Notes under the pieces: generated by a model
Told to the model about the DNA's origin: nothing
Databases searched by the model: none
What the model saw: the letters and a program-made list of their open reading frames with translations, nothing else
Part shown: positions 1 through 64,000 of the stretch, in pieces
How the letters are laid out: every line of letters begins with the position of its first letter
Position numbering within the stretch: position 1 is the stretch's first letter
Position numbers and translations under genes: made by a program
Assembly: GCA_016783605.1 (NCBI GenBank)
Contig: JADHWG010000001.1
Coordinates: 4,712-68,711 of the forward strand
From: Candidatus Omnitrophota bacterium
GTDB lineage: Bacteria > Omnitrophota > Gorgyraeia > Tantalellales > Tantalellaceae
Direction: 5' to 3'
Length of the DNA: 64,000 bases

Positions 1-737
1 AATACCTGACGCCGGCTGCCGTCCTTGCAAAGAATTTCGGTTTCAAGATGCGCGGCGGACCGAAACAACAGATCTTTACGAATCTCTTTTAGTTTTCTTT
101 TATCCCGCGCGCAAATCAGTTTTTCCAGCGGCATTCCAACCAGTTCATTTTCAGAAAACTTGGTAACAACTTCAATGATCGGATTAATTTCTTCTATCGC
201 AAAATCATCCATCCGGCAGATGATAACCATGTCTTTTGAATTTTTGAACAAGTTTTCATAACGCTCCTGGGATTGACGCATACTTTCATATGCCGATTTC
301 TCTTCGGTTATGTCTTGAACCAAAGCTTCTATAACATCTTCTCCCGTAAGAGAATCTTTTTCGATGTAAGAATTGTGCAAAACATATTTGTCTTTATCCT
401 CAAGTGTCTTGAAATGATATTCGTAATTATGAAGTTCACGAGTTGCCTGAAGACGCGCTCTTATACTTTCTTCACCATCCACATAAATAAGAAACTCACT
501 TAAAGAATGTCCTATCACATCTTTTGCCGTCTTATTCCGAAGTTCAAGAATGGAAATAAACCCTTTGTTCATCGCGAGTATAACGCCGTCGGCGCATCTA
601 TATTTGTAATATCCGATATTGGTGTGATCCATAAGACGCTGAAAAGTTTTTCGACGATACTTGTAGACGAAAAATTTACGAAGTGTGTAGAGCAATACGA
701 AGAGGATTAAAAGGTTTGAAATAAGTAAGTATGTCAT
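1..737 (-). CDS. PAS-domain sensor protein, N-terminal part (gene continues beyond window start)
   Basis: Open minus-strand frame from an ATG near 737 running off the window edge. Manual translation gives an N-terminal hydrophobic segment followed by PAS-like repeats (…DVIGHSLSEFLIYVDGEESIRARLQATREL…). This partial ORF is absent from the ORF track. Confidence 0.45.
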   Translation of the reverse strand, partial: MTYLLISNLLILFVLLYTLRKFFVYKYRRKTFQRLMDHTNIGYYKYRCADGVILAMNKGFISILELRNKTAKDVIGHSLSEFLIYVDGEESIRARLQATRELHNYEYHFKTLEDKDKYVLHNSYIEKDSLTGEDVIEALVQDITEEKSAYESMRQSQERYENLFKNSKDMVIICRMDDFAIEEINPIIEVVTKFSENELVGMPLEKLICARDKRKLKEIRKDLLFRSAAHLETEILCKDGSRRQV

Positions 738-845
738 ACTGTTTTTATTATCAGTCCTTTAAACTTTCTTTAGATCCGTTACGAACGATTCATTATACCG
801 TATAAGCTTTTTGTTTCAAAGAATTTCTTCCATCAATCGCTCCCA

Positions 846-893
846 CACCAACCTCGTAGGTTCAACCTCGTAGGTTGAACCTACGAGGTTGGT
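846..893. repeat. family-B triloop-hairpin palindrome cluster
   Basis: caacctcgtaggttcaacctcgtaggttgaacctacgaggttggtg. Confidence 0.7.
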
Positions 894-1355
894 GTTTTTT
901 GGGGGAGGGTGAGTGTAAATTGCTTTAGTTCGCTTTGTAAGGACTTATTTTCTTTGGGTTTTGTGATTGAGAGAGGGAAAAGAGGCGTTATCAGGCTTTT
1001 TCATAGGTTAATTTTTTTTGTAAACTTTTTATACCGAAAGTTGCCTCTTGCTTCTGGTATGATATACTTGTTCTTATAGGGACTTGCACTTTTAGATCTC
1101 ACAGCTCAGACATGGGTCTTTTATAGCTTTTCTCGCCCCCTTTCAAAACAAAAAAATAAAGGTGAAAGAAAAGCTAACTTTTAAAACAGCTTACATAAGC
1201 TGTTTTTTTTATTTGTATTAGCGTAAAGGACACCCACAAGGGGGTGCCACCACTGTATATCAAATTAACTCCCAATTCGTTACCCGAATTGTGACAATAC
1301 GCGCCCACGATCATTATTTCGTTCAAATGGTTTGTATCCTAAAATTTCGTAGGGT

Positions 1356-1584
1356 ATACATTGTCACAATTCAGGTAACAAATCGATAGTGACCGGAACC
1401 ACCCTAACCATTTTGTCCCCTCGTCAATTAATCGGACAAGGCAGGCCTTCCCTACGAATAATATAAAACATGCCCAACAAATCCGTAGGGGCCGGGCCTG
1501 CCCGGCCCTTTTATTCCCATCATCATTGATAACCTTTATATGTCGGTGCCATTATAGACGGTTACCTCAATTGTGACAATGTAC
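1356..1584. mobile_element. MITE-2 copy (~229 bp), with an additional orphan right TIR at ~1281..1300
   Basis: Same TIRs and internal blocks as 61488..61752. Confidence 0.7.
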
Positions 1585-1611
1585 AAGGGGCGCCCTTTAT
1601 GGGTGCCCTTA

Positions 1612-2649
1612 TTAACGGGTGGTTTTCGCCGCGAGCTGACCGCACGCGGCCAGTATATCCGTACCTTTCGATTTGCGTACGGTCACTGTCACTTTATTTT
1701 CCCGCAATATGTTCTTGAACAAAAGCTTCTCTCGCGTGGACACTTTGGCGAGGTCACTTGCGAATATCGGACTGTAATTTATAAGATTAACTTTCGCTTT
1801 CATTTTTTTTGCAAGTTTCGCGAGTTTTCTCGCGTCCCGCGCGGAATCGTTTTGACCGCTTAGCAGAATATATTCCAGAGTGATCAACCTCTTTGTTTTT
1901 TGATGATACGCCAGGCAAGCCGAAAGGAGTTCTTTGAGCGGATATTTGCGGTTCACCGGCACAAGTATATTTCTTAGTTTATCATCCGCCGCGTGTAGGG
2001 AAATTGAAAGCTCTATCTGTAAATTTTCTTCTTTTAAACGATAGATCGCAGGGACTATTCCGCAGGTGGAAATTGTTATTCTTCTCGCGGCGAAGCCCAA
2101 ACCTTCGGGTGAGTTCATTACACGAATGGCATTGATCAAATTATCATAATTGTCCATTGGTTCGCCCATTCCCATAAAAACGATATTGGTTATACTGGAA
2201 GAACTTAACTCCGCGCCTAGCCGCAATTGATCCACTATCTCGCAAATCGTAAGATTACGTTTAAACCGTTTTCGTCCGCTCGCGCAAAACGGGCAGGCGA
2301 ACTTACACCCGACTTGAGTGGATATGCATACCGTACGGCGCGCGCCTTCTTTTATCAGCACCGTTTCGACATATTCTCCGTCTTTTAATTTCCATAAAAA
2401 CTTCTCCGTACCGTCACACGATGTAAGATGCTCCGCGCACTCAACACGCTCAATAACAAATCGACTTTTAAGCGTTTTTATAAAAGTTTTCGGGAGATTC
2501 GTCATTTTGGAAAAAGAATCGGCATTTTTATGATACAGCCATAAAAAAATTTGTTTCGCGCGATGACGAGGCGCGCCCAAAAGCTGAATTTCTTTCTCAA
2601 GTTCCGTAAAACTATAATCCAAGATATTCTTTTTCATTAGCGCCCGCAT
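1612..2649 (-). CDS. rlmN: radical-SAM 23S rRNA/tRNA (adenine-C2) methyltransferase RlmN
   Basis: 345 aa with a CxxxCxxC radical-SAM motif (GCKFACPFCASG) and RlmN-like length and C-terminal region. Confidence 0.8.
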   Translation of the reverse strand: MRALMKKNILDYSFTELEKEIQLLGAPRHRAKQIFLWLYHKNADSFSKMTNLPKTFIKTLKSRFVIERVECAEHLTSCDGTEKFLWKLKDGEYVETVLIKEGARRTVCISTQVGCKFACPFCASGRKRFKRNLTICEIVDQLRLGAELSSSSITNIVFMGMGEPMDNYDNLINAIRVMNSPEGLGFAARRITISTCGIVPAIYRLKEENLQIELSISLHAADDKLRNILVPVNRKYPLKELLSACLAYHQKTKRLITLEYILLSGQNDSARDARKLAKLAKKMKAKVNLINYSPIFASDLAKVSTREKLLFKNILRENKVTVTVRKSKGTDILAACGQLAAKTTR

Positions 2650-3461
2650 CCATTATTTATCCAATCCAGGATGTCACCGAACACTTTTTCTTTTCCACGT
2701 TCTATCGAAAGCGCGTGACACATTTCGGGGTAAACAATAATTTTTTTATCTTTTGTTTTTACCTTTTTGAATATACACTTGCTGACTTCCGGGCTTGCCA
2801 ACGAATCTTTCCCCGCGAGTAAAAATAACACCGGTTTTTTGATCTTTTTGGCGCGAAACAAACTTTTTACTTGAAAAGTAAACGTGCACCATAAGAGTTT
2901 CGCGGTGGCAAATCGGTGTTCGGCGGGATCATTATCCAACAACGTTTGATACTCTTCGTCTCTGGTACACATTCCGGAATCAAACGGCATTTTGAACCGG
3001 CGGCAGGGATTATAAAAATTCGCGGCGAATATCCGAAAATATTCCATAAGAGAAAATTTCAACCGGCTGAAAAAAGCCGGTGAAATTAATATTGTACCGT
3101 CAAAAAGATCTTGACGTGATAACCCCGCGTGAAAAGCGATAAGAGCCCCCATGCTTTCTCCGAGAATAAAAACTTTCTTTCCGGGATGTTCCGCGCGCGC
3201 TTTGCGAGTGAGCGATTCGATATCTTTAAAATACACGTCGAAAGAATCAATATGCCCCTTTTCACAATCCGTTTCGCCGAACCCTTTAAGTTCGATCGCG
3301 TAAGACGAAATACCGCTTTCAAGAAAAAATTCCGCGAGCGCGTCCCACCTGGCACTCTGCGCGCCAAGCCCGTGAATCAGTACAAGAACCGTTTTCGTTT
3401 TGGGTGCCTGCCACTTGCGATACAAAACATCACTATTTTTGTCTTTTATTAAATCCTGCAT
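2637..3461 (-). CDS. alpha/beta-hydrolase (lysophospholipase / monoglyceride lipase-like)
   Basis: HGLG oxyanion motif and GESMG nucleophile elbow; overlaps the rlmN start and is likely co-transcribed with it. Confidence 0.65.
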   Translation of the reverse strand: MQDLIKDKNSDVLYRKWQAPKTKTVLVLIHGLGAQSARWDALAEFFLESGISSYAIELKGFGETDCEKGHIDSFDVYFKDIESLTRKARAEHPGKKVFILGESMGALIAFHAGLSRQDLFDGTILISPAFFSRLKFSLMEYFRIFAANFYNPCRRFKMPFDSGMCTRDEEYQTLLDNDPAEHRFATAKLLWCTFTFQVKSLFRAKKIKKPVLFLLAGKDSLASPEVSKCIFKKVKTKDKKIIVYPEMCHALSIERGKEKVFGDILDWINNGCGR

Positions 3462-3499
3462 GATCTCTTTTTCATGTATTTAGGGTTTTAAACTTTTCT

Positions 3500-3548
3500 G
3501 ATCATAGTTGACAACTTTAGCATATATTGACGTTTCACAGTTGTCAAC
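3500..3548 (-). promoter_or_regulatory. candidate sigma70 promoter embedded in an inverted repeat (TAGTTGACAACT-N23-AGTTGTCAACTA)
   Basis: On the minus strand there is TTGACA-17 nt-TATGCT upstream of the hydrolase-rlmN operon, and the -35 element lies within a 12-bp inverted repeat. Confidence 0.3.
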
Positions 3549-3714
3549 TAGTTGTAAACAAAATACATCAAAATGGGCATATTTGAGGGATAAAGGGCAC
3601 GGCATGCCGTGCCCCTACGAAGTTGCGGGCGGAGTATAAATATTTTTGGTTGGGCATTGTTGAGATTGCTTCGTCCCCGGGGGACGCCTGCGGGGACGAA
3701 GCAATTTTTGGATG

Positions 3715-6700
3715 TTAGAGCGACGAATCGATCTGATCTATACAATCTTTCCAGTCGCTTCGATCTATTCTTTCCATTGGTATGCCGAGGAGAAGTGTTT
3801 CCAACACCAAACGCATTAAAGTAACCGCGGCGCCTATTTGGAGCATCCTTCTTTGCCCGGTTGGAATTTCATTATAGGAAAGCATCAGATATAAGTCTTT
3901 TATGTCAATATCCTGACTGTGCGTTACGGCTCGCATCAGCTTTTTTATGTCCTGAGCGAGAGTTTGTTCACCATTTTCCGCTTTTTGGACATCTTTAGGA
4001 GTGAGACATCCTTGGAGAATACCTATTCTTAAAGCAGTAGACGCGTATAGCCACCCTTTGCCGCTTAATCCTTCTATGTCGGGAAGAGACAAAATTCTTG
4101 TTTGTTTAAGTATGTCCTCCAATTTCTCAGGCATATCAAAATCGCTTTCAGGCTGTATAGCTGTAATATTTGATTCGGTCGCGAATAAAACGGGTATCCT
4201 TACGTCTTCAGGACTTTTCGAACTTAGACTGCTACTGAGCAAATTTACCACACTTTGCTGATCTAACCCTGCTTCACTATTGTATTCTTTAATCTTTACC
4301 GCTCCTTTACCGAAAAGTTTATCCAGATTCCGCTGAGTTTTTTCTTTGGAACCATCACCTGAAAGGCTATCAGAAAACATCTCTTTAGGAACGATAAGAT
4401 CGATCTTGTTTTTCTTTACGAGAGAAGCGTGTTTTTCTAGCATTTCGTATACGTTGTAAACAGCCTGTTCTCCTTCTGTATTAGCATAACTCGCCTCAAC
4501 AATAACTGTCTCACTATGCAAAGTCTTTTTAATCCAGTAGTCGTTAATTTCACGTACCGTGGGTGGTTTTCGGAAATGAAATTTTCTGCCGTCCGGACTC
4601 TCAATTATCAGTCTTCCTTCAATAGAATCCCCGTCTTCCCGAATATCCATGTTTACATCTATCACCTCTCCCGGTCCGAATACAACAATTTTTTCATCTT
4701 TATCCACAAGAAGATTATTGTTATTGATTTCGATCTCTACCGCGCCGCTCTTTACAACAAGCCTATGAGGTCTTTGCACTCCCCCATGTGTTATCCTCTT
4801 TGGCGGACGTTTCTTTTCACCATTAATCGTGATCACGTCCACTTCCTCGGATTTCAGACCATAATCTTTAATAACACCTCTTTCTTCGCTTGCAACAATA
4901 TTTGTTCCTCCTATTTTTTTGCCTTGTTTAAACGGTTTTGCAATTGGAATTTTTCTTTTCAGGGCGGGAACAAATATGTCCAGGATTTCCGCTTCTTGTT
5001 CTAACGTCTCAACTGATACGCTCTTCGCGGAAGCCGGGATCACAAGCAAGAATCCTCCTTTCGCTAAAGACACAATCTTTGCGGTTTTTATATCTCCCCT
5101 CGCGTCTGTAACAGAAATAGTCGCTGATCCTGTTTTAACAGCAAGGATGTGAAGTCCGTGTGTTGATTCCTCCGGTTCTTCCCCTAAAGATAAAACGTTT
5201 TTTCCGTCTGATTGTGCCATAATAATTCTGTCCATTCTGTAAGCACTCTTTACCAGAATGTTGAGTTCCACGCTATCCTTTTCTTGCAATTCTTTTACCC
5301 CCATTTCAGGAAACACAATACCGTTTTCCCGAATAGCGTCTTTGCCTAAAAGTTCTTCGGGAAAATATTTTAGCGCGCTCTTTAACTTCGACAGTGTGAT
5401 CGTCTTCGGCGCATCCGGTGATTCTAAGTTACATGCATCAATATCACCTTCGAGATCCAAATAAAACGGAGCCCCGTTTTTGATAGTTTCGGTTATCGTT
5501 GCGTCTATCCCTTCAGGTTCTTCTACATCTTCATAATATCCTTTTTGCCTGGCAAGCGGCGCGGCTTTTTGCGGTTCAGATTCATTCGCGGTCATTTCGG
5601 CGTGTACTGCCATTACTTCGTTGATCGGGGTAATAGCGGGCATATGTTTCCTGTCCGATATAATTTGAATTGTTTTCGCGAGATCATCATCAAGCTTTGT
5701 TTTTAAATTACTAACATTTGTCGAGCGGTATTCATACTCGGGAATGATCGCCTGTATCCCGGCTTTTTCCATATTTGCAATCTGCCGAGGAGCCGACACT
5801 GCTGTCGGGTCAATTACAGCATGTGTCACACCGGCTGATGCCAAAAATTCCGCCGGAATAATACCGGTATTGGATCCTGTTCCGCGTGTCGCGATATTAT
5901 CTTCGCGACCGTCGATCGTTATTATTTTTTTCTTTTCATCTGTCGTCGCGTCCCGGAATAACTCGCTCACGTCTTCACCGCGAAGTTCGCGAAGAGCCGC
6001 GTCAATGTGAAGCCGGGAAATACAATGAAAAATGTTCACTTTTTCAAGATCCACGCCGGCGTCTTCATAACCTTGTATCCACGGCATCCAGGGACCTTTT
6101 TCGTTTGCCTTAAAGTTGTACAAAAGATCGAGCCCGTCTTTTACACCCGCGGCAGTTTCGGCTAATTTAACCGCGTTCGCGAGGGTGTAAATATAGCGCG
6201 CGACAAACGCGCCGTTATAACCGGCGACCTCTACCATGCCTTCAATGATATCAGCCTTTGTTCCGCCGCCGTAAGAGATTTTCAATCTTTTTCGGTATTC
6301 TTCGCGCAGGTCTTCGATCATATTGTTCCACCAATCGCCTTTCCAAGCATCTTTATCTTTAAAAACATAGCCAAATAGTGTCGCAATATTTTCCGCCTGA
6401 GTTATCTCCATTTCCGAAGGCACTCCCAATTCCAAAAACACAGGTATCTGCTTTTCCAGACGGAATTTCGCGACCTTCTCATGAAGAGATGCTCCACGAA
6501 TCGCTTTAACAGGTTCATACGGATTTATAAACTGGTACAGAACGGTTTCTATCGGCACATTTTCGAACAGTATTTTTATCTGATAGTTTATCTCATAGAC
6601 CGTTGAAATTTCTTCTATGATGCGGCGTTTTACTTCATCTAAGTTATTCAGTATTACCTCGATTGTTTTGGCTATTGTACCTTGTTGGTCTATTATTTTT

Positions 6701-8607
6701 TGCGTGCTAAGATCATTCCACCTTAGATCGTATTCTAAAAACGACGCGTATTTGTCCTCTATCGCGCCTATAATATCCGGGGTCTCATTATTCTCCGCGG
6801 CTTCTTTTGTAACATCATCTACCAGTTTTTTAAATTCAGCCTCAAGTAAAGGCTTCAAAATACCGTAATACGCACCGTATTCTTTATGTGTTTTAATGCC
6901 TTCTATCTCATCAATCTTCTGTACCGCGTCGACCTCATGGCTTAAAGCCCACACAGCTTTCATATCTTCATCATTTGTCAGGTTTTTTTTCAACGCTATT
7001 TCATCCGGCGTAACAGGAAAGAAACGTAAACCTCTTTCATGGTATTCCTTGTCCGTCATAAAGTCACCCCAAGGTCCGACGATCCTATATGCGGCTTTTT
7101 GAAATAAATCTCTTTGCGCGCGTATCGCCACAATACCCATATTCAGATAATCCCTTACCTCAGAATGCCCGATAGCAACCAGCATAGGCGCGCCGACAGG
7201 AATATCATCCGGCGTCATATCAGGCGTGACTATTGTGACAGGTCCTATCGGATCCCACTGGTACCAAACTTCGTTATTGAATCCTTTCACGTGGTTAATT
7301 TTCTTATTTTTAAGCCACAGCTCCTCGAGGATTTCTTCAGCGTCATCAGGTTTCTTGCTGATGAGCGTGGCAAATTGCTCTACGGTAAAGGGCGTATGTT
7401 TACCAAATACCTTTGCCATTTCATAATATCCTTCAAGAGATCCATCGTCTACAACAATTGTCTGCGCTATTATCTCTTCATTTCTGCGAAATATGTCCTC
7501 AAATTTCTTTTCCTGTTTTCGGAGCGCGCTTAGCCTTGCCATGATGGGCCGGATATCCGAGCCCTGCTGATTATTTACCCATTCTTCTTCGCTTTTGAAG
7601 CCAAATGCCGCGATCGCGTCAGACGTCAGTGCTATTAAGCCAAGCGCAATTCGCGTATGAATGTCTTCATGCTGTGCTAAAACTATTTTTTCCGATTCTG
7701 TGAGACGGTCATACGATGATTCCCTCATGTAGTAGTATTCCTCCACGCTTTCCAGACTTCCATATTTTTCATACTGTTTTCTTGTCTCTCTGGTACCGGG
7801 ATGGCATTCAATATCACTCGGCGCTCCAGTTGATTCAATGTATTTTTCGTAAAGTTCATCCGGCAAAACGATAAAATATCCACCGGTTGCGTTGTCTCTC
7901 CTGCCATACATTTTCATAAATTCTTCTTGTATTTTGGCCTTACCATTTGTTCTAAAGCTTACACTTATTTGCCTCTTCAGGTCTTCAATTGTAAGCGTGA
8001 TCGCCAGATTTAGCCTACCGTGCTCCTCCCGCGTCAGCGGTTTATTTCGATTCGCTCCGGTTCGGGCATACCACTCACCCGCCGACCGGGTTGGAAGACC
8101 GGCTTTTCCCCTTGCCCTTATTCTAAACTTATCGAATTCAACTTTGACGCGCGTCCTTATTTCATTCGGAATGTTTTCTTTGCCAAGATTTTTTTCATAT
8201 TTTCCTAAAAAATCCGTAAAAATCGTTTCCCAATCTTTGTCGTTTTCTACGAGTTTCATCCATTCGCTGTGCGCTTCTTTTTCGCTCTCAAAGCTAGGTA
8301 TCATCTCTTTTTTCATCCCATCAAGATAGCTCTCTACACATTTCCCGGTTGCTTCTCTGATCTTGTCAAGAACTCCGTCTTTGCTAATATCCTTGAACCA
8401 CTCTTTCAGGTTTTTCTCTACATCTTTGTCGAGTACAATCCTACTCCCAAATCCGAATTTTAAAGCTGTCGAGAGAGTGTCTTGTGTAGATTCCGGAACG
8501 ACAGAAAAACGCTCTGCCGCGAAAGTCGTATTGCTAAAAGAAAAAGCCAAAACTAAAAAAAGGCTTATTGTTTTACAGAACGTTGATTGTTTGAAATTAC
8601 TTTTCAT
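3715..8607 (-). CDS. giant secreted protein (1630 aa), function unknown; contains an HExxH (HEDIH) motif
   Basis: Long uninterrupted ORF with an N-terminal signal peptide (LFLVLAFSFSNTTFA). No family was recognised by eye. It has a single zincin-like HEDIH motif. Confidence 0.7.
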   Translation of the reverse strand: MKSNFKQSTFCKTISLFLVLAFSFSNTTFAAERFSVVPESTQDTLSTALKFGFGSRIVLDKDVEKNLKEWFKDISKDGVLDKIREATGKCVESYLDGMKKEMIPSFESEKEAHSEWMKLVENDKDWETIFTDFLGKYEKNLGKENIPNEIRTRVKVEFDKFRIRARGKAGLPTRSAGEWYARTGANRNKPLTREEHGRLNLAITLTIEDLKRQISVSFRTNGKAKIQEEFMKMYGRRDNATGGYFIVLPDELYEKYIESTGAPSDIECHPGTRETRKQYEKYGSLESVEEYYYMRESSYDRLTESEKIVLAQHEDIHTRIALGLIALTSDAIAAFGFKSEEEWVNNQQGSDIRPIMARLSALRKQEKKFEDIFRRNEEIIAQTIVVDDGSLEGYYEMAKVFGKHTPFTVEQFATLISKKPDDAEEILEELWLKNKKINHVKGFNNEVWYQWDPIGPVTIVTPDMTPDDIPVGAPMLVAIGHSEVRDYLNMGIVAIRAQRDLFQKAAYRIVGPWGDFMTDKEYHERGLRFFPVTPDEIALKKNLTNDEDMKAVWALSHEVDAVQKIDEIEGIKTHKEYGAYYGILKPLLEAEFKKLVDDVTKEAAENNETPDIIGAIEDKYASFLEYDLRWNDLSTQKIIDQQGTIAKTIEVILNNLDEVKRRIIEEISTVYEINYQIKILFENVPIETVLYQFINPYEPVKAIRGASLHEKVAKFRLEKQIPVFLELGVPSEMEITQAENIATLFGYVFKDKDAWKGDWWNNMIEDLREEYRKRLKISYGGGTKADIIEGMVEVAGYNGAFVARYIYTLANAVKLAETAAGVKDGLDLLYNFKANEKGPWMPWIQGYEDAGVDLEKVNIFHCISRLHIDAALRELRGEDVSELFRDATTDEKKKIITIDGREDNIATRGTGSNTGIIPAEFLASAGVTHAVIDPTAVSAPRQIANMEKAGIQAIIPEYEYRSTNVSNLKTKLDDDLAKTIQIISDRKHMPAITPINEVMAVHAEMTANESEPQKAAPLARQKGYYEDVEEPEGIDATITETIKNGAPFYLDLEGDIDACNLESPDAPKTITLSKLKSALKYFPEELLGKDAIRENGIVFPEMGVKELQEKDSVELNILVKSAYRMDRIIMAQSDGKNVLSLGEEPEESTHGLHILAVKTGSATISVTDARGDIKTAKIVSLAKGGFLLVIPASAKSVSVETLEQEAEILDIFVPALKRKIPIAKPFKQGKKIGGTNIVASEERGVIKDYGLKSEEVDVITINGEKKRPPKRITHGGVQRPHRLVVKSGAVEIEINNNNLLVDKDEKIVVFGPGEVIDVNMDIREDGDSIEGRLIIESPDGRKFHFRKPPTVREINDYWIKKTLHSETVIVEASYANTEGEQAVYNVYEMLEKHASLVKKNKIDLIVPKEMFSDSLSGDGSKEKTQRNLDKLFGKGAVKIKEYNSEAGLDQQSVVNLLSSSLSSKSPEDVRIPVLFATESNITAIQPESDFDMPEKLEDILKQTRILSLPDIEGLSGKGWLYASTALRIGILQGCLTPKDVQKAENGEQTLAQDIKKLMRAVTHSQDIDIKDLYLMLSYNEIPTGQRRMLQIGAAVTLMRLVLETLLLGIPMERIDRSDWKDCIDQIDSSL

Positions 8608-9009
8608 TATTATTTTCCCCCTTCGGTTAAAAACACATAATACGCGTGAGATGATCCTGTTGAACTATCACAAAATCTTCCGCCATTATCTTTCTTTTTC
8701 TCGGAATAATGGGTTTGAAAAAATCTTTTTTAAACACCTTAAAATTGTCTTTCAGAAATCCTGTTTGCCTGAATCGGCTTGATCGCTTCGTACTAAGAAT
8801 GGGTTTTTTTGAGGTATACCAAAGCATGCGTTACTTCACTGTTGAGTTTATTCACATCACTACTAAAGCAAAAAACAACTACCTTCTTTCTAAAGTACCA
8901 AAAAGGGCAAAACAAATCAACCCTTTATTTCTAACTTTTTTTCGATAAACATTGAAGTTATAAGGGCACGGCATGCCGTGCCCCTACGAAGTGGTTGGCG
9001 ATATCCCCC

Positions 9010-9078
9010 ATTTAAATAGGGACGTCACCCATTTAATTAAGAGAACAAATTGAAAATGGGTGACGTCCCTATTTAATG
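9010..9078. repeat. long inverted repeat (25-bp arms: atttaaatagggacgtcacccattt / aaatgggtgacgtccctatttaat)
   Basis: Arms separated by ~18 nt. Shares the GGGACGTCACCC core with the hairpins that flank the HEPN/MNT pair. Confidence 0.6.
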
Positions 9079-9092
9079 AATATTCGCGTTTG

Positions 9093-9545
9093 CTAAAGCA
9101 AATCAGGGGTTATTTCCCATAACAGTTTCCATTTTTCTTGGTATTCGAGACAAATTATGCCGGAATGCTTAAAGGTGATGCTTTCATTTTCTTCGTTTTC
9201 GAAGAGCAAGAGGGAGGTGAGTTTTCGTAAAAACGGGAGGTGCCCCACGATCATTATGTCTCTTCTTACGGCTTCCAATTCTTCTTTGATCTTGGCAACT
9301 TCATCATTAGGATTCAGATCAACTCGTTCATTTATCTCCGTTTTTTCGATATATTCAGTGATTATTTGTACGGTTTCGATCGAACGCATCTTTTTACTGT
9401 GCCATATGCTCGCGACACTGATCTTTTCCGCTTTTATGAACCGTCCCATTTTCTGAGTTTCGTCTTTGCCTTCTTCACTTAAGGGTTTTTGAGGATCTTG
9501 CTCCTCCGTCAAAGAAAGCCCGTGTTGGATCAAATAAAGTTTCAT
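9093..9545 (-). CDS. sixA: phosphohistidine phosphatase SixA (histidine phosphatase superfamily)
   Basis: MKLYLIQHG…RHG-type catalytic motif, ~150 aa. I moved the start to the internal Met because the N-terminal extension in the ORF track reads through a repeat. Confidence 0.65.
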   Translation of the reverse strand: MKLYLIQHGLSLTEEQDPQKPLSEEGKDETQKMGRFIKAEKISVASIWHSKKMRSIETVQIITEYIEKTEINERVDLNPNDEVAKIKEELEAVRRDIMIVGHLPFLRKLTSLLLFENEENESITFKHSGIICLEYQEKWKLLWEITPDLL

Positions 9546-9664
9546 ATGTCTACCCCCCTCTTTAATAACGTTAAAAAACTTTCTCTCCCGGAACCACCTC
9601 GTAGGTGGAACCGGTTGTTCCACCTACGAGGTGGTTCCGGTAAAGGGCACGGCATGCCGTGCCC

Positions 9665-10420
9665 CTACGGGGTTGTATCGGGGTTTGGTTCTTCCCCGTC
9701 TTGTTTTGAGTGAACCATTGGAACAAATCTGACCGGCAGGAGTGTTTTTTTATTCACGCCCTCGGGTGTTTTTTCGATCAGACATAATTCTTGATGAAAA
9801 CTTCCGACGGGGACTATCATTTTGCCGCCGATTTTCAGCTGGTCTATCAATTCTTCCGGCACCTCCGGCGGCGCGGCGGTTATAACGATCGCGTCAAAAG
9901 GGGCGTATTCTTCCCAGCCTTTATATCCATCGCCGTATTTTACATGAACGTTGTCATATCCGAGTTTTTTTAGTCTTTCGCGAGCGGAATCGGCAAGCGG
10001 TTTCAATATTTCGACGCTATAGACATCTTTTACGATTTTTCCCAACACCGCCGCCTGATACCCGCATCCGGTCCCGATCTCAAGAACCCGCGTTTGGTCT
10101 TTCGGCTGAATTTGTTCTGTCATATAGGCGACAATGTACGGTTGGGAAATAGTCTGGCCATATCCGATAGGCAGCGGACAATCGCTGTACGCGGAGTTGA
10201 TCAAGTTTTCCGGCACGAACAAATGTCGTTTGACGCTCGACATCGCGTCCAAAACAGTTTTATCGGTAATGCCTCTGGCGACTATCTGTTCTTCCAGCAT
10301 TTTTTCCCTCATCTCATCAAGCGCTCCATTCTCGGCAATGGCAATAAATTCGCCCGCTGTAAAAGATAAAAGCAGACACATTATGCTAAGCAAAAAATTC
10401 ATCCTGATTTTTCGCTTCAT
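9665..10420 (-). CDS. pcm: protein-L-isoaspartate O-methyltransferase with N-terminal signal peptide
   Basis: SAM-binding motif VLEIGTGCGYQAAVL and the PCMT family C-terminal region. I moved the start to MKRKIR because the track start (MHLRGAIG) is a translation of a palindromic repeat. Confidence 0.8.
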   Translation of the reverse strand: MKRKIRMNFLLSIMCLLLSFTAGEFIAIAENGALDEMREKMLEEQIVARGITDKTVLDAMSSVKRHLFVPENLINSAYSDCPLPIGYGQTISQPYIVAYMTEQIQPKDQTRVLEIGTGCGYQAAVLGKIVKDVYSVEILKPLADSARERLKKLGYDNVHVKYGDGYKGWEEYAPFDAIVITAAPPEVPEELIDQLKIGGKMIVPVGSFHQELCLIEKTPEGVNKKTLLPVRFVPMVHSKQDGEEPNPDTTP

Positions 10421-10549
10421 TTTTGCCTGCTCTTTCGTTTCGCCAAAACTTAACAGCCTTTCATCCCAACTCTTCACCACCCCGATTGCACCTCGTAGGT
10501 GCAATCGGTTGCACCTACGAGGTGCAATCGGGGTGGTGCGAAGGTTTTG

Positions 10550-10708
10550 TTAAAACAATGTATATATGAACGGGGCTACTGCTGATGATTCCGTAAAAAT
10601 GATCAATAATCCCAAAAATATGAGGATTACGATAATCGGCAGAAGCCACCATTTTTTTCTCACTTTTAAAAAATCCCACAATTCTTTCATTATTTCCATT
10701 TTTCCCAT
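10550..10708 (-). CDS. DUF5989 / SxtK-like small membrane protein (52 aa)
   Basis: Manual translation in an alternative frame gives MGKMEIMKELWDFLKVRKKWWLLPIIVILIFLGLLIIFTESSAVAPFIYTLF, the hallmark W..FL..RKKWWL.P…APFIYTLF signature of this family. It lies directly downstream of the SxtJ-like gene. The track instead lists an overlapping spurious ORF (10515..10769). Confidence 0.55.
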   Translation of the reverse strand: MGKMEIMKELWDFLKVRKKWWLLPIIVILIFLGLLIIFTESSAVAPFIYTLF

Positions 10709-10741
10709 GAGAATCCCTTTCTATTCTAAACACCCAAACCA

Positions 10742-10800
10742 AAACACCAACCTCGTAGGTTACTACCAACCTACGAGGTTGGTAGTAACCTACGAGGTTG
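10742..10800. repeat. family-B palindrome cluster (three CCTACGAGG units)
   Basis: aacctcgtaggttactaccaacctacgaggttggtagtaacctacgaggttgg. Confidence 0.7.
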
Positions 10801-10818
10801 GTGTTTTGGTTATTTTAC

Positions 10819-11223
10819 CTAAAACTGTTTTGTCAAATTTTCTTTGGACGGTTTTGTTTGTTTTCTCGTTATCCAATAACTTTTCGCGTTTCTATCGAGT
10901 TTCGCGTCCAATATGTCTTTTCCGAAAATGCGCATCACAAGACCTATCGGAGTAAGTATAGCATAATATACTACTGTCAGGATAATTCTGGTATTCACCC
11001 ATCCTATCGCGTGAGCAACTTTTGTAAACACCTTAAAGACCGGTTTAAGTTTCATCGGAAAAAATATTCCGAATATTAGAGAAACCGCCGAAACAGAAAA
11101 AAACCATTTGTACGCGGTTTGATGATGTTTTAAAAAATGGATGGTGCCGAAAACGCACAGGATCATCCCCAAAACTATTCCGAATTGTCTTAGATCTTTT
11201 TTTTGAACTTTTTTCATAAACAT
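10819..11223 (-). CDS. SxtJ-like small membrane protein
   Basis: 134 aa with 3 transmembrane helices and a …VLGWVNTRIILTVVYY…TPIGLVMR… signature, in the typical position after a carbamoyltransferase gene. Confidence 0.55.
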   Translation of the reverse strand: MFMKKVQKKDLRQFGIVLGMILCVFGTIHFLKHHQTAYKWFFSVSAVSLIFGIFFPMKLKPVFKVFTKVAHAIGWVNTRIILTVVYYAILTPIGLVMRIFGKDILDAKLDRNAKSYWITRKQTKPSKENLTKQF

Positions 11224-11234
11224 CCTACCCGCTC

Positions 11235-13064
11235 TTAATCCAGTTCAAATTCCTCAATTTCTTCTATTCTGAGTCGTTCCCGCGGCTGTTTCTTTTTATC
11301 AACAATGAACGAACCCATAACAAGATAATCCATGTTCGTTCTCATAAAACATTTGTACGCGTCACGCGGGGTACAAACTATCGGCTCCCCCCGCACGTTG
11401 AAAGAAGTGTTAATGACCAAAGGAGATGAATGGTTCTCATCCAGCTTCTTCATCATATCATAATATACCGCGTTATCTTCTCGTTTAACCGTTTGAACTC
11501 TCGCCGAATAATCAACATGTGTTATTGCCGGCACGGTGGATCTTTTAATTTTGAGCTTATCAAGACCTTTGAATTCACTTGTTCCTTCATTCGAAATACG
11601 TTGATTTCCCGCAACAGGCGCGACTATCAACATATAGGGACTTCCGCCTTTTAGTTCGAAATATTCTTCCGTTTCTTCTTCGAGAATACTCGGAGCGAAA
11701 GGTCTGAAAGATTCTCTGAATTTTATCTTCCGGTTGATCAATGACTGCATTTCTTGACTTCGCGCGTCGCCCAGAATGCTTCTGGCGCCAAGCGCGCGCG
11801 GACCGAACTCCATTCTGCCTTGAAACCAACCGACAACTTTCTGCTGTGCGATCAACGCCGCGGTCACTTCCGGCAAAACGTCTCGTTCCACTTTTTCGTA
11901 AGGAATATCGTTTTCAGTAAGAAATTTCTCTATTTTTCCATCACTAAATGATGGGCCTAAAAGACTCGCTTTCTGACTATCTTTATTTTCTTCTCGAGGG
12001 CGGCTTCCTTTAAGATATTCACACCACCCGATGAACGCCGCGCCTATCGCGCCGCCGGCGTCTCCGGAAGCCGGTTGTATCCACATGTTCTCAAAAGGTC
12101 CGTCTCTTAGCAACTTTCCGTTTGCCACGCAGTTTAACGCCACACCTCCCGCTAAACATAAATTGCGGAGGTGAGTTTTTTCTTGAACATATTTCGCCAT
12201 GTTCATAATAACTTTTTCAGTAACAACCTGAACGGATCTTGCCAGATCCATGTGTCTTTCGGTTAAATCGCTTTCTTTCTTGCGCGGAGGCGCACCGAAA
12301 AGCTTGTCAAACTTCTTATTGGTCATCGTAAGACCGGTGCAATAATTAAAATACTTCATATTCAGCTTGAAAGACCCGTCTTCTTTCAAGTCTATCAAAT
12401 TGTCCAGGATCTTGTCCACATACTTGGGCTCTCCGTAAGGAGCGAGCCCCATAAGTTTATATTCACCGGAATTAACTTTAAACCCGCAATAATATGTGAA
12501 TGCCGAGTATAAAAGTCCTAAAGAATGCGGGAACCTTATTTCTTCCAAAAGTTCTATGCCGTCGGAGTTACCTTTTCCGAAACTGACAGTTGTCCATTCA
12601 CCGACACCGTCAACCGTCAAAATTGCCGCTTCGTTAAAAGGAGAAGGATAAAACGCGCTTGCCGCGTGAGAATGATGATGTTCCGGAAAAATGATCTCGC
12701 CTTTATATCCCAAAATATCCCGGATATGTTCTTTCATGAAAAGTTTCTGTTTTATCCATGGAGGCATCGCGGATAGAAAGCTTTTTACCCCAAAAGGCGC
12801 GTAAGCTAAATACGTCTCCAATATTCGTTCAAATTTGATAAACGGTTTATCATAAAAAGCGACTATATTGACGTCCTTGATGGAAATACCGGCCTCTTCC
12901 AAACAATATTGTACGGCTCGCTCCGGGAACGACGGATCGTGTTTCTTTCGAGTAAATCTCTCTTCCTGCGCCGCGGCAAGAATTTCTCCGCCGGCGATAA
13001 GCGCCGCCGCGGAATCATGATAAAACGCTGAAATGCCCAATATATACGTCTTTTTTCCGTCCAT
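11235..13064 (-). CDS. NodU/CmcH-family carbamoyltransferase (SxtI-like)
   Basis: 609 aa with an N-terminal Kae1/YrdC-like ASKHA domain (ILGISAFYHDSAAAL), internal HHxSHAASAF, and a C-terminal carbamoyltransferase domain. Confidence 0.85.
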   Translation of the reverse strand: MDGKKTYILGISAFYHDSAAALIAGGEILAAAQEERFTRKKHDPSFPERAVQYCLEEAGISIKDVNIVAFYDKPFIKFERILETYLAYAPFGVKSFLSAMPPWIKQKLFMKEHIRDILGYKGEIIFPEHHHSHAASAFYPSPFNEAAILTVDGVGEWTTVSFGKGNSDGIELLEEIRFPHSLGLLYSAFTYYCGFKVNSGEYKLMGLAPYGEPKYVDKILDNLIDLKEDGSFKLNMKYFNYCTGLTMTNKKFDKLFGAPPRKKESDLTERHMDLARSVQVVTEKVIMNMAKYVQEKTHLRNLCLAGGVALNCVANGKLLRDGPFENMWIQPASGDAGGAIGAAFIGWCEYLKGSRPREENKDSQKASLLGPSFSDGKIEKFLTENDIPYEKVERDVLPEVTAALIAQQKVVGWFQGRMEFGPRALGARSILGDARSQEMQSLINRKIKFRESFRPFAPSILEEETEEYFELKGGSPYMLIVAPVAGNQRISNEGTSEFKGLDKLKIKRSTVPAITHVDYSARVQTVKREDNAVYYDMMKKLDENHSSPLVINTSFNVRGEPIVCTPRDAYKCFMRTNMDYLVMGSFIVDKKKQPRERLRIEEIEEFELD

Positions 13065-13179
13065 ATTTACCGCTAAACCCTTCTTGACCGCCCGTATTTT
13101 GAACTGTATTATATCTTACAACAAACCACAATTACAAGCCTTGTTTTACCTCCCCCAAACACCCCACCCCCTTCGACAA

Positions 13180-13270
13180 CCTCGTAGGGGCACGGCATGC
13201 CGTGCCCTTTACCACACAAATCACAAATCCCATGAGGGCACGGCATGCCGTTCCCCTACGAAGTTGGTGG
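13180..13270. repeat. BIME-like composite (family-B half-site, REP-A, 28-bp linker, REP-A) in the divergent promoter region
   Basis: caacctcgtaggggcacggcatgccgtgccctttaccacacaaatcacaaatcccatgagggcacggcatgccgttcccctacg. Confidence 0.8.
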
Positions 13271-13346
13271 TGATAAGTGACTGGGCAAGTGATTCTGTTA
13301 AATATTCTTGCTTTTCAGGTTCTAAAAATGTAGACTTGTCTCGGAC

Positions 13347-15005
13347 ATGCATATGAATCTCATAAAATACACTCTAAAATTATTGCGAATTCGGGCAAAC
13401 GCGTTTGAGAAAAACACCAAAGATCCCATTAAAGCGCAGAAAAGGGTTCTTCTGGAGTTTCTTTCTCGTAACCGCAAAACAGAATATGGCTCAAAATATG
13501 GGTTTGGCAACATAAGATCCATCGATGAATACCGGCGGCGCGTTCCTCTAACCGATTATGAAAAACTTCGCCCTCTTGTGGAAAGAATAGCAAAAGGGGA
13601 ACACAACATTCTGACAAAAGACGATCCGGTTTTTTTCAGCATCACAAGCGGCTCGACCGGAAAACCAAAACTCGTTCCCGTAACAAAATATTCCAAAACA
13701 AAAAACGCCCGCGTCATAAACTTGTCAGCGTATTATGTCACACATGATCACCCGAATATTGTTACGGGAAAAATACTCGCGATAGTAAGCCCTGAAATCA
13801 GCGGATATACCCCCTCCGGCATACCTTACGGCGCTGAAAGCGGACATGCTTATAAAAATCTTCCGGGCGCTATAAAAGGTGCTTATTCTCTCCCGTATGA
13901 AGTTTTCGAGATAGACGATTATGACGCGCGTTATTACACCATACTTCGCGTCTCAATGGAACACGATATAACGATCATCGCCACTATGACCCCAAGCACA
14001 ATAATTCTTCTTTGCCAACTGATAGAAAAAGTGCGGGATGACGTTATTGAGGACATTCGAAACGGAACCATTAAAAAAAGCTTAAAGATATCGCCTCCTC
14101 TCAGAAAAGCTTTGGAAAATCAGTTTAAACCCAATTCGAAAAGAGCGAATGAACTTACAAAAATCTTAAAAGAAAAAGGTTCGCTTCTGCCGAAACATTT
14201 CTGGGGCAATCTTCAAGTGATAGAATGCTGGAAACGCGGTTCAATGGAGTTATATCTAAAAAAATTTCCAAAATATTTTGGAAACGTAGCAATCCGCGAC
14301 TTCGGATATTTTTCCAGCGAAATGCGTAGTTCCGTTCCCATGAAAGATGAAGGCGCCGAAGGCGTTTTGGCTATTACGACCAATTTTTACGAATTTATTC
14401 CCCGGGAAGATAAAAACAAAGAAGAAAAAAGAGTGCTTTTATGTAATCAACTGGAGAAGGGGCAGGAATATTTCATCGTGCTCACAACGCCCGGCGGATT
14501 ATGCCGATATAACATCGACGACATGATAAAAGTTACAGGTTTTTTTAATAAAACTCCCATAATCGAGTTTGTTCAGAAAGGAACCAGCGTCACTTCCGCG
14601 GTCGGTGAAAAACTCTATGAATCTCAAATAGTCGAAGCTGTAAAAATCGCGACCGCTAGATTAAATGTGCCGCTTGAACTTTTTGTAGCGGTCGTGGAAT
14701 GGGCGGATTCCGCGCGATACGCTTTTCTAGTGGAATTTATTGAAGACGCAACACAGGAAAAGAAAAAAGAACTTCTGCTCGCTATCGAAAAAGAACTTTG
14801 CCGATTAAATGAGGAATACGATTTTAATAGAACTTCCCAAGAACTAGCGCATCCTGTTTTAAAAGTGCTCGCCCGCGGCAGTTTTGAAAAATTCAGAACG
14901 ACAAAAATAAAAGAAGGCGCCCACGACAGCCATTTCAAACTCCCGCAACTAACTTCAGATCAAACTTTTCAGAAAAATTTCGATATTATTGAAGAAATCG
15001 ATTAG
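13347..15005 (+). CDS. GH3-family adenylate-forming acyl-acid amido synthetase-like protein
   Basis: 552 aa with an SGSTGKPKLVPVT AMP-binding-like motif and the family N-terminal region. Divergently transcribed from the carbamoyltransferase operon. Confidence 0.7.
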   Translation: MHMNLIKYTLKLLRIRANAFEKNTKDPIKAQKRVLLEFLSRNRKTEYGSKYGFGNIRSIDEYRRRVPLTDYEKLRPLVERIAKGEHNILTKDDPVFFSITSGSTGKPKLVPVTKYSKTKNARVINLSAYYVTHDHPNIVTGKILAIVSPEISGYTPSGIPYGAESGHAYKNLPGAIKGAYSLPYEVFEIDDYDARYYTILRVSMEHDITIIATMTPSTIILLCQLIEKVRDDVIEDIRNGTIKKSLKISPPLRKALENQFKPNSKRANELTKILKEKGSLLPKHFWGNLQVIECWKRGSMELYLKKFPKYFGNVAIRDFGYFSSEMRSSVPMKDEGAEGVLAITTNFYEFIPREDKNKEEKRVLLCNQLEKGQEYFIVLTTPGGLCRYNIDDMIKVTGFFNKTPIIEFVQKGTSVTSAVGEKLYESQIVEAVKIATARLNVPLELFVAVVEWADSARYAFLVEFIEDATQEKKKELLLAIEKELCRLNEEYDFNRTSQELAHPVLKVLARGSFEKFRTTKIKEGAHDSHFKLPQLTSDQTFQKNFDIIEEID

Positions 15006-15065
15006 GAACAATTTCTTATTGATTGGAAATCCCCCCAACCCCCTTTTCCAAATGTGGAGAGAAAA

Positions 15066-16070
15066 TTAGAGGGAGCCGGGATCTCTACCCCCTTCTTGCT
15101 CCGTCAAAACTTTTATGAGCTCCAGATTCGTATTCTCATTTACCCTCGCTATATCAGATGCTGGACATCCTTTCGCCGAATACTCTTTCGGATGATTAAA
15201 TTTGGATACAATATTTTTTATCGCTCCTTGAACAAAACTTTCGGAATAATCTCCCGCGACATCAACGCCGACCACTTCTAATTCATGTCTTATAACCCTT
15301 AGCATTGAAAGCAGATCATCCAAAGGAATAGCCCCTTCCGCCCAATTGGTAAGAGAGTCTTTTCTTTGCAGACAATCTTTGTCAATGGACACATAAACGC
15401 GTTTCGTTGGAAAAGATTTAAACACGCCGCGCAAAAATTCCGTTAAATTTTTCTCTTTCAGTTCATCCCAGTAAATTTTAGTGAAAATTCCATGCGGTTC
15501 GGTTTTTATCGACTTGTTCCGCGGAATTTTTCTGAAAAACACTTTGGAAGGGCACTGCCGCCAAGGATATATTTCCACTCTGTCATTTTCGAGAGCAGAA
15601 TAATTTCCCATTTGCGTAGAAAAACCGATCGCGCTTCCGGAACTCGCCCCAAGCAAAAGAACTTTCTTAACAAGACCGTTTTTAAGTGTTTCCGTAACCC
15701 ACGACCCACAGCAAAGTTTTCCGGGAAACACACTCCAATCCGGGTGCTGGTCGATATTAATAACGGTTACGGGCTCTGAGATAGAGTCTATTAAAATACT
15801 GCTCACATGATGAAAATCCCCCGACCCCAGAAAAGTGATCCCTCCATTCGAAAAACCATTAACACGCACGGCAATTTCCTTTTTAGTTTCCTCGTCCATC
15901 CAAAACCGAGCGCGCGGCGCGATATCTCTTAGATCCACAACCTCCGCGTCATACTCTGCGAGAAGCTTTCTCTGCTGGATGAGACTATCGTCAAAATTTA
16001 AAACCCGTATCTTTTCGCTAATAGAGACACTCCCTGAAATCAATTTAAAATAAAAAAAAACTACAATCAA
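15066..16070 (-). CDS. arginase/deacetylase-fold (ureohydrolase-like) protein
   Basis: Motifs resembling the arginase-family metal-binding triad: GSGDFHH, INIDQHPD, VSIDKDCL. Confidence 0.4.
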   Translation of the reverse strand: MIVVFFYFKLISGSVSISEKIRVLNFDDSLIQQRKLLAEYDAEVVDLRDIAPRARFWMDEETKKEIAVRVNGFSNGGITFLGSGDFHHVSSILIDSISEPVTVINIDQHPDWSVFPGKLCCGSWVTETLKNGLVKKVLLLGASSGSAIGFSTQMGNYSALENDRVEIYPWRQCPSKVFFRKIPRNKSIKTEPHGIFTKIYWDELKEKNLTEFLRGVFKSFPTKRVYVSIDKDCLQRKDSLTNWAEGAIPLDDLLSMLRVIRHELEVVGVDVAGDYSESFVQGAIKNIVSKFNHPKEYSAKGCPASDIARVNENTNLELIKVLTEQEGGRDPGSL

Positions 16071-16522
16071 ATATAGTCCGGAGAACTATACTTTGTAAAA
16101 AGCCCTTTATCACTGTCAATGTATCTCTTTACCCGGATATGTCTGGGAGCAATCGCGGTAGTCAGCCATTTCCAGGCTTTCTCGATCTCTTCCGGTTTAA
16201 AATACAATGTCGGACCTTCACCAAAAACTGACTCAATAAGAATTTCATTCATAACTTTTGTCCATGAATGCGCGCCGACAATCGCAATTAGTTCTATATC
16301 TTTCATATGTTTTTTTAGAAACTTAAAAATTTTCCATTCTGATTTAATATTCGCACCCGTCATTTTAGTGGAATCAACCAAAAGCCTAAGCTTATTATTC
16401 GCACCTTCAATCGCCGTTTCCAGTTCCGGAATAAACGCTTCAATCTCTTTAGCAGTAAGTTTTCCTTCAATTGCCATCCCAAAAACACTCGTGTGTTCGT
16501 GCTTGATTTTTTGTATAGACAT
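16067..16522 (-). CDS. SpoIIAA/STAS-like small protein
   Basis: 151 aa; weak resemblance to the STAS fold; overlaps the downstream gene by 4 nt. Confidence 0.35.
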   Translation of the reverse strand: MSIQKIKHEHTSVFGMAIEGKLTAKEIEAFIPELETAIEGANNKLRLLVDSTKMTGANIKSEWKIFKFLKKHMKDIELIAIVGAHSWTKVMNEILIESVFGEGPTLYFKPEEIEKAWKWLTTAIAPRHIRVKRYIDSDKGLFTKYSSPDYI

Positions 16523-16639
16523 TCTTCCTCCTTAGTCTGTCTTGCAATTATCAGATCATTTAGCATCAGAAAAAGGGACAGTCCACGCACTCGCTCCGCT
16601 CGCTTGGGACAGTCCCATTTTCTTTCAAGCCTTATTATG

Positions 16640-16682
16640 TTGCTCATACAAAAATTCGTACCCTTGCCCTCTTGGATGAGGG
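16640..16682 (-). terminator. rho-independent terminator downstream of tRNA-Ser
   Basis: On the minus strand, a CGTACCCTTTTGCCCCTC…GAGGGCAAGGGTACG hairpin followed by a T-run. Confidence 0.5.
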
Positions 16683-16707
16683 GCAAAAGGGTACGAATTG
16701 GTTCGAG

Positions 16708-16795
16708 TGGCGGAGGAAATAGGATTCGAACCTATGGATCATTGCTGATCAACGGTTTTCAAGACCGCCGCATTAAACCGCTCTGCCATTCCTCC
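16708..16795 (-). tRNA. tRNA-Ser (anticodon UGA), long variable arm, CCA encoded
   Basis: Minus-strand cloverleaf: acceptor stem GGAGGAA/UUCCUCC, anticodon arm GGTCTTGAAAACC, 17-nt variable arm, T-arm GGTTCGAATCC. Confidence 0.85.
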
Positions 16796-16828
16796 GGGTT
16801 TCATTATTATTTGAGAACAGTCATTTTA

Positions 16829-17533
16829 TCAAACTTTGGGGGTATTTACAAATTCTAATATTTTTGTGTATATTCCGTTATAGATCTCGAAAGAATTCGC
16901 TGTAGCGGATTTTATAAAGGCTACAAATGAAAGATCTGAAAAAAACGGGCAAAAAACTGCCATTACGACTATGAGGTTGCCTATGAGGATAAGAACTAAT
17001 GAAAAAATAATTCCCGATTTTCCAACATCCGATTGTCTTAATCTTAAGGCGTCTGACGTCATAACAAAGTGAAAAGCCAGTGTAATTCCGACCAGAAAAA
17101 CAAAAATGGCGGACATGAACGGCGGGGTTTTATCAAGTGTTTTAAGGATCCAAAAAATCGGACCCAAAAGAAGTGTATACACAGGTACAAAATAGGGACT
17201 GAGTTCTATGAAGAAATTGGTCTTGGAGGTAACTACGCTTCCGCCTCTCGGAGTTACGTTAAACTCGACAACGGTTCCTCCTGAAAGCCAGGTTGCTAAA
17301 ACATGCGTAAATTCATGTCCGAGAACATAAAGGTATACAGGTTTGGCGACAAATATATGAAAAAGAAGATATAAGAGAACTCCCCTTTCAAACAGATGGA
17401 ACAGGTTGCTGTCTAACCCCATATCCATGATCGCGCCATAAAAAGCTTTTGCCGTTCCGATTGCCACGGGCAGTAGAATAATGCCTAATATTGTTTTTAT
17501 AATTCTTGAAAACATACTTTTTATATATCTCAT
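16829..17533 (-). CDS. peptidase M50B-like membrane metalloprotease-like protein
   Basis: Multi-TM protein with an HExxH motif in a YVLGHEFTHVLATWLSGG context. Confidence 0.5.
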   Translation of the reverse strand: MRYIKSMFSRIIKTILGIILLPVAIGTAKAFYGAIMDMGLDSNLFHLFERGVLLYLLFHIFVAKPVYLYVLGHEFTHVLATWLSGGTVVEFNVTPRGGSVVTSKTNFFIELSPYFVPVYTLLLGPIFWILKTLDKTPPFMSAIFVFLVGITLAFHFVMTSDALRLRQSDVGKSGIIFSLVLILIGNLIVVMAVFCPFFSDLSFVAFIKSATANSFEIYNGIYTKILEFVNTPKV

Positions 17534-17546
17534 ACCCCAATTGCAC

Positions 17547-18860
17547 CTACGAGGTGCAATTGGGGTATGAGTTGGAATTGTGGTTTGGGGTGATTTTATC
17601 AGCGCCGAAATATGGTTTTAATGCTTCGGGGATTGTAATTGAACCATCTTTTGTTTGATAAATTTCAAGGAGTGCCACTACAAGCCTTGGAAGCGCCACA
17701 CCGGACGCATTTAGTGTGTGTACATATTTTGGTTTTTGTTTTTTGTTTTTCGATTGATATTTTATATTCGCGCGGCGCGCCTGAAAATCTGAAAAAACTG
17801 AACAGCTTGATACTTCCAGCCATCTTTTGCTTCCCGGCGCCCAAAGTTCTATATCATAACATTTGTGCGCGGCAAAACTTATGTCGCTTGTGCAAAGTTC
17901 GAGTACGCGATATGGAAGATCCATTTTTTTTAGGATGTCTTCCGCGTTCCGGAGCAAAGTTTCCAGTTCTTTCATTGATTCATCGGGATGAGTGAACTTG
18001 ACCATTTCAACTTTATCGAATTGGTGTACGCGAATGAGTCCCCGCGTATCTTTACCGTAGGAACCGGCTTCTCTTCTAAAACACGCGGTTGACGCGGTAT
18101 AGTAGATGGGAAGCGATTCCTCTTTTATCACCTCATCCGCGTGAAGATTGGTAAGAGGGACTTCCGCCGTCGGGATAAGGAAAAGATCCTCTTCTTGGAT
18201 CTTATACATGTCTTCGGCAAGCTTTGGAAGTTGTCCGGTTCCCCTCATGCTCTTACTATTGGCTAACACTGGGGGACAAATCTCTTTATATCCGTGCTCT
18301 TTCACGTGCACGTCTATCATAAAGTTTATAAGCGCTCTCTCAAGTTTGGCTCCGGCGCCGACAAAAAGCGGGAATCCGGATCCTGTTATCTTTGCCGCGC
18401 GTTCAAAATCCAAGATCCCGTTTATCTTTCCAAGTTCAATGTGATCGCGAGGAGTAAACGATATTTTGGGGATCTTTCCCCATTCTCTTACCTTTTTATT
18501 GTCTTTTTCACTTTTCCCGACGGGCACGCTTTCATGCGGCACATTCGGGATCATATCAACAATCGTTTTAAATTTCTTTTCCACCTCGCCGAGCGTGTTA
18601 TCCAATTTGCTTATTTTTTCAGAAATTTTGTTAACTTTTTCTTTGGCGCCTTCGGCGTCTTTTTTTTGTTTTATCAATTCACCGATCTTTTTTGAGGCTT
18701 CGTTTTTTTTGCGTTTTAAGGCCTCGACTTCTTGAAGCAAATCTCTTCTGATTTGGTCAACTTTTAAAAATTTATCCACCAGTTCAGGTTTATCCGATCT
18801 ATTCTTAAGCGCTTTTTTTACAATATCGGAGTTTTCTCTTATGAATTTTGCCTCAAGCAT
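17547..18860 (-). CDS. serS: seryl-tRNA synthetase
   Basis: N-terminal coiled-coil arm plus class II aaRS core (437 aa). The last ~13 codons and the stop are supplied by a family-B palindromic repeat. Confidence 0.9.
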   Translation of the reverse strand: MLEAKFIRENSDIVKKALKNRSDKPELVDKFLKVDQIRRDLLQEVEALKRKKNEASKKIGELIKQKKDAEGAKEKVNKISEKISKLDNTLGEVEKKFKTIVDMIPNVPHESVPVGKSEKDNKKVREWGKIPKISFTPRDHIELGKINGILDFERAAKITGSGFPLFVGAGAKLERALINFMIDVHVKEHGYKEICPPVLANSKSMRGTGQLPKLAEDMYKIQEEDLFLIPTAEVPLTNLHADEVIKEESLPIYYTASTACFRREAGSYGKDTRGLIRVHQFDKVEMVKFTHPDESMKELETLLRNAEDILKKMDLPYRVLELCTSDISFAAHKCYDIELWAPGSKRWLEVSSCSVFSDFQARRANIKYQSKNKKQKPKYVHTLNASGVALPRLVVALLEIYQTKDGSITIPEALKPYFGADKITPNHNSNSYPNCTS

Positions 18861-18937
18861 CTCTTTTTTCCTTTCTTATAAAGCTTTTTTACTTTGGAAC
18901 TTGTATTATTTATAACACGTCCTTATTATTTATGCAA

Positions 18938-19899
18938 CTACCCCTTAATAACGCCTATTGGACGCATTTTTGCGACTTTTTTTGATAGTCCGGCGTTTTG
19001 GACTATATCTACCACATTCGTTACGTCTTTATACGCGTCTGACGCTTCTTCTCCAAGCGTATCTCGACCTGTATATCGTACAATAATGCCCTTATCGGCG
19101 AGTTCTCGAACGATGGAACGCCCTCGTGTGATCTTTTTGGCCAATGTACGCGACATCAATCTTCCCGCGCCGTGACATGTGGAATTAAACGTCTCTCGCG
19201 CCTCTTTTGTTCCGCTTAAAAGATAGGAACACGTGCCCATATCTCCCGGAATTATTACGGGCTGACCCGTTCGTCTATATTTTACCGGCAGGTCTTTGTG
19301 TCCCGGACCTAACGCGCGTGTGGCTCCCTTACGATGAACGCATAACGCGCGTAATTTGCCTTTAATTTCATAATTTTCTATTTTTCCGATATTATGCGCC
19401 ACATCATAAACCAAATGTAGACCTAAAGATTCAGCACTCGCGCCAAACACTTCTTCAAAAACTCCGCGTGTTAAATGCATTATCACTTGCCGGTTACACC
19501 ACGCGTAATTCGCCGCCGCGCGCATGGCGCCGAGATACGCTTCGCCTTCTTCGCTTTTAACCGGCACGCACGCGAGTTGACGATCCGGCATGTTTATTCC
19601 GAATTTTGACATCAGTTTTATCATGCTTGCCGCGTAATCACCGCACACTTGGTGTCCGAATCCTCTGGAGCCTGTATGTATCATTACCGTAATTTGTCCT
19701 TTTCTATACCGAATATTTTTGCTTCTTTTTCGCTGTAAATTTCATCCACCACCTGCACTTCAAGAAAATGGTTGCCCGAACCTAACGTCCCGGACTGTTT
19801 TTGTCCGCGCTGACGCGCGCGGAGCAACATCTTTTTCAAAAAGATCCGTCCGCATAAACCTTACGCCGCAATTTGATACTACAAAATTGTTAGCGATAA
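18938..19899 (-). pseudogene. rtcB: rtcB RNA ligase, disrupted: -1 frameshift in an A-run plus loss of the N-terminal ~120+ aa
   Basis: The C-terminal 248-aa ORF carries MIHTGSRGFGHQ…HGAGR. An upstream different frame carries [19 protein letters not shown]…FGIEK and terminates where the C-frame begins ([10 protein letters not shown]). Only ~90 bp, all of it repeat, separates this from the archease stop. Confidence 0.6.
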
Positions 19900-19912
19900 A
19901 ATTATGAACCGC

Positions 19913-19976
19913 GAAACAACCTCGTAGGTTGAACCTACGAGGTTGACGGAGGGGTGCAACTTACGAGGTTGTTTCG
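19913..19976. repeat. family-B triloop-hairpin palindrome cluster (CCTCGTAGG / CCTACGAGG) nested in a larger inverted repeat
   Basis: ccgcgaaacaacctcgtaggttgaacctacgaggttg…cttacgaggttgtttcgcgg; occupies the position where the rtcB 5' region should be. Confidence 0.7.
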
Positions 19977-19992
19977 CGGTGGAATTGGGAGT

Positions 19993-20412
19993 TTATACGT
20001 CGAAAACTATGGCGACCTCATATCCCATAATGGTTTCTTTTATTACTACGTCGTGGTACGTCGCGGCCTTTATTCCCAATTTTATCCTGTCATCTTCTTC
20101 TATCATTTGTCCCTTTACGTCCGCGATGAGTTTATTGTTGTATAAACTTACGATATTGAACTCATAGAACAGTACACTTTTTTTATATCCCGCGTACAAA
20201 ACTTCATTAAGCCACGCGATAAGAAGACTTTCCGTATCGGAAGCTTCCACTTCTATTCTTTGTGTGTTTGTACACACCAATCCATTAAGATCCGCCATCA
20301 AATCAAACATCGCGTATGCCGCGTTCTCAAAAAGTTTCGGTAAATTGTTTCCTCGAATTAAAGCGGCAACATCAGCGGTATGCGGGATTTGTTTGTAGTT
20401 TTTCATGACCAC
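19993..20412 (-). CDS. archease (RtcB cofactor)
   Basis: 139 aa with the N-terminal HTADVA motif typical of archease. Confidence 0.75.
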   Translation of the reverse strand: MVMKNYKQIPHTADVAALIRGNNLPKLFENAAYAMFDLMADLNGLVCTNTQRIEVEASDTESLLIAWLNEVLYAGYKKSVLFYEFNIVSLYNNKLIADVKGQMIEEDDRIKLGIKAATYHDVVIKETIMGYEVAIVFDV

Positions 20413-20516
20413 CTCCTCATGAAATTATAGCTAAAAAAGAATATATGAGCCCATATGCCCGTATCTTTATTATAGCAAAGAGCGCGCGCTTAAACAGCTA
20501 AAAATAATTTGGCAAA

Positions 20517-20573
20517 CAAAAGACAAAAACCGCGGGAGCATATATATGCATTCCCGCGGTTTTTGTCTTTTAT
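20517..20573. terminator. bidirectional intrinsic terminator (20-bp perfect stem)
   Basis: aaaagacaaaaaccgcggga-[gcatatatatgcat]-tcccgcggtttttgtctttt. Confidence 0.6.
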
Positions 20574-20590
20574 TGTAACGCTATTGATAA

Positions 20591-20674
20591 CTACTTCTTT
20601 TTTCTCGCCTTTGCTTTTTTGGGAGCGCTTTTCTTACATTCCTTCTTAGCACTTTTTTTAGCACTTTTTTTCAT
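20591..20674 (-). CDS. 27-aa Lys/Ala-rich peptide (MKKSAKKSAKKECKKSAPKKAKARKKK)
   Basis: Strong Shine-Dalgarno site (GAGGAGGTG) 7 nt upstream of the ATG, immediately after the LysW-like gene and followed by the terminator above. Not in the ORF track because it is shorter than 60 aa. Confidence 0.4.
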   Translation of the reverse strand: MKKSAKKSAKKECKKSAPKKAKARKKK

Positions 20675-20703
20675 ATTTCACCTCCTCATCAGAAATATAC
20701 ATA

Positions 20704-20937
20704 CTATTCTCCCCATCTATCACGTTCATCGTCTCCGTAAAAATCGTGAAAATCAAAATTTTCCTCTTCTTCTTCGGATTCTTCTATTTCTCGGAGTCTT
20801 ACAACAGGATCGACCCCCACTACTTCCAATTCTGCTTCACAATTCAAACAATAAATTATATCCCCAAGTTCAACTTCGTCTTCTATTTCTATGGCATCCA
20901 AACAACTAGGACACTTTGTTATCTCTCGCTTAACCAT
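20704..20937 (-). CDS. LysW/ArgW-like amino-group carrier protein (Zn-ribbon with C-terminal …DRWGE)
   Basis: CPSC…CLNC zinc ribbon, an AELEVVGVDPV segment matching the LysW core, an acidic tail, and a terminal WGE like LysW's EDWGE. Confidence 0.55.
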   Translation of the reverse strand: MVKREITKCPSCLDAIEIEDEVELGDIIYCLNCEAELEVVGVDPVVRLREIEESEEEEENFDFHDFYGDDERDRWGE

Positions 20938-20976
20938 TTCCTCTCCTCAAATATTATTGATTTATTTAAAAATATT

Positions 20977-21309
20977 TTATTCCTCTTCTTCGTATAGGTA
21001 TATTGACACAATCTGATTCTTCCCGTCTTTAACTATACATTCTACTGACACCTCACTGCCCGCTTTAATCTCCTCCAAAGAATCTATATTCTCCAATTCC
21101 GTATCCGCGGTAATTTCGTATATCATGCTCTTTTCCGTATCAAGATCAAAATCATACTCATTGAGAGTAACGGAACCGTCCGAAATACTCACAACTGTCC
21201 CATACGCAGAATCTACCAAATCCTCTTGTTCCTGAGCAACAGCAAACACAGAAAACATTGTCACCGATAAAACTACACTTATTACCGCCATTAAAAAAAA
21301 TTTTCTCAT
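20977..21309 (-). CDS. small secreted acidic protein
   Basis: Signal peptide; 110 aa; overlaps the arsR-family gene by 4 nt. Confidence 0.45.
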   Translation of the reverse strand: MRKFFLMAVISVVLSVTMFSVFAVAQEQEDLVDSAYGTVVSISDGSVTLNEYDFDLDTEKSMIYEITADTELENIDSLEEIKAGSEVSVECIVKDGKNQIVSIYLYEEEE

Positions 21310-21665
21310 TTAATTTTCCTCCTTTTTTTGTTGTTTTTTCTACTTTCCAATTTTTTAAAATCTTCTTTGAATACCGCTAAGTCTTTTAGTCCATTTGTAA
21401 TTGAATTAAGTAGTTCTTTGTGCGCTGTATTTGTAGGGCTTGCTAAAAAATAATGTACGTTATTCCCCTCCCTCCTATCTCCGACAATACCTGTCAACCT
21501 TAACCGCGTAAGATGTTTAGATATGTTTGACTGATTTTTATCAAGTATTTCACAAAGTTCGGTCACATTTATTTCCCGCTTGTGTTTAAGAAGGTTAATT
21601 ATTCTTAAGCGTGTATCATCAGCTAACGATTTTAGTATTTGTCGGGCTTTTTTAATTTTCATCAT
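21306..21665 (-). CDS. ArsR/SmtB-family transcriptional regulator
   Basis: LADDTRLRIINLL…ELCEIL…QSNISKHL helix-turn-helix (HTH) motif. Confidence 0.8.
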   Translation of the reverse strand: MMKIKKARQILKSLADDTRLRIINLLKHKREINVTELCEILDKNQSNISKHLTRLRLTGIVGDRREGNNVHYFLASPTNTAHKELLNSITNGLKDLAVFKEDFKKLESRKNNKKRRKIK

Positions 21666-21689
21666 ATCTCATCCTAGTGCACCAAAATA

Positions 21690-21713
21690 CAGATTAAAGC
21701 ATATGAGTATATG
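21690..21713. promoter_or_regulatory. operator-like inverted repeat gcatatgag-N6-ctcatatgc upstream of the arsR-family gene
   Basis: 9-bp perfect arms located 25 bp upstream of the regulator start; ArsR/SmtB operators are AT-rich inverted repeats. A weaker copy (atatgagcccatat) lies at ~20447 upstream of archease. Confidence 0.3.
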
Positions 21714-21864
21714 CTCATATGCGAATGTAGTTTACTATAAAATTGCCCTAAGTCAAGAGCAAAAGATAACTTTTTTCATAGGAATATTTCTAAAAATTCT
21801 CTTAAAAATAGAGGCAAATCCCAAGGCAGGAATACAACAAAAATAGCCGTTTATAGGCTTAGAT

Positions 21865-22518
21865 TTAGAACGCTATTTTTACTTTGAGCCCTATTGCGTT
21901 GTTATATGTCCATTTTTTATTATTTTTATTCAGTTCCCACAGATAAAAAACATCTGTTTTCAGCTGTTTTAACCATTTCGCTTTTAGTCCCAGATATAAA
22001 CGATTTCGTGTAAGTTGATCTCCATAAAAATCCACAAAAACTTCGTCGGCGGCATAAGGATTTATATGAAATTTGGTCAATTTCCAGGGAGAGAAAACTG
22101 AAAATTTATTTCTATATCTCCACTTAGGAGTCCTTCCATCACCACACCTTAGTTCAAGGCGGTTTCTGTCCGCAATTTCCATATTCTGCCACGCTTTCTT
22201 AAGAATGACCTCACCGTATGGACGGTTTTCTCCTTTCCACCGGTCGGCTTTTTTTTCGTATATCTGGCGATAAGCCAATCCAAGATCAAGCCCCTTTGTC
22301 ACATTATATGTAACACCCAAATCCGTATGTTCATAATATAACACTGACATATCGCCGCCTATTCGCAGTTCCTCTTCAACCTTTAGTTTCAATTTGTCAT
22401 TAACTTTTTTCTCAATGGTTTCCGCGTTCCAAAACTGTAGATCTCCGTTCTCAAAAGCAAAACTCGGAACAACTAAAAATACATTGATAATAAGAATCCC
22501 AATTAATATCTTTTGCAT
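21865..22518 (-). CDS. DUF2490-like outer-membrane beta-barrel protein
   Basis: Signal peptide, alternating amphipathic strands, terminal aromatic residue (F). Confidence 0.45.
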   Translation of the reverse strand: MQKILIGILIINVFLVVPSFAFENGDLQFWNAETIEKKVNDKLKLKVEEELRIGGDMSVLYYEHTDLGVTYNVTKGLDLGLAYRQIYEKKADRWKGENRPYGEVILKKAWQNMEIADRNRLELRCGDGRTPKWRYRNKFSVFSPWKLTKFHINPYAADEVFVDFYGDQLTRNRLYLGLKAKWLKQLKTDVFYLWELNKNNKKWTYNNAIGLKVKIAF

Positions 22519-22520
22519 TT

Positions 22521-24179
22521 TTATCCTTTCTGTATTTTCATTTTTCCAGCTACACCTTGCGCAATATTTGTTAAATGATCGCCTATTTTTTCAAAATTAT
22601 CAACCAAATCAATAAAAACTAATCCTGCTTTTAAATTACATATGCCTTCATTCAACCGATTAACATGTCTATTCTTTAGTTCTTTTTGTAAATTGTTTAT
22701 TGTTATCTCGTGCGCTAAAACTTGTTCTGCTTTGTCAATATCTCTATTCTTCAGAGCATCTTTGGTATCTGACATCATTTCCCTAAGCTCCCTCCACAGA
22801 TCGTTTAATTCTTCATTGGCTTCATTTGAAAAAGAAAGCTTTTCATCTTTTTTTCTTTCAAATAGCTCAACAATATTTTCAGAATGGTCTCCGATCCTTT
22901 CGATATCATTAACGCTGTGAATTAATACCGGAAGCTCTTCCGATTCTTCCTGCGGGATTTCACGTTCTGAAAGCTCAACAAGGTATTGGGTTATTTCTGA
23001 CTGAAGCCCGTCTACAATTTGCTCTAAATTTGAAACTGTCCTCAAAGGACTTTTATAATTACCCAAAAAAGCTTTTACAGCACTAGAGACGGATTCGCAT
23101 GCTAAATCCAACATCCGCACACTCTCCATGCGCGCCTGCTGCATAGCTATTGGCGGGGTATCTAATAAATGTTTTTCTAAATATTGAGCGCCCATCTCAA
23201 CCGAATCTTTTCTTTTTGGGACCATCCAAATGCTGATTTTCTCAAGAAATCCTACAAATGGTAAAAACACTATAGTGTTAAACACATTGAACACACTATG
23301 AGCAACTGCAATATAAAACATTACGTTTTGTGTGGTTAATTGGCCCGGAATTATAAAGTTAACTCCCTTAATAAACCAGCCTGTATATACGAAAAAAAGC
23401 ATATACGTTACGCCTATTACGTTAAACAATGTATGTGCCATGGCCGCACGGCGGGCATTTAAATTAGTGCCTATCGCGGCTAATTGCGCGGTAATGGTTG
23501 TTCCTATATTGTCGCCAAGTATTATCGGAATAGCCGCGGGAAAAGTTATAAGACCATTGAAGGCTAAAACCTGCACTATCGCGATAGTAGCGCTTGAACT
23601 TTGCAAAAGTACTGTAAAAATAATTCCGATCAAAACCCCCAGCAGAGGATTATTGCTAAAAGTAACGAATACAGTTTTAATATGCGCGCTTTGTTTTAAA
23701 GGTTCAAAAGCATCTTTCAGAAATGAAAGCCCGATAAAAAGCATACCAAAACCCATAAGCACCTGTCCCCAAAATCTTACATTTCGGGTTCTTCCTAGAT
23801 GCATCATACCGAATCCCACACCGATAGCCGGAAGAGCATAATTGGTAATCTTGAAAATTCCCATTGATGAAACCAGCCATGCAGTAAACGTTGTCCCAAT
23901 GTTGGCTCCCATGATAACACTAATGGCTTGTTTTAAAACCAATAGTCCCGCATTGACAAACCCTACTACCATAACAGTAGTCGCACTGGAAGACTGGATT
24001 AAACACGTTACCCCGGCACCGACTAAAACGCCTACCACAGAAATTTTAGTTGCCATGTGAAGAATGTTTTTTATTTTTTCACCAGCTATTTTTTTCAATC
24101 CTTTTGACATAAATTGCATGCCGAGAAAGAAAAATCCAAGCCCTCCAATCAAATTGAAAATTAGTTCTTTCATAATCAT
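22521..24179 (-). CDS. Na+/phosphate symporter (NptA family) with C-terminal PhoU-like domains
   Basis: 552 aa with duplicated Na/Pi cotransporter membrane repeats and a C-terminal PhoU-like helical region. Confidence 0.8.
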   Translation of the reverse strand: MIMKELIFNLIGGLGFFFLGMQFMSKGLKKIAGEKIKNILHMATKISVVGVLVGAGVTCLIQSSSATTVMVVGFVNAGLLVLKQAISVIMGANIGTTFTAWLVSSMGIFKITNYALPAIGVGFGMMHLGRTRNVRFWGQVLMGFGMLFIGLSFLKDAFEPLKQSAHIKTVFVTFSNNPLLGVLIGIIFTVLLQSSSATIAIVQVLAFNGLITFPAAIPIILGDNIGTTITAQLAAIGTNLNARRAAMAHTLFNVIGVTYMLFFVYTGWFIKGVNFIIPGQLTTQNVMFYIAVAHSVFNVFNTIVFLPFVGFLEKISIWMVPKRKDSVEMGAQYLEKHLLDTPPIAMQQARMESVRMLDLACESVSSAVKAFLGNYKSPLRTVSNLEQIVDGLQSEITQYLVELSEREIPQEESEELPVLIHSVNDIERIGDHSENIVELFERKKDEKLSFSNEANEELNDLWRELREMMSDTKDALKNRDIDKAEQVLAHEITINNLQKELKNRHVNRLNEGICNLKAGLVFIDLVDNFEKIGDHLTNIAQGVAGKMKIQKG

Positions 24180-24280
24180 TTTGGTTTCTCCTGATTGTTT
24201 TTGTCTAAATGTTTAAAGAAAGTATATATCTTTCATGTGAGTAAATGATGAAGAAAATGTGAAGATTTGATGAAGAAGGG

Positions 24281-24407
24281 GCTGTCGCAAAATACCCCCA
24301 AAATGTCATCCTCGCAAACGCGGGGATCTATAAGTCTAAGAATTACAATATGTTACAGATCCCCGCGTCCGCGAGGATGACAGAAAAAGGTGTTTTGCGA
24401 CAGTCCC
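24281..24407. mobile_element. MITE-like inverted-repeat element (relative of MITE-1); TIR GGGRCTGTCGCAAAAYACC
   Basis: ~125-bp imperfect hairpin with ~19-bp TIRs and possible AAGAA flanking duplication. It shares tcatcct / gatct(c)tata motifs with MITE-1. Confidence 0.5.
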
Positions 24408-24430
24408 AAGAATGATTCTGGTTTTTCGTA

Positions 24431-25858
24431 TTATTTAGGAAATATCATTGTAATTTTTGTACCTTTGCCAACTTCGCTGTCTATTTGAATATCTCCTTTT
24501 TGAAGTTTCATAATATGTTTTACTATCGCAAGACCCAGCCCCGTCCCTCCGACTTCACGGGAACGAGCTTTATCTACCCTATAAAACCTTTCAAAAACAC
24601 GAATCAAATGTTCTTTAGGTATTCCGATACCGTTATCTTCAATAGTAGCAACAAGATTTGCGCCAACATCAAAAATAGAGACTTTAATCTGCCCTTGAGT
24701 TCCGGTATATTTAACGGCGTTATCAATTAAATTTATAAAAATTTGGGCGACTTGTTCTTTATCGCCTCTCAGAAAAAAATCGTCACCTCTATAATCTACA
24801 TTAAGTGTCTGTTTTTTTAAAGAAACTACATTGTTGAATTCAGAAACAACTTCATCCAGCAAATATCTTATGTCAAATTCGGCCTGTTCAACTTTTCCTT
24901 CTAAATGCTCTATTTCTGTAAGCGCAAGTAAATCATTCACAATATTATTGATCCGTTTTGTATGTTTTTTTATTATTTCTAGAAACTTCTTAGCATTCTT
25001 TTTGTCGTTAATCGCGCCATCTTCAAGTGTTTCAATAAATCCTTGTATTGATGTAAGCGGAGTTTTTAATTCATGTGATACATTTGCTACAAAATCCGTT
25101 CTAATTTTATCCATCTTTTTTAAGTTGGATATTTTGTGCTCTAGTTTATCCGCCATAAGATTGAACGAATCTGCTAATTCTTCTAATTCGTTATTTGTTT
25201 TAATCTTCACTCTTTTGGTTAAATCTCCTTCCGCAATGCTCCGCGCCATATCGTTCATATTACGAAAAGGTAAACTTATTTTTCTGGAAATAAAATATCC
25301 TATGACTAAAGTTATCAAAATAGCCATAACCCCGCCTAAAACAAAAAACCTACGGATAATTCCCAACTCTTTCCGGATATCTACAAGTGGAACTGCCACA
25401 CGAATAAAACCTTGTTCTATACCATTTTCAATTACAGGAACCGCGATATACTTCATGTAAAACTTAAGAGTTTCACTGTAACGAGTACTCTCTCCTACCC
25501 CTTCTTCATATGCGGTAACAATTTCTTCCCTATCTACATGATTTTCCATCAAATCAGAGACTGTTTCAGAATCGTATACTACTTTCCCGCTTTTATCTAT
25601 AACACTGATTCTTAAATTCAATAATTCAGAAAGTTCTTCCGTTTTGCTATTAATGACATCATATCTCTTTCCAGTTAAGTCCTTTTCTAAAATGTTTCTT
25701 ACCAGCATTAAATTGCTCGTTAATTTGTCAGATATTTTTTCTTCATAATATTTTTCAATCCGTGAAGTAACTGAAAAATTTAAAACAAATATTGCAACCA
25801 ATATCAGAAATATTTCCGCTCCCAGAATTTTCCATATTATTTTAGTACGCATAGTCAT
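24431..25858 (-). CDS. sensor histidine kinase (TM-HAMP-HisKA-HATPase), PhoR-like
   Basis: H-box SHELKTPLTSI; N/G1/G2 boxes; adjacent to the Na/Pi transporter. Confidence 0.85.
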   Translation of the reverse strand: MTMRTKIIWKILGAEIFLILVAIFVLNFSVTSRIEKYYEEKISDKLTSNLMLVRNILEKDLTGKRYDVINSKTEELSELLNLRISVIDKSGKVVYDSETVSDLMENHVDREEIVTAYEEGVGESTRYSETLKFYMKYIAVPVIENGIEQGFIRVAVPLVDIRKELGIIRRFFVLGGVMAILITLVIGYFISRKISLPFRNMNDMARSIAEGDLTKRVKIKTNNELEELADSFNLMADKLEHKISNLKKMDKIRTDFVANVSHELKTPLTSIQGFIETLEDGAINDKKNAKKFLEIIKKHTKRINNIVNDLLALTEIEHLEGKVEQAEFDIRYLLDEVVSEFNNVVSLKKQTLNVDYRGDDFFLRGDKEQVAQIFINLIDNAVKYTGTQGQIKVSIFDVGANLVATIEDNGIGIPKEHLIRVFERFYRVDKARSREVGGTGLGLAIVKHIMKLQKGDIQIDSEVGKGTKITMIFPK

Positions 25859-26532
25859 TCCTCTTTAAGCCTGTATCCGGCACCGCGAACCGTTTCGATA
25901 TAATTTCGCGCTGTTTTAAGTTTTTTTCTAATGGATTTTATATGCGCATCAATCGTTCTGTCATAACTTTCAGAATCATATCCAAAGATATTATCTAAAA
26001 GTTTATTTCTGGTTATCACTACCCCGGGCCGCTGAATCATAAATTCTAAAATTTTAAACTCGGTATGTGTCAACAAAACCTCTTTGTCACGGACATACAC
26101 CTTGTGTTTTACACTATCAACCAATAAAATCCCCCTCGCCGTCTTTTGAGACAACTTTGGGCTATCCGCTCTTCTTAAAACCGCCTTAATCCTTGCACTT
26201 AATTCCCTCGGACTAAAAGGTTTTGTTAAATAGTCGTCCGCCCCCAATTCTAAACCGGCAACCTTATCTGCTTCCCGCGACTTTGCCGTAAGCATAATAA
26301 GAGGGATACACCTTGTTAGTTCATTATTTTTTAAAAGTCTACAAACTTCAAAACCATCAATATCAGGAAGCATCAAATCCAAAAGAACTATATCCGGTCT
26401 ATCTTTTTTTGCCGAAGAGAAGCCTTGCTTGCCGGTAAATGAAGCCAATACGGCATACTGTTCCTTCTCTAAATTGTATTTGATCATCTCAACAATATCT
26501 TTATCATCTTCTATGATAAGAACTTTCTTCAT
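25855..26532 (-). CDS. OmpR/PhoB-family response regulator
   Basis: REC domain (LIIEDD…D…K) plus a winged-helix C-terminus. I moved the start to MKKVLII. Confidence 0.85.
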   Translation of the reverse strand: MKKVLIIEDDKDIVEMIKYNLEKEQYAVLASFTGKQGFSSAKKDRPDIVLLDLMLPDIDGFEVCRLLKNNELTRCIPLIMLTAKSREADKVAGLELGADDYLTKPFSPRELSARIKAVLRRADSPKLSQKTARGILLVDSVKHKVYVRDKEVLLTHTEFKILEFMIQRPGVVITRNKLLDNIFGYDSESYDRTIDAHIKSIRKKLKTARNYIETVRGAGYRLKEE

Positions 26533-26590
26533 AAGCGAACCCTTCTTTACAAAATTACATTCACCATTCTCACTCAATTTATATGTCACA

Positions 26591-27952
26591 TTATAAATCT
26601 ACAACTTGAATTTCATTTGTATCGTTTATACTATTCATAAAGTCGTAAATTTTATTATCAAAAATTATGTCACTTTCAGCGATCGGTCTTTTTAAGCGGA
26701 TGCCTTCCAGGGCGCGGCATCGGCTTAACGCGACATAGGTCTGTCCATGAGTAAAAGCGCCGCGGCCGATATCTATCATAACTTTATCGAACGTCTGCCC
26801 CTGACTTTTGTGTATTGTTATCGCCCATGCCAATTTTATTGGATATTGTTTAAAACAACCGATAACTTTTTCCTCGATATTGTCAGTTTTTTTATTGTGA
26901 GAATATCGTATTTTTTCCCAAGTCATTTTGGGAACGTCACAAATTTTCTGATCTATACTCACCCGTATCAAACTGTCGGAGAGTTCTACAACCCTGCATA
27001 TCGTCCCGTTCACCCATTGTTTTTTAGGATCGTTTTTAACCATGATCACCTGGGCGCCGGTTTTCAGCGTAATATCTTTTTCGACCGGATAATCTTTATC
27101 TTTAAATTCTCCTTCTATTGAGGCGGAATATGTGAATTCTTCATTCGAAATTTGAGCGAGACGCTTTTTGTTAATTCTTTCCGCGACACTATTCGTTGCC
27201 GTTAACGTCACAACTCCTTCATTCTCCTCTCGATTATCACTATCTACTCTTTCGTTCAAACCAAAAAGATCGTCCGCGGCGCATATCTTTTCTCGGACTT
27301 TATTTAAGAGAGAGATAAATTTCTCATCTTTTTGCCTGTATATTTTACTGAGATCGATCGTTCTCAATTTAATTTCTCTAAATACGTTAGCGCTGAAAAA
27401 ATATGGACTGGTGTATCTCTGTTTTAGAATATCTTCGAATTCTTTGTTAACGACCGGCGGCAACTGAAAAAGGTCCCCGAACAAGATCATCCTCGCGCCT
27501 CCAAACGCCGAATTCATTTCATTTCTGTTCAATCTAAGCGAAGAATCTATCCCATCCAGCAGATCCGCCCTTACCATAGACGCCTCATCAATAACAACAG
27601 CATCAATGCGATGCATCAGATCATCTTTATATAAGCGTTTAATGTGGTCGCGCAGAATAAACCTCGGCGGAAACCTGAAAAAGGAATGAATCGTTTGTCC
27701 ATGCACTTTGATAGCCGCGACCCCGGTCGGCGCCAATACAACGATATTCTTTCGGGTGTTCATCCTGAAATATTCCAAGAGAGTTGACTTCCCCGTTCCG
27801 GCTTTCCCCGTAATAAAAATATGTTCACGAGAATTCTCCAAAAGTTCAAATGCCGCGCGAAATTCGTCATTAAACTCAAAGTCGGTCGGAAGTTCCGTTT
27901 TTGTCTCTCGTACAAGTTCATTTTTAAAATCATCCGGCATACTTAACTCCAA
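26591..27952 (-). CDS. Pif1/RecD-family (AAA_30) DNA helicase
   Basis: Walker A GKAGTGKST, VIDEASM, and C-terminal AITIHKSQGQTFD / GQTYVALSR motifs. Confidence 0.7.
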   Translation of the reverse strand: MELSMPDDFKNELVRETKTELPTDFEFNDEFRAAFELLENSREHIFITGKAGTGKSTLLEYFRMNTRKNIVVLAPTGVAAIKVHGQTIHSFFRFPPRFILRDHIKRLYKDDLMHRIDAVVIDEASMVRADLLDGIDSSLRLNRNEMNSAFGGARMILFGDLFQLPPVVNKEFEDILKQRYTSPYFFSANVFREIKLRTIDLSKIYRQKDEKFISLLNKVREKICAADDLFGLNERVDSDNREENEGVVTLTATNSVAERINKKRLAQISNEEFTYSASIEGEFKDKDYPVEKDITLKTGAQVIMVKNDPKKQWVNGTICRVVELSDSLIRVSIDQKICDVPKMTWEKIRYSHNKKTDNIEEKVIGCFKQYPIKLAWAITIHKSQGQTFDKVMIDIGRGAFTHGQTYVALSRCRALEGIRLKRPIAESDIIFDNKIYDFMNSINDTNEIQVVDL

Positions 27953-28086
27953 TCACAAAATCTTTACTTTGTCATCCCCCCTATTGTATCAACACACCGC
28001 GGTGATACAACCGTTTTTCCCCTCACTTAGTTACCTTTTTGTCGGTTCTGAGTTCAAAGCAGCTCGTCACTAACAAAAACAGGAAC

Positions 28087-28127
28087 ATCTCCCTTGCGGG
28101 TGACGTCCCTGTTTTTTCTTTTTTTGT
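28087..28127. repeat. hairpin-terminator repeat, copy 1 (aacaggaacatctcccttgcgggtgacgtccctgtt)
   Basis: Near-identical to copy 2 at 29225..29265 and in the same orientation. The two copies bracket the HEPN/MNT pair. Confidence 0.7.
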
Positions 28128-28595
28128 TTAAAACTTGAACTGCTGTTGTGGGTTTTCCTTCCTAATCTCTTTTTTAATAATCTGAATAAACTTAGTTGCC
28201 GAACTTAAGGCATTCTTTGCGTCAGTATTTGAAAGATTCAATTTCCACGGTTCATAGATGAATTTATTACGGTTTTTTCTCATATAATCAAATTTTGCGG
28301 TTAATGCTTTATATTCCGCACCCAAAAAATATTCCGTGAAACCCACAACTGTTTTGTGTTGGAAATTTGTTGTAGGTCTGAAGCCTTTTATGAATACAAA
28401 CGCTCTTGCCGCGTGAAGCATGGCGTTATAAGCCATCTCATATGAACATGTCTCATCTATCGCAAGTGTTTTTTCACTGGCCTTCAGTTTACTCTCTGCA
28501 GCCTGTATCAACTTCTCTATCTGACCTACTCCTATCTTCTCCCTTTTAATAAGCTTCTTTTCTAAATATTCATTCAAAAATTTATCAGAGTTCAT
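28128..28595 (-). CDS. HEPN-domain protein (putative toxin of a HEPN/MNT pair)
   Basis: 155 aa all-helical, with an Rx6H motif (FRPTTNFQH). Overlaps the upstream nucleotidyltransferase gene by 11 nt. Confidence 0.55.
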   Translation of the reverse strand: MNSDKFLNEYLEKKLIKREKIGVGQIEKLIQAAESKLKASEKTLAIDETCSYEMAYNAMLHAARAFVFIKGFRPTTNFQHKTVVGFTEYFLGAEYKALTAKFDYMRKNRNKFIYEPWKLNLSNTDAKNALSSATKFIQIIKKEIRKENPQQQFKF

Positions 28596-29157
28596 TTGCT
28601 GTTCCCTTTATTAATATTTTTTTTCCTTTCACTACCGCAGAGACAAAAGAATCTTTCTTCGCTTTTTCTTTTTTATATTCCTTTTCCGTATATGTCGTGT
28701 AATTGACTTCTCGGAACAATTCTTTTTCGAGTCCACTTATAACTGTTATTAAGTTGTTCTCATCAATATTGTCACCTATTAAAAACAGGTCTACATCACT
28801 ATCGTTTCTCTCATCTCCTTTAGCGAAGGATCCGTATACGAATGCCATCCTAATGCCATTTATAGCTATTATGGCGTCACTAAGATATTTGATGATTCCT
28901 TCTGTTTTGTGAAAAATATTTTTTAACTCTTCATATATGGGACTCCTCTTATTTAATGAAAAAAGCTTAATGTTTCCCACGCTTCTAACATTAAGCATCC
29001 CCAAAGAAAGAAGTTTTTTTAACTCCCGGTGTACATTTCCAACGGATATCTTATGCATTGAAGCCAACTGCCGGGTATAGAACTCATTGTCGGGTTCACC
29101 AAAGAACGTGCTCAATATGATCTGTCTGGTTTTTGATCCTAATATTTCTTTAAACAT
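28585..29157 (-). CDS. winged-HTH plus minimal nucleotidyltransferase (MNT) protein
   Basis: GSFAKGDERNDSDVDLFL nucleotidyltransferase (NTase) signature (GSx9-13DxD) with an N-terminal HTH. Confidence 0.7.
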   Translation of the reverse strand: MFKEILGSKTRQIILSTFFGEPDNEFYTRQLASMHKISVGNVHRELKKLLSLGMLNVRSVGNIKLFSLNKRSPIYEELKNIFHKTEGIIKYLSDAIIAINGIRMAFVYGSFAKGDERNDSDVDLFLIGDNIDENNLITVISGLEKELFREVNYTTYTEKEYKKEKAKKDSFVSAVVKGKKILIKGTANEL

Positions 29158-29224
29158 ATTGTTCCTCTTTCGAGAACAATTGTACTCATATTGAGAACAT
29201 AAGTCAAGCTTAATTTCAAAATGA

Positions 29225-29265
29225 AAACAGGGACATCTCCCTTGCGGGTGACATCCCTGTTTTTA
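29225..29265. repeat. hairpin-terminator repeat, copy 2
   Basis: aacagggacatctcccttgcgggtgacatccctgtt followed by a T-run. Confidence 0.7.
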
Positions 29266-29416
29266 TAGAAACTGTTCATTTTTTATACATATCAGATATA
29301 TTTACACTTTTGCTTATATATTCTGCTCTTTTTGCATATAAGAATTTTTCTGAATGAGACCCTCCTCAAATGACTATCATTGAATAAGTACCTTTTCGGA
29401 GATAAAGAGATAAGAA

Positions 29417-29662
29417 CTATTGGTTATTGCCGATGAGGGCCAGTTTTTTAGTCCTGTTCCATTTCTTAAGCTGGATTTCGCGGTTTCTGGCTGTGGATTT
29501 ATCAGGATGCTCTTCCTGATAAACAAGTTCAACCGGGAGGCGCATTCTGGTGTATCTACTTGCCTTCTTTTTGTTGTGGCGTTCGACTCTTTTTGTAACG
29601 TCCGTGGTTATGCCGACATAGAGTTTGCCGTCATTGCATTGTAAAATATAAAGATACCACAT
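29417..29662 (-). CDS. GIY-YIG nuclease superfamily protein (UPF0213-like)
   Basis: YILQCNDGKLYVGITTDVTKRVERHN motif; I moved the start to MWYLY. Confidence 0.75.
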   Translation of the reverse strand: MWYLYILQCNDGKLYVGITTDVTKRVERHNKKKASRYTRMRLPVELVYQEEHPDKSTARNREIQLKKWNRTKKLALIGNNQ

Positions 29663-29693
29663 AAGCTTTGGTATGCCGTAAATTTGCATGATA

Positions 29694-29960
29694 CTGGCCC
29701 CTCGACTCGCTCTTCGAGCTCGCTCGGGGTCAAATATAAAAAGTCCCGATTAAGTGTTTTTTAACCGGGACTTCTTTTTCGCGTTACGTTTTTCTGGTCC
29801 CTCAACTCGCTAAAATGCTCCTTCTCGTCGCATTTCTTCACGCTCGTTCGGGATCAATTTTCGCGTTCGCGAAAATTGGTCCCTCAACTCGCTAAAATGC
29901 TCCTTCTCGTCGCATTTCTTCACGCTCGTTCGGGATCAATTTTCGCGTTCGCGAAAATTG
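29694..29960. repeat. tandem repeat: one degenerate plus two perfect 82-bp units abutting the tRNA-Lys 3' end
   Basis: The unit gtccctcaactcgctaaaatgctccttctcgtcgcatttcttcacgctcgttcgggatcaattttcgcgttcgcgaaaattg occupies 29797..29878 and 29879..29960. The last unit overlaps the tRNA CCA. On the tRNA strand each unit ends …GGGAC followed by CA. Confidence 0.8.
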
Positions 29961-30034
29961 GTGAGCCGCCTTGGACTCGAACCAAGCACCCACGCCTTAA
30001 AAGGGCGTTGCTCTACCGGATGAGCTAGCGGCCC
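29959..30034 (-). tRNA. tRNA-Lys (anticodon UUU), CCA encoded
   Basis: Acceptor stem GGGCCGC/GCGGCUC, anticodon arm ACGCC-CUUUUAA-GGCGU, T-arm GGTTCGAGTCC. Confidence 0.85.
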
Positions 30035-30054
30035 GATACTTTAACGTATCAGTA

Positions 30055-30621
30055 TCAGTTCATTATTTCTTTTTCTTTTTCAGCTAAAATTGTTTCCAGT
30101 TTTTTTGTGTAGTCAGTCGTCAATTTCTGTACTTTGTCTTTTGTAAGAAATTTGTCGTCTTCGGTCATTTTGTTATCTTTTTCAAATTTCGCGGCTACGT
30201 CGTTCGCGTGATGACGTGCGTTTCGTATTGAAACTTTTCCTTCTTCAACTATTCTGTGAAGCACTTTTACAAGTTCAACTCGTCTCTCTTTTGTTAACTG
30301 CGGCATGGAAAGACGTATAAGTTTGCCGTCGTTTATCGGGGTTATCCCTATGTCGGATGTCAGGATCGCTTTCTCTATCGGGTCCATGGAAGACTTATCC
30401 CACGGCTGGATCACTATCATACGCGGTTCCGGAATGGTTATATTCGCCAATTGTTTAAGCGGCGTTTTTGTGCCGTAATAATCTATTTTCACACTGTCAA
30501 CCAAACTCGGATGAGCTCTTCCGGTCCTGATGCTTGAAAATTGTTTTTTAACGGCCTCGAGCGCTGTTTTCATTTTAAGTTCGGACTCTTTTACAACTCT
30601 GTCAATTTCTGTTTGAATCAT
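30055..30621 (-). CDS. frr: ribosome recycling factor
   Basis: 188 aa with full-length family similarity. Confidence 0.9.
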   Translation of the reverse strand: MIQTEIDRVVKESELKMKTALEAVKKQFSSIRTGRAHPSLVDSVKIDYYGTKTPLKQLANITIPEPRMIVIQPWDKSSMDPIEKAILTSDIGITPINDGKLIRLSMPQLTKERRVELVKVLHRIVEEGKVSIRNARHHANDVAAKFEKDNKMTEDDKFLTKDKVQKLTTDYTKKLETILAEKEKEIMN

Positions 30622-30632
30622 AAAAACCTCCC

Positions 30633-31361
30633 TTAAGCGATCATCGTACCTATTTTTTCTCCGAGAATGGCGCGTTTTATGTTTCCTTTTTTCTTCATAT
30701 TAAAAACCACTATCGGCAAACTGTTATCCATACAAAGGCTTACCGCTGTTGAATCCATAACTTTCAGTTTGTTTTTCAGAACTTCCATGTAGTCAAGTTT
30801 TTCGAACTTTTTCGCGTCTTTGTATTTTACGGGATCCTTTGAATATACCCCGTCAACTTTTGTCGCCTTTAGAACCATGTCGGCTCCGATCTCTATCGCT
30901 CTGAGCGCGGCGGCGGTGTCAGTCGTAAAATACGGGTTTCCGGTTCCGCACACGAATATTACGACACGTTTTTTTTCCATGTGCCGTACGGCTCGACGGC
31001 GAATGTATGGTTCAGCAAGTTCACACATATCTATCGCCGTTAAAACCCGCGTATCCACTCCCGCTTTTTCCAAAGCGTCCTGAAGCGCGAGCCCGTTCAG
31101 CATTGTCGCCAACATTCCCATATAATCGGCGGTGGATCTGTCCATTCCTTTGGCGGCGGCGGACAAACCGCGAAAAATATTTCCTCCGCCTATAACTACC
31201 GCGATCTCCGCGGAGGATTTGCTTATTTCTTTTATTTCAAGAGAAATTGATTTTACAACCTCGGGATCCACTCCATATCCCAATTTACCCATAAGCGCTT
31301 CACCGCTTATTTTAAGTACTACACGTCTGAGTTTTTTCGTTTTCTTTGTCATTATTTCCAC
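30633..31361 (-). CDS. pyrH: UMP kinase
   Basis: Amino-acid kinase fold; the sequence [10 protein letters not shown] near the N-terminus and GGGN are its conserved motifs. Confidence 0.9.
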
Positions 31362-31508
31362 TTCAACCAGTTTTCACTACTCCACCAACTAACACCAATT
31401 CACGGGCGGACGCAAGGCCCGCCCCTACACTTTACCATCCCCGATTCCACCTACGAGGTGGAATCGGGGGGACTAACGATTTTAAAGGTTTTTCTTTTGG
31501 ACTTTAAA

Positions 31509-31547
31509 TTTTGTCATCCCCGCTTAGCGCCTGCGGGGACAAGCTTG
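31509..31547. repeat. family-D palindrome (ttgtcatccccgcttagcgcctgcggggacaagcttg)
   Basis: Second copy at 40062..40098; related hairpin at 3662..3708. Confidence 0.6.
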
Positions 31548-31557
31548 TCATTCTATC

Positions 31558-32148
31558 TCAATATTCTTCTCCCACTTCAAACCTTGTGAACCTTTTTACC
31601 ACAATGTTCTCTCCAAGTTTCGCGATAAGTTGTGTCAGAAGTTCTTTTATCTTAAGGTTCGGGTCCTTTATAAAAGGCTGTTCTAAAAGACATACTTCCG
31701 AAAAATATTTGGAAAGCTTGCCTTCAACGATCTTTTCCGTCACGTTCGCGGGTTTGCCTTTAATCTGACTTCTGTATATCTCTTTTTCTTTTTCGATCGA
31801 TCTTTTAGGTACGCTCTCTATCGAAACATACATGGGATTCGCCGCGGCTACCTGCATGGCAAGTTCTTTTGTTATTTTTCTGAAGTCACCGTTTCTCGCG
31901 ACAAAATCCGTTTCACAGTTCACTTCAAGAAGAACTCCAATCCTGTTGCCGGTATGGATATAACATTCCACTAATCCCTGTCCCGCGATACGTGATGCTT
32001 TTTTCGCGGCTTTCGCTATACCTTTTTTTCTTAAAATGTCCACCGCTTTTTCGATATCACCGCCGGATTCTTTAAGAGCGCTTTTGCATTCCATCATCCC
32101 CGCGGATGTTTTAAATCTTAATTTTTTTACCGCTTCCAAAATATTCAT
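31558..32148 (-). CDS. tsf: elongation factor Ts (short form)
   Basis: [15 protein letters not shown]-like N-terminus. I moved the start to MNILEAV, which has a GGAGGGG ribosome-binding site. Confidence 0.85.
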
Positions 32149-32171
32149 TTCTTGTTCCCCTCCGTTTATCA

Positions 32172-33107
32172 TTATTCTTCCGTAGTGTCGAGTTTTATAT
32201 CCCCTTCTAAAAGTTCATCTTCCGAAGCCGGTTTGACCCCAGACTCCTCGGGGGACACTTTTTTAGGCTCTTTAGGCGCCGCTTCCTCGTTCGAAACCTG
32301 TTCACTCGTAGCCGCTTCTTTAGGCGGAATGACTTCGGGCGCTGTTTCCGGCTCTTTCGTTTCCGCCTCGGGTGTCTTTATTTCCGCTTCATCGCTTTCG
32401 GTTTTTTTCGGGACAATAGTTCCTCGCGCTCCTTTTAAAACCGCTTCGGCGAGTGTGGAAACAATATATTTTACGGACCTGATGGCATCGTCGTTACCGG
32501 GTATCGGATATTCTATCATTTCCGGGTCGCAATTGGTATCAATCAGAGCAATAACGGGGATCCCGATCTTGCGCGCTTCTTTAATCGCGATGTTTTCCGC
32601 CTCCGCGTCAACAACAATAAGACAATTCGGAAGCACGTTCATCTCTCTTACGCCTTCCAAGTTTTTGAGAAGTTTATATTCGTCTTTGTCTATATGGGCT
32701 TTTTCTTTTTTTGACAAAGATTCATAAACTTCGCTTTTTTTCATTTCTTGAATATGGTTAAGCTTTTCAACACTTTTTCTGATGGTCGTGAAGTTGGTAA
32801 GGCATCCCCCAAGCCATCTTTCGTTAACATAAAACATCCCGCATCTCTTAGCTTCGTCTTTTATTGTATCTTTCGCTTGTTTTTTTGTTCCCGCGAAAAG
32901 TACTGTTTTTCTTTCCGCGGCGAGAGTCATAAGAAACTCTTCCGCGCGAGCTAAGGCCTCTTCCGTTTTCTTGAGGTCTATTATATATATTCCGCTTCTT
33001 TCTCCGAAAATATATTTCTCCATTTTCGGGTTCCACTTATTTGTCTGATGCCCGAAATGTACACCGTTCTCCAAAAGTTCTCTTATTACCTTTGATCTCA
33101 TCGCCAT
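32172..33107 (-). CDS. rpsB: 30S ribosomal protein S2 with acidic/Pro-rich C-terminal extension
   Basis: Conserved S2 core (first ~230 aa) plus a ~80-aa low-complexity tail. Confidence 0.9.
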
Positions 33108-33283
33108 GTCCTTCTCCTTCTTACTTCGGTCTGTCTCGCATTTTACGCGATTAAAAATTTTGATACACTCAAAATCATCGCGCGCAAAAAGACGTAACCG
33201 TTTTAATGTTAAAATCGCATTATAACTGAACGATTATTATATAAAAAATCAGCATAAATTCAAGCAAAATATGCTTTTTTGTC

Positions 33284-33413
33284 GTAGGGGCACGGCATGC
33301 CGTGCCATTTACCGCACCAATCATCGATCCAATGAGGGCACGGCATGCCGTGCCATTTACCGCACCAATCATCGATCCAATGAGGGCACGGCATGCCGTG
33401 CCCCTACGAGGTT
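33284..33413. repeat. BIME-like array: three REP-A palindromes (GGGCACGGCATGCCGTGCC) separated by an identical 28-bp linker
   Basis: Cores at ~33288, 33336 and 33384; linker atttaccgcaccaatcatcgatccaatga. Its 'spacers' are identical, so it is not a CRISPR. Confidence 0.8.
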
Positions 33414-33433
33414 GTTTTAGAACGTGTTAAAAT

Positions 33434-35251
33434 TTACACCTCTTGATCTGCAAATTGTATTTCGTAAAGCCTTTTATATAAAGGACTTGTGCTGAGAAGC
33501 TCGTCGTGCGAGCCCATACCTTTGATCTTTCCTTTATCTATGACTACAATCTTATCGGCATGTTTTATCGTGCTTAAGCGATGCGCGATCACAATTACCG
33601 TACGACCTTTCATTAGGTTATTGATCGCGTCCTGCACAAGTTTCTCGCTTTCGGTATCCAACTGAGAAGTTGCTTCGTCAAATATGAGGATCGGCGGGTT
33701 CTTGTATACGGCTCTGGCTATCGCGATCCTTTGCCGTTGTCCTCCGGATATTTTAAGACCTCTTTCTCCGATCATGGTCTCATATCCGGAAGGGAATTCT
33801 TTTATGAATCTATGCGCGTTGGCCGCTTTCGCGACACGTACAAGCTGTTTTTCGTCGATGTCTTCGTGTCCGTAACTTATGTTTTCTTTCACCGTATCGT
33901 TAAAAAGAAGTGTTTCCTGTGTTACAAACCCTATTTTTTCTCTAAGCTCTTTTATTGAAACGTCCTTTAAGTCTACCCCGTCAATCGTAACACTACCCGT
34001 ACCGGGATCATAAAACCTGGGGATAAGATTCACCAATGTGCTTTTGCCTCCCCCGGAAGGCCCGACAAGAGCAACTATTGTTCCTTTCTCTATCTTAAGA
34101 TCTATCCCTGAAAGAACGTTTTCCTTATCATATTTGAACGAAACGTTATTTATCTGAATATCTTTTTCAAAAGCTCCCAAAGAAACGGGATTTTCTTTTT
34201 CCACTATCGTAACCGGTTCATCCCAAAGATCGAAAATGCGATCCGCCGCGGCAAGAGCCTGTTGGTTTATTCCGTAAACGTTGCTTAACTTTTTTACCGG
34301 TTTCATCATTGAAAAAACCGCGGCGATAAACGTTGAAAAAACTCCCACCGACAAACTGCCGCTGACAATGTCTTTGCCCGCCATCCACAATATTACTGCC
34401 ACACAGAAAACTCCCATGCATTCGGTCATGGGGCTTACTATCTTCATTCTTTTTACGGATTTCATGTTCAATCGAAAAAACGTCTGGTTATGTTCTTTAA
34501 AACGTTTCCATTCATAATCCTGCATGCAAAATGATTTCACCAATTTTACGCCGGATATCGTCTCAAGAAGCATGTTGTTGATGTCGCCGATCTTTTCCTG
34601 CGAACTCTTGCTGATTTTCCTAAGCCTCTTACCTATTTTTACAACCGGATACAAGATCATCGGGAACAAAATAAGACTGACGAGTATGAGTTTCCACGAA
34701 ACTCCCATATAGATCGCGCCGGCCAAAATGGCCGTGTAACATATGATCTGTATGGGCTGATAAAACGTGTCCGCCAGACCACTGCTAATGGCGTCTCTGA
34801 TCACCGCCGCGTCATACGTGATACGCGACATTAACTGACCCGTAGGGTTATGGCTGTAGAAATCCATTGAAAGGGACTGTAATTTCTTATACGTCTCGTT
34901 TTTAACGTCACGAATAACACGTTGGCTAACATCTGTCATCAAATAATTCTGAAAAAATTCAAAGATGCCTTTAAGAACAAACATCACAACCACGAGAATT
35001 GTCAAAGTGTTCAGAAGCTGTAGCGCCGGCATTTCGTTGATCTTGGTGATAATATCCGTAAGAAATTGCGGAACCGGAACCCCCTGAGGCACAGCTATCT
35101 GTTTGCCTGTTATTACCCTGTCAATCAAGGGTATGAGTAGACCCAGCGGAGACGCGCTGAAAAGTGTAGACAAGATCATACACCCGACAGCCATGGCAAA
35201 GATCCAGCCATGAGGCACAATAAGTTTTATAAATCTGAAATAACTCTTCAT
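33434..35251 (-). CDS. ABC transporter permease/ATPase fusion, MsbA-like lipid exporter
   Basis: 6-TM domain plus Walker A GPSGGGKST, LSGGQRQR and Walker B IFDEATS. Confidence 0.8.
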   Translation of the reverse strand: MKSYFRFIKLIVPHGWIFAMAVGCMILSTLFSASPLGLLIPLIDRVITGKQIAVPQGVPVPQFLTDIITKINEMPALQLLNTLTILVVVMFVLKGIFEFFQNYLMTDVSQRVIRDVKNETYKKLQSLSMDFYSHNPTGQLMSRITYDAAVIRDAISSGLADTFYQPIQIICYTAILAGAIYMGVSWKLILVSLILFPMILYPVVKIGKRLRKISKSSQEKIGDINNMLLETISGVKLVKSFCMQDYEWKRFKEHNQTFFRLNMKSVKRMKIVSPMTECMGVFCVAVILWMAGKDIVSGSLSVGVFSTFIAAVFSMMKPVKKLSNVYGINQQALAAADRIFDLWDEPVTIVEKENPVSLGAFEKDIQINNVSFKYDKENVLSGIDLKIEKGTIVALVGPSGGGKSTLVNLIPRFYDPGTGSVTIDGVDLKDVSIKELREKIGFVTQETLLFNDTVKENISYGHEDIDEKQLVRVAKAANAHRFIKEFPSGYETMIGERGLKISGGQRQRIAIARAVYKNPPILIFDEATSQLDTESEKLVQDAINNLMKGRTVIVIAHRLSTIKHADKIVVIDKGKIKGMGSHDELLSTSPLYKRLYEIQFADQEV

Positions 35252-35454
35252 ATGTATTCACCTTACGTTATAATACTCGGGAAAATCCTTAAACCCAGAT
35301 ATTGCATTAGAACATGGCGAAGAATGCAATATCTGGGTTAAACATAACTGGTAAATCTTAGCACACATGCCCGCTATTGTCGAGAATTTCAGCATCCCCC
35401 ACCCAACACCCAATGCTAACTTTTATTATCTTAACCCACCTTGCTGGCAACTTC

Positions 35455-35535
35455 GTAGGGGCACGGCATGCCGTGCCCTTTATCACACAAATCACCAATC
35501 CCATGAGGGCACGGCATGCCGTGCCCCTACGAGGT
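35455..35535. repeat. BIME-like composite: REP-A, linker tttatcacacaaatcaccaatcccatga, REP-A, fused to a family-B half-site
   Basis: The same architecture recurs at 13180..13270. Confidence 0.8.
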
Positions 35536-35649
35536 GGAATTGATGTTATGAGACTCACCGTGTAAATACTTGCTCATGACACTCAATAATGATATAATTC
35601 CTCGGTAACGTTTTAGTGACTTTAATAGCAATCTTACACGGAGATTTTA

Positions 35650-36603
35650 ATGGAAAAACTTCGAATCGCCGTAATAGGCGCGGGACATCTTGGCTCTCTG
35701 CATACCAAAATATATGCCGCGTTAAAACATAAAATGGAACTCGATCTGGTTGGTGTCGCGGACGTAAAAAAAAGTGTCGCCAAAGAAGTCGCGCGGAAAT
35801 ATAATACAAATTATTTTACAAATTATAACGATCTTATGGATAAGGTGGATGCCGTAAGCATCGTTGTCCCCACCAGTCTGCATTACGCGGTCGCGAAAGA
35901 TTTTTTGAAAGCCGGCAAAGACGTCTTGATCGAAAAGCCCGTCACGAAAACTCTGGAAGAAGTGAACGAACTCATAACTCTCGCCAAGGCTAAAGATCTT
36001 ATTATGCAGGTCGGACATATCGAAAGGTTTAATTCCGCCGTCAGAGCCGTGGAGCCGTTTCTTAAAAAACCGAAATTTATCGAATGTCAAAGACTCGGTT
36101 CCATAAGCAGAAAGCGCCGGATCAAAGATGTCGGCGTTGTGCTTGACCTGATGATCCACGACATTGACATCATCTTGGGGCTGGTTAATTCCACGGTTAA
36201 AAACATTGAAGCCGTAGGCATAAGCACGGTTTCAGATCATGAAGATATCGCGAATGTGCGTCTCACTTTTCAGAACAACGTGATCGCGGATATTACCGCC
36301 AGCCGCGTAACAAAAGAGGAAACCCGCAAGATCAGAATTTTTCAGGAAAACTCTTATATACTTCTGGATTTTCTGCACCAGGAAGCTTCCCTGTTCCAAG
36401 GCTCGGATAAAAAACTTCTTAAAGAAAAGATCAAGATCAAGAAAAAGGAACCCTTAAAGGTCGAGCTTAAATCTTTCATAAATTCTGTTTTAACGAGAAA
36501 GAAACCCATAGTTTCCGGGTATGAAGGAAAACAAGCGCTTGAAGTCGCGCTCGCGATCTTGGAAAAAATAAATTCCAAAATGAACCCGGCGCTTATTAGT
36601 TAA
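35650..36603 (+). CDS. Gfo/Idh/MocA-family NAD(P)-dependent oxidoreductase (GnnA-like, next to lpxB)
   Basis: N-terminal Rossmann motif IAVIGAGHLGSLH, with family-typical length and C-terminal domain. Confidence 0.65.
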   Translation: MEKLRIAVIGAGHLGSLHTKIYAALKHKMELDLVGVADVKKSVAKEVARKYNTNYFTNYNDLMDKVDAVSIVVPTSLHYAVAKDFLKAGKDVLIEKPVTKTLEEVNELITLAKAKDLIMQVGHIERFNSAVRAVEPFLKKPKFIECQRLGSISRKRRIKDVGVVLDLMIHDIDIILGLVNSTVKNIEAVGISTVSDHEDIANVRLTFQNNVIADITASRVTKEETRKIRIFQENSYILLDFLHQEASLFQGSDKKLLKEKIKIKKKEPLKVELKSFINSVLTRKKPIVSGYEGKQALEVALAILEKINSKMNPALIS

Positions 36604-36625
36604 CCTCAAAAACACAACATTAATA

Positions 36626-37762
36626 ATGAATAAAAATATCCTCATAATATCCGGTGAACCTTCCGGCGACATGCGCGGAGGAGAATTGGTAAAGGAACTC
36701 TCAAAACTGGTTCCTGATCTTGAGTTCTGGGGTATCGGCGGCGACTCGATGAAACGTGAAGGCGTGTCTCTCTCTGAACATATTCGGGATTTTTCGTTTG
36801 TGGGAGCGTGGGAAGTTCTTTGTAATCTTGGCAAGATCCGTTCTCAATACAAAGATCTAACGGAACTTATTCTGAAAAAAAAACCACGCGCGGCTATTTT
36901 GATTGATTATCCCGGTTTTAATTTACGAATAGCGCGGTTTTTATATGAGCACAAAATTCCCGTGATCTATTACATCATCCCCCAGGTGTGGGCGTGGGGA
37001 GCGGGCAGAGTGAAGCATTTGAGAGATCATGTGGATAAAACTCTTGTTCTCTTTAAATTTGAAGAAACCTTTTTAACCAAGCGTGGAGTAAACGCTGAAT
37101 TCGCGGGTCATCCTTTGGTAGACACTGTCGCGCCTCCGGCGAATGAAAAACGCGAAGAAACCGTTCCGGATCACTTTACGATCGCGCTTTTGCCGGGCTC
37201 AAGAAAACATGAAGTTCAGAGTTTACTCCCTGTCATGCTCCAAACCGCCGAAAAGATCAGTCTTAAAAAACCGGGGATCCGTTTCATTGTCGCGGAAAAT
37301 TCCAACGTAGATAGGTCCTTATACGATTCGCTTCTTTCGCCTTACGCGCATCTCTCCATTACACGTGTTACAAACAAAACGTTTAACGCGCTAGATATGG
37401 CCGACTTCGCCATCATAACTTCGGGGACGGCGACACTTGAGGCGGCTCTCTTAAAAAAACCAATGATCATCACATATAAAGCGGCTTTCATCACTTTCGT
37501 TTTATACCACATAGTTAATAAAGCCCCTTTTCTCGGATTGGTTAATATCATAGCGGGGAAAAAAATCGTTCCGGAACTTCTTCAGAATGACGCAAAAAGC
37601 GAAAAATTGGCCGCCGAAACGTTAGAGATAATTTCGCGTCCGGATAAAATGCGCGAAACAAAAGAAGCCCTCCAAAAAGTCGCCGACGCGTTAGGCGAAA
37701 AAGGCGCCGCTTTAAGAGCCGCCCGATCCATCGCCAAATTCCTTCGTGAAAAAAATATTTAA
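36626..37762 (+). CDS. lpxB: lipid-A-disaccharide synthase
   Basis: LpxB N-terminus ILIISGEPSGD…GIGGD and GT-B fold, full length (378 aa). Confidence 0.85.
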   Translation: MNKNILIISGEPSGDMRGGELVKELSKLVPDLEFWGIGGDSMKREGVSLSEHIRDFSFVGAWEVLCNLGKIRSQYKDLTELILKKKPRAAILIDYPGFNLRIARFLYEHKIPVIYYIIPQVWAWGAGRVKHLRDHVDKTLVLFKFEETFLTKRGVNAEFAGHPLVDTVAPPANEKREETVPDHFTIALLPGSRKHEVQSLLPVMLQTAEKISLKKPGIRFIVAENSNVDRSLYDSLLSPYAHLSITRVTNKTFNALDMADFAIITSGTATLEAALLKKPMIITYKAAFITFVLYHIVNKAPFLGLVNIIAGKKIVPELLQNDAKSEKLAAETLEIISRPDKMRETKEALQKVADALGEKGAALRAARSIAKFLREKNI

Positions 37763-37902
37763 TACACACATCATCCAATACCGTAAATTAATAGGACGAG
37801 AGGCCAATCACTAGCCTACGAGAATAGTGGTTGAAAGTTGTTGTTCCTTCGTTTTTCGAAAAAGGAATAGATTCATCCGAAAGAAAATGTTTATGGAATG
37901 AA

Positions 37903-37932
37903 AACGCCCACCTTTTAAAGTGGGCGTTTTAA
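37903..37932. terminator. bidirectional intrinsic terminator (aaacgcccaccttttaaagtgggcgtttt)
   Basis: Perfect 10-bp stem flanked by A/T runs, ~140 bp downstream of the 223-aa ORF. Confidence 0.6.
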
Positions 37933-38070
37933 ACTTTCCAGTGCCTAGTCAGTGACCACTACAACCACCCCCACTGGATAGGACAGAGGTTGGGCCATCC
38001 TGACATCTCAACTACGTAGTAGATAGTGCCATGTTTTCACCAAGAAGTCAAGGCTTCTTTATTAATGCTA

Positions 38071-38742
38071 CTATCTAGCTATATCCCTCCCTCTATATGG
38101 ACGAGACCGACAGATTTTCTTCAATAACTCTAGCTCATTATCAGGAGTATAAGCTGTTACAAAGCTCATAGGAGAACCGGCCTTTTTCTTAGTAACAATC
38201 AAGTAATTATTGACCTTATTCTCATACTTTTTCGTCACTTCATCTTTATACCTAATGAGAAACTGCATAACATAGTAATATGTAATCCAGTTGTCTTCAT
38301 TTAATTCATATATTTGTGTAGCATTTTCAAGTGTATATTTTATCCAGGGTAGTCTTTTTGCTCTACTTCGTTGAAAATTTTCGTCAGTTTTTATTTTTTT
38401 ACCCGTAAACGGATCTTTAAATAGACTATCAAACACTTTGTCTCCCAGCGTCACGATTCTACCGTACTTATCTTTGCTCCCTTTAGGAATTTTCCTCAAG
38501 TAATATTCTAAAGCCTCGTCTTGGCTTAAATTTTCTTTTCTCATCAAAATCGCAAGTTCATCCGTACATTCAATGGGGCGGACTTTGAGATTGAAATCTG
38601 TTACCAAATCTATTGCTTCATGTATCATTACAGGCTTCAAATTTGGCTTTCTATATGCGATTTGCTTAAAGGATAATACTTTCAGAATAGTACAGAATAT
38701 ATTTCCTAAATAATTTCTGTTTGCTTTTGAAAAAGTTCTCAA
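38071..38742 (-). CDS. hypothetical 223-aa protein (no recognisable family) in AT-rich islet
   Basis: ORF at about 33% GC, against ~47% in the flanks. Its start overlaps the stop of the upstream PilZ gene (ATGA). Confidence 0.5.
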   Translation of the reverse strand: MRTFSKANRNYLGNIFCTILKVLSFKQIAYRKPNLKPVMIHEAIDLVTDFNLKVRPIECTDELAILMRKENLSQDEALEYYLRKIPKGSKDKYGRIVTLGDKVFDSLFKDPFTGKKIKTDENFQRSRAKRLPWIKYTLENATQIYELNEDNWITYYYVMQFLIRYKDEVTKKYENKVNNYLIVTKKKAGSPMSFVTAYTPDNELELLKKICRSRPYRGRDIAR

Positions 38743-39077
38743 TTGTGAAGAAAAGTTCTGTTTTTTATTCTTTGTTCAAAGCAAATATGTTCTTTAATTT
38801 TTTTAGATAATTCGGTATTTTTGCTCCTAAATTTTATGCCACTATTCTTAGATTGAGCCCATACAACTTCTCCGCTTATTCCATGTGTTTTCAAATATCG
38901 ATCAAACGAAATATGTAAAAATACGCTACTCCCTTTAGGGATATCCGCAGAAGCCCTTAGACCTGTCAAACTAATATCTTTGCAAACAGAATCTACTTTA
39001 CGACCTCCAGGCTTCAACAAATAAGCAATTTTAACATCTTTTGATGGAACCCGTATGTGATCCCTATTTTCTTTCAT
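38739..39077 (-). CDS. PilZ-domain protein (putative c-di-GMP receptor)
   Basis: RxxxR (RDHIR) and D-x-S-x-x-G (DISLTG) c-di-GMP-binding motifs in a 112-aa protein. Confidence 0.55.
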   Translation of the reverse strand: MKENRDHIRVPSKDVKIAYLLKPGGRKVDSVCKDISLTGLRASADIPKGSSVFLHISFDRYLKTHGISGEVVWAQSKNSGIKFRSKNTELSKKIKEHICFEQRIKNRTFLHN

Positions 39078-39164
39078 TAAAAAATATTCCTCTATCCTAA
39101 TGTTGAAACAGACATTTAACTTACGAGATTAAGCGGTTCCGCTCTATTTACCAACGACTATTCG

Positions 39165-39962
39165 CTACAAAACCTGCAGAACAATTTTGTTGATGTTCGC
39201 TATGTCTATTGTTTCTCTTCGGTCAATAAGAAACATTTTCGTGCTTTCCACCGCGAGAGCGCTGAATCCGTTTTCCGCCAAAAGCCTCATTGTGTCGGCT
39301 CCGACGGTCGGGACATCCCATCTCGAGTCTTGTTTCGGCCGACTCACTTTCACCATTACGCAGGCTCTTCCGGCAATTCCAAAAGCTCTTTTTATCACCT
39401 CATCCGTTCCTTCCATCGCCTCGACCGCGATCACTGTTTTATCTTTCACGATCAAGGTTTGCCCTATATCCATACCGGCGATCTGTTTTGCGATCGCGTA
39501 TCCGAATTCTATGTCGCGGCGAATTTTTTCATCGGGCTGAACGGCGCTTAAGACACCTTTTTCCGGCACAAGATGTGATAAATATTCTTTTCCGTCCATC
39601 ACTTCTATTCCGATTTTTTTTAGATGACGCGTAATCTCTTCCAAAATGGAATAGTCTTCCTTGTTTTTTAACTTTTTTAACGCGTTTTCGGCTTCCGTGT
39701 CGTATTTTTCGCTAAACAACACTTTTTTGTCTACCTTACCTAAAAGCGCCAAATGACGGATCCGCTCTCGGACCAGCAAAAAGGCAAATTTCGCGTATTG
39801 ACCGATCTCGACCCAATAAACTTTATGCGCGTCGCGCACGGCTTTCTCCGACGCCATGCCTCGAAGCGCGAATACCACCACTTTTTCTTCTCTGGCGGTC
39901 GCTTGCTTAATAAATTCTAACGGAAGACTCCCGCCGCCCGCTATTAATCCGATTTTTTTCAT
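39165..39962 (-). CDS. lpxI: UDP-2,3-diacylglucosamine hydrolase LpxI (DUF1009)
   Basis: IGLIAGGGSLP N-terminus plus DUF1009 architecture, in the lipid A cluster. The track start MKNLPPRQPRRLHLRGAI is a repeat translation, so I moved the start to MKKIGLI. Confidence 0.65.
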   Translation of the reverse strand: MKKIGLIAGGGSLPLEFIKQATAREEKVVVFALRGMASEKAVRDAHKVYWVEIGQYAKFAFLLVRERIRHLALLGKVDKKVLFSEKYDTEAENALKKLKNKEDYSILEEITRHLKKIGIEVMDGKEYLSHLVPEKGVLSAVQPDEKIRRDIEFGYAIAKQIAGMDIGQTLIVKDKTVIAVEAMEGTDEVIKRAFGIAGRACVMVKVSRPKQDSRWDVPTVGADTMRLLAENGFSALAVESTKMFLIDRRETIDIANINKIVLQVL

Positions 39963-39982
39963 GATATTGTCTGATTGTCTCA

Positions 39983-40047
39983 CCCCCTCGACAACCTCGT
40001 AGATTGCACCTCGTAGGTGCAACCTACGAGGTTGTCGAGGGGGTAAA
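39983..40047. repeat. family-B triloop-hairpin palindrome cluster
   Basis: caacctcgtagattgcacctcgtaggtgcaacctacgaggttg. Confidence 0.7.
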
Positions 40048-40105
40048 TTTTTCAATTTCTTTTGTCATCCCCGCTTAACGCCTGCGGGGACAAGCTTGAA
40101 TTTTG

Positions 40106-40558
40106 TCATTTGTCATTCTTAGAAACTATACTGAACATCAGATCCGCTTCGGCTACGACTTTGCCTTCGACGCTCGCTTTTCCGTGAGTCTGCACGATAT
40201 TTTCCCGCACGTGTTTAGTCACCTTTACGTCAAAAAGAAGCTGATCGCCCGGGACGACAGGTTTACGGAATTTCGCGTTATTGATCGTCATGAAAAACGC
40301 TATCTTTTCTTGGTTTTCTCCGTCAAGCAAAGCAAGAATACCGCTTGTCTGCGCGAGAGCTTCGATCATAAGAACTCCGGGCATTATCGGTTCAGCCGGA
40401 AAATGGCCCTGAAAAAACAGTTCATTCATGGTTACATTTTTGATCGCCTTTATCCATTCGCCTTCCTTATAATCTAAGACCCTATCCACCAAAAGAAAAG
40501 GATATCTATGTGGAAGCCGTTTCATGATTTCTTTAATATCAAGTGTTTTCTCAGCCAT
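40106..40558 (-). CDS. fabZ: 3-hydroxyacyl-ACP dehydratase
   Basis: LPHRYPFLLVD…FFQGHFP hotdog motifs. Confidence 0.9.
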   Translation of the reverse strand: MAEKTLDIKEIMKRLPHRYPFLLVDRVLDYKEGEWIKAIKNVTMNELFFQGHFPAEPIMPGVLMIEALAQTSGILALLDGENQEKIAFFMTINNAKFRKPVVPGDQLLFDVKVTKHVRENIVQTHGKASVEGKVVAEADLMFSIVSKNDK

Positions 40559-40581
40559 TGTTTTCTCCTTATGTTTTGTTA

Positions 40582-41418
40582 TTATTTCTTACAGACATAT
40601 TTTTCATAGATTCTTCTCATCATTTTCACGTTTAAATCGTGTCCGGAACGTTTCGCTTCAACACGTCCGATTATCGGCAGACCCAGCAAATATAAGTCTC
40701 CTACAAGATCCAGTATTTTATGTCTCACCGGCTCGTTCTCGAAACGAAAAGAGGTCTCTACCGGTCCGGTTTCATCGAGAACAAGCGTGTTTTCGTATGT
40801 CGCTCCGCGACCAAGCCCGGCTTTTAAAAGGGCTTCCGCTTCAGCCTTCAAACAAAAAGTTCGGGCCGGAGCAATTTCTTTTTTGAAAGTTTCACGCACC
40901 CGGCACATTTTTAGTGTTTCATCTTTTATCGCGCCAGAGGCGTACTCCATTTGATATGAAACACTGAATTCCGCGTCCGGAAAGATCGAGAGAGAGTTTT
41001 CTCCGACAGAAACTTCTTCTTTTTCGGAAATTTTTATAAATTCGCGTTCTTCCGGTTGTTCTTTGATCCCGGCGTTTGTTAATCCTTCAAGAAATTCTAT
41101 GGAACTTCCCCCGGCGGCCGGCAGTTCCGCGCCGTCAAGTTCCACGATAAGAGAATCTATTTCCAGAGCCCATAACGCCGCTAAAAAATGTTCAACGGTC
41201 TGAACTTCTCCGGCAGAGGAAGAAAGCACGGTTCGTCGTTGGCCGGAAGAAAACATCGCCTCGCTTAGAGGAAATACGGGACGCGTTTCGAGATCGGTTC
41301 TTTTAAAAATTATGCCGGAGCCGGCATCGTTTGGTTTACACACAACTCGGGTCTCCCGCCCGGTTTGAAGCGCTTTACCTTCAAAACTTATTTCTTTCTC
41401 TATTGTTTTTTTCTTCAT
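40582..41418 (-). CDS. lpxC: UDP-3-O-acyl-GlcNAc deacetylase
   Basis: Full-length LpxC (278 aa) with a conserved HKxLD-like region. Confidence 0.9.
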   Translation of the reverse strand: MKKKTIEKEISFEGKALQTGRETRVVCKPNDAGSGIIFKRTDLETRPVFPLSEAMFSSGQRRTVLSSSAGEVQTVEHFLAALWALEIDSLIVELDGAELPAAGGSSIEFLEGLTNAGIKEQPEEREFIKISEKEEVSVGENSLSIFPDAEFSVSYQMEYASGAIKDETLKMCRVRETFKKEIAPARTFCLKAEAEALLKAGLGRGATYENTLVLDETGPVETSFRFENEPVRHKILDLVGDLYLLGLPIIGRVEAKRSGHDLNVKMMRRIYEKYVCKK

Positions 41419-41487
41419 CTTTTGTTCGGTATCTTCTTGTTATACAATTACACTAATTAATCGTACATTTTAATGTTTTTCCATTTT

Positions 41488-41553
41488 ATTCGGGCACATG
41501 CAATGTGCCCCTACAATTCGGGCAAATCTATTCGGGCACATGCAATGTGCCCC
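41488..41553. repeat. family-C palindromes, two copies (TTCGGGCACATGCAATGTGCCC)
   Basis: Also present at 48496..48557 (two copies) and 49309..49330. Confidence 0.75.
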
Positions 41554-41736
41554 CACAATTTGTTTTGGCCGCCAAGCGGACCCATGTGTCCGCCCGCCTT
41601 GCTATCCCGGGATCTCGTATGTCCCCAACAATAGTTTAGTTTGAACACCTAAATATACGCATACACAAAGGCCAACACCTCGCTTCTTGAGAATATTGGC
41701 CTTTATAAATTTTTGGCTTCGGTTGTTTTTATTTTT

Positions 41737-42255
41737 TTATTTCTCACTGTTTAGTTTTTTTATCACTTGGTCCGTAAGTTCATATTTTTCGTTGGCGAAC
41801 ATAATGTTTCTCGAATCAAAAATATAGTCGTATTCGTCTTCTTTTCCCAATTTTTCAACCACTTTTTGGATGTCCTCGACAACTTCTTTGAACATATCGT
41901 TTTCTTTGCCCAAAAGTTCCTGACGAGCTTCCCGCTCAAACTCTTGTATTTCAAGAGATTTATCGTTTATCTGTTTCATCTTTTTTTCTTTCGCGGAGCC
42001 GGTTAAAAGTTCCGCTTCATCTCTCAATTTTGATATGGCCTCTATCATTTTGTCGCGTTTCGCTTGGCGGTCTTCGGTCAAATCGTCAATACTGTCTTTC
42101 ATGGTTTTGGTTTTATCGTATTCATAAAAAGCTTTCCTTAGGTCTACATACCCGACCTTACCGTTTTCCGCCATAACAAAAGAGGGTTTCATTAAAAAAA
42201 GAACTGCCGCTACCATGAACATAACAACTGTTTTTCTACCCATTTTTTTCATCAT
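41737..42255 (-). CDS. skp: periplasmic chaperone Skp/OmpH
   Basis: Signal peptide plus coiled-coil, located upstream of bamA. Confidence 0.7.
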   Translation of the reverse strand: MMKKMGRKTVVMFMVAAVLFLMKPSFVMAENGKVGYVDLRKAFYEYDKTKTMKDSIDDLTEDRQAKRDKMIEAISKLRDEAELLTGSAKEKKMKQINDKSLEIQEFEREARQELLGKENDMFKEVVEDIQKVVEKLGKEDEYDYIFDSRNIMFANEKYELTDQVIKKLNSEK

Positions 42256-42268
42256 CTTCTCCTTTTGA

Positions 42269-44587
42269 TTAAAATCCGTGGCTTACGCTAAAATAAAACT
42301 GTCCTTCTTTTTTGTCGCCTTCATTGTCATTAAGCGGGTATCCGTAATCAAGCTTTACCGGTCCGATAGGAGTTTTTACCCGCACACCGACACCGACACC
42401 TTGTTTATATTCGGAATCTGAAAACATTTCGCTGAACTGCGTTGTTACATTTCCGACATCGTAAAAAACCGCGCCTTTTATTACTCTTTTGAATAGCGGG
42501 AAAGTAACTTCCGCGTTTCCGATCAAAAGCGCTTTACCTCCGACAACTATGTTTTTATCGACCGAGTCTCTCGGGCCCACACCTCTTTCTTTATATCCCC
42601 TTATGGTTGTCGCGCCTCCGACATAAAACCTTTCGTATATCGGCACAGAATCGGTATTGGCATAATTTTCAACAACTCCGCCTCTGCCGGAAAGTTCCAA
42701 AACCACTCTATCGACAATACTGTGAAAAATGTTCGAATATCCGTAAAACTTGTAAAAATCTCTGTCCCCGCCGATAAACCCGCCGGCATTTTCCAAGGCA
42801 AACCCGGTAACAAGACCTTTTGACGGTGAATACTGATTATCCCTCGAATCATATTTCATGCGCCACGTCAATCTGCTTAAAGCATTCGCCCCTCTTTCGT
42901 CTTTAAGAGCGTTACTCGCCTCATTCGGCAGTTCGCTTATGTTGACTTCTTCGAGGTTATATAAAAGTCCGGTGCTCACAGTATCGGACAGATCTTTACC
43001 CAGTCTCAGCGACCCTCCTGTGCGTCTTTCCGCATAATCATATCCTGACGTTCCCAACTTTTTATGTTCGTTCCTGTAAAGGTCGAATCCGAATAAACAT
43101 GGATAATCGAATATCCATGGATCCGTCCAACTCACATAATAGTTGTTCTTCGCGCTACCGGCTTCGGCTCTGACAACAAGATCTTGTCCGCTTCCCGTGA
43201 AAGTGGGAAAATTCAAAATATCAAAATTGCGCTGACGGATCTGCACAAATCCGATAAACGCGTCAACAGAACTATATCCACCGCCCAGAGAAAAGTCGCC
43301 CGTTTTTGTTTCTTTCACCGTTACGTTCAAATTTTTAACATTTTTCTGTTTTGTCGGAACGGTTTCGAGATACACATCTTCGAAAAAACCTAAGTTGTAA
43401 ATACGTTCTTTACCTTTTTTAAGCTGTTTACCGTCATATTTTTCGCCCGGATACGTTCTTAATTCTCGGCGTATGACTTTATCTTTTGTTTTTGTGTTGC
43501 CGACAATATTAACTTTGCCGACAAACGTCTCTTCTTTCGCGTTGATATCATACGTGAGATCCATCCGATCGTTCGACGCGTCATATTGATGAAGCAAGTT
43601 CACTTCCGCGTTCATATATCCCTTGTCGTAGTAGAGCATACGGATTTTTTCGACGTCTTCTTTTATTTTCTCATAGTCAAACGTATCTCCTGACTTTAGT
43701 TTTATTTCTTTACGCACTTCTTTTTCCGGAAAAACAAGATTGCCTTGAAGCGAAACTTTTCCTATCAGATACTTGTTACCCTCGTTCACAACAACTATGG
43801 CTATGATCTTTTTTTTGTCCTCGGTATACTCGGTCCTACCGGTAACCTGCGCGTCTAAAAAGCCTTTACTTCTGTAAGCGGCTCTTACTCTGTCCAAATC
43901 GGCCTGGAATTTATCCTCATCAAACGCGCCTTTTTGAAGAAACCAAAATTCCGGTTTGATAGCCATGTATTTCTTTATTTCGTTTTCGGAAAGGTTTTTA
44001 TTCCCTTCCACCTTAATGGCTTTTACCTTGAGCGCCACACCTTCGTTTATCTGAAATGTAACTATCGCTTTTCCGGTTTCGGGATTGGTTTTAGCTTTAT
44101 AGTTAACTTTAACCTTATTGTAGCCCTCTTCCAGATAAAAGTTCTTTAGAGCCGCGGCATCCTGTTGAGCAAGATGAAAATCCAAAAGGGTGCCTTTTTT
44201 TATGACTATTTTTTGTTCCAATTTCGCTTTCTTTATGCGGGAAGCGCCTTTGATCTCGATTTTCGCGATAATTGGTTTTTCAACCACCGTAAAAATAACC
44301 ACAACTCCTTCCGGACGAAACTTGGTTTCGACAAATACGTCCGAAAAATATCCCATCGCGTAGAGACGTTTCAGTTCTTTGTTCAGTGCTCCTTTTTCAA
44401 ATACATTTCCCTTGCGCAATTTGATCTTGTTCAAAATGGTGGCTGTACTGATAGCGTGATTTCCCTTAACTTGGATATCTATTATCTTTTTCACGCTCTT
44501 ATCGCTAATATCCGAATGCGCGGTAGGATAAAATACACTGGCCGCTAACACAAAAGTGAAAATGATCACGAGTAATCGTTTTCTCAT
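42269..44587 (-). CDS. bamA: outer membrane protein assembly factor BamA
   Basis: POTRA repeats plus a C-terminal Omp85 barrel ending in …GF. Confidence 0.9.
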   Translation of the reverse strand: MRKRLLVIIFTFVLAASVFYPTAHSDISDKSVKKIIDIQVKGNHAISTATILNKIKLRKGNVFEKGALNKELKRLYAMGYFSDVFVETKFRPEGVVVIFTVVEKPIIAKIEIKGASRIKKAKLEQKIVIKKGTLLDFHLAQQDAAALKNFYLEEGYNKVKVNYKAKTNPETGKAIVTFQINEGVALKVKAIKVEGNKNLSENEIKKYMAIKPEFWFLQKGAFDEDKFQADLDRVRAAYRSKGFLDAQVTGRTEYTEDKKKIIAIVVVNEGNKYLIGKVSLQGNLVFPEKEVRKEIKLKSGDTFDYEKIKEDVEKIRMLYYDKGYMNAEVNLLHQYDASNDRMDLTYDINAKEETFVGKVNIVGNTKTKDKVIRRELRTYPGEKYDGKQLKKGKERIYNLGFFEDVYLETVPTKQKNVKNLNVTVKETKTGDFSLGGGYSSVDAFIGFVQIRQRNFDILNFPTFTGSGQDLVVRAEAGSAKNNYYVSWTDPWIFDYPCLFGFDLYRNEHKKLGTSGYDYAERRTGGSLRLGKDLSDTVSTGLLYNLEEVNISELPNEASNALKDERGANALSRLTWRMKYDSRDNQYSPSKGLVTGFALENAGGFIGGDRDFYKFYGYSNIFHSIVDRVVLELSGRGGVVENYANTDSVPIYERFYVGGATTIRGYKERGVGPRDSVDKNIVVGGKALLIGNAEVTFPLFKRVIKGAVFYDVGNVTTQFSEMFSDSEYKQGVGVGVRVKTPIGPVKLDYGYPLNDNEGDKKEGQFYFSVSHGF

Positions 44588-45945
44588 TAGAAACCTTCTT
44601 CCTCTTTTTCCAGCCTGGATAAATTGCTGAATTTTGTATATTCCGGTAAAAACGCGAGTTTTATCGTGCCTACCGGGCCGTGTCTTTGTTTCGCGATTAT
44701 CAGTTCCGCCACGCCCTTATTTTCTTCGGTGGGGTTATAATATTCTTCCCTCAAGAGCAGCATGACCAGATCCGCGTCCTGTTCAATGGCTCCGGATTCT
44801 CTTAGATCCGAAAGTTGAGGCCGGTGATCCGCTCTTTGCTCCACCGCCCTTGAAAGCTGGCTGATGGCTATAAGCGGCACGTCCAATTCGCGCGCCAACG
44901 CTTTCATGGATCTGGATATTTCAGATATCTCTTGCTGACGATTCTCATTTCTCGTCTCCCCCCGCATAAGCTGCAAGTAGTCTATGATAATAAGTTGGAT
45001 GTCATGCTTGGCTTTTAGTCTTCTCGCTTTAGCCCTTATTTCGAGAGCGGATATTCCGGGAGTGTCATCTATATAGATCGGAGATTCTGAAAGTTTCCCC
45101 GCGGCTGTTACAAGCTTCGGCCAATCTGATTGAGCAAAAAATCCCGTACGCACTTTGTGGGCGTTGACTCCGGCTATGGAGCAAAGCATTCTTTGCGCGA
45201 GCTGTTCTTTGGACATTTCCAAACTGAAATATACTGAAGGAACCTTTTTCACCACACCCGCGTATTCGAGCATGGAAATCGCAAGAGCGCTTTTTCCCAT
45301 GGAAGGTCGTCCGGCAAGAACAAGAAGATCCGATTTTTGAAGACCGGCAGTCATTACATCCAGGTCATGGAACCCCGTCGGGATGCCGGTAATATTCTCT
45401 TTTCGTTGGTATAGTCTATCGATCGTTTCAATACTTTCTTTGACGATCTCTTTCATCCCGGAAATACTCATACTCTTTTTCTGGTTTGAAGTAATGTCAA
45501 AGATGAGTTTTTCCGCCCTGTCCAAAAGGCTGTTAACTTCACTGGCAGGTTCAAAACTTTCACCGACGATTTTGGTAGCGGTGTCTATTAATTTTCTCAG
45601 GAGATATTTTTCGCGTACGATCTTGGAATAATGGTTGATGTTAGCGGATGTCGGAATGCTTGTGGCAAGTTCTGAAATATACGCCGGACCTCCGACATTG
45701 TCCAGAACGTTTCGTTTTTTCAGTTCTTCCGTAAGTGTGACTATGTCGACAGCTTCGTTTTCATCATACAATTTGATTATGGCTTGGAATATTTCACGAT
45801 GGCTTTGGGAATAAAAAGCGGTCCGTTCTAAATGCTCTACGGCGCTGGATATGGCGTCCCGGTCGATCAGCATCGCTCCCAAGACAGCCACTTCCGCCTC
45901 CATGTTTTGCGGAGGCACTTTTTCGATAAGCGTTTTCGGAATCAT
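44587..45945 (-). CDS. dnaB: replicative DNA helicase
   Basis: DnaB N-terminal domain, Walker A GRPSMGKSA, and the RecA-like C-terminal domain. Confidence 0.9.
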   Translation of the reverse strand: MIPKTLIEKVPPQNMEAEVAVLGAMLIDRDAISSAVEHLERTAFYSQSHREIFQAIIKLYDENEAVDIVTLTEELKKRNVLDNVGGPAYISELATSIPTSANINHYSKIVREKYLLRKLIDTATKIVGESFEPASEVNSLLDRAEKLIFDITSNQKKSMSISGMKEIVKESIETIDRLYQRKENITGIPTGFHDLDVMTAGLQKSDLLVLAGRPSMGKSALAISMLEYAGVVKKVPSVYFSLEMSKEQLAQRMLCSIAGVNAHKVRTGFFAQSDWPKLVTAAGKLSESPIYIDDTPGISALEIRAKARRLKAKHDIQLIIIDYLQLMRGETRNENRQQEISEISRSMKALARELDVPLIAISQLSRAVEQRADHRPQLSDLRESGAIEQDADLVMLLLREEYYNPTEENKGVAELIIAKQRHGPVGTIKLAFLPEYTKFSNLSRLEKEEEGF

Positions 45946-45988
45946 TTGATTTTTTTCGGAAAGGATCGGGAAAGTTCAAAAAATTTTG

Positions 45989-46435
45989 TTATTCTTTAAC
46001 TATCCAGATCCTCGCCTCGGCCTTAACTTCCGGATGAAGCCGGATTTCAATATTATAAACACCGAGCGCTTTTATCGGTTCTTCCAGAGCTATTTTTCGT
46101 CTGTCGATCTCAATGCCTTCGTCTTTTAGAACCTCGGCTATCATTTCAGCCGTCACGGTTCCGAACAGTTTATCTTTTTCTCCGGCACGAACGGAAATGG
46201 TACATGAAACGGCTTTGATCTTCTCGGCGAGTTCGAGACAATTATCTTTAATTTTCTGTTCCCGGCGGCGCCTTTCTTGTTTCTTTTGCTCAAGTATTTT
46301 AAGCGCGCCTTTATTGGACTCAATAACTAATTTTCTGGGAATTAAATAATTTCGGGCATAGCCGTCCTTCACTTCTAATTCGTCCCCGATACCACCCAAC
46401 TTGTCCACATCTTTCATTAAAATTACTTTCATCAC
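45989..46435 (-). CDS. rplI: 50S ribosomal protein L9
   Basis: [14 protein letters not shown]-terminus. Confidence 0.9.
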
Positions 46436-46713
46436 GCTCTCCTCGGCCTTCTACGCGCCAACCCTTCTTTTATCTTCACAAAAGGAAGTAGTGCCGCTAA
46501 ACGCGCTCTTTTTACGGCGCCGGCAACCATCCTCTGATGTTTCGCGCAATTACCGGTGATACGAGAAGTTATGATTCTTCCTCTGTCGGATATAAATTTG
46601 TTCAAGAAATCAACATCCTTGTAATCAAGAGATTCAATCTTGTTTCTGCACAATCGGCAAGGTCTTTTTTTTAGAATTTTTCTGGTCTTCTTTTCCACTT
46701 TCTTCTTTTTCAT
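46432..46713 (-). CDS. rpsR: 30S ribosomal protein S18
   Basis: CRLCR…DYKDV…LNKFISDRG family motifs. Confidence 0.85.
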
Positions 46714-46775
46714 AATTTTTCACTCACTATTGTTAGTGCTCCCTCTTAAGTTAAACGCCATTGTTCCTTAAAATA

Positions 46776-47258
46776 TTAGAACGGAGTTTGGTCACTTCCG
46801 CCACCGGATTCCGCCCCTACATCTATCGACTCCACTCCATTGAAACTATTTTCTCTTTGTTCGGGTTTTGCGGCTTTAGGCGCTGAATCAAACCCGCTGT
46901 CTCTCTGAGATTGCTGATTTTTATCACGTGAGCCAAGGAATTGCACACTTGTTGCGACAACGTCCACGGCGTTTCTCTTCTGCCCTTCAGGAGTTTCCCA
47001 CGTACGGGATTTCAGCCGTCCCTCAACCAAAACCTGTCTGCCTTTTGTAAGATATTCTCCACAAATTTCCGCCATCTTCCCCCATACGACAACACGAAGG
47101 AACGACGTATCTTCTTTTCTTTCTCCGGCGTTGTCTTTATAGGTCCTGTTAACCGCCACGCTAAAATTAGCTACTGCCGAACCGCTTGGAACATATCTCA
47201 GTTCCGGATCTCTCGTCAAATTGCCCATTAAAAAAACTTTGTTCATGCTGGCAGCCAT
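46776..47258 (-). CDS. ssb: single-stranded DNA-binding protein
   Basis: OB-fold N-terminus MNKVFLMGNLTRDPELRY and an acidic C-terminal tail …DQTPF. Confidence 0.85.
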   Translation of the reverse strand: MAASMNKVFLMGNLTRDPELRYVPSGSAVANFSVAVNRTYKDNAGERKEDTSFLRVVVWGKMAEICGEYLTKGRQVLVEGRLKSRTWETPEGQKRNAVDVVATSVQFLGSRDKNQQSQRDSGFDSAPKAAKPEQRENSFNGVESIDVGAESGGGSDQTPF

Positions 47259-47361
47259 GATCCCTCCTACGTTGTTTGTGGATACAGTACCGCATAACGA
47301 ATAACCCGGAGAGAAAATTTCTATTTCCCTCCGCGCTCACGCCTTACGCGCTACTCTTAAT

Positions 47362-47652
47362 TCAACCTGCTAAATCTATCAACGACCTCAGTATATCAGT
47401 ATTTATGTTGAACATTCTCTGTATTTTTGAAATACTTTCGGGCACAGCAGAGAAGGTAACCTCATAATATATACCGCTATTGTTCTTCTTAATAGGATAT
47501 GCGAGATTTTTTCTGCCTATCATATTATCCTTCAGGATCTTTCCTGAATTGTCGTTGATAACCGCAGTTATACTGCGCTTCACATCATCGATCGCTTCGG
47601 GTTTTTCCGGAGTGATGATGAAAAGTCCTGTGTATGATCTTACTTTTTCCAT
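47362..47652 (-). CDS. rpsF: 30S ribosomal protein S6
   Basis: rpsF-ssb-rpsR-rplI gene order and a 96-aa protein. Confidence 0.85.
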   Translation of the reverse strand: MEKVRSYTGLFIITPEKPEAIDDVKRSITAVINDNSGKILKDNMIGRKNLAYPIKKNNSGIYYEVTFSAVPESISKIQRMFNINTDILRSLIDLAG

Positions 47653-47716
47653 ATTTTACCACCATTTTTGATTGTTAAATAATAACACACATACCCACCA
47701 CATTCAAGAGTTAATT

Positions 47717-47855
47717 GAGGGGTCGGGGAGTTTCCCGACTCCTCATCCTGAAGCCCAAAGGGCTGAAGGATCTCTATAGATTCTTTTGGAAGATTAACAA
47801 GAGATCCTTCGCTTTGCTCAGGATGAGTGGTCGGAGAAAAACTCCCCGACCCCTC
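47717..47855. mobile_element. MITE-1, copy 1 (139 bp; TIR GAGGGGTCGGGGAG; TSD AGTTAATT)
   Basis: ~60-bp imperfect inverted arms; identical 8-bp direct repeats flank the element at 47709..47716 and 47856..47863; inserted next to a REP-A copy. Confidence 0.8.
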
Positions 47856-47885
47856 AGTTAATTGAGGGCACGGCATGCCGTGCCC

Positions 47886-48434
47886 CTACGAAATCGGCAT
47901 ATTCGTTCTATCTTCACGAATCCACATTTGGGCGGCTTGGGAGGCATTTTGTATCGCTTCTTTTATTTGAGCTCGTTCTCCGCGCGGGAAAGACGCCAAT
48001 ACATACGAAGAGGTGTCTCCGGTAACCGCCGCGCCTATCCCAACCCTAAGTCTGGCGAAATCAGGTCCGATTCTATCAATTATTGATTGAAGCCCGTTAT
48101 GTCCGCCCGCGCTCCCCTTTTCACGAAACCTTATGCTTCCAAGCGGAAGATTAAAATCGTCGCTTATCACCAATACGTCTTTCGCCTTATCTTCGGCTTT
48201 AGACGCGAGAACCGCGTTTACCGCTTCTCCGGACAAATTCATGTATGTTGACGGCCTAAACAGCATCACTTCCCGTCCTTTTACACGTCCAATCCCATAT
48301 GTCCCGTTAAAACCTTTTTTCCCAAGCCGAATTCTATGCGTTTCGGAAAGAGTTTTGATCACCATAAATCCGACATTGTGTCTTGTGTTTCTATACCGCA
48401 ATCCCGGATTTCCTAATCCAACAATGATTTTCAT
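47886..48434 (-). CDS. pth: peptidyl-tRNA hydrolase
   Basis: N-terminus MKIIVGLGNPG…RHN. I moved the start to the internal Met. Confidence 0.85.
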   Translation of the reverse strand: MKIIVGLGNPGLRYRNTRHNVGFMVIKTLSETHRIRLGKKGFNGTYGIGRVKGREVMLFRPSTYMNLSGEAVNAVLASKAEDKAKDVLVISDDFNLPLGSIRFREKGSAGGHNGLQSIIDRIGPDFARLRVGIGAAVTGDTSSYVLASFPRGERAQIKEAIQNASQAAQMWIREDRTNMPIS

Positions 48435-48566
48435 TATGCAAACTCCAACTTTCGCAGGCTGTGCCCTATCCACCTACGAGGCGGAATAGCTTCTTGAGGC
48501 ACATGCAATGTGCCCGTTCGATTCGGGCAAATTTATTCGGGCACATTGCATGTGCCCGTTCGAATC

Positions 48567-49283
48567 TTATTTGTCCTTTTTCTCGTGAGTTGCTTCCTGA
48601 CCGGCTTCGGCTTCGGCTCCGGCTTCGCCTTCTTCTTCCTTCTTACCCTTCTTAATAACTTCCGGTTCTTCCGTTTCTTCTTCGGAAAGTTCTTCTTTTT
48701 CCTCTTCCTCTTCCACTTTCGGCAGATGTACGGAAGCTATAACCTTTTCAGGGTCGTCCAAAACATGAACGTCCTGCGGGAATTCCACATCTTTAATGTG
48801 AAGAGCGTCGCCGATATGCAAGTTCTCGACATTCACCGTGATCTCGTCCGGAATGGCCGTAGGCATACATTCCATCTCAATTTCCCAAACTACCTGCGCC
48901 AACACGCCTTCTTCCTCTTTCACTCCGACTGCTTCGCCTTTGGCGACAACCGGAACTTTAACTTTGAGTTTTTCCTTAAGAGAAATTTCGTGAAAATCAA
49001 CGTGTACCACTTCGTCACTGACCGGATCAAGCTGAATTTCCTGAACAATAACCGTTTTCTTCAGATGTTTTTCCTCACCGGTTATATCCATGCTGATGAT
49101 CGCGTTGCCGCCGGCTTCCGTATGAAGAGCTCTCCACAGATCTTTTTTACCGATCTGAACATTTGCTCCCAGCTTGCCTCCTCTGTATACTACGGCGGGA
49201 ATTTCTCCGATCTTTCTTAGATGCTTACATCCGCTTTTCCCGAAATCTTTTCGAACTACCGCTTTTAGTGTTATCTTTTCCAT
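48567..49283 (-). CDS. rplY: 50S ribosomal protein L25 / general stress protein Ctc, with acidic-Lys C-terminal extension
   Basis: L25 beta-barrel N-domain, Ctc-type C-domain, and a low-complexity tail. Confidence 0.8.
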   Translation of the reverse strand: MEKITLKAVVRKDFGKSGCKHLRKIGEIPAVVYRGGKLGANVQIGKKDLWRALHTEAGGNAIISMDITGEEKHLKKTVIVQEIQLDPVSDEVVHVDFHEISLKEKLKVKVPVVAKGEAVGVKEEEGVLAQVVWEIEMECMPTAIPDEITVNVENLHIGDALHIKDVEFPQDVHVLDDPEKVIASVHLPKVEEEEEKEELSEEETEEPEVIKKGKKEEEGEAGAEAEAGQEATHEKKDK

Positions 49284-49330
49284 TTACTTCACCTCTCCTT
49301 GATGTTTATTCGGGCACATGCAATGTGCCC

Positions 49331-50269
49331 CTACGATTCGAACAATGCACTTACCGATTCTTCATTATGAATGCGCCGTATCGCTTCCGAAAATAACGGG
49401 GCAACAGATAGTTGCACTATTTTGTCCAACTGTTTTGTTTTTTCCACCCTGATCGTATCCGTTACGACCAACTTTTTAATTTCAGATTTTTTTATTCTTT
49501 CTATCGCCGGTCCGCACAACACCGCGTGCGTGATCGCCGCGTAAATGTCTTTCGCGCCGTGCTTTTTAAGCGCACGCGCCGCTTCCGCCAAGCTTCCCGC
49601 GGTTGCCACGATATCGTCCACCATAATAACGTTTTGTCCTTTGACGTCGCCCATAATATGCATAACTTCGGCGTCAGTGTCATTTATGCGTCTTTTGTCA
49701 ACTATGGCCAGATCCGCGTTAAATCGTTTCGCGTAAGCTCTTGCCATTTTAATTCCGCCAACATCTGGAGAGACGATCACAACATCTTTCAATTTTTCCC
49801 GTTTAAAATATTCTTCAAATATGCTTATGGCATATAAATGATCCAACGGAATATCAAAAAATCCTTGAAGCTGTCCCGCGTGCAGATCCACTGTAAGAAC
49901 TCTCGTCGCTCCGGCACGCGTAAGCAAATTCGCGACAAGTTTCGCCGTAATGGGAACTCTCGGTTGATCTTTTCTGTCCTGCCTCGCGTATCCATAATAG
50001 GGCAAAACCGCGGTGATCCTGCGGGCGGACGCCCTTTTTACCGCGTCGATCATTATCAAAAGCTCCATAAGATTCTCATTCGCGGGATGTGAAGTGGACT
50101 GTACAAGAAACACATCTTTCCCTCTGACGTTTTGCTCTATCTTTACACGCGTTTCACCGTCACAAAACTTATCCACCTTTATCTTTCCCTGCCCGACTCC
50201 CAATTCTTCGCAAATATTTTTTGCCAACCTCGCGCACGTATTCCCAGCGAAAACCATTAATTTATCCAT
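49331..50269 (-). CDS. prs: ribose-phosphate pyrophosphokinase
   Basis: PRPP-binding loop DDIVATAGS and full-length 312 aa. Confidence 0.9.
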   Translation of the reverse strand: MDKLMVFAGNTCARLAKNICEELGVGQGKIKVDKFCDGETRVKIEQNVRGKDVFLVQSTSHPANENLMELLIMIDAVKRASARRITAVLPYYGYARQDRKDQPRVPITAKLVANLLTRAGATRVLTVDLHAGQLQGFFDIPLDHLYAISIFEEYFKREKLKDVVIVSPDVGGIKMARAYAKRFNADLAIVDKRRINDTDAEVMHIMGDVKGQNVIMVDDIVATAGSLAEAARALKKHGAKDIYAAITHAVLCGPAIERIKKSEIKKLVVTDTIRVEKTKQLDKIVQLSVAPLFSEAIRRIHNEESVSALFES

Positions 50270-50335
50270 AATGCAATCACCCCTTCGTTAGTATATCGTT
50301 GCCATAACCCTCTTGACAACCTCGTAGGTTGATCA

Positions 50336-50440
50336 ACGTTATACGTTACACGTTTCACGTAGCAGGTTACATGTTTCCCGCCGGAGGCGGGTCCGCCTTT
50401 GGCGGAAAGCGTGTAACGTGCCACGTGCAACATGTAGCAT
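50336..50440. repeat. family-H palindrome (gttacacg…tttcccgccggaggcgggtccgcc…cgtgtaac)
   Basis: Second copy at 55797..55900 with a shared 24-bp GC-rich core. Confidence 0.65.
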
Positions 50441-50449
50441 AAATTAATT

Positions 50450-50588
50450 GAGGGGTCGGGGAGTTTCCCGACTCCTCATCCTGAAGCCCAAAGGGCTGAA
50501 GGATCTCTATAGGTTCTTTTGGAAAATTAACAAGAGATCCTTCGCTTTGCTCAGGATGAGTGGTCGGAGAAAAACTCCCCGACCCCTC
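50450..50588. mobile_element. MITE-1, copy 2 (139 bp; TSD AATTAATT)
   Basis: Same TIRs as copy 1; 8-bp direct repeats at 50442..50449 and 50589..50596. Confidence 0.8.
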
Positions 50589-50590
50589 AA

Positions 50591-51856
50591 TTAATTCAAA
50601 TCCGCCCCTACTTGTTTGCGCACCCGCGCGGGAACTCCCATTACCGTTTCTCCGGCGGCGACATCTTTATTTTTCGTAACAACACTTCCCGCGCCTATTT
50701 TCGCGCCTTTCCCAATTTTTACCGGCGCAACAAAAATTGCGCCGACTCCTACAAACACATCATCTTCTATTATCGTGTTAAACTTTTTCTCACCATCATA
50801 ATTCGCGGTGATCACTCCCGCGCCGACATTCACTCGCTTGCCGACTACGGCGTCCCCCAGATACGTGTGATGTTTCACCCGCGTTTTGGTTCCTATTTTT
50901 GTCCGGCAAACTTCCACAAAATTTCCTATTTCAACTTCTTCCGCAAGCCGCGAACCGCCGCGAAGCCTGGCAAAGGGCCCGATCCGGCAGGCCGCCTTAA
51001 TTTCAACATCGGCTTCAATAACCGTATTCGGAAAAATTATGGTTTCAGCTTCGATCTTTGCCGATTCATCTATGTATGTCGACTCCGGAGCGATTATGGT
51101 CACTCCTTTTTTCATTAACTTCTCGAGAGTTTTTCTGTTCATAATAGTATTCGCGCGCGCCAGATCTTCTCTTGAATTTATCCCTACCGCCTCTTCCGCG
51201 CCGCAACCGACCGCAACCGCTTTTTTCCCATTCTTCACAAAGAGATCAATAACATCCGTCAGATAAAACTCTTTTTTCTTCTCGTTGATCTTAACGCGTT
51301 TTATAAATTCTTCAAGGCCATCTCGAAGAAAACAATAAGTTCCGACATTTATCTCTTTAATTTCTTTTTGAGCTTGTGTCGCGTCTTTTTCCTCACAAAT
51401 CGCCGAGACATTTCCATCCGCGCCGCGAATGATTCGCCCGTATTCCCCCGCGTCGGTTAAAACCGAAGTTAATACCGTACACCCCGCCTTCTCTGAAAAA
51501 TGTGTATCCATCAAATTTCGATAAGTCGCACTTGTTATGAGAGGCGCATCAGCGCACGTTACCAATACGTCTTTTTCTTTCGTAAGACCGTCCAGCGCCT
51601 GTTTCAGGGCGTCTGCCGATCCCAAAAGTTTTTTTTGTTCAACAAACTTTAGTTTTTCACCTGTCAAAGAACTTTTGATCTGCTCCGCGTTATATCCTAC
51701 AACAACCGTAATGTCCGTTATACCGGAGGATCTAAGATTTTCTATAACTCTTCCCAATATCGTCTTCGATCCAACTTTGTGCAATACTTTGGGAAGACCG
51801 GATTTCATCCTGGTCCCTTTACCCGCCGCCAAAACAACCGCCGTAATGTTATTCAT
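50591..51856 (-). CDS. glmU: bifunctional GlcNAc-1-P uridyltransferase / GlcN-1-P acetyltransferase (GlmU-like)
   Basis: N-terminal nucleotidyltransferase motif LAAGKGTRM and a C-terminal left-handed beta-helix with hexapeptide repeats. Confidence 0.75.
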   Translation of the reverse strand: MNNITAVVLAAGKGTRMKSGLPKVLHKVGSKTILGRVIENLRSSGITDITVVVGYNAEQIKSSLTGEKLKFVEQKKLLGSADALKQALDGLTKEKDVLVTCADAPLITSATYRNLMDTHFSEKAGCTVLTSVLTDAGEYGRIIRGADGNVSAICEEKDATQAQKEIKEINVGTYCFLRDGLEEFIKRVKINEKKKEFYLTDVIDLFVKNGKKAVAVGCGAEEAVGINSREDLARANTIMNRKTLEKLMKKGVTIIAPESTYIDESAKIEAETIIFPNTVIEADVEIKAACRIGPFARLRGGSRLAEEVEIGNFVEVCRTKIGTKTRVKHHTYLGDAVVGKRVNVGAGVITANYDGEKKFNTIIEDDVFVGVGAIFVAPVKIGKGAKIGAGSVVTKNKDVAAGETVMGVPARVRKQVGADLN

Positions 51857-51953
51857 CTTTCTGTTTCCTTAAGTTCCCACCGATAATTGGCTACCCGATG
51901 CTGTCCATAGCCTAATTTCAAACATCAATTTTGTCAACTATTTGAGGGGTCGG

Positions 51954-52064
51954 GGAGTTTTTCGACCCCTCATCCTGAAGCCCAAAGGGCTGAAGGATCT
52001 CTATAGATCCTTCGCTTCGCCCAAGATGACACCTTTGCAAGAGGGGAAAACTCCCCGACCCCTC
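51954..52064. mobile_element. MITE-1, copy 3 (111 bp internal-deletion variant; TSD AACTATTT)
   Basis: Same TIRs; 8-bp direct repeats at 51946..51953 and 52065..52072. Confidence 0.75.
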
Positions 52065-52237
52065 AACTATTTATCAAAATGCCCATCCGTCGCTACAGAA
52101 GCGATTTTATAAAATTGGAGTGAAATTTTATTTGACAAATAGTGTTCTTTCATGTACACTTTACGTAGGATTTGATTCAAGGGACTGGGGATTCCCGGTC
52201 GGCAAAAAGCTCTGACGTAAGTCGGAGCTTTTTGTTT

Positions 52238-52978
52238 TTATGGAAATATTTTTAATCCCTGTATCCTCCCATCACCTCTGTAAAATTTTGTCTTTATAAT
52301 ATCGTACGCAGGATTCGGCTTATTATGACTATGTACGTACCGGGCGACCGGATAGGCCACCAAATCCGCTAATTGCGTACCTACCACATTCATCATCTTG
52401 GGAATAAATTTTAGTTTAAAATCTATCTTTTTAAACCGTTCCGCGGGGATATAATTGGTGCCTTGGCTGGCAATTCTTAGAAAACTTAACATTAAATTAT
52501 TATCTTCTTTTTTGCCACGGCTTTCCGCGATGAGTTGAACCCCGTCTTGTTTTTTCTCTTCAAGCAAAGGCAAGAGCCTCTCCATGCAAAATATCATTGC
52601 CAAATCATACGGATTCTCCGCCAATATACCATATTTTTCCTTATGATCCTGCTTTTTTATTACAGAAACTATCAATTGATAGTTTGAATCCGACATTATT
52701 CGATTTAATTCTCTATAAAACTCCTCGCGTTTAACAGGATTGGTAAGAATGCCAAAATCTCGCTGAGCTTTGCGTATATCCCGCGAATGAATGATAACTG
52801 CCTCGTGCCCAAAAAAATCCATTTTGAGTTGATTGATCGCTGGAGAAATTTTGTGGTTGTATATCGTTTTCTCACAAACAAACATCGCGAGAGCAAAGAA
52901 AGGAAAGTCCTTGTCTACAAGCTCAAGTGAATGATCGCCGCTTTCATCCAGGTATACTATTACCGACATTTGACACAT
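52238..52978 (-). CDS. DUF3800-family protein
   Basis: N-terminal IVYLDESGD signature of DUF3800. Confidence 0.6.
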   Translation of the reverse strand: MCQMSVIVYLDESGDHSLELVDKDFPFFALAMFVCEKTIYNHKISPAINQLKMDFFGHEAVIIHSRDIRKAQRDFGILTNPVKREEFYRELNRIMSDSNYQLIVSVIKKQDHKEKYGILAENPYDLAMIFCMERLLPLLEEKKQDGVQLIAESRGKKEDNNLMLSFLRIASQGTNYIPAERFKKIDFKLKFIPKMMNVVGTQLADLVAYPVARYVHSHNKPNPAYDIIKTKFYRGDGRIQGLKIFP

Positions 52979-53124
52979 CCTTTTTCTTCAAGCCCTTTTA
53001 CAATCTTAGTTACATGAGCATAATTTGTTTTCTCTCCTCGAGCCCCTCGCGTCCATTTTTCTGCAATAGTCCTTTTACCCATATTTCAATTGCTCTGCGA
53101 TTTTCAGCCTTTGGCTGAAAATCG

Positions 53125-53198
53125 ATGGCTGGCGGGCAAGGACTCGAACCTTGACAAGCAGCTCCAAAAGCTGCGGTGCTACCATTACACTACCCGCC
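53125..53198 (-). tRNA. tRNA-Gln (anticodon UUG), U1:A72, CCA encoded
   Basis: Acceptor stem UGGCGGG/CCCGCCA, anticodon arm GCAGC-UUUUGGA-GCUGC, T-arm CAAGGTTCGAGTCCTTG, and a downstream terminator hairpin gattttcagcctttggctgaaaatc. Confidence 0.8.
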
Positions 53199-53204
53199 AT
53201 TTGA

Positions 53205-53262
53205 TCTCGTTGACGAACCAACGATCAACGATCAACGAACCAACGATCAACGAACCAACGAA
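53205..53262. repeat. short tandem repeat (CGATCAA / CGAACCAA units) immediately upstream of tRNA-Gln
   Basis: The run cgaaccaacgatcaacgatcaacgaaccaacgatcaacgaaccaacgaac lies between the spoVG stop and the tRNA 5' end. Confidence 0.7.
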
Positions 53263-53760
53263 CTACAATTCTATATCTTTGCCATCGGAAACATCAATGG
53301 TTTCTGGCACAACATCGGTCGCGGAAGGTTCCGATCCGGAAGGTTTGGTAAACAAAGTCTTCTCTTCGGCTTTTTCGCTTTTGGGAACAGGCGCTGAATT
53401 TTCGTTATACGCCTTTAAAATTTGTTCCTGTATATACACCCTGCATTCCTGAGTTATCGGATGAGCTATGTCCATATGGCTGTTATACTTTTCGTTTTCA
53501 GAGCCGGCAGAAAAAACTTGTGGTCTTTGCTCGCTTCCGCATTGATTGCAATATTTGCTTCCAACAACATTTTTAAATCTGCATTTGCCGCACGCGTCCA
53601 CCGCTTTTCTTGAAGGCATCGCGACAAAAAGACCACTATTCCCCTGGATAACCTTGACGTTCCTCACAACAAACCAGTCATCAAACGTCATCGTCGCGAA
53701 CGCCTTAAGTTTGCCGTCTTTACTTTCTGTCGGAAAAATTCTGACTTCCGTGATTTTCAT
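53263..53760 (-). CDS. spoVG: SpoVG-family protein with inserted Zn-ribbon and extended C-terminus
   Basis: N-terminus MKITEVRIFP…GKLKAFATMTFDDWFVVRNVKVIQGNSGLFVAMPSRK and a later DIAHPIT match SpoVG. Between them lies an insertion CGKCRFKNVVGSKYCNQCG. Confidence 0.7.
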   Translation of the reverse strand: MKITEVRIFPTESKDGKLKAFATMTFDDWFVVRNVKVIQGNSGLFVAMPSRKAVDACGKCRFKNVVGSKYCNQCGSEQRPQVFSAGSENEKYNSHMDIAHPITQECRVYIQEQILKAYNENSAPVPKSEKAEEKTLFTKPSGSEPSATDVVPETIDVSDGKDIEL

Positions 53761-53812
53761 CCATAGCTCCTTTCCGTTGAGATTAGTCCATAGCAGATAA
53801 CATAAGCAACTC

Positions 53813-54748
53813 TCAGTACGTACTTACCACACATATCCGCCAATTTTCTTCTTTCGGAAATGCGCCAAGAAGTCTCTTCTCCGCCTGCCGCACAACCTCC
53901 TCGTCAAAAATCCCAAAAACAGTAGAACCGCTTCCGGATAAAAGAGTACCAAGCGCGCCGGCACCTTCTAATTCACGAAACACCTTTTTTAAAACGGGAA
54001 ATTCTCGTAATACTATTGGCTGTAAATCGTTATGAAGATTTTTTGCCAAACTCCCGCTGTTTTTATCCTCCAAAAAAGCGCTGAACATTCTATCAAGGGC
54101 TATATCCTTTGTCAAGCCAAAAGGGGAAAAGCGCCCGTATACGTCTTTTGTTAAGATTTTAAACGGCGGTATTACAAGCACATGCCAAATTTTGCGTTCA
54201 AACTCGAGTTTCGTAATAATGTCTCCGCGACCCTTTCCGCAGGCGAAGTTCGCGTCATTCAAAAAAAAAGGAACATCCGCGCCCAACTTGCCGGCAATGT
54301 CCAAAAGTGAGGTTTTGTTAAGCTTCTGCCCCGTTATTTTGTTCATCGCGCGCAATATCGCCGCGGCATCACTGGAACCTCCACCTAGTCCGCCGCCGGA
54401 AGGAATGTTCTTTTTAAGCTTAATAATAAAATTGTCGTTAACGGCGGCCTTTTCCTTAAAAAGCCTGACCGTGCGGCCCATTAAACTGTCGGAACAAACC
54501 GGAATGGACGGATCGTCACATTCGATCCGGATGCCGGTATCAGTTTCATCACCCCCGATTCCACCTCGTAGGTGGAACTCGTTCCACCTACGAGGTGGAA
54601 TCGGGGTACGATCATCAATTACATCAATGTTGATCTCGTCACAGAGTGAAATTTTTTCGAAGATCGTCTCGATGGAATGATATCCATCATTCCTCTTATT
54701 GAGAACTCTTAAGAATAGGTTCACTTTGGCAGGCGCGGTAATAAACAT
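53813..54748 (-). CDS. ispE: 4-diphosphocytidyl-2-C-methyl-D-erythritol kinase with an in-frame 18-codon palindromic-repeat insertion
   Basis: GHMP kinase motifs (APAKVNLFL; PSGGGLGGGSSDAAA). The segment …PIPPRRWNEFHLRGGIGG… is the translation of a family-B double hairpin (54548..54602). I moved the start to MFITAPAKV. Confidence 0.75.
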   Translation of the reverse strand: MFITAPAKVNLFLRVLNKRNDGYHSIETIFEKISLCDEINIDVIDDRTPIPPRRWNEFHLRGGIGGDETDTGIRIECDDPSIPVCSDSLMGRTVRLFKEKAAVNDNFIIKLKKNIPSGGGLGGGSSDAAAILRAMNKITGQKLNKTSLLDIAGKLGADVPFFLNDANFACGKGRGDIITKLEFERKIWHVLVIPPFKILTKDVYGRFSPFGLTKDIALDRMFSAFLEDKNSGSLAKNLHNDLQPIVLREFPVLKKVFRELEGAGALGTLLSGSGSTVFGIFDEEVVRQAEKRLLGAFPKEENWRICVVSTY

Positions 54749-54831
54749 GATGTATGTCCTTATATAAACGAATGATCTATGGAGATCCTTCGCTTCGCTC
54801 AGGATGAGGGGTCGAGAAATACCCCGCCCCC

Positions 54832-55779
54832 TCATTTACGTTTTAACAGATCTTCCATTTCCCTTACGATATCATCCACCCGCAGCCCGAAATGTTCATA
54901 CAATTCGTCCGGAGCGCCGCTTACTCCAAATTTTCCCTTTATGCCCATAAGCTTCATAGGACAAGGCTTTTCCTGAACGATCACTTCCGCGACAGCGCTT
55001 CCCAGCCCGCCATAAACGGTATGTTCTTCCACTGTCAAGATCGCCCCGGTTTCTTCCGCCGCGTTTATTATTGTTTCCTTATCGATCGGACACGGTGTGT
55101 GCAAATTTATTACACGGATATTTATTCCTTTAGATTTCAAAACTTCCGCCGCTTCGATCGCGCTTGTAACCAAATGCCCGCACGCGACTATCGTAGCATC
55201 GTTTCCCTCGGTCACGACATCCGCTTTACCTATCTTAAATTCCGATGTTCGTTTTAATATCGGAACTTTGACGCGTCCCAATCTGATATATACGGGCCCG
55301 GGTATATCCGCCGCCTGGAGAGTCGCTAAATTCGCCTCTTCAGAATCTGCCGGAACGACAACCGTCATATTCGGAATGATCCTCATAAGCGCGATCTCCT
55401 CCAACGCTTGGTGGGTCGCCCCGTCTTCTCCGACTGAAATTCCTCCGTGACTTCCGATAATATTCACATTCAAATTCATGTATGCCACCGACACTCTGAC
55501 CTGATCCCACGCGCGTCCGGAAGCAAACGCTCCGAACGTACACGCGAACGGTATCTTTCCCGAAAGCGCCAGTCCCGCCGCCGCGCATATCATATCCTGT
55601 TCGGCTACACCATGACTGATAAAACGCTCCGGATATTTTTCTTTAAACCAATTGGCTCTCACCGATTCCGTTAGATCCGCGGATAAAACAACTACATCTT
55701 TATTGGTCCGCCCCAAGTCAAGTAAAGCTTTCCCGAATCCGTCCCTGGTTGCCTCGCGCTCCGCACCTTTTTCTTTCAT
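54832..55779 (-). CDS. transketolase, C-terminal (pyrimidine-binding) subunit
   Basis: Split-type transketolase C-half of 315 aa. Confidence 0.85.
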   Translation of the reverse strand: MKEKGAEREATRDGFGKALLDLGRTNKDVVVLSADLTESVRANWFKEKYPERFISHGVAEQDMICAAAGLALSGKIPFACTFGAFASGRAWDQVRVSVAYMNLNVNIIGSHGGISVGEDGATHQALEEIALMRIIPNMTVVVPADSEEANLATLQAADIPGPVYIRLGRVKVPILKRTSEFKIGKADVVTEGNDATIVACGHLVTSAIEAAEVLKSKGINIRVINLHTPCPIDKETIINAAEETGAILTVEEHTVYGGLGSAVAEVIVQEKPCPMKLMGIKGKFGVSGAPDELYEHFGLRVDDIVREMEDLLKRK

Positions 55780-55919
55780 TCATAACTCCCAATTTTATGT
55801 TACACGCTGCAGGTTTCAGGTTTCAGGTTTTCCCGCCGGAGGCGGGTCCGCCTCCGGCGGGAAACCTGAAACCTGAACCGTGTAACATGCAACGTATTCA
55901 CCAGCCAACTATCAACCGG

Positions 55920-56978
55920 CTAACCAAAATACCCCGGCGGTGCCTGTACAACTTTTTTTACCGACAACTTCTTTCTGCTAAAATTAAAAACATCTTTTTC
56001 CGTCGCTTTTAAACTCGCGTTTTCCAATTGGTCTTCCATTATTAGGAAATCAAATTTTTTAAATTTATATCCGCATACAACTCTGTTCACTATTTTCACG
56101 ATCTCTTCTATCTTTCTTCTGTGTTGTTTGGTTTTGTTTTCGCCCGCGTCGTGATCGGATATTTTAAACTTAACAAGAAAGGTTTTAATTTCGTCTGTCG
56201 AAATAAAATTACTTTCAACATTTTCGTATTTGAAAAGTTTTTTTAGATCTTCTTCACCGCGGAATCCGAGTTTTACTCGATTGGCGATCTGCGCCGCGAG
56301 AAACTCTTCCATCGTCGCGTCTTTCAAATAAAATTTCCCGCGCCAATATCCTATATCTGAAAGCCTTGTGGGCGCGCTTCTAAAAAAATCGTCCATCACG
56401 CCTTGGCGCGTTTTTTCTTCCACGCTGAAATTGTCAAATATTTTTTCTATCGATCTTTCTTTTTTTGCTTGAGGCGTAAGATTGATACTGAAAAGCGTGC
56501 GTCTAAACGATTCGCTTCTCGAAATATTTCGATACATCCCAAGCTTCACGTCTTCGACATATTTTATTATCACAACCTGCAGTTCCGGAAGCCTGGCATC
56601 CTGCGCGATAACGCAATAAAACTTTATATCCGCGTCCGTACTGAGAACAACTCGTGACGCGATGAGCAGAAGATTACTGATCGTATCCCAAGCTTCGGAA
56701 CTGATGCCGAGTCCCGCGTCAAGAAGCCCTTCCATAGGATAATATATTCCCATCGTCCGGCCTTTTACCGTAACGTCGACGTCCATGTCGTATTCGTCTT
56801 TGCAAACGAACTTGACGGCTTCGGGAAGCTTTTCTTTGGGGAATGACGGTTCGCATCCGGAAAAAGAAAATAATATCGCCATTAAACCAAGATAGGCCGC
56901 GCTTTCAGCGAAAATATTTTTAAAACCGCGTTTACGCACGGTTATCCCACTTTTTTTCTTCTTCTTCGTCAGATTCAT
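55920..56978 (-). CDS. lipoprotein of unknown function
   Basis: Lipobox LFSFSGC after a basic N-terminus; overlaps the end of the FtsH-like gene. Confidence 0.45.
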   Translation of the reverse strand: MNLTKKKKKSGITVRKRGFKNIFAESAAYLGLMAILFSFSGCEPSFPKEKLPEAVKFVCKDEYDMDVDVTVKGRTMGIYYPMEGLLDAGLGISSEAWDTISNLLLIASRVVLSTDADIKFYCVIAQDARLPELQVVIIKYVEDVKLGMYRNISRSESFRRTLFSINLTPQAKKERSIEKIFDNFSVEEKTRQGVMDDFFRSAPTRLSDIGYWRGKFYLKDATMEEFLAAQIANRVKLGFRGEEDLKKLFKYENVESNFISTDEIKTFLVKFKISDHDAGENKTKQHRRKIEEIVKIVNRVVCGYKFKKFDFLIMEDQLENASLKATEKDVFNFSRKKLSVKKVVQAPPGYFG

Positions 56979-58635
56979 CCGGTCCGGAACTTTCTTTTTC
57001 CCCATATTCTGAAAAAATGGCTATAATTTCATCATATTCCAACTCTTCTCGCTCTAAAAGTTCCGAAGCGAATCTGTCAAGGATCGTTCTTTTTTCCATA
57101 AGCACCGTTTCAACTTCTTTCAAACATCCTGACATTATTTTGTTCGTATCTTTATTCAGCGCGATCCTGACATCTTCGGAAAGCTGTTCTTTCGGTATTA
57201 TGGTAAAATCTCCGATGAGACCGGATTTGCCCATTCCAAGCTGCCAAACCATGCTGTGGGCTATCCCCATCGCCTTTTGAAAATCAGAACTCACACCGCT
57301 GGTGGAAGTCCCGAATTTGATTTTTTCCGCCGCGAATCCGCCGAAAGCTATCATTATGTCCGAAAACAAATGTTCTCTGCTATGAGAATGCAGTTCTTCT
57401 TTTTCCGGCGACCATACAACACCAAGCGCGCCTTTTCTCGGAATAATACTCGCTTTAAAAACGCTTTTTGACGGCGCTTTCAAAAACGTCGTGATCAAGT
57501 GTCCGGACTCATGATACGCCGTCATTTCTCTTTCCTTGGGCGTTACCGTAAGACGATATTTGATACCGAGATCGACTCTCTCAAAAGCTTCACTTATTTC
57601 CTTAAGTCCGATAACGGGTTTTCTGTGTCTGGTCGCGATAAGCGCGGATTCTTTCACGATGTTCGCGATATCCGCCGGACTTTTGCCGACGGCGCGGCGC
57701 GCGAGACGTCCTAAATTAAGTTCCGACTCCGCTTTCACTTTATCAAGATAGAATTTAAAAAGTTCTTCTCTATCATCCTGAGACGGTTTTGTTATCATAA
57801 TTTTTCTGTCAAATCTGCCGGGCCTGAGAAGCGCCTGATCGAGATGCTGTTCATACGCGTTGGTCGCGCCGATCACAACGATATTGTCGTCTTTACCTTT
57901 AAGTCCGTCCATTTCGGCAAGCATCTGATTTAATGTGCTGTTGGTTTCCTGACCTCCCATAAAACTGAATGTTCTGCTTCTTCCTATTGCGTCTATTTCA
58001 TCGATGAAAATAATACATCCTCCGAACCCGTACGCCAGATCCCGCGCCTTTTTGAACAGTTTTCTGACGCGTGAAGCACCCACTCCTACAAACACTTCCA
58101 CAAATTCGCTTCCCGACATCGAAATGAACGGCATATTCGCCTCCGTCGATATCGCTTTAGCCAAATATGTTTTTCCGCATCCCGGAGGTCCCAACATAAG
58201 AAGCCCTTTAATTACGTTGCCGCCCATTTTTTGTACCCCTGCTCTATCCCGGATGAGCTGAACGATCTCGCCGGCCTCTTGTTTCGCGTCATGCATGCCG
58301 ATAACATCGTTCCATTTTATCGCTATGTCTTTGCCTTTTATGGGTGCCTTATCCAATTTGGCAAAACCGCCGCGCATAAAGGTTAAATACATAAACACGA
58401 ATATCCCGGCATGGATCCCGGCCATTATGAATTGAACCGGCATTGTCGCAATGGTCATCTTGCGATAAAAGGATTCTAAAGACATTAGCCCTATCACCGA
58501 AAGGATCAAAAGGATAATGACGATCGCAGAGACGATGATCATAGTTTTGTATTGCCTGATATACATCCTTATTCTTCTGCTAAGCATGATCATATTTTTT
58601 TCTCCTTTTTTCGTTACTGATAATTCTCTCGCCAT
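56932..58635 (-). CDS. FtsH-like AAA+ ATPase / M41 zinc metalloprotease paralog with very short periplasmic loop
   Basis: Two TM helices ~15 aa apart; Walker A GPPGCGKT; second region of homology; HESGH in an M41-like domain; 567 aa. Confidence 0.7.
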
Positions 58636-58724
58636 CCGCCGGCGATCAAAATTGACGACGCGCCTTTCGCCGGCAACCTCGTAGGGGCACGGCGTGCCGT
58701 GCCCCTACGTTGATTATCCGATCC

Positions 58725-58905
58725 GTTTTTTCTCTTTGTCAATTAATCGGACAAGGCAGGCCTTGTCCCTACGAACAATATAAAACATACCCAACAAATC
58801 GTAGGGGCCGGGCCTGCCCGGCCCTTTTATCCCCATCATCATTGATAACCTTTATGTGTTGGTGCCATTATAAACGGTTACCTGAATTGTGACAATATAC
58901 ACCCT
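58725..58905. mobile_element. MITE-2, 5'-truncated copy, flanked by a 35-bp duplication of the transketolase-N 3' end
   Basis: Right TIR ggttacctgaattgtgacaat is present and the left TIR is absent. Direct repeats ttgattatcc(g/a)atccgttttttctctt(t/c)gtcaa lie at ~58711..58745 and ~58906..58940. Confidence 0.65.
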
Positions 58906-58917
58906 ACCATTTATTGA

Positions 58918-59757
58918 TTATCCAATCCGTTTTTTCTCTTCGTCAAGCTCTTTTAACGCTTCCGTTAACTCTTCTTTTTTCGGCGCGATACCGTGCCACT
59001 GGGCTTTGTTCTCTATGAACGATACGCCTTTTCCTTTTGTCGTATTCGCGATCAAAATTGATGGAGCACCTTTCGCTTTTCGCGCGTCAGAAAATCCTTT
59101 TCTCAGTTCTTCAAAATCATGCCCGTCGACTTCCGTCACGTGCCATCCGAAACTTTTCCATTTGCCGCAATATTCTCCCAGATCCATCACGTCGCAGCAG
59201 AATCCGTCTATTTGAAGTTTGTTAAAATCAATTATCCCGCACAAGTTATCAAGTTTGTAATGCGCCGCCGTCATCGCCGCTTCCCAAACTTGGCCTTCAT
59301 TGGTTTCTCCGTCTCCCATTAAACAATAAACGCGGGAATCCACATTGTCCATTTTGTCCGCGATCGCCATTCCGAGGGCTACCGAAAGCCCCTGCCCCAA
59401 AGATCCGCTCGATATTTCCACTCCGGGAAGACCGAATTGCGGATGGCCCTGAAGGCGCGACCCTAACTGTCTCAAAGTCCCGAGCTCCTCTTTTTGAAAA
59501 AAACCTTTCTCGGCCAATACCGCGTATAGTGCCGGACATCCATGTCCTTTTGAAAGAATAAATTTGTCGCGGTTTCTTTCTTTCCAATTTTCCGGAGTAA
59601 TGTCCATCTCTTCGAAATATAAAGCCACCAAAATTTCCACTATCGATAACGACCCGCCCGTATGCCCGCTTCCGGCTTTTGACAGCATCGTCAATACATC
59701 CCGCCTTATTTCTATCGCTTTCTCCTTCAGTTCGCCCGTCGTGATCTTTTCTTTCAT
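58918..59757 (-). CDS. transketolase, N-terminal (TPP-binding) subunit
   Basis: GSGHTGGSLS and GDGE…NEG TPP motifs. I moved the start to MKEKITT because the K-rich track N-terminus is unlikely. Confidence 0.85.
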   Translation of the reverse strand: MKEKITTGELKEKAIEIRRDVLTMLSKAGSGHTGGSLSIVEILVALYFEEMDITPENWKERNRDKFILSKGHGCPALYAVLAEKGFFQKEELGTLRQLGSRLQGHPQFGLPGVEISSGSLGQGLSVALGMAIADKMDNVDSRVYCLMGDGETNEGQVWEAAMTAAHYKLDNLCGIIDFNKLQIDGFCCDVMDLGEYCGKWKSFGWHVTEVDGHDFEELRKGFSDARKAKGAPSILIANTTKGKGVSFIENKAQWHGIAPKKEELTEALKELDEEKKRIG

Positions 59758-61289
59758 CTTTTTCTTTCTCTTTTGCTTCTGGTCTTTTTTAGTTTTTTTC
59801 TTATTTCTTTTCTCTTGGGATCCAGTTCCAGAGCTCTTTTCCACTCTCCTCCGGCCTCAACGAGCTTCTCTTGGGCGAAATATACGTCTCCAAGATGTTC
59901 ACGAATAATCGCGTCATCCGGTAAATATTTTACCGCTTTTTCAAGCCAACCTCGCGCGTTTTGAAGTTCACCTTTTTTAAAATACGTCCACCCCAAGCTA
60001 TCAAGATATTCTCCGGTGGACGGTTCCGCGGCAACCGCTTTTTGAAGAAGCCGAACTGCTTCGTCCAACTTGATCCCTTCACTGGCATACATATATCCGA
60101 GCTGATTTAATGCAGACGGCATATCATCCGAGACACGAATAACATCCTCCAAGACAGCTATCGCTTCCATTCGTCTTTGATCTTGTTCAAGGATATCGGC
60201 CAGATACAATTTAAATCTGACGTTCTCGGGATCTTTTTTGATTGCCTTAAGATAATATTCTTCGGCTTTTTTGTAACGCTTTTTCTGATTCTCAAGGGAT
60301 CCGAGTGAAGCATAAATAACCGCGTCCGAGATACCGTTTTCCAGCGCGGTAAGTAAAACCTTTTCCGCTTCGGTATATTTTTTTTCAGAGACGTATATGC
60401 CGAAATTCCTGAGATACGGCGCCGGCGAACGCTTTTCCATCCGCATTAATATTTCGTTTTGTCTCAGGGCTTTGTCCGGTTCATTAAGCCGCGCGTAAAG
60501 CGTCCCAAGCCTTATATGCGCTTCAATAAGTTCCGAATCGAGATCTATCACTTTCCTGTATTGTTCTACAGCTTCGGAATGTTTCCCGCCTATTTCATAA
60601 ATAAATCCGAGAACCATCTGGGCTTCAAGATAGTTTTTATCAAGTTCGATCGCTTTGGTAAGATTTTTTTCAGCTTCCGTTAAGAGATTTAATTTGCCGT
60701 AAATAACGCCCAAATTGAAATAAAGATACTCGTCGTTCTTCTTTTTCTGAAGCATCTTTTCATACACTTCGGCCGCTTTATCATATTCCCGCTGAACAAT
60801 AAAGAGATCCGATAAGAACGTAAGCACTTTCAGATTCTCTGGCTCATATTTCAGCGCTTTTTCGTGCAGTTCTTGAGCTTTATCAAATTCGCCTTTGGTG
60901 GTATACACCGCCGCCAAAAAAAGATGAGCTTTTATGTTCCGCTCATCCAATTCCAACGCTTTTTCCAGCACGACACGAGCCTTATCCGCCTTTTCCAGAA
61001 TCAGAAAATCCGCGCCCAATCTGAGATACACTTCCACAGCTTCATCCGGCGCGAAGGGCAGCACCTTCTCGTACTCACCAATCGCTTTCTCCTGTTCGTC
61101 AAAATTGTCATACACCGCTCCGGCTATGAAATGCGCGAGCGCCGTCGAAATTTCTCTGAGTTTCGGATCTTCCATCCGCGCCGAATCAATTGCCACAGTT
61201 GAAACCGCCTCAGCGCAAGACGCTTGAGGTGCGCTTAAGAACAAAAAACTCATAAAAAAGAAAATAACAGCAAAGATCTTATTCGTCAC
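59754..61289 (-). CDS. TPR-repeat protein with signal peptide
   Basis: At least 10 tetratricopeptide repeats and a basic C-terminal tail. Confidence 0.7.
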   Translation of the reverse strand: MTNKIFAVIFFFMSFLFLSAPQASCAEAVSTVAIDSARMEDPKLREISTALAHFIAGAVYDNFDEQEKAIGEYEKVLPFAPDEAVEVYLRLGADFLILEKADKARVVLEKALELDERNIKAHLFLAAVYTTKGEFDKAQELHEKALKYEPENLKVLTFLSDLFIVQREYDKAAEVYEKMLQKKKNDEYLYFNLGVIYGKLNLLTEAEKNLTKAIELDKNYLEAQMVLGFIYEIGGKHSEAVEQYRKVIDLDSELIEAHIRLGTLYARLNEPDKALRQNEILMRMEKRSPAPYLRNFGIYVSEKKYTEAEKVLLTALENGISDAVIYASLGSLENQKKRYKKAEEYYLKAIKKDPENVRFKLYLADILEQDQRRMEAIAVLEDVIRVSDDMPSALNQLGYMYASEGIKLDEAVRLLQKAVAAEPSTGEYLDSLGWTYFKKGELQNARGWLEKAVKYLPDDAIIREHLGDVYFAQEKLVEAGGEWKRALELDPKRKEIRKKLKKTRSKRERKR

Positions 61290-61487
61290 TTAAGTTATAC
61301 CTTTCTCTTCTTGTGCCGGTCTCTTCTCATTCTTTTTTTCCGTTTATGTCTTTTAACTTTTTTTATTTTTCTTTTCTTCCCACAGGGCATGCCGTTTCCA
61401 CCTCCTTAAATCGGCTGTAACATAGTAGGGTACAGACATGCCTGTACCTACCCTATTAACGGACAAGCACAGGGGCCTGTCCCTTGT

Positions 61488-61752
61488 ATATTGTCACAAT
61501 TCAGGTAACAAATCGATAGTGACCGGGGGGCCACCCGACCATTTTATCCCCTCTTCAATTAATCGGACAAGGCAGGCCTTGTCCCTACGAATAATATAAA
61601 GCATATCACAACAAATCGTACGAATAATATAAAACATGCCACAACAAATCGTAGGGGCCGGGCCTGCCCGGCCCTTTTATCCCCATCATTATTGATAACC
61701 CTTATATGTTGGTGTCATTATAAACGGTTACCTGAATTGTGACAATGTACAC
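61488..61752. mobile_element. MITE-2, complete copy (~265 bp; TIR ATTGTCACAATTCAGGTAAC)
   Basis: Left TIR tattgtcacaattcaggtaac and right TIR gttacctgaattgtgacaatgtaca. Internal conserved blocks aattaatcggacaaggcaggccttgtccctacga and gtaggggccgggcctgcccggccc. Confidence 0.75.
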
Positions 61753-61757
61753 CCTAC

Positions 61758-62636
61758 CTAATATATCACCTTGTTTAACGGATATTCTATGAATCCTTCC
61801 GCGCCGGCTTTTCTTAGGCGCGGGATCAGTTTTTTTAGCGTCTCTTCATCTATAACCGTTTCGATATCCACCCATTTTTCGTCAAAAAGCATGGAAACGG
61901 TCGGAGTTTTTATCGCCGGAAGGATCTTTATTATCTTTTTCACGTCAACTTTCCTGGCGTTCATTTTTAGACCTACTTTTCCTTCGGCAAGGATAGCTCC
62001 CCTCAGAAGCAAAGTTATTCGCTCTATCTTTTCTTTTTTCCACGCGTCCCTCCACGCCTTCTTGTTGGCAATAAACCGCGTGGTTGATTCGCAAACGGTC
62101 TCCACGATCTTTAAGTCATTAGCTCTAAGACTGTTACCGGTTTCGGTCACCTCAACGATCGCGTCTATGCCCATTTTGGGTTTGACTTCCGTCGCTCCCC
62201 AACTGAACTCCACTTCCGCTTTTACGTTTTTTTTTCGAAGAAACCGCTTGGTGACATTAACCAGTTCCGTCGCCACTTTTTTCCCTTTGAGATCTTTTAC
62301 GCCTTTAATACTCGAACCTTTAAGCACCGCGAGAACCCACTTAACCGGTTTCATACTTTGTTTCGCATAAACAAGTTCCGCCACTTTTTTTACATCCGAA
62401 GAATTCTCTTCTATCCAGTCATTCCCCGTTATCCCGCAATCGATGATCCCGTCTTCGACATAACGAGACATTTCCTGCGCTCTAAACAGAATCACCTCTA
62501 TCTCATCATCATCGATATCCGGGAAATACGACCTTGAAGATATTTTGATCTTATATCCCGCTTTATCGAACAGTCTTACCGTGGCTTCCTGAAGGCTCCC
62601 TTTTGGAATGCCTATTTTTAATACTTTTTTACTCAT
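61758..62636 (-). CDS. hisG: ATP phosphoribosyltransferase (long form)
   Basis: [11 protein letters not shown]-terminus; 292 aa including the C-terminal regulatory domain. Confidence 0.85.
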
Positions 62637-62855
62637 GATTTATCCTCACTTTTCGAACTTTTTAGATATGGACATAGTCCTACCGCCCGTATTGTCGTAT
62701 ACGAAAGTTTCCGTGTCAATTGTATATCAATCCCGGATTATAGTCAATAGACTTGTATGGATGCAGCATACTGTGCTCTTACAAATTTTTTGGCATAATG
62801 TACCAAAGAAAACGACAATTATCCGTAGGGGCACGGCATGCCGTGCCCTAATTAT

Positions 62856-63926
62856 TCAGGAGGCGTGAGGCTCAATAACAACCTTAATGGATGCCCCCGC
62901 TTCGGAAACCAGTTTAAATCCCAGCGCCGTTTCTGACAAAGGCAGGCGATGTGTTATCATTTCCTTGACATTCACCCCTCCGGCGCGAATTAATTCTATC
63001 GCTTCTATCGCGTCCAAAGGGCTATTCCCGTATGACGGCACTAAAGTTATGCCTTTTTTCCAAAATTCGTTAACCGGTATAGCAAGTTCCATATCGGGAT
63101 CTGTCGGCGCGAAGAATAAAACCGTCCCGCCTTTTTCCACCGATCGAAACCCTTGAATAAACGCGGATATTGCCCCGGTTGACACGATCACGATGTCCGC
63201 TAAGGCGCCTTTCGTAGCCGAGAGCATTTCTTTCGTAACGTCGGTATCCGCAGGGATAACGTGATCCGCGCCGAATTTACGCGCGAGTTTAAGCCGCTCT
63301 TCGTTGATATCCGTGGCAATTATGCGCCCCGCGCCGGCATTCCGGGCCAAAGATATGTGAAGAAGTCCGGAAATACCGCTCCCCAGAACCAAAACACTTT
63401 TTCCCGGACTCATCCCGGCGATTCTTTGGCCTCTCAGAACACAAGCCAAAGGTTCAATAAAAACCCCTTCTTCGAAAGAAACTTCGTTCGGCAACAAAAA
63501 AATACCGCGATCCACGTTAATGGACGGCACGCGAATATATTCCGCGAATCCTCCCGGATCATAATTTGTATTCTGGAGCGTTTCGCAGACGGTATGATTC
63601 CCACGAAGACAATGGCGACACGTGTTGCACGGCACATGGTGCGACACAAAAACCCTGTCTCCTATCTTATGCTTTTTTACGTCTTCGCCCACATCAACAA
63701 TAACACCCGCGATCTCATGCCCCAAAACCAAAGGCGCTTTTTTAATGCGATACCACTCCATCACATCACTGCCGCAAATGCCGCTGGCTATAACTTTGAC
63801 CAACACTTCACGTGACGAAATTTTCGGCGTCGGCACTTCTTCGATCCGTACGTCACGATTATTATAATATTTGGCAACACGCATGGTGTCTTTGATTTCA
63901 ATCATACTAAAATCTTCCTCCAGCAT
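62856..63926 (-). CDS. Zn-dependent alcohol dehydrogenase (MDR superfamily; threonine/sorbitol dehydrogenase-like)
   Basis: GHE…GxxV catalytic-zinc motif, structural zinc cysteines CNTCRHC, and a GxGxxG NAD-binding loop. Confidence 0.8.
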   Translation of the reverse strand: MLEEDFSMIEIKDTMRVAKYYNNRDVRIEEVPTPKISSREVLVKVIASGICGSDVMEWYRIKKAPLVLGHEIAGVIVDVGEDVKKHKIGDRVFVSHHVPCNTCRHCLRGNHTVCETLQNTNYDPGGFAEYIRVPSINVDRGIFLLPNEVSFEEGVFIEPLACVLRGQRIAGMSPGKSVLVLGSGISGLLHISLARNAGAGRIIATDINEERLKLARKFGADHVIPADTDVTKEMLSATKGALADIVIVSTGAISAFIQGFRSVEKGGTVLFFAPTDPDMELAIPVNEFWKKGITLVPSYGNSPLDAIEAIELIRAGGVNVKEMITHRLPLSETALGFKLVSEAGASIKVVIEPHAS

Positions 63927-63956
63927 TCACGGGCGGGGAAACGTGCGCCACTTGTA

Positions 63957-64000
63957 CATTGTCATAATTCAGGTAACAAATCGATAGTGACCGGGACCAC
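63957..64000. mobile_element. MITE-2, left end of a further copy running off the window
   Basis: acattgtcataattcaggtaacaaatcgatagtgaccggg. Confidence 0.6.

Follow-up and report, generated by a model that had tools for sequence, protein, structure and literature searches.

In REP/BIME-RAYT systems (REPtrons), short imperfect palindromes that share a brief invariant core flank a conserved, usually single-copy, small nuclease-type gene, that of a RAYT (TnpA-REP) transposase; the palindromes are intergenic, lie after genes and terminators, and may be solitary, tandem or alternating in orientation, as well as dispersed. Integrase-mediated islands insert at tRNA/tmRNA 3' ends with attL/attR direct repeats, direct repeats at tRNA 3' ends being the classic signature of tyrosine integrases. 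Enzymes of the Seg/I-TevI type are defined by a separate DNA-binding domain. We know of no reported tie of UPF0213 proteins, of which E. coli YhbQ is one, to tRNA genes or a hairpin element, and a literature search found no such link. SegB is a GIY-YIG homing endonuclease of tRNA clusters with a recognition site that takes in the conserved TψC stem-loop of tRNA genes (PMC2330249); through its nuclease activity, neighbouring DNA undergoes tandem segmental amplification (PMC13096335).

The window, i.e. the whole 64-kb stretch of Omnitrophota DNA that was analysed, has a tRNA-Lys(UUU) gene after which come an identical pair of 82-nt units, 100 nt of partly related sequence, a GIY-YIG gene, an MNT/HEPN pair and a Pif1-like helicase gene, with phoB/phoR at one side of the region and frr-pyrH-tsf-rpsB at the other. 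Other perfect tandem repeats and palindromes are present in the window. Each unit comprises a perfect hairpin and an imperfect one, the latter here named the GA-hairpin because the conserved core of both its arms, 5'-YGAR-3', forms tandem G·A/A·G mismatches. The features are:

29959-30034, minus strand: tRNA-Lys(UUU) with encoded CCA (ARAGORN; Rfam RF00005, 60.5 bits)
29877-29958, minus strand: 82-nt unit, tRNA-proximal copy (Tandem Repeats Finder and repeat search)
29939-29958, minus strand: 20-nt perfect hairpin of the tRNA-proximal unit, ATTTTCGCGAACGCGAAAAT
29877-29938, minus strand: 62-nt GA-hairpin of the tRNA-proximal unit, TGATCCCGAACGAGCG...AGCGAGTTGAGGGACCA
29795-29876, minus strand: second identical 82-nt unit (hairpin 29857-29876, GA-hairpin 29795-29856)
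29780-29794, minus strand: 15-nt remnant resembling half of the unit's first hairpin, preceding the terminator-like hairpin
29733-29779, minus strand: terminator-like hairpin, AAAAAGAAGTCCCGG...CGGGACTTTTTATATT (from the fold)
29695-29732, minus strand: leader GA-hairpin, TGACCCCGAGCGAGC-TCGAAG-AGCGAGTCGAGGGGCCA, directly upstream of the GIY-YIG gene
29417-29662, minus strand: UPF0213-type GIY-YIG nuclease gene, 81 aa (PF01541, E = 2e-20)
29398-29414, minus strand: conserved 3' box, CTTATCTCTTTATCTCC, immediately past the GIY-YIG stop codon
29224-29264, unstranded: 41-nt hairpin direct repeat, copy A, terminator-like on both strands (terminator scan)
28585-29157, minus strand: wHTH plus nucleotidyltransferase, MNT-type (PF18765, E = 2.6e-10; PADLOC PDC-M05A, E = 1.7e-56)
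28128-28595, minus strand: HEPN protein (PF05168, E = 5e-7; PADLOC PDC-M05B, E = 5.1e-15)
28076-28116, unstranded: 41-nt hairpin direct repeat, copy B, downstream of HEPN
26591-27940 (or to 27952), minus strand: Pif1-family SF1B helicase (PF05970, E = 1.2e-27)

An earlier note had described the tRNA, the tandem 82-bp units and the helicase, HEPN/MNT and GIY-YIG genes, all of which are borne out by ARAGORN, Tandem Repeats Finder and Pfam matches, and had interpreted them as a degraded island with repeats that are att-site scars duplicating the tRNA 3' end. Tandem Repeats Finder gives 2.0 copies of period 82 at 29795-29962 (100% identity, score 336), and the repeat search gives 29795-29876 and 29877-29958 as identical copies. 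As the note had observed, the array overlaps the encoded CCA, reaching 4 nt into tRNA-Lys (plus strand TGGT, tRNA strand ACCA), and the units have a common ending, ...GAGGGACCA on the tRNA strand, the final four bases of which are those of tRNA-Lys. In further metagenome assemblies of this organism the break falls precisely within the repeat, so that the true copy number, based on short-read assemblies, is at least two and not necessarily two. The proposed origin from the tRNA does not hold: Smith-Waterman alignment of the unit with tRNA-Lys scores 10 against a shuffle mean of 12.6, with no similarity beyond the 4 nt, whereas the score with the GIY-YIG leader is 26 against a mean of 13.9 (0/1000 shuffles as high). 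By alignment, the unit is akin to the GIY-YIG leader and not tRNA-derived, having ACCA alone in common with tRNA-Lys.

The third stretch (29695-29794), previously taken for a degenerate unit, does have both imperfect-hairpin arms (pattern TGGYCCCTCRACTCGCT, 3 matches in 64 kb vs 0.26 expected) and half of the unit's first hairpin, but its length is 100 nt and, in place of that first hairpin, it has one of 47 nt (29733-29779) that resembles a terminator. The predicted RNA folds are stable relative to shuffles, both for the unit (-26.8 kcal/mol, z = -4.45) and for 29690-29800 (-36.7 kcal/mol, z = -4.5), the junction hairpin giving z = -5.75 to -7.28. Related genomes do not have the 82-nt units; in L009, L088, L089, L125 and L168 (L numbers denote surveyed loci), tRNA-Lys, or a fragment of it, is followed directly by a terminator hairpin, GA-hairpin and GIY-YIG gene, and in L009, L088, L089 and L168 the hairpin in the terminator-like position directly follows the tRNA CCA. 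On comparison of these loci, the two identical units are a lineage-specific addition. The motif CCAATTYT...ARAATTGAYCC is confined to three places, i.e. the window (twice), L009, where it is just after ACCA inside a truncated GIY-YIG copy and before a second, intact one, and L158, where it lies inverted between the GIY-YIG stop and tRNA-Glu; the head, it would appear, moves.

Besides a bulged U, the leader GA-hairpin contains two tandem G·A/A·G mismatches, and it shows two compensatory pair changes when compared with that of the 82-nt unit. A covariance model matches the leader at 29693-29733 (42.7 bits, E = 4e-10), the tRNA-proximal unit at 29875-29939 (40.2 bits, E = 2.4e-9) and the second unit at 29793-29857 (40 bits, E = 2.8e-9). 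In an alignment of 30 GA-hairpins, 87.5% of cells are paired, 10 of 11 pairs are changed on both sides and the GA dinucleotides vary little or not at all. Covariation scores 0.496; shuffles give 0.21 (0/500 as high) and slid controls no more than 0.124. The leader arms are 14-15/15 identical in L008, L088, L168 and L171, despite saturated synonymous sites. On the available sequence evidence, the structure of the GA-hairpin is conserved, with compensatory changes, and both the hairpin and the GIY-YIG gene are under selection.

Among the 240 GIY-YIG homolog loci of the survey, the GA-hairpin is almost exclusive to the neighbourhoods of these genes. By our own tally, 41 of 45 covariance model matches (E < 0.01) in 509 kb are within ~400 nt of a GIY-YIG ORF; in a further 356 kb, matches are confined to L161 and L168-L171, one of them being ~6 kb away from the GIY-YIG gene with which L170 begins, and the 80 viral loci gave none. 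A simple descriptor matches 0.90 times per kb upstream on the sense strand, compared with 0.12/kb elsewhere and 0.18/kb in non-coding sequence. Outside the window, the flanks examined have few dispersed copies; within it, four MITE-like intergenic elements at 47.7-54.8 kb hold GA-hairpins away from GIY-YIG and tRNA genes, and the covariance model finds none at the tRNA-Ser and tRNA-Gln. Tandem or inverted arrays of heads are present in L064 (after tmRNA), L061 and L105, some loci pair one reversed with one forward GA-hairpin, and L169 has inverted flanking copies.

Homologs of the GIY-YIG protein, mostly of 81 aa, support a start at 29662, the upstream ATG at 29689 yielding 90 aa. It is related by sequence, nearly full length, to the small stand-alone 'UPF0213' proteins BH0048 (PDB 1zg2, E = 3.8e-14) and EF2693 (PDB 1ywl, E = 2.8e-10), both labelled 'hypothetical' by their depositors; the NCBIfam 'group I intron endonuclease' model scores 16.4 bits (cut-off 56). 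Residues Y14, Y24, G26, R34, H38 and E71 are invariant among homologs, and the protein has no DNA-binding domain. The order rpsB-tsf-pyrH-frr-tRNA-Lys-GIY-YIG is present in four related Omnitrophota (L009, L088, L089, L125), with identities of 79/81/71/51% for GIY-YIG and 62/70/72/49% for frr; dN/dS is 0.05-0.08 with synonymous sites near saturation. Divergence of the gene at frr-tRNA-Lys is core-like, and its inheritance there is vertical, with strong purifying selection. Sequences matching ATCTCTTTATCTC with at most one mismatch number 17 in 2.1 Mb of loci, 8 of them within 60 nt past a GIY-YIG stop on the sense strand.

The link to tRNA extends to other lineages. A same-strand tRNA or tmRNA end is present within 600 nt upstream in 28 of the 240 loci, involving many isotypes as well as tmRNA. 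In Omnitrophota, Planctomycetota, Ignavibacteria and Zixibacteria the cassette, a hairpin head plus 81-aa ORF of ~0.4-0.5 kb, immediately follows the 3' end of tRNA or tmRNA genes. Direct repeats of 10-19 nt, running from the T-loop or T-stem to the tRNA 3' end, bound it in L055 (17 nt), L161 (19 nt), L049 (15 nt) and L037; duplication of a tRNA 3' end, as earlier suggested, is found at homologous cassettes, though not in the window. Ectopic cassette copies with tRNA 3' fragments are present in L008, L168, L169 and L171, in L125 a T-arm fragment of tRNA-Lys is duplicated between tRNA and GIY-YIG, and UPF0213-like genes of viral contigs lie inside tRNA arrays, on the same strand.

The MNT/HEPN pair looks like a separate accessory toxin-antitoxin or defence pair, the sole accessory-looking part of the region. 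The two genes overlap by 11 nt and are bracketed by the 41-nt direct repeats (95% identity; pattern search 2 matches vs 0 expected); in L009 the pair is inverted and just 36-43% identical. PDC-M05A is a PADLOC candidate defence protein. In having adjacent, overlapping NTase and HEPN genes the pair resembles HepT/MntA type VII toxin-antitoxin and PADLOC PDC-M05, but the NTase scores 31.6 bits against MntA, below the equivalog cut-off of 60 bits, and bears an N-terminal wHTH, and the HEPN protein reads RNKFIY in place of the Rx4-6H that HEPN proteins usually carry. The Pif1-like helicase (~440 aa) has >100 homologs at 57-91% identity, many of them named Omnitrophota, in varying contexts; being conserved across Omnitrophota it is not an island gene, and is, on this distribution, an ordinary conserved gene outside the cassette.

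We read the ~270 bp between tRNA-Lys and GIY-YIG as three tandem heads, each a perfect hairpin plus a GA-hairpin, and assign a probability of roughly 0.55 to their belonging to a REP-like, SegB-like GIY-YIG cassette. The third head is the ancestral one and the only one with the 81-aa UPF0213 GIY-YIG gene behind it. The placing of the units between the ACCA of the tRNA and their own terminal ACCA suggests insertion of a head, then duplication. By the mechanism we infer, the one inserted head would have been doubled through slippage or unequal exchange, with the 4-nt ACCA as microhomology, or through break-induced amplification. The GA-hairpin may act as single-stranded or extruded DNA, in the manner of REP elements; from co-location we infer that it could be recognised or cut by the adjacent small, possibly structure-specific, nuclease. 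Breaks there might drive local amplification, with heads and cassettes occasionally copied to other (A)CCA or tRNA 3' ends, a process that would resemble phage SegB homing and segmental amplification at tRNA genes. Several factors count against this reading: vertical inheritance and strong purifying selection, as seen for GIY-YIG at tRNA-Lys, are not typical of selfish homing genes and agree with a function for the host; sense orientation and tandem G·A geometry would be compatible with an RNA element as well; the short-read assemblies behind the copy number of the 82-nt unit break there; tRNA 3'-end repeats of 15-19 nt are classic for tyrosine integrases acting in trans, not a hydrolytic nuclease; the MITE-like repeats have GA-hairpins with no neighbouring GIY-YIG gene; and an 81-aa protein lacking a DNA-binding domain is unlike Seg or I-TevI endonucleases.

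A role of the units and leader as RNA is possible, though unlikely: the units may be a tRNA-Lys 3' trailer processed to small CCA-ended hairpin RNAs (tRNA-like minihelices) or affecting tRNA 3' maturation, the leader being a cis-regulatory element of GIY-YIG. Tandem sheared G·A pairs are typical of RNA and form only on the tRNA/GIY-YIG sense strand; the first terminator-like hairpin comes only after the units, which places them within the transcription unit of the tRNA, so that they are probably transcribed. RNA fold z-scores are -4.2 to -4.5, GA-hairpins end in (N)CCA at many loci, and the 3' arm GAGGGG is 9-10 nt ahead of the ATG at 29689. In relatives, however, the GA-hairpin sits past a strong terminator hairpin and is followed by a -10 element of the TGnTATAAT type that leaves just ~7 nt to the ATG, implying a leaderless mRNA, so it should be poorly transcribed there. 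Reversed copies are common (loci pairing reversed with forward hairpins, downstream in L169, L158, the MITEs), G·U pairs are rare (~2% of cells), CCA is mostly paired with 5' UGR rather than free, and no Rfam family matches. A distinctly improbable alternative is that the GA-hairpins, as selfish or structural palindromes of the REP/MITE kind, simply gather in safe intergenic DNA after tRNA genes, that the duplication reflects recent slippage or in part misassembly and serves no function, and that GIY-YIG is an unlinked housekeeping nuclease. The MITE-like copies, the window's other repeats and palindromes, and the vertical inheritance and purifying selection of GIY-YIG are consistent with this, as are the 100% identity of the units, which are hence very recent, and the assembly breaks. 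Yet in 865 kb of other sequence the motif is almost only beside GIY-YIG, not at other intergenic sites or tRNAs; tRNA-Ser and tRNA-Gln of the window are without it, the arms are kept while synonymous sites are saturated, and the head accompanies the gene to ectopic sites.

The decayed, integrase-type island with att-site scars is largely refuted and is very improbable, despite the location at a tRNA 3' end, the tRNA-like ACCA of the units, the true tRNA 3' repeats flanking homologous cassettes in other phyla, the T-arm fragment of L125, and the repeats bracketing an MNT/HEPN pair that is inverted and divergent in L009. Similarity of unit and tRNA-Lys ends at 4 nt, no second tRNA-Lys 3' fragment is present in the entire 64 kb, and there is no integrase between phoB and frr, its absence having been rightly reported. 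Nor is there decay, all four ORFs being full length and intact with GIY-YIG dN/dS at 0.05-0.08, or any compositional anomaly in the region (GC content and skew unremarkable). What survives of the supposed run of mobile-type genes is a nuclease cassette at a tRNA 3' end, the helicase being phylum-wide and GIY-YIG syntenic; four relatives have the gene in synteny, with core-like divergence and no repeat, and the unit's hairpin motif recurs in intergenic MITE-like repeats far from any tRNA.

No Rfam family matches the GA-hairpin or unit elements, and the searched literature gave no match to the arrangement of hairpin module and GIY-YIG gene, which recurs beside tRNA/tmRNA genes in several bacterial phyla. 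Like integrase islands, the cassette occupies tRNA/tmRNA 3' ends, with 10-19-nt repeats (L055, L161, L049, L037) and ectopic copies bearing a tRNA 3' fragment; unlike them it has no integrase and is only ~0.4-0.5 kb, and the window has no distal repeat and 82-nt units unrelated to tRNA. In common with REP/RAYT systems, GA-hairpins are short, imperfect palindromes with an invariant core, solitary, tandem or alternating in orientation in the intergenic DNA behind genes and terminators, and they flank a small nuclease-type gene, conserved and for the most part single-copy, with dispersed forms in the MITE-like copies at 47.7-54.8 kb and the inverted flanking copies in L169. By contrast, the HUH/Y1 transposase of REP systems has as its counterpart here a hydrolytic nuclease of the GIY-YIG type, YGAR on both arms (tandem G·A) takes the place of the 5'-GTAG core, the cassette is strongly tied to tRNA/tmRNA 3' ends, and dispersed copies are rare in the examined flanks outside the window. 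SegB of phages T4/T6, which is free-standing, is larger than the 81-aa protein, which comprises the catalytic domain only; the GA-hairpin is not described for SegB and is absent from the 80 viral loci, and the window's gene lies on a chromosome and shows vertical inheritance within its clade, with strong purifying selection acting on it. SegB and the cassette protein nevertheless have in common a GIY-YIG catalytic domain and a gene beside tRNA genes of many isotypes, UPF0213-like genes of viral contigs being likewise within same-strand tRNA arrays.

The tandem 82-nt repeats on the 3' side of tRNA-Lys are copies of a conserved hairpin module, which itself forms part of a GIY-YIG cassette associated with the 3' ends of tRNA genes. 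At this site the cassette is ancient and under selection, and the 82-nt duplication is lineage-specific. The repeats, together with the genes that the earlier note had placed beside them, were confirmed by Tandem Repeats Finder and gene calls, the array having a period of 82, 2.0 copies and 100% identity, and overlapping tRNA-Lys by the four bases ACCA. The genes of this part of the window are all on the minus strand.

Features of the tRNA-Lys part of the window, in gene order
30055-30621, minus: frr, preceded in gene order by rpsB, tsf and pyrH
29959-30034, minus: tRNA-Lys(UUU)
29877-29958, minus: 82-nt unit, tRNA-proximal copy
29795-29876, minus: 82-nt unit, second identical copy
29733-29779, minus: terminator-like hairpin
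29695-29732, minus: 38-nt imperfect hairpin (GIY-YIG leader)
29417-29662, minus: GIY-YIG gene
29398-29414: 3' box ATCTCTTTATCTC, after the GIY-YIG stop codon
28585-29157, minus: wHTH-nucleotidyltransferase gene
28128-28595, minus: HEPN protein gene
26591-27940, minus: Pif1-like helicase gene
beyond the helicase, at the end of the gene order, minus: phoB, phoR and a Na/Pi-PhoU gene

On the tRNA strand each unit comprises a perfect hairpin, ATTTTCGCGAACGCGAAAAT, with additional stem pairing to the CA of the CCA just before it, and then TGATCCCGAACGAGCG...AGCGAGTTGAGGGACCA, a long imperfect hairpin with 5'-YGAR-3' on both arms. The YGAR arms give tandem G·A/A·G mismatches between Watson-Crick pairs, accompanied by a bulged U and a second tandem G·A (the GA-hairpin); the terminal CCA of the unit is mostly paired with 5' UGA, and is thus part of the stem and not a free tail. 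The GIY-YIG leader, TGACCCCGAGCGAGC-TCGAAG-AGCGAGTCGAGGGGCCA, has the same architecture, with two compensatory pair changes relative to the unit (C-G to U-A; G-C to A-U), and aligns to it with a score of 26 compared with 13.9 for shuffled sequence (0/1000 shuffles as high). The proposal that the units duplicate the tRNA 3' end fails, since in local alignment on either strand unit and tRNA-Lys score 10, compared with a shuffled mean of 12.6, ruling out a copy of the tRNA 3' half. The proposed third, degenerate unit is a mixed case: it has both imperfect-hairpin arms and part of the first hairpin, but a different, terminator-like hairpin lies inside it.

Other identities for the array and its hairpins were considered. 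A CRISPR-like array is ruled out because the 'spacers' are identical. A hammerhead or kink-turn, sought by eye in the 'CUGA...GAA' core, is rejected because the copies in the window lack the CUGANGA plus GAA spacing and have no 3-nt bulge. A coding role for the leader, as the peptide 'DPERARRASRGAS' in frame with the ORF, is rejected because homologs have the same DNA motif in other frames (e.g. RVEGP in the homolog proteins P0008 and P0026) and because there is an in-frame stop upstream. With Rfam 15, at gathering and permissive thresholds, the window and ten related loci yield nothing above threshold except tRNA and tmRNA; of the remaining matches, those to ALIL, rimP and miRNA are all far below threshold, and the best, ALIL (20.7 bits, threshold 50), is spurious.

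Comparative analysis employed 240 loci encoding GIY-YIG homologs (L-numbers), from metagenomes, genomes and viral contigs. In an alignment of 30 GA-hairpins, 87.5% of cells are paired and 10 of the 11 pairs are changed on both sides, with a covariation score of 0.496 (0.21 for shuffles, ≤0.124 for slid controls). The outer helix was in part a selection criterion for the aligned sequences; strong covariation is seen at columns 6-61, 16-50 and 17-49, pairs that had no role in the selection. The derived covariance model has 54 matches in 509 kb and, by our tally over that DNA, 41 of the 45 with E < 0.01 are within ~400 nt of a GIY-YIG ORF; three of the four exceptions are MITE-like copies in the window, and the other is a weak match to coding sequence. 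Another 356 kb has matches only in L161 and L168-L171, one of them being ~6 kb from the GIY-YIG gene at the start of L170; none was found in 80 viral loci. Densities from an independent descriptor are 0.90 per kb for the upstream sense strand, 0.12 per kb for other positions and 0.18 per kb for non-coding DNA. The leader hairpin arms are 14-15/15 identical across genomes in which synonymous sites are saturated.

The order seen most often is tRNA-CCA, hairpin, forward GA-hairpin and gene; in a second layout, a reversed GA-hairpin encloses a terminator-like hairpin and is followed by a forward GA-hairpin. Inverted pairs or clusters occur in L013, L017, L025, L045, L090, L100, L104 and L105, and there are tandem arrays, e.g. 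two ~97-nt units after tmRNA in L064. The motif of the unit was sought elsewhere and, with the covariance model, was found in MITE-like intergenic elements of the window, which thus holds GA-hairpins at 47800, 50533 and 54781 in addition to three at the tRNA-Lys locus. This MITE-like element, palindromic and ~130 bp long, is present in four copies, one of them partial (47725-47885, 50445-50605, 51945-52075 and 54770-54850), with terminal inverted repeats TTGAGGGGTCGGGGAG...CTCCCCGACCCCTCAA; each copy has one forward (ATCCTGAGCRAAGCGAAGGAT) and one reversed (ATCCTTCAGCCCTTTGGGCTTCAGGAT) GA-hairpin, and the model built from GIY-YIG-linked hairpins matches three of them (E ~1e-4).

Several further repeats are present in the window. 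A perfect 48-bp tandem repeat (2.4 copies, 33288-33402) upstream of rpsB holds a palindrome, GGGCACGGCATGCCGTGCC, which recurs at 47860-47880, beside the MITE at 47.87 kb. Another small repeat family in the genome, based on AACCTCGTAGGTTG (or CCTACGAGGT), comprises short tandem or palindromic repeats at four places (850-891, 10486-10531, 10746-10799 and 39992-40025), and perfect 15- and 22-bp tandem repeats (CAACGATCAACGAAC, 53213-53263) lie immediately 5' of tRNA-Gln (53126-53199, minus).

The 81-aa product of the GIY-YIG gene matches PF01541 at 73.3 bits (cut-off 22.6; E = 2e-20; model positions 1-76 of 78) and UPF0213 structures (PDB 1zg2, E = 3.8e-14; 1ywl, E = 2.8e-10), and is assigned by these matches to the UPF0213 subfamily of the GIY-YIG nuclease superfamily. 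Y14, Y24, G26, R34, H38 and E71 are invariant among 31 homologs; among them are the residues expected, from what is generally known of the fold, to be catalytic (the Tyr of GIY, the Tyr and Gly of YIG, Arg and the metal-binding Glu). Synonymous sites of the gene are near saturation, and its dN/dS is 0.05-0.08. Relatives have a TGGTATACT or TGGTATAAT element some 7 nt ahead of the ATG, where the window has CGGCATACC; this suggests that the GIY-YIG mRNA is leaderless and that the hairpin precedes the promoter. GIY-YIG ORFs are called too long at the 5' side, across the hairpin and in some cases across the tRNA as well (window 29663-29689; P0006, P0008 and P0026), giving artefactual N-termini such as MVVRVRPGSP...DPERGRGPSRGAT and MRVEGP...WYNLH, the last of which translates the -10 element TGGTATAAT. 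Arrays of heads (a head being the perfect hairpin plus GA-hairpin) lead to spurious N-terminal extensions such as 'DPERGRGPSRGAT' and 'MRVEGP'; homologs of 69 aa, considered as 5'-truncated, are actually ordinary genes called from an internal Met. The box ATCTCTTTATCTC lies 4-14 nt past the GIY-YIG stop in the window, L008, L009, L045, L065, L088, L096 and L104, loci with proteins only 51-81% identical; of the 17 times that the box occurs in 2.1 Mb, eight fall at this post-stop position, in Omnitrophota-type loci, and it is followed in several loci by TAGTTAAT or TATTTAAT boxes and a second copy ~140 nt downstream.

The order rpsB-tsf-pyrH-frr-tRNA-Lys-GIY-YIG is common to four related Omnitrophota loci, in which identities to the window for GIY-YIG and frr, respectively, are 79% and 62% (L009), 81% and 70% (L088), 71% and 72% (L089), and 51% and 49% (L125), i.e. 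divergence of the GIY-YIG gene at this site is core-like. In L009, L088 and L089 a terminator hairpin comes immediately after the tRNA CCA, with the leader hairpin behind it: L009 and L088 have a GA-hairpin as leader, and L089 a variant with a perfect stem. The L125 spacer differs in having a duplicated tRNA-Lys T-arm fragment inside; at 2700-3000 of that locus a 19-nt T-arm copy (CAGGTTCGAGTCCTGCGCG) and a repeated AAGGGGGTTTTAGGGGG motif bracket a ~190-bp insert between tRNA-Lys and GIY-YIG. The 82-nt units are absent from all four. On this comparison the GIY-YIG gene is old and selected at the tRNA-Lys site, and the units are new. Other assemblies of the same organism (MAG) start or end exactly within the 82-nt repeat; since independent assemblies break inside it, its copy number is at least two, and head arrays are a cause of breaks in metagenome assemblies at tRNA genes.

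The link to tRNA genes extends beyond this site. In 28 of the 240 loci the 600 nt upstream contain the end of a tRNA or tmRNA on the same strand, with isotypes including Lys, Asn, Phe, Met, Ser, Gln, His, Ala, Arg, Gly, Leu and Pro; such loci are mostly from Omnitrophota, Planctomycetota, Ignavibacteria and Zixibacteria, and the Oscillospiraceae homologs lie after a membrane-protein gene instead. The head module can, from its distribution, be taken to be mobile. A loose fuzzy search for the apical loop of the unit gave only noise, but the stricter junction pattern CCAATTYT...ARAATTGAYCC has four clean matches, two in the window and one each in L009 and L158. In L009 the junction is after ACCA within a truncated first GIY-YIG gene, ahead of a second, intact and diverged one; in L158 (chromosome CP070780) a homologous unit, with the same apical loop as in the window and compensatory changes in the first hairpin, is inverted and sits between the GIY-YIG stop and tRNA-Glu. 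L169, L170 and L171 have homologs of 74-87% identity in unrelated contexts; in L169 the same leader and gene are preceded by a terminator-type hairpin and a tRNA 3' fragment, and close homologs not at tRNA sites (L008, L168, L169 and L171) keep 11-28 nt of a tRNA 3' end before the head.

A direct repeat of the tRNA 3' end follows the stop codon in L055 (17 nt), L161 (19 nt), L049 (15 nt) and L037 (10 nt). More broadly, 10-19-nt direct repeats of the upstream tRNA 3' end, from the T-loop/T-stem, flank a ~0.45-kb cassette in these four and in L133, L145, L052 and L093; the signature is att-like, and no integrase was found in the few kb examined around the eight. In viral contigs (IMG/VR), UPF0213-like GIY-YIG genes lie inside same-strand tRNA arrays (L188, L190, L196, L197, L222, L227 and L245), some just 6-36 nt after a tRNA or tmRNA, with no GA-hairpin.

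For this window, the interpretation in the earlier note of a degraded island with att scars is not supported. A search of the rest of the 64 kb for 12 to 20 nt of the tRNA-Lys 3' end, with 2-3 mismatches allowed, found no copy apart from a 12-mer with 2 mismatches at 55.4 kb; no distal att repeat and no second tRNA-Lys 3' end is present. Foreign composition was not observed, GC (0.35-0.41) and skew being like the surroundings. No recombinase or integrase is present between phoB and frr, where every ORF is assigned to another family, as the earlier note had said of the integrase. The supposed island is not absent from relatives: the GIY-YIG gene is syntenic, the helicase is phylum-wide and MNT/HEPN alone varies. 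What survives is the tie to tRNA 3' ends and an integrase-less, mobile-type cassette; a decayed island with att scars, which would have been a routine finding had it held, is mostly wrong.

The Pif1-like helicase (~440 aa), listed among mobile-element-type genes, has >100 homologs at 57-91% identity, many named Omnitrophota and in varying contexts; it is a conserved lineage gene, and its phylum-wide conservation rules it out as an island gene. The MNT/HEPN genes, which overlap at 28585-28595, match the PADLOC candidate system PDC-M05, a two-gene, type VII TA-like module (PDC-M05A, E = 1.7e-56; PDC-M05B, E = 5.1e-15). As read from the sequence, the HEPN protein has ...MRKNRNKFIYEP..., with no His, where the Rx4-6H RNase motif would be expected. 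The pair is inverted and 36-43% identical in L009 and L168, and absent from L089 and L125. In the window it is exactly bracketed by a 41-bp hairpin, AAAACAGGRACATCTCCCTTGCGGGTGACRTCCCTGTTTTT, in direct repeat (28076-28116 and 29224-29264, 95% identity), which may mark the boundary of a cassette or be a terminator that was duplicated.

The following mechanism may be considered. The head would have inserted after the ACCA of the tRNA and then been duplicated at the ACCA microhomology. The GA-hairpin probably acts as DNA, because there are inverted copies and MITE derivatives and because in relatives it lies between terminator and promoter, and it would be the putative site of action of the small GIY-YIG nuclease. 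The GA-hairpin and 81-aa UPF0213 gene might then constitute an undescribed minimal mobile or self-amplifying cassette, in which the predicted nuclease recognises its own REP-like hairpin, as single-stranded or extruded DNA, targets or maintains the cassette at tRNA/tmRNA 3' CCA ends without integrase or transposase, and seeds tandem head arrays and MITE-like derivatives, i.e. a GIY-YIG counterpart of REP-RAYT. This proposal is tentative, with a probability of roughly 0.3; if true, it assigns a function to the widespread UPF0213 family. Counting against this interpretation are the lack of a DNA-binding domain in the protein, its vertical inheritance under strong purifying selection, and the integrase-like appearance of the tRNA 3' direct repeats. 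A role of the units as RNA is a possible but less likely alternative, given that in the window they fall within the transcription unit of the tRNA and that tandem G·A pairs are a classic motif of RNA.

Irrespective of mechanism, the hairpin is non-coding and supported by covariation, has no Rfam family and no account in the literature searched, and is tied to a very small UPF0213 nuclease gene and to tRNA/tmRNA 3' ends in at least four phyla. Literature on GIY-YIG with tRNA, tmRNA, UPF0213, YhbQ, Omnitrophica and repeats gave no description of the arrangement, a weak absence given incomplete coverage.

Among known kinds, the element is best filed with REP-like hairpins and tRNA-associated GIY-YIG genes, and the closest precedents are REP/BIME-RAYT and SegB. 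REP/BIME-RAYT systems pair an HUH/Y1 transposase (RAYT) with a conserved GTAG head. Like REP/BIME, the GA-hairpins are short imperfect palindromes in intergenic DNA, single or in clusters of alternating orientation; unlike them, the partner gene is GIY-YIG, and the core is YGAR on both arms, not GTAG. By contrast with integrase-type tRNA islands, the window has no integrase between phoB and frr, no distal tRNA 3' repeat and no foreign composition. SegB is a GIY-YIG endonuclease of phage tRNA clusters that recognises a TψC motif and promotes both homing and segmental amplification (PMC2330249; PMC13096335). As with SegB, the gene considered here can lie beside tRNA genes (the 28 of 240 loci); unlike the Seg/I-TevI homing endonucleases, its product is a catalytic domain only, with no separate DNA-binding domain of the kind that confers long-site specificity, scores 16.4 bits with TIGR01453 (cut-off 56), and does not show sporadic presence or rapid decay, as its retention at frr-tRNA-Lys in the four relatives and its low dN/dS indicate, the homologs in unrelated contexts (L169, L170 and L171) notwithstanding. 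Should the nuclease act on the hairpin, a widespread 'hypothetical' protein family would gain a function, and the REP-RAYT and SegB paradigms for the persistence and amplification of small elements beside tRNA genes would be joined by an analogue based on a hydrolytic nuclease.

Follow-up and report, generated by a model that had tools for sequence, protein, structure and literature searches.

A PDC-M05 MNT-HEPN gene pair flanked by two terminator-like hairpins in an Omnitrophota genome

The gene pair and its control region

The minus strand of the window, that is, of the whole 64-kb stretch of DNA that was analysed, carries two overlapping genes that encode a minimal nucleotidyltransferase with a winged helix (wHTH-MNT) and a HEPN protein. 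The genes form one operon in the order MNT then HEPN, which is common to all relatives, and the 11-nt overlap described in a first-pass annotation is present here and in all relatives. Two copies of a hairpin, both in the same orientation, bracket the pair. The genes, control elements and nearest neighbours are:

26591..27952, minus strand: PIF1-like helicase; downstream neighbour, variable and absent at this position in relatives
28128..28595, minus strand: HEPN protein, 155 aa; AF0298/UPF0332-like HEPN-T, putative RNase toxin/effector; PDC-M05B
28585..29157, minus strand: wHTH-MNT, 190 aa; ArsR/SmtB-like winged helix and minimal nucleotidyltransferase, putative antitoxin/autorepressor; PDC-M05A
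29160-29178, minus strand: operator-like site O2, near-palindromic, TGTTCTCGAAAGAGGAACA; overlaps the ribosome-binding site
29179..29207, minus strand: sigma-70-like module promoter with TTGACT (29202-29207), a 17-nt spacer and TACAAT (29179-29184)
29181-29199, minus strand: operator-like site O1, near-palindromic, TGTTCTCAATATGAGTACA; overlaps the -10 box
29417..29689, minus strand: GIY-YIG protein, 90 aa; upstream neighbour, context outside the module
29959..30034, minus strand: tRNA-Lys(UUU); upstream context

On one side, the locus is further bordered by rpsB, tsf, pyrH, frr, an ABC transporter, lpx genes and bamA; the other side holds a response regulator, a histidine kinase, a Na/Pi transporter, archease, RtcB and SerS. 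The G+C content of the module is 33-36%, that of frr/pyrH 40-50% and that of the response-regulator/kinase genes 30-38%, and the base composition around the module showed no sharp island boundary.

The promoter hexamers show 10 of 12 matches, and both are conserved throughout the nine homologous modules that were aligned, whose genomic contexts differ. O1 and O2 are conserved among the module homologues as GTTCTC-N5-GAG(N)AC. Judged from this sequence pattern, both are putative binding sites of the N-terminal wHTH. A DNA-binding component was missing in early analyses of MNT-HEPN pairs (PMC2701414); the conserved promoter together with the two GTTCTC-N5-GAGNAC palindromes provides a concrete candidate operator for the wHTH domain.

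Fold and family of the two proteins

In Pfam, the MNT protein was assigned to Polbeta/NTP_transf_2 and the HEPN protein to HEPN PF05168. The GSx10DxD motif previously read in the MNT protein was borne out, with G109, S110, S120, D121 and D123 invariant in 23 sequences. The best fold matches of the MNT protein (AF2 model, pLDDT 86) were the MNT antitoxins 8xeo, 8xeh and 7bxo as well as CadC/HlyU wHTH proteins. For the HEPN protein (AF2 model with a four-helix HEPN fold, pLDDT 90), Foldseek ranked 2hsb first (AF_0298; TM 0.62/0.74, 24% identity), followed by 1wol, 1ufb and 3o10. A profile search also matched 2hsb (E 1.2e-4), and a PDB search with the single HEPN sequence gave no match. By structure and by profile, AF0298/UPF0332 (2hsb; also 9xbd, 9xbc) is the best match and has the same motif pattern, whereas the protein described here has ~25 extra N-terminal residues and a wHTH-fused MNT as its partner.

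Six residues of the HEPN protein are invariant, namely R73, H80, R106, R109, N110 and Y114. The Rx6H motif reported earlier is present and invariant as R73 and H80, but it does not occupy the canonical HEPN motif position, which reads R109-x4-Y114. The end of helix 3 is R109-N-K-F-I-Y114, and RNxxxY recurs in the alignment with 2hsb and 9xbd. H80, located in the segment 70-92 that separates helix 48-69 from helix 93-114, is the family's alternative histidine in the helix 2-3 insert. An alternative histidine N-terminal to a motif that lacks one has been described for HEPN-T proteins (Anantharaman et al. 2013, PMC3710099). The AF0298-like HEPN-T pattern is found here in full: R109 is kept, the canonical histidine is absent and the alternative H80 is invariant.

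PADLOC identified the MNT protein as PDC-M05A (PDLC04368, E 1.7e-56, residues 3-189 against positions 7-194 of 201 of the profile) and the HEPN protein as PDC-M05B (PDLC04374, E 5.1e-15, residues 7-149 against positions 3-143 of 146). Both proteins match this system, in which M05A combines an ArsR-like HTH with a KNTase-like nucleotidyltransferase and M05B is a HEPN protein, over their full length. Gene order, adjacency and domain architecture are the same as in PMC12881386, with no structural difference, and the pair is an ordinary further member of the catalogued family. The N-terminal HTH had been regarded as unusual for a nucleotidyltransferase of this kind; it is in fact a defining feature of PDC-M05A (PMC12881386). 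What sets the present pair apart is that it comes from Omnitrophota; an enrichment of PDC-M05 in archaea has been reported (PMC12988326). The evidence for an antiviral role of the family comes from a single tested representative, which protects E. coli from one or more phages (PMC12881386), and this role has been called unconfirmed (PMC12988326). For toxin-antitoxin and defence biology, the pair changes little.

The earlier proposal of a toxin-antitoxin-like pair of the HepT/MntA type holds for the toxin-antitoxin likeness. It does not hold for the DUF86 HepT/MntA family, since the matches are to PF05168 and PDC-M05 instead. Like the type VII HepT/MntA systems of Shewanella, Aphanizomenon and Legionella, the pair has the MNT gene 5′ of the HEPN gene in overlapping frames, an intact GSx10DxD motif, an MNT fold nearest to 8xeo, 8xeh and 7bxo, and a conserved tyrosine at the HEPN motif. 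On the other hand, its HEPN protein belongs to PF05168/UPF0332 (HEPN-T) and not to DUF86 (PF01934), the canonical RxxxxH is replaced by R109-N-K-F-I-Y114 with the histidine being H80 of the helix 2-3 insert, and the N-terminal wHTH of the MNT has no counterpart in MntA. MntA AMPylates a tyrosine next to the HEPN motif (PMC7641770, PMC13000451). By extrapolation from DUF86, which is another HEPN family, the HEPN protein may possess RNase activity and may be a target of AMPylation. The MNT would neutralise the HEPN protein, probably by nucleotidylylating the conserved tyrosine; the candidate is Y114, which takes the position of the canonical catalytic histidine. The wHTH would additionally repress the operon via both operators.

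A different function is conceivable, in which a small molecule or RNA is modified by a split kanamycin-nucleotidyltransferase-like enzyme with MNT as its catalytic and HEPN as its substrate-binding subunit. This is how HI0073/HI0074 and MNT-HEPN pairs were historically read (PMC2701414, PMC3710099), and both the fold matches to HI0073 (1no5) and aminoglycoside nucleotidyltransferases and the absence of the canonical catalytic histidine from the HEPN protein are in line with it. However, the wHTH and the conserved operators point to a self-regulated module, its distribution is patchy and independent of context, and in one lineage the HEPN gene is truncated by a nonsense mutation. Furthermore, the family match derives from defence islands and includes a member that is protective against phage (PMC12881386), and H80, R109 and N110, all invariant, agree with the alternative active site of HEPN-T proteins (PMC3710099). 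We therefore consider a split enzyme improbable.

The hairpin at gene ends and the boundaries of the module

Three members of the hairpin family were found in the 64-kb window with a covariance model, and other hairpins are used elsewhere in it; the family is not the general-purpose terminator of this genome:

28072..28119, minus strand: hairpin copy 1, A/T tracts included; core 28079-28112; 67.2 bits
29220..29267, minus strand: hairpin copy 2, A/T tracts included; core 29227-29260; 64.8 bits on the minus strand, 31 bits on the plus strand
9014..9074, no strand assigned: long-loop palindrome relative with perfect arms AAATAGGGACGTCACCCATTT, ~20 nt apart; 33.9 bits on both strands

The two copies at the gene pair are near-identical and in the same orientation, as had been noted, whereas the position given earlier for the first copy, 28087-28127, lies ~8-15 nt too far right. 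The 34-nt core is exact at 29227-29260 and has 2 mismatches at 28079-28112; no further copy within 3 mismatches was found in the 64-kb window, where shuffled sequences lead one to expect 0. Both differences are transitions that keep the pairing, by means of G-U pairs, on the minus strand, the strand of the genes. Folded as minus-strand RNA, copy 1 has an energy of -26.5 kcal/mol (z -7.3) and copy 2 of -25.6 kcal/mol (z -6.8), and each stem is followed on its 3′ side by a U run, UGUUUUU or UGUUUUC. Copy 2 consists of an A-run, a 15-bp stem with one A.A mismatch, a GCAA loop and a U-run. The consensus of the family is an A-run, GGGACGUCACCC-GNNA-GGGAGAYGUCCC and a U-run. The base of the hairpin reads AAAACAGGG...CCCTGTTTT here, and ATA/TAT and AAA/TTT in other copies. 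Copy 1 starts 8 nt past the HEPN stop codon; copy 2 lies 160 nt 3′ of the GIY-YIG stop and ~20 nt 5′ of the -35 box of the module. Beyond the palindrome itself, the flanks of the two copies show no similarity.

The recurrence of the core GGGACGTCACCC in a distant inverted repeat, also reported earlier, was confirmed on both arms of the long-loop relative (9019-9030 and 9058-9069), which lies 19 nt 3′ of the stop of the minus-strand gene at 9093-9623. L008 and L015 contain similar long-loop forms, and L033 and L014 nested or partial tandem variants. Rfam searches returned only tRNAs for the whole window at the gathering score and only chance-level matches for 27950-29420 at E up to 10. A literature search with the 12-mer of the hairpin found unrelated primer sequences only.

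A scan of a genome collection found seven strict copies on five contigs of the Omnitrophota MAG JBDRBG and one in JBDRNE. The hairpin also occurs in MAGs labelled Planctomycetia and on ~10 distinct metagenome contigs. A scan of viral contigs found one unrelated G+C-rich palindrome only. G+C-rich pattern matches in L012, L020, L022, L025, L027, L031, L032, L034 and L035 lack the A/T tracts and were discarded as fortuitous or unrelated. The closest gene or tRNA upstream lies on the sense strand of the hairpin, at a distance of 0-270 nt, in 17 of 18 non-redundant copies, with the ORFs around metagenome copies called by a crude longest-ORF method. The genes 5′ of the copies are unrelated to each other: tRNA-Lys (twice, with the hairpin directly 3′ of the CCA end), frr, an alginate-export-like porin, an RRM protein, lipoate ligase, IspG, SMC, glutamate dehydrogenase, an integrase, an HD/OB protein, response regulators, an MFS transporter and a small membrane protein. 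G-U pairs are found at one stem position in 13 of 19 copies, and the covariance-model scores are 63-74 bits on the sense strand compared with 31-46 bits on the antisense strand. Both observations point to the sense strand as that of the RNA.

With its G+C-rich stem, tetraloop, 3′ U-run and 5′ A-run, and with its site on the coding strand 0-270 nt past stop codons or tRNA 3′ ends, the hairpin resembles bidirectional intrinsic (Rho-independent) terminators. The hairpins are gene-end signals of intrinsic-terminator-like character, and their shape and position suggest that they terminate transcription. Copy 1 is the probable terminator of the two-gene MNT-HEPN operon. This agrees with one of two readings offered in the first-pass annotation, that of insulating terminators, as the hairpin is found singly after many unrelated genes and tRNA-Lys in other genomes.

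Homologous modules were found in nine other genomic contexts with 41-92% identity (MNT homologues: 92, 79, 75, 66, 64, 62, 61 and 41%). These contexts comprise frr-tRNA-Lys regions, hydEGF, the dcw cluster, a glycosyltransferase cluster, purB and nrdR. The module follows frr-tRNA-Lys in the window, in L037, in L041 and, inverted, in L016. L041 and L042 also have the GIY-YIG gene 5′ of the module; L037, L016 and L046-L049 do not. In the alignments, homology runs from the -35 box to TAAACAAAA, ~8 nt past the HEPN stop, and both hairpins are thus outside the module. In none of the nine other contexts does the hairpin stand on both sides.

These boundaries bear on the second reading, which saw a cassette moved by site-specific recombination. 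In this case the hairpins would be recombination sites, attC-like or of the IS200/IS605 type, and promoter, MNT and HEPN an inserted or excisable cassette. Two near-identical imperfect hairpins in direct orientation around a toxin-antitoxin-like pair would be expected from such a cassette, and the conserved, strand-marking mismatch is reminiscent of the extrahelical bases of attC and IS200-type hairpins. Toxin-antitoxin genes are common cargo of integron cassettes, and attC sites, too, are imperfect hairpins in one orientation at ORF 3′ ends. In L010, moreover, a single gene of 131 aa is bracketed by two copies with identical flanks. The module does move, since its copies in L041 and L042 are flanked by other direct repeats, which resemble tRNA 3′ halves; no such tRNA-like fragments flanking the module were found in the window. 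Against the cassette, the hairpins lie beyond the homology boundaries of the module, the nine other contexts lack the flanking pair, and single hairpins follow housekeeping genes and tRNA-Lys, outside the mobile unit. The R''/R' boxes of attC (RYYYAAC/GTTRRRY) are absent, as are an integrase and attI; the stem is instead flanked by terminator-typical A/U tracts, and the module has its own promoter, in contrast to most integron cassettes. No recombinase, integrase or transposase was found within ~10 kb on either side of the module, and no att-type repeat of the tRNA-Lys 3′ end in the 64-kb window. A comparison of hairpin 2 with the GIY-YIG-to-MNT spacer of L042, as filled and empty site, involves sequences too diverged to place insertion boundaries. 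Taken together, a recombination cassette is very unlikely: the hairpins are neither recombination sites nor parts of the module.

We consider it likely that a mobile toxin-antitoxin-like module and lineage-wide terminator-like hairpins have become two independent neighbours at this locus. The module would be a self-contained, horizontally mobile two-gene unit of ~1.09 kb (roughly 28125-29207, minus strand) with its own sigma-70-type promoter, two GTTCTC-N5-GAGNAC operators, the wHTH-MNT gene and, from the 11-nt overlap, the gene for the AF0298-type HEPN protein. The upstream hairpin copy would end the GIY-YIG transcript and shield the module promoter from read-through, and the downstream copy would end the MNT-HEPN transcript. 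That two of the three family members of the window stand around one 1.1-kb module would be a mild coincidence, an arrangement of low probability by itself.

Conservation and probable spread of the hairpin

The sequence of ordinary terminators is not conserved between loci or species. In contrast, the hairpin described here keeps its 12-bp stem sequence and the A.A mismatch across genomes, an invariance that is partly an ascertainment effect, because the 12-bp core was fixed in the search patterns. The outer stem pairs, which were left free by the search pattern, covary. That one sequence-conserved terminator-like palindrome, mismatch included, is reused in an Omnitrophota lineage is the mildly unusual point of the locus. 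This conservation suggests a REP-like copy-and-paste element, and the occurrence of identical stems at non-homologous sites likewise suggests that the palindrome spreads by copy-and-paste. It may spread in a REP- or MITE-like manner or by gene conversion, so that nearby gene ends would acquire the same copy. In L010, three copies lie within 2.3 kb, each after one of three consecutive unrelated genes, and this clustering hints at some local spreading process.

A related view holds that the hairpin is a purely selfish REP/MITE-like palindrome without a terminator role and that it flanks the module by chance or through local hopping. Near-identical stems at non-homologous sites of different genomes speak for it, as do closing-pair subtypes that vary by genome (ACA/TGT in the window and CAYPYT, ATA/TAT in JBDRBG), the nested, partial tandem and long-loop forms, and the abundance of other REP-like repeats in the window. 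On the other hand, the strand bias of 17 in 18, the restriction of G-U pairs to the sense strand and the consistent A-run/U-run frame are expected from selection for termination or 3′-end stabilisation. Furthermore, the GTAG motif of RAYT-mobilised REPs is absent and the copy number is low. A purely selfish palindrome appears unlikely; it overlaps with the reading of the hairpins as lineage-wide terminator-like neighbours of a mobile module and is compatible with it.

It is also possible, though doubtful, that the hairpin constitutes an undescribed, strand-specific copy-and-paste element of Omnitrophota and related PVC bacteria which spreads locally and whose stem and mismatch are read by a protein. 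The invariant stem and A.A mismatch would then have a dedicated reader, such as a RAYT-like enzyme acting on single-stranded DNA or an RNA-binding protein, and the locally spreading hairpin would supply ready-made 3′ ends to its neighbours, newly arrived modules included. We know of no cultured, genetically tractable representative of the phylum Omnitrophota. If the hairpin is mobile or recognised by a protein, it would represent a new repeat family, of practical use for marking where genes end in these MAGs and likely to cause assembly breaks.

Among known repeats, REP/BIME elements and the inverted DUS/USS pairs that also serve as terminators are similar to the hairpin in being short, imperfect intergenic palindromes at gene 3′ ends with genome-specific subtypes. 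Compared with uptake sequences, its copy number is far lower (3 per 64 kb; 7 strict copies in the MAG JBDRBG). Unlike RAYT-associated REPs, it has no GTAG head next to it, and no transposase associated with it was identified. A separate repeat family of the window (CGTAGGGGCACGGCATGCCGTGCCC) does carry GTAG.

The paired hairpins and their structure

Every gene in the region of the MNT/HEPN module is carried on the minus strand. In order of transcription, the features are as follows.

30055-31361 (-), pyrH and frr
29959-30034 (-), tRNA-Lys(UUU)
29795-29958 (-), perfect 82-nt tandem duplication; a separate terminator hairpin also lies between tRNA-Lys and the GIY-YIG gene
29417-29689 (-), GIY-YIG gene, 90 aa
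29227-29260, hairpin copy 2 (core)
29179-29207, promoter TTGACT-17-TACAAT
28585-29157 (-), MNT gene, 190 aa, overlapping the HEPN gene by 11 nt
28128-28595 (-), HEPN gene, 155 aa
28079-28112, hairpin copy 1 (core)
26591-27952 (-), PIF1-like helicase gene, followed by a response regulator and a histidine kinase

The first-pass annotation described two near-identical hairpins flanking the gene pair in the same orientation, and this was borne out. The 34-nt core is exact in copy 2 and carries two mismatches in copy 1; no further site within three mismatches was found in the window, and none is expected by chance. The coordinates originally assigned to copy 1 were off by about 8-15 nt; the rest of the observation stands. 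Recurrence of GGGACGTCACCC was also confirmed, on both arms of an inverted repeat near 9019-9069.

Read as minus-strand RNA, the hairpin is aaaaACAGGGAYGUCACCC-GCAA-GGGAGAUGUYCCUGUuuuu, a 15-bp stem with one A.A mismatch and a GNRA-type loop, with an A-run and a U-run on either side. Copies 1 and 2 fold with -26.5 and -25.6 kcal/mol, respectively (z about -7). They differ by two transitions, which change G-C or C-G to G-U or U-G on the minus strand and give A.C mismatches if read on the plus strand, where copy 1 folds less stably (-18.1 kcal/mol). The two strands of the hairpin are therefore not equivalent, and the one that folds better is the transcribed strand.

Hairpin copies in other genomes

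When each GTDB species, represented by a single genome, was scanned with a degenerate hairpin pattern, ten loci matched. Among the Omnitrophota MAGs, JBDRBG carries seven copies over five contigs and JBDRNE carries one; copies were also found in two MAGs labelled Planctomycetia. An actinomycete match without A/T tracts looks like chance. In a metagenome scan both mismatch positions were left free in the pattern, and about ten more distinct A/T-framed copies were obtained; G+C-rich matches were set aside as unrelated. The A.A mismatch is present in six of the new copies and base-paired in one (locus L019). Since these positions were unconstrained, the mismatch is a conserved feature and not an artefact of the pattern. 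Loops vary (GCAA, GAAA, GUAA, GAUA, GCCA, GACA, GUUA), and pairs beyond the 12-bp core covary (ACA/UGU, AUA/UAU, AAA/UUU, AGG/CCU), with 23 cells altered on both sides compared to 6.3 in shuffles. That the 12-bp core does not vary is in part a consequence of how the search patterns were set. When a covariance model made from 19 copies was run over the 64-kb window, it detected no more than three family members: the two hairpins, at 67 and 65 bits, and a long-loop form at 9014-9074, at 34 bits; the remaining terminators of the window scored below 18 bits.

To assess position, non-redundant copies were oriented with GGGACGUCACCC first and the nearest upstream gene or tRNA was scored, ORFs near metagenome copies being assigned by a simple longest-ORF rule. 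The upstream gene or tRNA lies on the strand of the hairpin in 17 of 18 copies, at a distance of 0-270 nt. The exception is L008, and L033 lies at a contig edge. By our own binomial estimate, the strand bias is about 1e-4 against 50:50. No common theme links the upstream genes. In L009 and L016 the hairpin stands directly at the CCA end of tRNA-Lys, and in L010 one copy follows each of three consecutive genes, including those of a 131-aa membrane protein and an MFS transporter. The hairpin also follows frr, two response regulators, and genes for an alginate-export-like porin, an RRM protein, lipoate-protein ligase, IspG, SMC, glutamate dehydrogenase, a tyrosine integrase and an HD/OB-fold protein.

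Two readings of the hairpins had been proposed, insulating terminators or the borders of a cassette moved by site-specific recombination. The latter is contradicted by the many single copies behind unrelated genes, the very outcome named in advance as speaking against it, and no recombinase gene was found within ~10 kb on either side of the module. The same-strand location at gene ends supports the former, that is, gene-end elements predicted to act as terminators. Copy 2 would end the GIY-YIG transcript and insulate the module promoter, and copy 1 would end the transcript of the module itself.

The sole non-routine feature is the conservation of the sequence of a terminator-like palindrome across genomes. 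Closing-pair subtypes vary by genome, and the identical stem occurs at non-homologous sites. Long-loop variants of the GGGACGTCACC palindrome have perfect arms, AAATAGGGACGTCACC(C/T)ATTT, with about 20-30 nt between them (window 9014-9074; L008 1696-1769; L015 7019-7074). In L033 (1-100) one copy is nested in the loop of another, and L014 (495-548) shows a partial tandem duplication; all these variants resemble traces left by an element that moves or recombines. Taken together, the shared stem, the subtypes and the nested, partial and long-loop variants imply that the palindrome spreads via some templated process, which would explain why the same copy stands at adjacent gene ends in the window and in L010.

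The MNT/HEPN module

Homologues of the two proteins (MBL7072174 and MBL7072173 of a 'Candidatus Omnitrophica' MAG) number more than 100 each; almost all have the same lengths, 190 and 155 aa, and most come from Omnitrophota MAGs. For comparison, nine other genomic contexts of the module were fetched.

Genomic contexts of the module (locus; MNT identity; surroundings)
L037/L040; 92% (Frr 84%, PyrH 90%); rpsB-tsf-pyrH-frr-tRNA-Lys, opposite-strand MazE-like pair, module, HTH-cupin gene
L041; 79%; frr-tRNA-Lys-GIY-YIG-methyltransferase-module-glgE
L042; 75%; hydEGF-GIY-YIG-module
L046; 66%; within dcw cluster, murG and murC either side
L048; 64%; adjoins purB
L047; 62%; within glycosyltransferase cluster
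L049/L050; 61%; adjoins nrdR
L016; 41%; frr-tRNA-Lys-hairpin, then module inverted

No module-flanking hairpin was detected in the nine contexts by fuzzy pattern search and covariance model with filters off; the one copy in L016 is the tRNA-Lys terminator. In alignments, module homology starts at the -35 box and ends at TAAACAAAA, ~8 nt past the HEPN stop. Both window hairpins are located just outside these limits, and no similarity was found between the flanks of copies 1 and 2. Judged by these comparisons, the module evidently travels without the hairpins.

In the MNT protein, a winged helix of the ArsR/SmtB type (fold matches to CadC, HlyU and CzrA) forms the N-terminal part and a minimal nucleotidyltransferase the C-terminal part; the latter most resembles the MNT antitoxins 8xeo, 8xeh and 7bxo, as well as HI0073. 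Its GSx10DxD motif is invariant, and the wHTH-MNT assignment of the first-pass annotation agrees with these domain and fold matches. The HEPN protein is of the PF05168/UPF0332 type. Its AF2 model (pLDDT 90) best matches AF_0298 (2hsb), then ST0689, TT1696 and sacsin HEPN, whereas DUF86 HepT toxins match only weakly. An Rx6H motif had been proposed; the histidine, H80, is present and invariant, but it lies in an insert between helices 2 and 3 and not at the canonical Rx4-6H site at the end of helix 3 (residues 93-114), which reads R109-N-K-F-I-Y114. This R109/H80 arrangement is exactly that of AF0298-like HEPN-T proteins, for which a histidine in the helix 2-3 insert was proposed as an alternative active site (Anantharaman et al., PMC3710099). 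Y114 is invariant as well, and at the aligned position two PDB entries of related HEPN proteins, 9xbd and 9xbc, differ, one having Tyr and the other Phe.

Both proteins match the components of the PADLOC candidate defence system PDC-M05 over their full length. Its A subunit combines an ArsR-like HTH with a KNTase-like nucleotidyltransferase, and one representative shielded E. coli from at least one phage (PMC12881386); according to another survey, the antiviral role is still unconfirmed (PMC12988326). The gene pair of the window is an additional member of a known family.

The module promoter is kept in all nine aligned modules regardless of their neighbours. Two near-palindromes are interleaved with it: O1, TGTTCTCAATATGAGTACA, overlaps the -10 box, and O2, TGTTCTC-N5-GAG(G)AACA, overlaps the ribosome-binding site. 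Both are obvious candidate binding sites of a dimeric wHTH and would provide autoregulation as is typical of toxin-antitoxin operons. We propose that the module is a PDC-M05-type MNT/HEPN-T pair that functions autonomously and regulates its own expression. HEPN would be the RNA-targeting effector, and MNT would repress the operon via its wHTH and hold HEPN inactive. The inactivation would most plausibly occur through nucleotidylylation, by analogy with type VII systems (PMC7641770, PMC13000451).

In L037 (6908-6913; also L038-L040), the HEPN gene has TGA where the window has TGG (W118). The resulting truncation to 116 aa occurs in contigs from several samples and, in this closest relative, is consistent with decay of a putative toxin. 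A second two-gene module lies beside the inverted pair downstream of tRNA-Lys in L016 of JBDRBG (L016 302-1517, minus strand) and encodes a 283-aa protein with an HTH-resembling N-terminal region and a 126-aa protein. The region after frr-tRNA-Lys hence appears to be a hotspot of small accessory modules in this clade.

Other repeats and features of the window

In L041 (1566-1822, 3421-3784) and L042 (about 5410-5432, 7190-7300), the module, in L042 together with GIY-YIG, lies between direct repeats of another kind. Each unit joins a segment like a tRNA 3' half (T-arm and acceptor, with CACCA at its end) to a hairpin, AAAAGCCUCGUAGC...GCUACGAGGCUUUUU, and to roughly 150 nt more (77-85% identical). 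It looks like an att-type scar or a tRNA-derived dispersed repeat; no such direct repeats were found in the window, nor any repeat of the tRNA-Lys 3' end.

The 82-nt tandem units begin right at the CCA end of tRNA-Lys. Each folds into a hairpin, AUUUUCGCGAACGCGAAAAU, and a second stem, UGAUCCC...GGGACCA; the unit terminus, ACCA, resembles a tRNA acceptor end. After tRNA-Lys, L037 has one shorter unit (5147-5208) and L041 two partial units (140-262); fold z-scores of the tRNA-Lys-linked units are -4.5 to -5.6. The duplication could represent a structured element linked to the tRNA, or a source of assembly breaks. Further, a motif TATCTCTTTATCTC(T/C)(A/G)AAAAG...ATTTAAT is conserved ~170-230 nt upstream of the module promoter in the window (29392-29412, minus strand, directly abutting the GIY-YIG stop codon), L041 (1774-1794, 3736-3756) and L042 (about 5768-5790).

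A REP-like palindrome headed by a 5' GTAG, CGTAGGGGCACGGCATGCCGTGCCC, occurs sixteen times across the window (e.g. 3590, 8959, 9640, 13183, 13231, 33283-33404, 35454, 35502, 47861, 58680, 62824), often in pairs spaced 48 nt, and CCTCGTAGG and CCTACGAGG represent additional palindrome families. This unusual richness in intergenic palindromic repeats suggests RAYT-type activity in the genome. Two more dispersed families of 130-150 nt (80-98% identical, with internal palindromes) occupy 47709-47863, 50442-50596 and 51936-52072, and 1453-1585, 58769-58901 and 61619-61751, respectively.

Gene calling splits RtcB, which lies downstream of archease, into two adjacent pieces, 51 and 248 aa long (L001 10124-11025; window roughly 18.9-19.8 kb); a frameshift, recoded stop codon or misassembly could account for this. 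A 1630-aa ORF with an apparent signal peptide (3715-8607, minus strand) follows just downstream of the 9014-9074 palindrome.

Follow-up and report, generated by a model that had tools for sequence, protein, structure and literature searches.

A MITE family with 8-bp target-site duplications in an uncultivated Omnitrophota bacterium, and its relation to a widespread IS transposase family and to GIY-YIG cassettes

Several bacterial MITEs are known to be mobilised by the transposases of IS elements, like Correia/NEMIS of Neisseria, RUP of Streptococcus pneumoniae and Nezha of cyanobacteria. Among the mobile insertion cassettes (MICs), MIC231 of Bacillus cereus is moved by the transposase of IS231. 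The DNA analyzed here is a stretch of 64,000 nucleotides, called the window in the following. Its host is an uncultivated Candidatus Omnitrophota bacterium, in which the copies of the element sit between housekeeping genes. Like the bacterial MITEs named above, the elements are small, ORF-less and intergenic, occur in multiple copies, form a long hairpin, and combine a TSD of fixed length with TIRs common to an IS. The family is a real MITE of a known general kind, and the window copies as such are ordinary, because MITEs are common. An IS that shares the ends of the MITE encodes a transposase whose family is widespread and so far unannotated.

An earlier note on this DNA had described a MITE family that is mobilised by a transposase, shows 8-bp TSDs and has no transposase gene in its vicinity, and this central claim is supported. 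Three copies with perfect TIRs and distinct perfect 8-bp TSDs are indeed present (Table 1). The positions given for copies 1 and 2 were right, whereas the start given for copy 3 (51954) is a typing error for 51944. The 17-bp TIR, GAGGGGTCGGGGAGTTT, shows no mismatch at any of the six ends of copies 1 to 3, and copies 1 and 2 are identical at 137 of 139 positions (two differences). A scan of the window for the TIR with up to three mismatches revealed seven matches, compared to 0.13 expected by chance, and none of 100 shuffles reached seven. The perfect 8-mers differ between all three copies, and since the sequence beyond them is unrelated from copy to copy, they are part of the target rather than of the element. 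A degenerate right half, previously placed at about 54775..54838, is real as well, with nhmmer boundaries of 54771-54833; nhmmer found no further copies in the window besides copies 1 to 3 and this remnant. Copy 3 had been read as an internal deletion; its center is shorter, but its right arm belongs to a separate sub-lineage, which also occurs in the metagenome elements L136 and L137. The copy 1 locus was recovered in independent assemblies (L115, L135).

Table 1. Features of the MITE family in the 64,000-nucleotide window (positions count from the first base of the window; ".": no strand)
Feature	Positions	Strand	Remarks
MITE copy 1	47717..47855	+	139 bp; between pth and rpsF; both 17-bp TIRs perfect
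Copy 1, left TSD	47709..47716	.	AGTTAATT; identical to 47856-47863; fits target consensus ANNTANNT
Copy 1, right TSD	47856..47863	.	AGTTAATT
Copy 1, left terminal hairpin	47717..47744	+	TIR GAGGGGTCGGGGAGTTT, then CCCGACTCCTC, the complement of the first bases of the TIR
Copy 1, left core stem-loop	47745..47774	+	ATCCT...AGGAT; small hairpin AGCCCAAAGGGCT within its loop
Copy 1, right core and right terminal hairpin	47801..47855	+	homology with the 3' end of elements carrying GIY-YIG (alignment)
MITE copy 2	50450..50588	+	139 bp; between glmU and prs
Copy 2, left TSD	50442..50449	.	AATTAATT
Copy 2, right TSD	50589..50596	.	AATTAATT; includes last codon and TAA stop of glmU (minus strand, 50591-50593)
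MITE copy 3	51944..52064	+	121 bp; 88 bp upstream of glmU start codon; shorter center, different right sub-terminal region
Copy 3, left TSD	51936..51943	.	AACTATTT
Copy 3, right TSD	52065..52072	.	AACTATTT
Solo right-end remnant	54771..54833	+	core and terminal hairpin; TIR with 3 mismatches; nhmmer E about 1e-9

Folded as single strands, copies 1, 2 and 3 reach energies of -49.3, -47.0 and -37.9 kcal/mol (z against shuffles -10.9, -9.7 and -7.9). They contain spurious ORFs only and no transposase ORF. In accordance with the earlier reading, tblastn with the transposase of the cognate IS described below found no match in the 64-kb window. The gene for the transketolase C-terminal subunit (minus strand) takes its TGA stop from the last two bases of the remnant plus the adjoining A; the element inserts at stop codons yet restores a stop. 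The ispE ORF has 340 aa here and 286 aa in relatives, as a spurious N-terminal extension reads through the remnant. The element thereby causes annotation errors in housekeeping genes, in this case a false extension of 54 aa. An element at 24281 had been listed as a relative, but it is only loosely related: positions 24278-24407 hold a separate palindromic family, which resembles the MITE in its inner stem-loop but differs in its TIR and is flanked by no more than a possible 5-bp repeat (AAGAA). The window is also rich in REP-like palindromes preceded by GTAG, one of which directly adjoins copy 1.

For the comparison with empty sites, syntenic contigs were taken from relatives whose GlmU is 87%, 83% and 73% identical. 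The insertions are present in every assembly and contig of the same strain, the short contigs ending inside MITEs. In the relatives with 83% and 73% identity no TIR-like sequence was found in the two glmU-flanking spacers, which are too diverged to align. In the relative with 73% identity (L127), the orthologous site upstream of rpsF holds a solo end. Local rearrangement by recombination between the copies had also been proposed; no sign of it was seen, and the gene order is kept in the relatives.

The TIR together with the flanking T forms an 18-mer which matched at least 114 stretches from representative genomes; the scan demanded this exact 18-mer, which biases the apparent TIR conservation and, in part, the target logo at its positions 1 and 8, and the matches listed do not include the window genome. 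In MAGs from many phyla, dozens of unrelated small elements have this TIR at their ends; some of the MAG assignments (archaeal bins) may be binning errors. Perfect 8-bp TSDs flank 35 of 62 unique TIR pairs, while flanks mismatched between elements agree perfectly in 1.1% of the comparisons. These duplications differ from site to site, which confirms that the 8-mers are target and not element. From the 35 perfect TSDs a target consensus A-N-N-T-A-N-N-T (ANNTANNT) was derived, with A at position 1 in 32, T at position 4 in 35, A at position 5 in 34 and T at position 8 in 34 cases. A TSD of 6 bp with a TIR longer by 1 bp was considered and ruled out: in TSDs beginning with G all 8 bp are repeated, so the duplication has the full length of 8 bp. 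The same MITE subfamily was found in 13 metagenome contigs as elements of 100-179 bp with other perfect TSDs. An exact 31-mer of the left core recurs in 13 metagenome contigs, in one of them (L129) upstream of a GIY-YIG gene without TIRs.

A search for a full-length IS with the same TIR had been suggested, and such an IS exists, with the same TSD length; it was found in other genomes only. It is 1142-1154 bp long and was identified at five loci (L025, L028, L048, L155, L156), three of which (L025, L155, L156) show perfect 8-bp TSDs. Its transposase is encoded by overlapping orfA and orfB, the +1 frame being open from a conserved TTAAAAAAAATC. The ORFs join at an A8 slippery run to give a predicted transposase of ~333 aa. 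The homologues P0116 and P0066 are single ORFs through the predicted junction, and their loci carry A7. Conserved in the family are D127, D217/D221 and Y267-x2-R270-x4-E275-x6-K282. The proposed parent families IS1595, ISL3 and IS256 were not matched in Pfam and NCBIfam scans of both ORFs and the fused protein, and the transposase reaches no curated family threshold in either collection. The best matches are DDE_Tnp_1_6 with 21-25 bits (cut-off 25.1), a weak DDE_Tnp_1_3, IS1182 (NCBIfam NF033551) with 26-28 bits (cut-off 270), confined to the C-terminal 60-70 residues, and, for one of two proteins, IS982 (NCBIfam NF033520) with 15 bits (cut-off 130). These weak but consistent HMM matches suggest that this two-ORF DDE transposase may belong to the IS4/IS5-type superfamily. 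A profile search of PDB gave no match at E up to 10, tblastn against plasmids gave none either, and an AlphaFold model of P0116 from a 36-sequence alignment was too poor for use (pLDDT 51.5). The transposase family comprises at least 935 protein clusters. Among the members listed, all those named at the source are called "hypothetical protein", and almost all lack a Pfam domain, a few having precomputed PF13751 or PF13612 matches. The Omnitrophota loci examined yielded no copy of the IS, and two transposase look-ups for its co-occurrence with the window organism traced to unrelated samples.

Similar ends also bound a third type of element. Five independent elements of 417-496 bp are TIR-bounded and contain one gene for a GIY-YIG nuclease (~105 aa) and no transposase. 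Perfect TSDs were found at three of the five (L017, L142, L148), and these three qualify as mobile insertion cassettes, which the window copies do not. Most elements with the same TIR have interiors unrelated to GIY-YIG. The right arm of the MITE and the remnant align over ~60 nt with the 3' ends of the GIY-YIG elements. An origin of the MITE as deletion derivative of the IS was rejected, since the two have only about 17-19 bp in common and the arms match the GIY-YIG element 3' end. Derivation of the left arm from the 5' end of the GIY-YIG element was also rejected, as alignment scores put both arms with the 3' end type. Literature searches on the TIR, on MITEs in Omnitrophica, on COG2827 and on GIY-YIG genes with MITEs or inverted repeats found nothing relevant.

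We consider it likely that the window elements are non-autonomous transposable elements (MITEs) which are moved in trans by a DDE transposase and whose arms come from a GIY-YIG cassette and not from the IS. A DDE transposase supplied from elsewhere would bind the 17-bp ends and cut the target with an 8-bp stagger at A-N-N-T-A-N-N-T, and repair of the gaps would produce the 8-bp duplication. The fitting enzyme family would be that of the 1.14-1.15 kb IS, which has the same ends and the same duplication and whose ORFs are joined at A8. Its DDE protein would then be the enzyme that moves the MITEs, and a copy is presumably present in the genome of the window organism or was so formerly. The arms would have arisen by inverted duplication of the ~60-nt 3' terminus of a GIY-YIG element, itself a mobile insertion cassette. 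With this origin, each MITE end has two structures, a terminal hairpin in which the TIR is joined to its own complement and a further, small stem-loop. The GIY-YIG gene would be a passenger or a secondary selfish invader.

The order of events might also have been the reverse. The GIY-YIG gene could be a homing endonuclease gene which invades gene-less MITEs, the MITE center being the homing site and the window MITEs the uninvaded form; we regard this as possible but not probable. The gene occupies the exact place of the central loop of the MITE, between GAAGGATCTC and GAGATCCTTC. Its ORF continues through the right core and ends at a TGA on the hairpin border, as expected for an insertion into a pre-existing repeat. 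A similar cassette is also found outside of TIR elements: the gene at L129 has the same inner repeats without the TIR hairpins, and its protein matches PF01541 with 57.8 bits. However, no near-identical pair with and without the gene was found within one sample, and the data fit insertion and deletion alike. Invasion by homing is, moreover, compatible with the movement of the MITEs by a DDE transposase.

The hairpins themselves raise the question whether the copies are kept for a use by the host, as stabilizers of mRNA 3' ends or as terminators as proposed for REP, with the structure under host-level selection. The two hairpins of each MITE end are kept by compensatory changes: in an alignment of 25 ends curated by eye, 93.6% of the cells are paired and both partners have changed in 9 of 15 pairs, with none of 500 shuffles as high. 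In addition, all window copies are intergenic and in one orientation, and the solo end of L127 has the same position upstream of rpsF. Nevertheless, such a role seems unlikely. The promoter and terminator scan called nothing at the copies, its counts being not above those of shuffles. An Rfam search of positions 47000-55500 gave a tRNA and chance-level hairpin matches only, and the MITE matched no model but, below the threshold, that of a plant MITE-derived miRNA hairpin (48 bits against a gathering score of 170). Of the close relatives examined, which lack TIR-like sequence in the glmU-flanking spacers, only L127 has a solo end. Complementary arms also result, without selection, from copying or from intrastrand palindrome repair.

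It is very improbable that the 417-496 bp elements represent a new type of transposon, autonomous or semi-autonomous, whose GIY-YIG nuclease aids mobility and recognizes the terminal hairpins, with the window MITEs as offspring. The stricter form, in which the nuclease acts as the mobility enzyme or as an essential component of it and the MITEs are non-autonomous derivatives of a GIY-YIG "transposase" transposon, is in our view likewise very improbable. The GIY-YIG elements do resemble compact autonomous ISs, with one ORF between their ends and TSDs at three of five, and many of their close homologues lie on contigs of 500-900 bp, suggesting multiple copies. The match over ~60 nt is a classical relation between MITE and parent, and the Omnitrophota loci examined lack the DDE IS. 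GIY-YIG nucleases cut DNA but are not known to carry out strand transfer, and homing by GIY-YIG enzymes leaves no TSD. By contrast, a canonical DDE IS shares the 17-bp ends without a difference, and its 8-bp TSD and its target are the same as well. The predominance of other interiors between these TIRs also argues against the nuclease, and L129 indicates that the gene can occur apart from these ends. Finally, a non-mobile origin, by local duplication or as REP/BIME repeats spread by an HUH (RAYT) enzyme with the 8-mers part of the repeat, could be suspected from the many GTAG-preceded palindromes including the one beside copy 1, but is refuted by the 8-bp duplications, which differ between the window copies and from site to site in other genomes, and the elements lack the GTAG-palindrome layout and share their ends with a DDE IS.

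The DDE IS, the GIY-YIG cassettes and the gene-less MITEs form a layered selfish set with common ends and an 8-bp palindromic target. This set is a tractable system for the origin of MITEs from sequences other than the helper IS. The IS family itself, spread over many phyla of uncultivated anaerobes, was missed by genome annotation, and its repeats break assemblies.

Compared to known systems, the IS transposase shares with IS1182, IS982 and IS5 a weak HMM similarity in its catalytic C-terminal part, but scores far below the curated cut-offs. Its Y-x2-R-x4-E-x6-K is near the Y(2)R(3)E(6)K of IS4 and IS5, and a two-ORF organization with an A-run is found in several IS5 subgroups. We know of no IS1182, IS982 or IS5 subgroup which combines these ends with an 8-bp TSD and a length of 1.15 kb. 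REP/BIME repeats with their RAYT are likewise abundant, intergenic and hairpin-forming, and are also present in the window; however, REPs consist of a palindrome with GTAG and make no target duplication, in contrast to the TIRs and TSDs of the window elements. Free-standing GIY-YIG homing endonuclease genes are similar in being small GIY-YIG ORFs and selfish multi-copy DNA, whereas the gene described here lies inside a TIR-bounded, TSD-flanked unit. The 417-496 bp relatives resemble MICs, as they are TIR-bounded, TSD-flanked and transposase-less and carry one passenger gene. They differ in that this passenger is a nuclease gene between its own inverted repeats, and their mobilization in trans is inferred. 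From the described bacterial MITEs the window family differs by the short sequence shared with its IS, by an interior from a GIY-YIG gene cassette, by ends which each carry their own self-complementary, covarying hairpin, by the 8-bp target ANNTANNT, and by a TIR host range of many phyla of uncultivated anaerobes.

Three copies of a short palindromic element are present in the window, bounded by the 17-bp terminal inverted repeat (TIR) GAGGGGTCGGGGAGTTT, which is free of mismatches at all six ends. With up to three mismatches, the TIR occurs seven times in the window, compared to 0.13 matches expected. Each copy is flanked by its own perfect 8-bp direct repeat, and outside these 8-mers the flanks are mutually unrelated. 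Copies 1 and 2 are identical except for 2 of 139 positions, and the right sub-terminal part of copy 3 is unlike that of the other two. As single strands, all three fold far above shuffled sequence (z -7.9 to -10.9), and their gene-less core has the form GAAGGATCTC...GAGATCCTTC. A profile of the three copies matched only these copies and a solo right-end fragment (remnant) in the window. By their structure, the elements are MITEs. An earlier note had described three such elements with shared TIRs and perfect 8-bp target-site duplications (TSDs), which was found for all of them and at exactly the same sites for copies 1 and 2; the start given for copy 3 (51954) is a typo. Its observation that the window holds no cognate transposase agrees with a tblastn search of the window using the IS transposase described below, which gave no match.

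Repeat elements of the window, with the organization of MITE copy 1
Feature	Position	Length	Remarks
MITE copy 1	47717-47855	139 bp	between pth and rpsF; TSD AGTTAATT
Left terminal hairpin, copy 1	47717-47744		TIR, then complement of its first ~10 bases
Left core stem-loop, copy 1	47745-47774		ATCCT...AGGAT
Central loop, copy 1	47775-47800		
Right core and right terminal hairpin, copy 1	47801-47855		mirror image of left core and left hairpin
MITE copy 2	50450-50588	139 bp	between glmU and prs; TSD AATTAATT
MITE copy 3	51944-52064	121 bp	88 bp upstream of glmU; TSD AACTATTT
MITE remnant	54771-54833		solo right end
GTAG/CTAC palindromes	3578-3627, 8947-8996, 9628-9677, 13177-13268, 33277-33416, 35448-35539, 47865-47885, 58668-58717		
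Related palindrome families	10475-10538, 17535-17565, 31439-31469, 54549-54607		
Related palindrome families	41486-41552, 48491-48557, 49306-49372		
Second MITE-like family	1357-1583, 61487-61749, 58877-58899, 63955-64000		third right end only, fourth cut by window end
Palindromic element	24278-24407	130 bp	
Tandem duplication	29795-29958	82-bp unit	perfect

For identification of copies elsewhere, genomes (one per species) were scanned for a T followed by the TIR, which yielded at least 114 stretches. Most of the matches listed belong to Desulfobacterales MAGs; the others come from Omnitrophota, Planctomycetota, Sumerlaeota, Nitrospinaceae, Patescibacteria, Elusimicrobia and a few archaeal bins, the last of which may be binning errors. 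Inward-facing TIR pairs among these matches delimit elements of 78-440 bp, many of them with unrelated interiors. A perfect 8-bp flanking duplication was found for 35 of the 62 unique pairs in the matches listed, and flanks taken from different elements matched perfectly in only 1.1% of comparisons. The 35 perfect TSDs carry A at position 1 (32/35), T at position 4 (35/35), A at position 5 (34/35) and T at position 8 (34/35), where the T of the search pattern partly biases positions 1 and 8 and leaves positions 4 and 5 unbiased. These counts point to the palindromic target A-N-N-T-A-N-N-T (ANNTANNT), and TSDs from an independent metagenome scan agree with it. Since some duplications start with G, the repeat comprises the full 8 bp. 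The earlier note had considered that copies elsewhere might lack duplications or that the repeats might be part of the element; the copies do carry them, and they belong to the target.

A full-length IS with the same TIRs, which the earlier note suggested to look for, was found at five loci in other genomes. It is 1142-1154 bp long, and perfect 8-bp TSDs flank the copies at L025, L155 and L156. The IS contains two overlapping ORFs of ~118 and ~217 aa. From a conserved TTAAAAAAAATC, ~60 nt ahead of the orfA stop codon, the +1 frame stays open into orfB; the sequence predicts a fused orfA-orfB protein of 333-349 aa. Two database homologues (P0116 and P0066) consist of one ORF each (329 and 333 aa), continuous across the predicted junction. 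The A-run consists of seven As at the single-ORF loci versus eight in the two-ORF copies, which makes it the putative slippage site. Conserved in the transposase alignment are D127, D217/D221 and Y267-x2-R270-x4-E275-x6-K282, a pattern close to the IS4/IS5-type signature. HMM scans gave weak matches only, to DDE_Tnp_1_6 (21-25 bits, cut-off 25.1), DDE_Tnp_1_3 and the models of IS1182 (26-28 bits, cut-off 270) and IS982 (15 bits, cut-off 130). No match of the transposase was obtained in these scans to IS1595, ISL3 or IS256, which had been proposed as parent families. The transposase family comprises 935 clusters, almost all of them without a Pfam domain. All members listed with a source name are called "hypothetical protein", and many are located on contigs of 1.1-1.5 kb.

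MITE and IS share only the terminal 17-19 nt. The end architecture of the MITE was also found in bins of Omnitrophota, Planctomycetota, Brocadiaceae, Sumerlaeota and Elusimicrobia, and the exact 31-nt left core in 13 metagenome contigs, in elements 100-179 bp long that show additional perfect TSDs (AATTATTT, AAATAAGT, AGTTTAAT). An Omnitrophota MAG (L017) contains a 423-bp element with MITE-type ends, flanked by a perfect TSD, in which a gene for a GIY-YIG nuclease is located between both cores. Through close homologues of this nuclease, another four independent elements were identified (417-496 bp; L142, L145, L148, L151), two of which have perfect TSDs (L142, AAATAGAT; L148, AATTAATT). In all four, the GIY-YIG ORF ends with a TGA precisely where the right core meets the terminal hairpin, and in three its final codons (RDPSLRSG) form the right core. 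The 3' ends of the GIY-YIG elements align over ~60 nt with the right arm of the MITE and with the remnant; the left arm repeats this type of 3' end in inverted orientation. By structure, these larger relatives correspond to mobile insertion cassettes. At L129, a related GIY-YIG gene (Pfam PF01541, 57.8 bits) has the same inner repeats but lacks the TIR hairpins, which indicates that gene cassette and transposon ends are separable modules. Literature searches revealed no report on the MITE's TIR, MITEs of Omnitrophica or bacterial GIY-YIG elements bounded by TIRs.

In addition, covariation of the terminal hairpins was analyzed in 25 ends of different loci, picked by eye, with the arms extracted by position. 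In total, 93.6% of cells are paired and 9 of 15 pairs changed on both sides (31 cells). None of 500 shuffles reached these values, and slid controls dropped to 30-56% paired. TIR positions 4-6 are variable (GGG, CCC, CAG, CCG, GGA, GTA), with compensating changes in the inner arm. In L017 and L134, the two ends of one element differ, yet each hairpin is still self-complementary. Instead of selection, copying or repair within the palindrome can also produce complementary arms.

The closest named GlmU homologues all belong to Candidatus Omnitrophota. The same strain is present in several ENA and Logan assemblies, all of which contain the insertions. The surrounding genes (dnaB, rplI, rpsR, ssb, rpsF, pth, rplY, prs, glmU, DUF3800, spoVG, ispE, tkt) are all located on the minus strand, and their order is unchanged in relatives with 83% and 73% GlmU identity. 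No TIR-like sequence was found in the two glmU-flanking spacers of these relatives, which are too diverged for an exact empty site. The relative L127 carries a solo terminal hairpin upstream of rpsF, exactly where copy 1 ends, with the same flank (AAATAACTCTTGA vs AATTAACTCTTGA); either the insertion is old and shared, or the site is a preferred one.

The right TSD of copy 2 includes the last codon and the TAA stop of glmU (50591-50593). At 54832-54834, a flanking A and the last TC of the remnant make up the TGA stop of the gene for the transketolase C-terminal subunit, and the stop of an ABC ATPase gene in L017 (5105-5107) is likewise formed at the element border. This coincidence of stop codons with element borders or TSDs suggests that insertion at AT-rich stop-codon sites leaves ORFs intact. 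The ispE ORF (53813-54835, minus strand, 340 aa) starts inside the remnant (MRGRGISRPLILSEAKDL...); its homologues have 286 aa and start at MFITAPAKVNLF. The false 54-aa extension is also present in public gene calls for the strain (L115, 7022-8044).

Further variation was observed nearby. A same-strain contig (L117 1-33, ERZ24794666) departs from the window (51873 onwards) 17 bp upstream of the glmU start codon, which may be a strain variant of the copy-3 spacer or an assembly chimera. Another same-strain assembly (L116, 5926-6027) has ~100 additional bases compared to 55810-55830, at a palindromic repeat that lies upstream of the transketolase gene and recurs as a 68-nt inverted copy next to MITE copy 2 (arms 50341-50408 and 55830-55897). 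The spoVG-glmU spacer is a variable insertion spot: in the window, 52238-53199 is occupied by a DUF3800 gene (Pfam 47.6 bits) together with a minus-strand tRNA gene (53129-53199), three relatives (L123-L125) are gene-free there, and L121 and L122 have a 23S_rRNA_IVP-family ORF instead.

The window is also dense in short GC-rich palindromes with GTAG before or CTAC after them (e.g., CGTAGGGGCACGGCATGCCGTGCCC, CCTCGTAGGTGCAA...TTGCACCTACGAGG), often as inverted pairs. Their layout is that of REP/BIME elements, which are mobilized by RAYT-type enzymes, and lineage-specific versions occur in the same spacers of relatives (L123, L127). A second MITE-like family of ~227-263 bp has 23-bp inverted ends (TACATTGTCACAATTCAGGTAAC), and one 82-bp unit is duplicated in tandem. 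The 130-bp palindromic element (-42.2 kcal/mol, z -13), placed at 24281 by the earlier note as a relative with other TIRs, indeed has ends (GGGGCTGTCGCAAAATACC) unlike the MITE TIR; its inner stem-loop (GTCATCCTCGC...GCGGGGATCT) is of the same general type, and the flanking repeat is only a possible 5-bp AAGAA. A similar sequence occurs in L089 and L132. GTCATYCY...RGRATCT stem-loops with compensating changes in the stem were found in other phyla (L021, a Desulfatirhabdium bin; L045, Elusimicrobia; L132), alone or inside other small elements (e.g., GTCATTCCGAACGCAGTGAGGAATCT, ATTGCGAGCGGAGCGAAGCAAT, GTCATTCCCGCGAAAGCGGGAATCT). They resemble repeats that give rise to many spurious short ORFs when metagenomes are annotated, and their association with GIY-YIG genes may be a general one.

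Starting from the observed elements, TSDs and target, the IS with identical ends, its A8/A7 organization and the arm homology, mobilization of the MITEs in trans by a DDE transposase is the best-supported reading, for which we infer the acting protein and its past or present occurrence in this genome. The transposase would bind the 17-bp ends and make 8-bp staggered cuts at the target, and gap repair would leave the TSD. The GIY-YIG elements would be mobile insertion cassettes with the same ends, and the MITEs of the window would derive from the 3' end of these cassettes as palindromes lacking the gene. The chief alternative, which is unlikely, would be mobility driven or assisted by the GIY-YIG protein itself, in line with the fact that a DDE copy was seen in none of the few Omnitrophota loci available. 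However, the DDE IS has the same ends and TSD length as the MITEs, strand transfer is not part of known GIY-YIG nuclease chemistry, and a GIY-YIG cassette exists without MITE-type ends. The helper IS is below every curated family threshold tested and is therefore not filed under IS1182, IS982 or IS5; in its way of working, it would resemble IS4/IS5-type elements.
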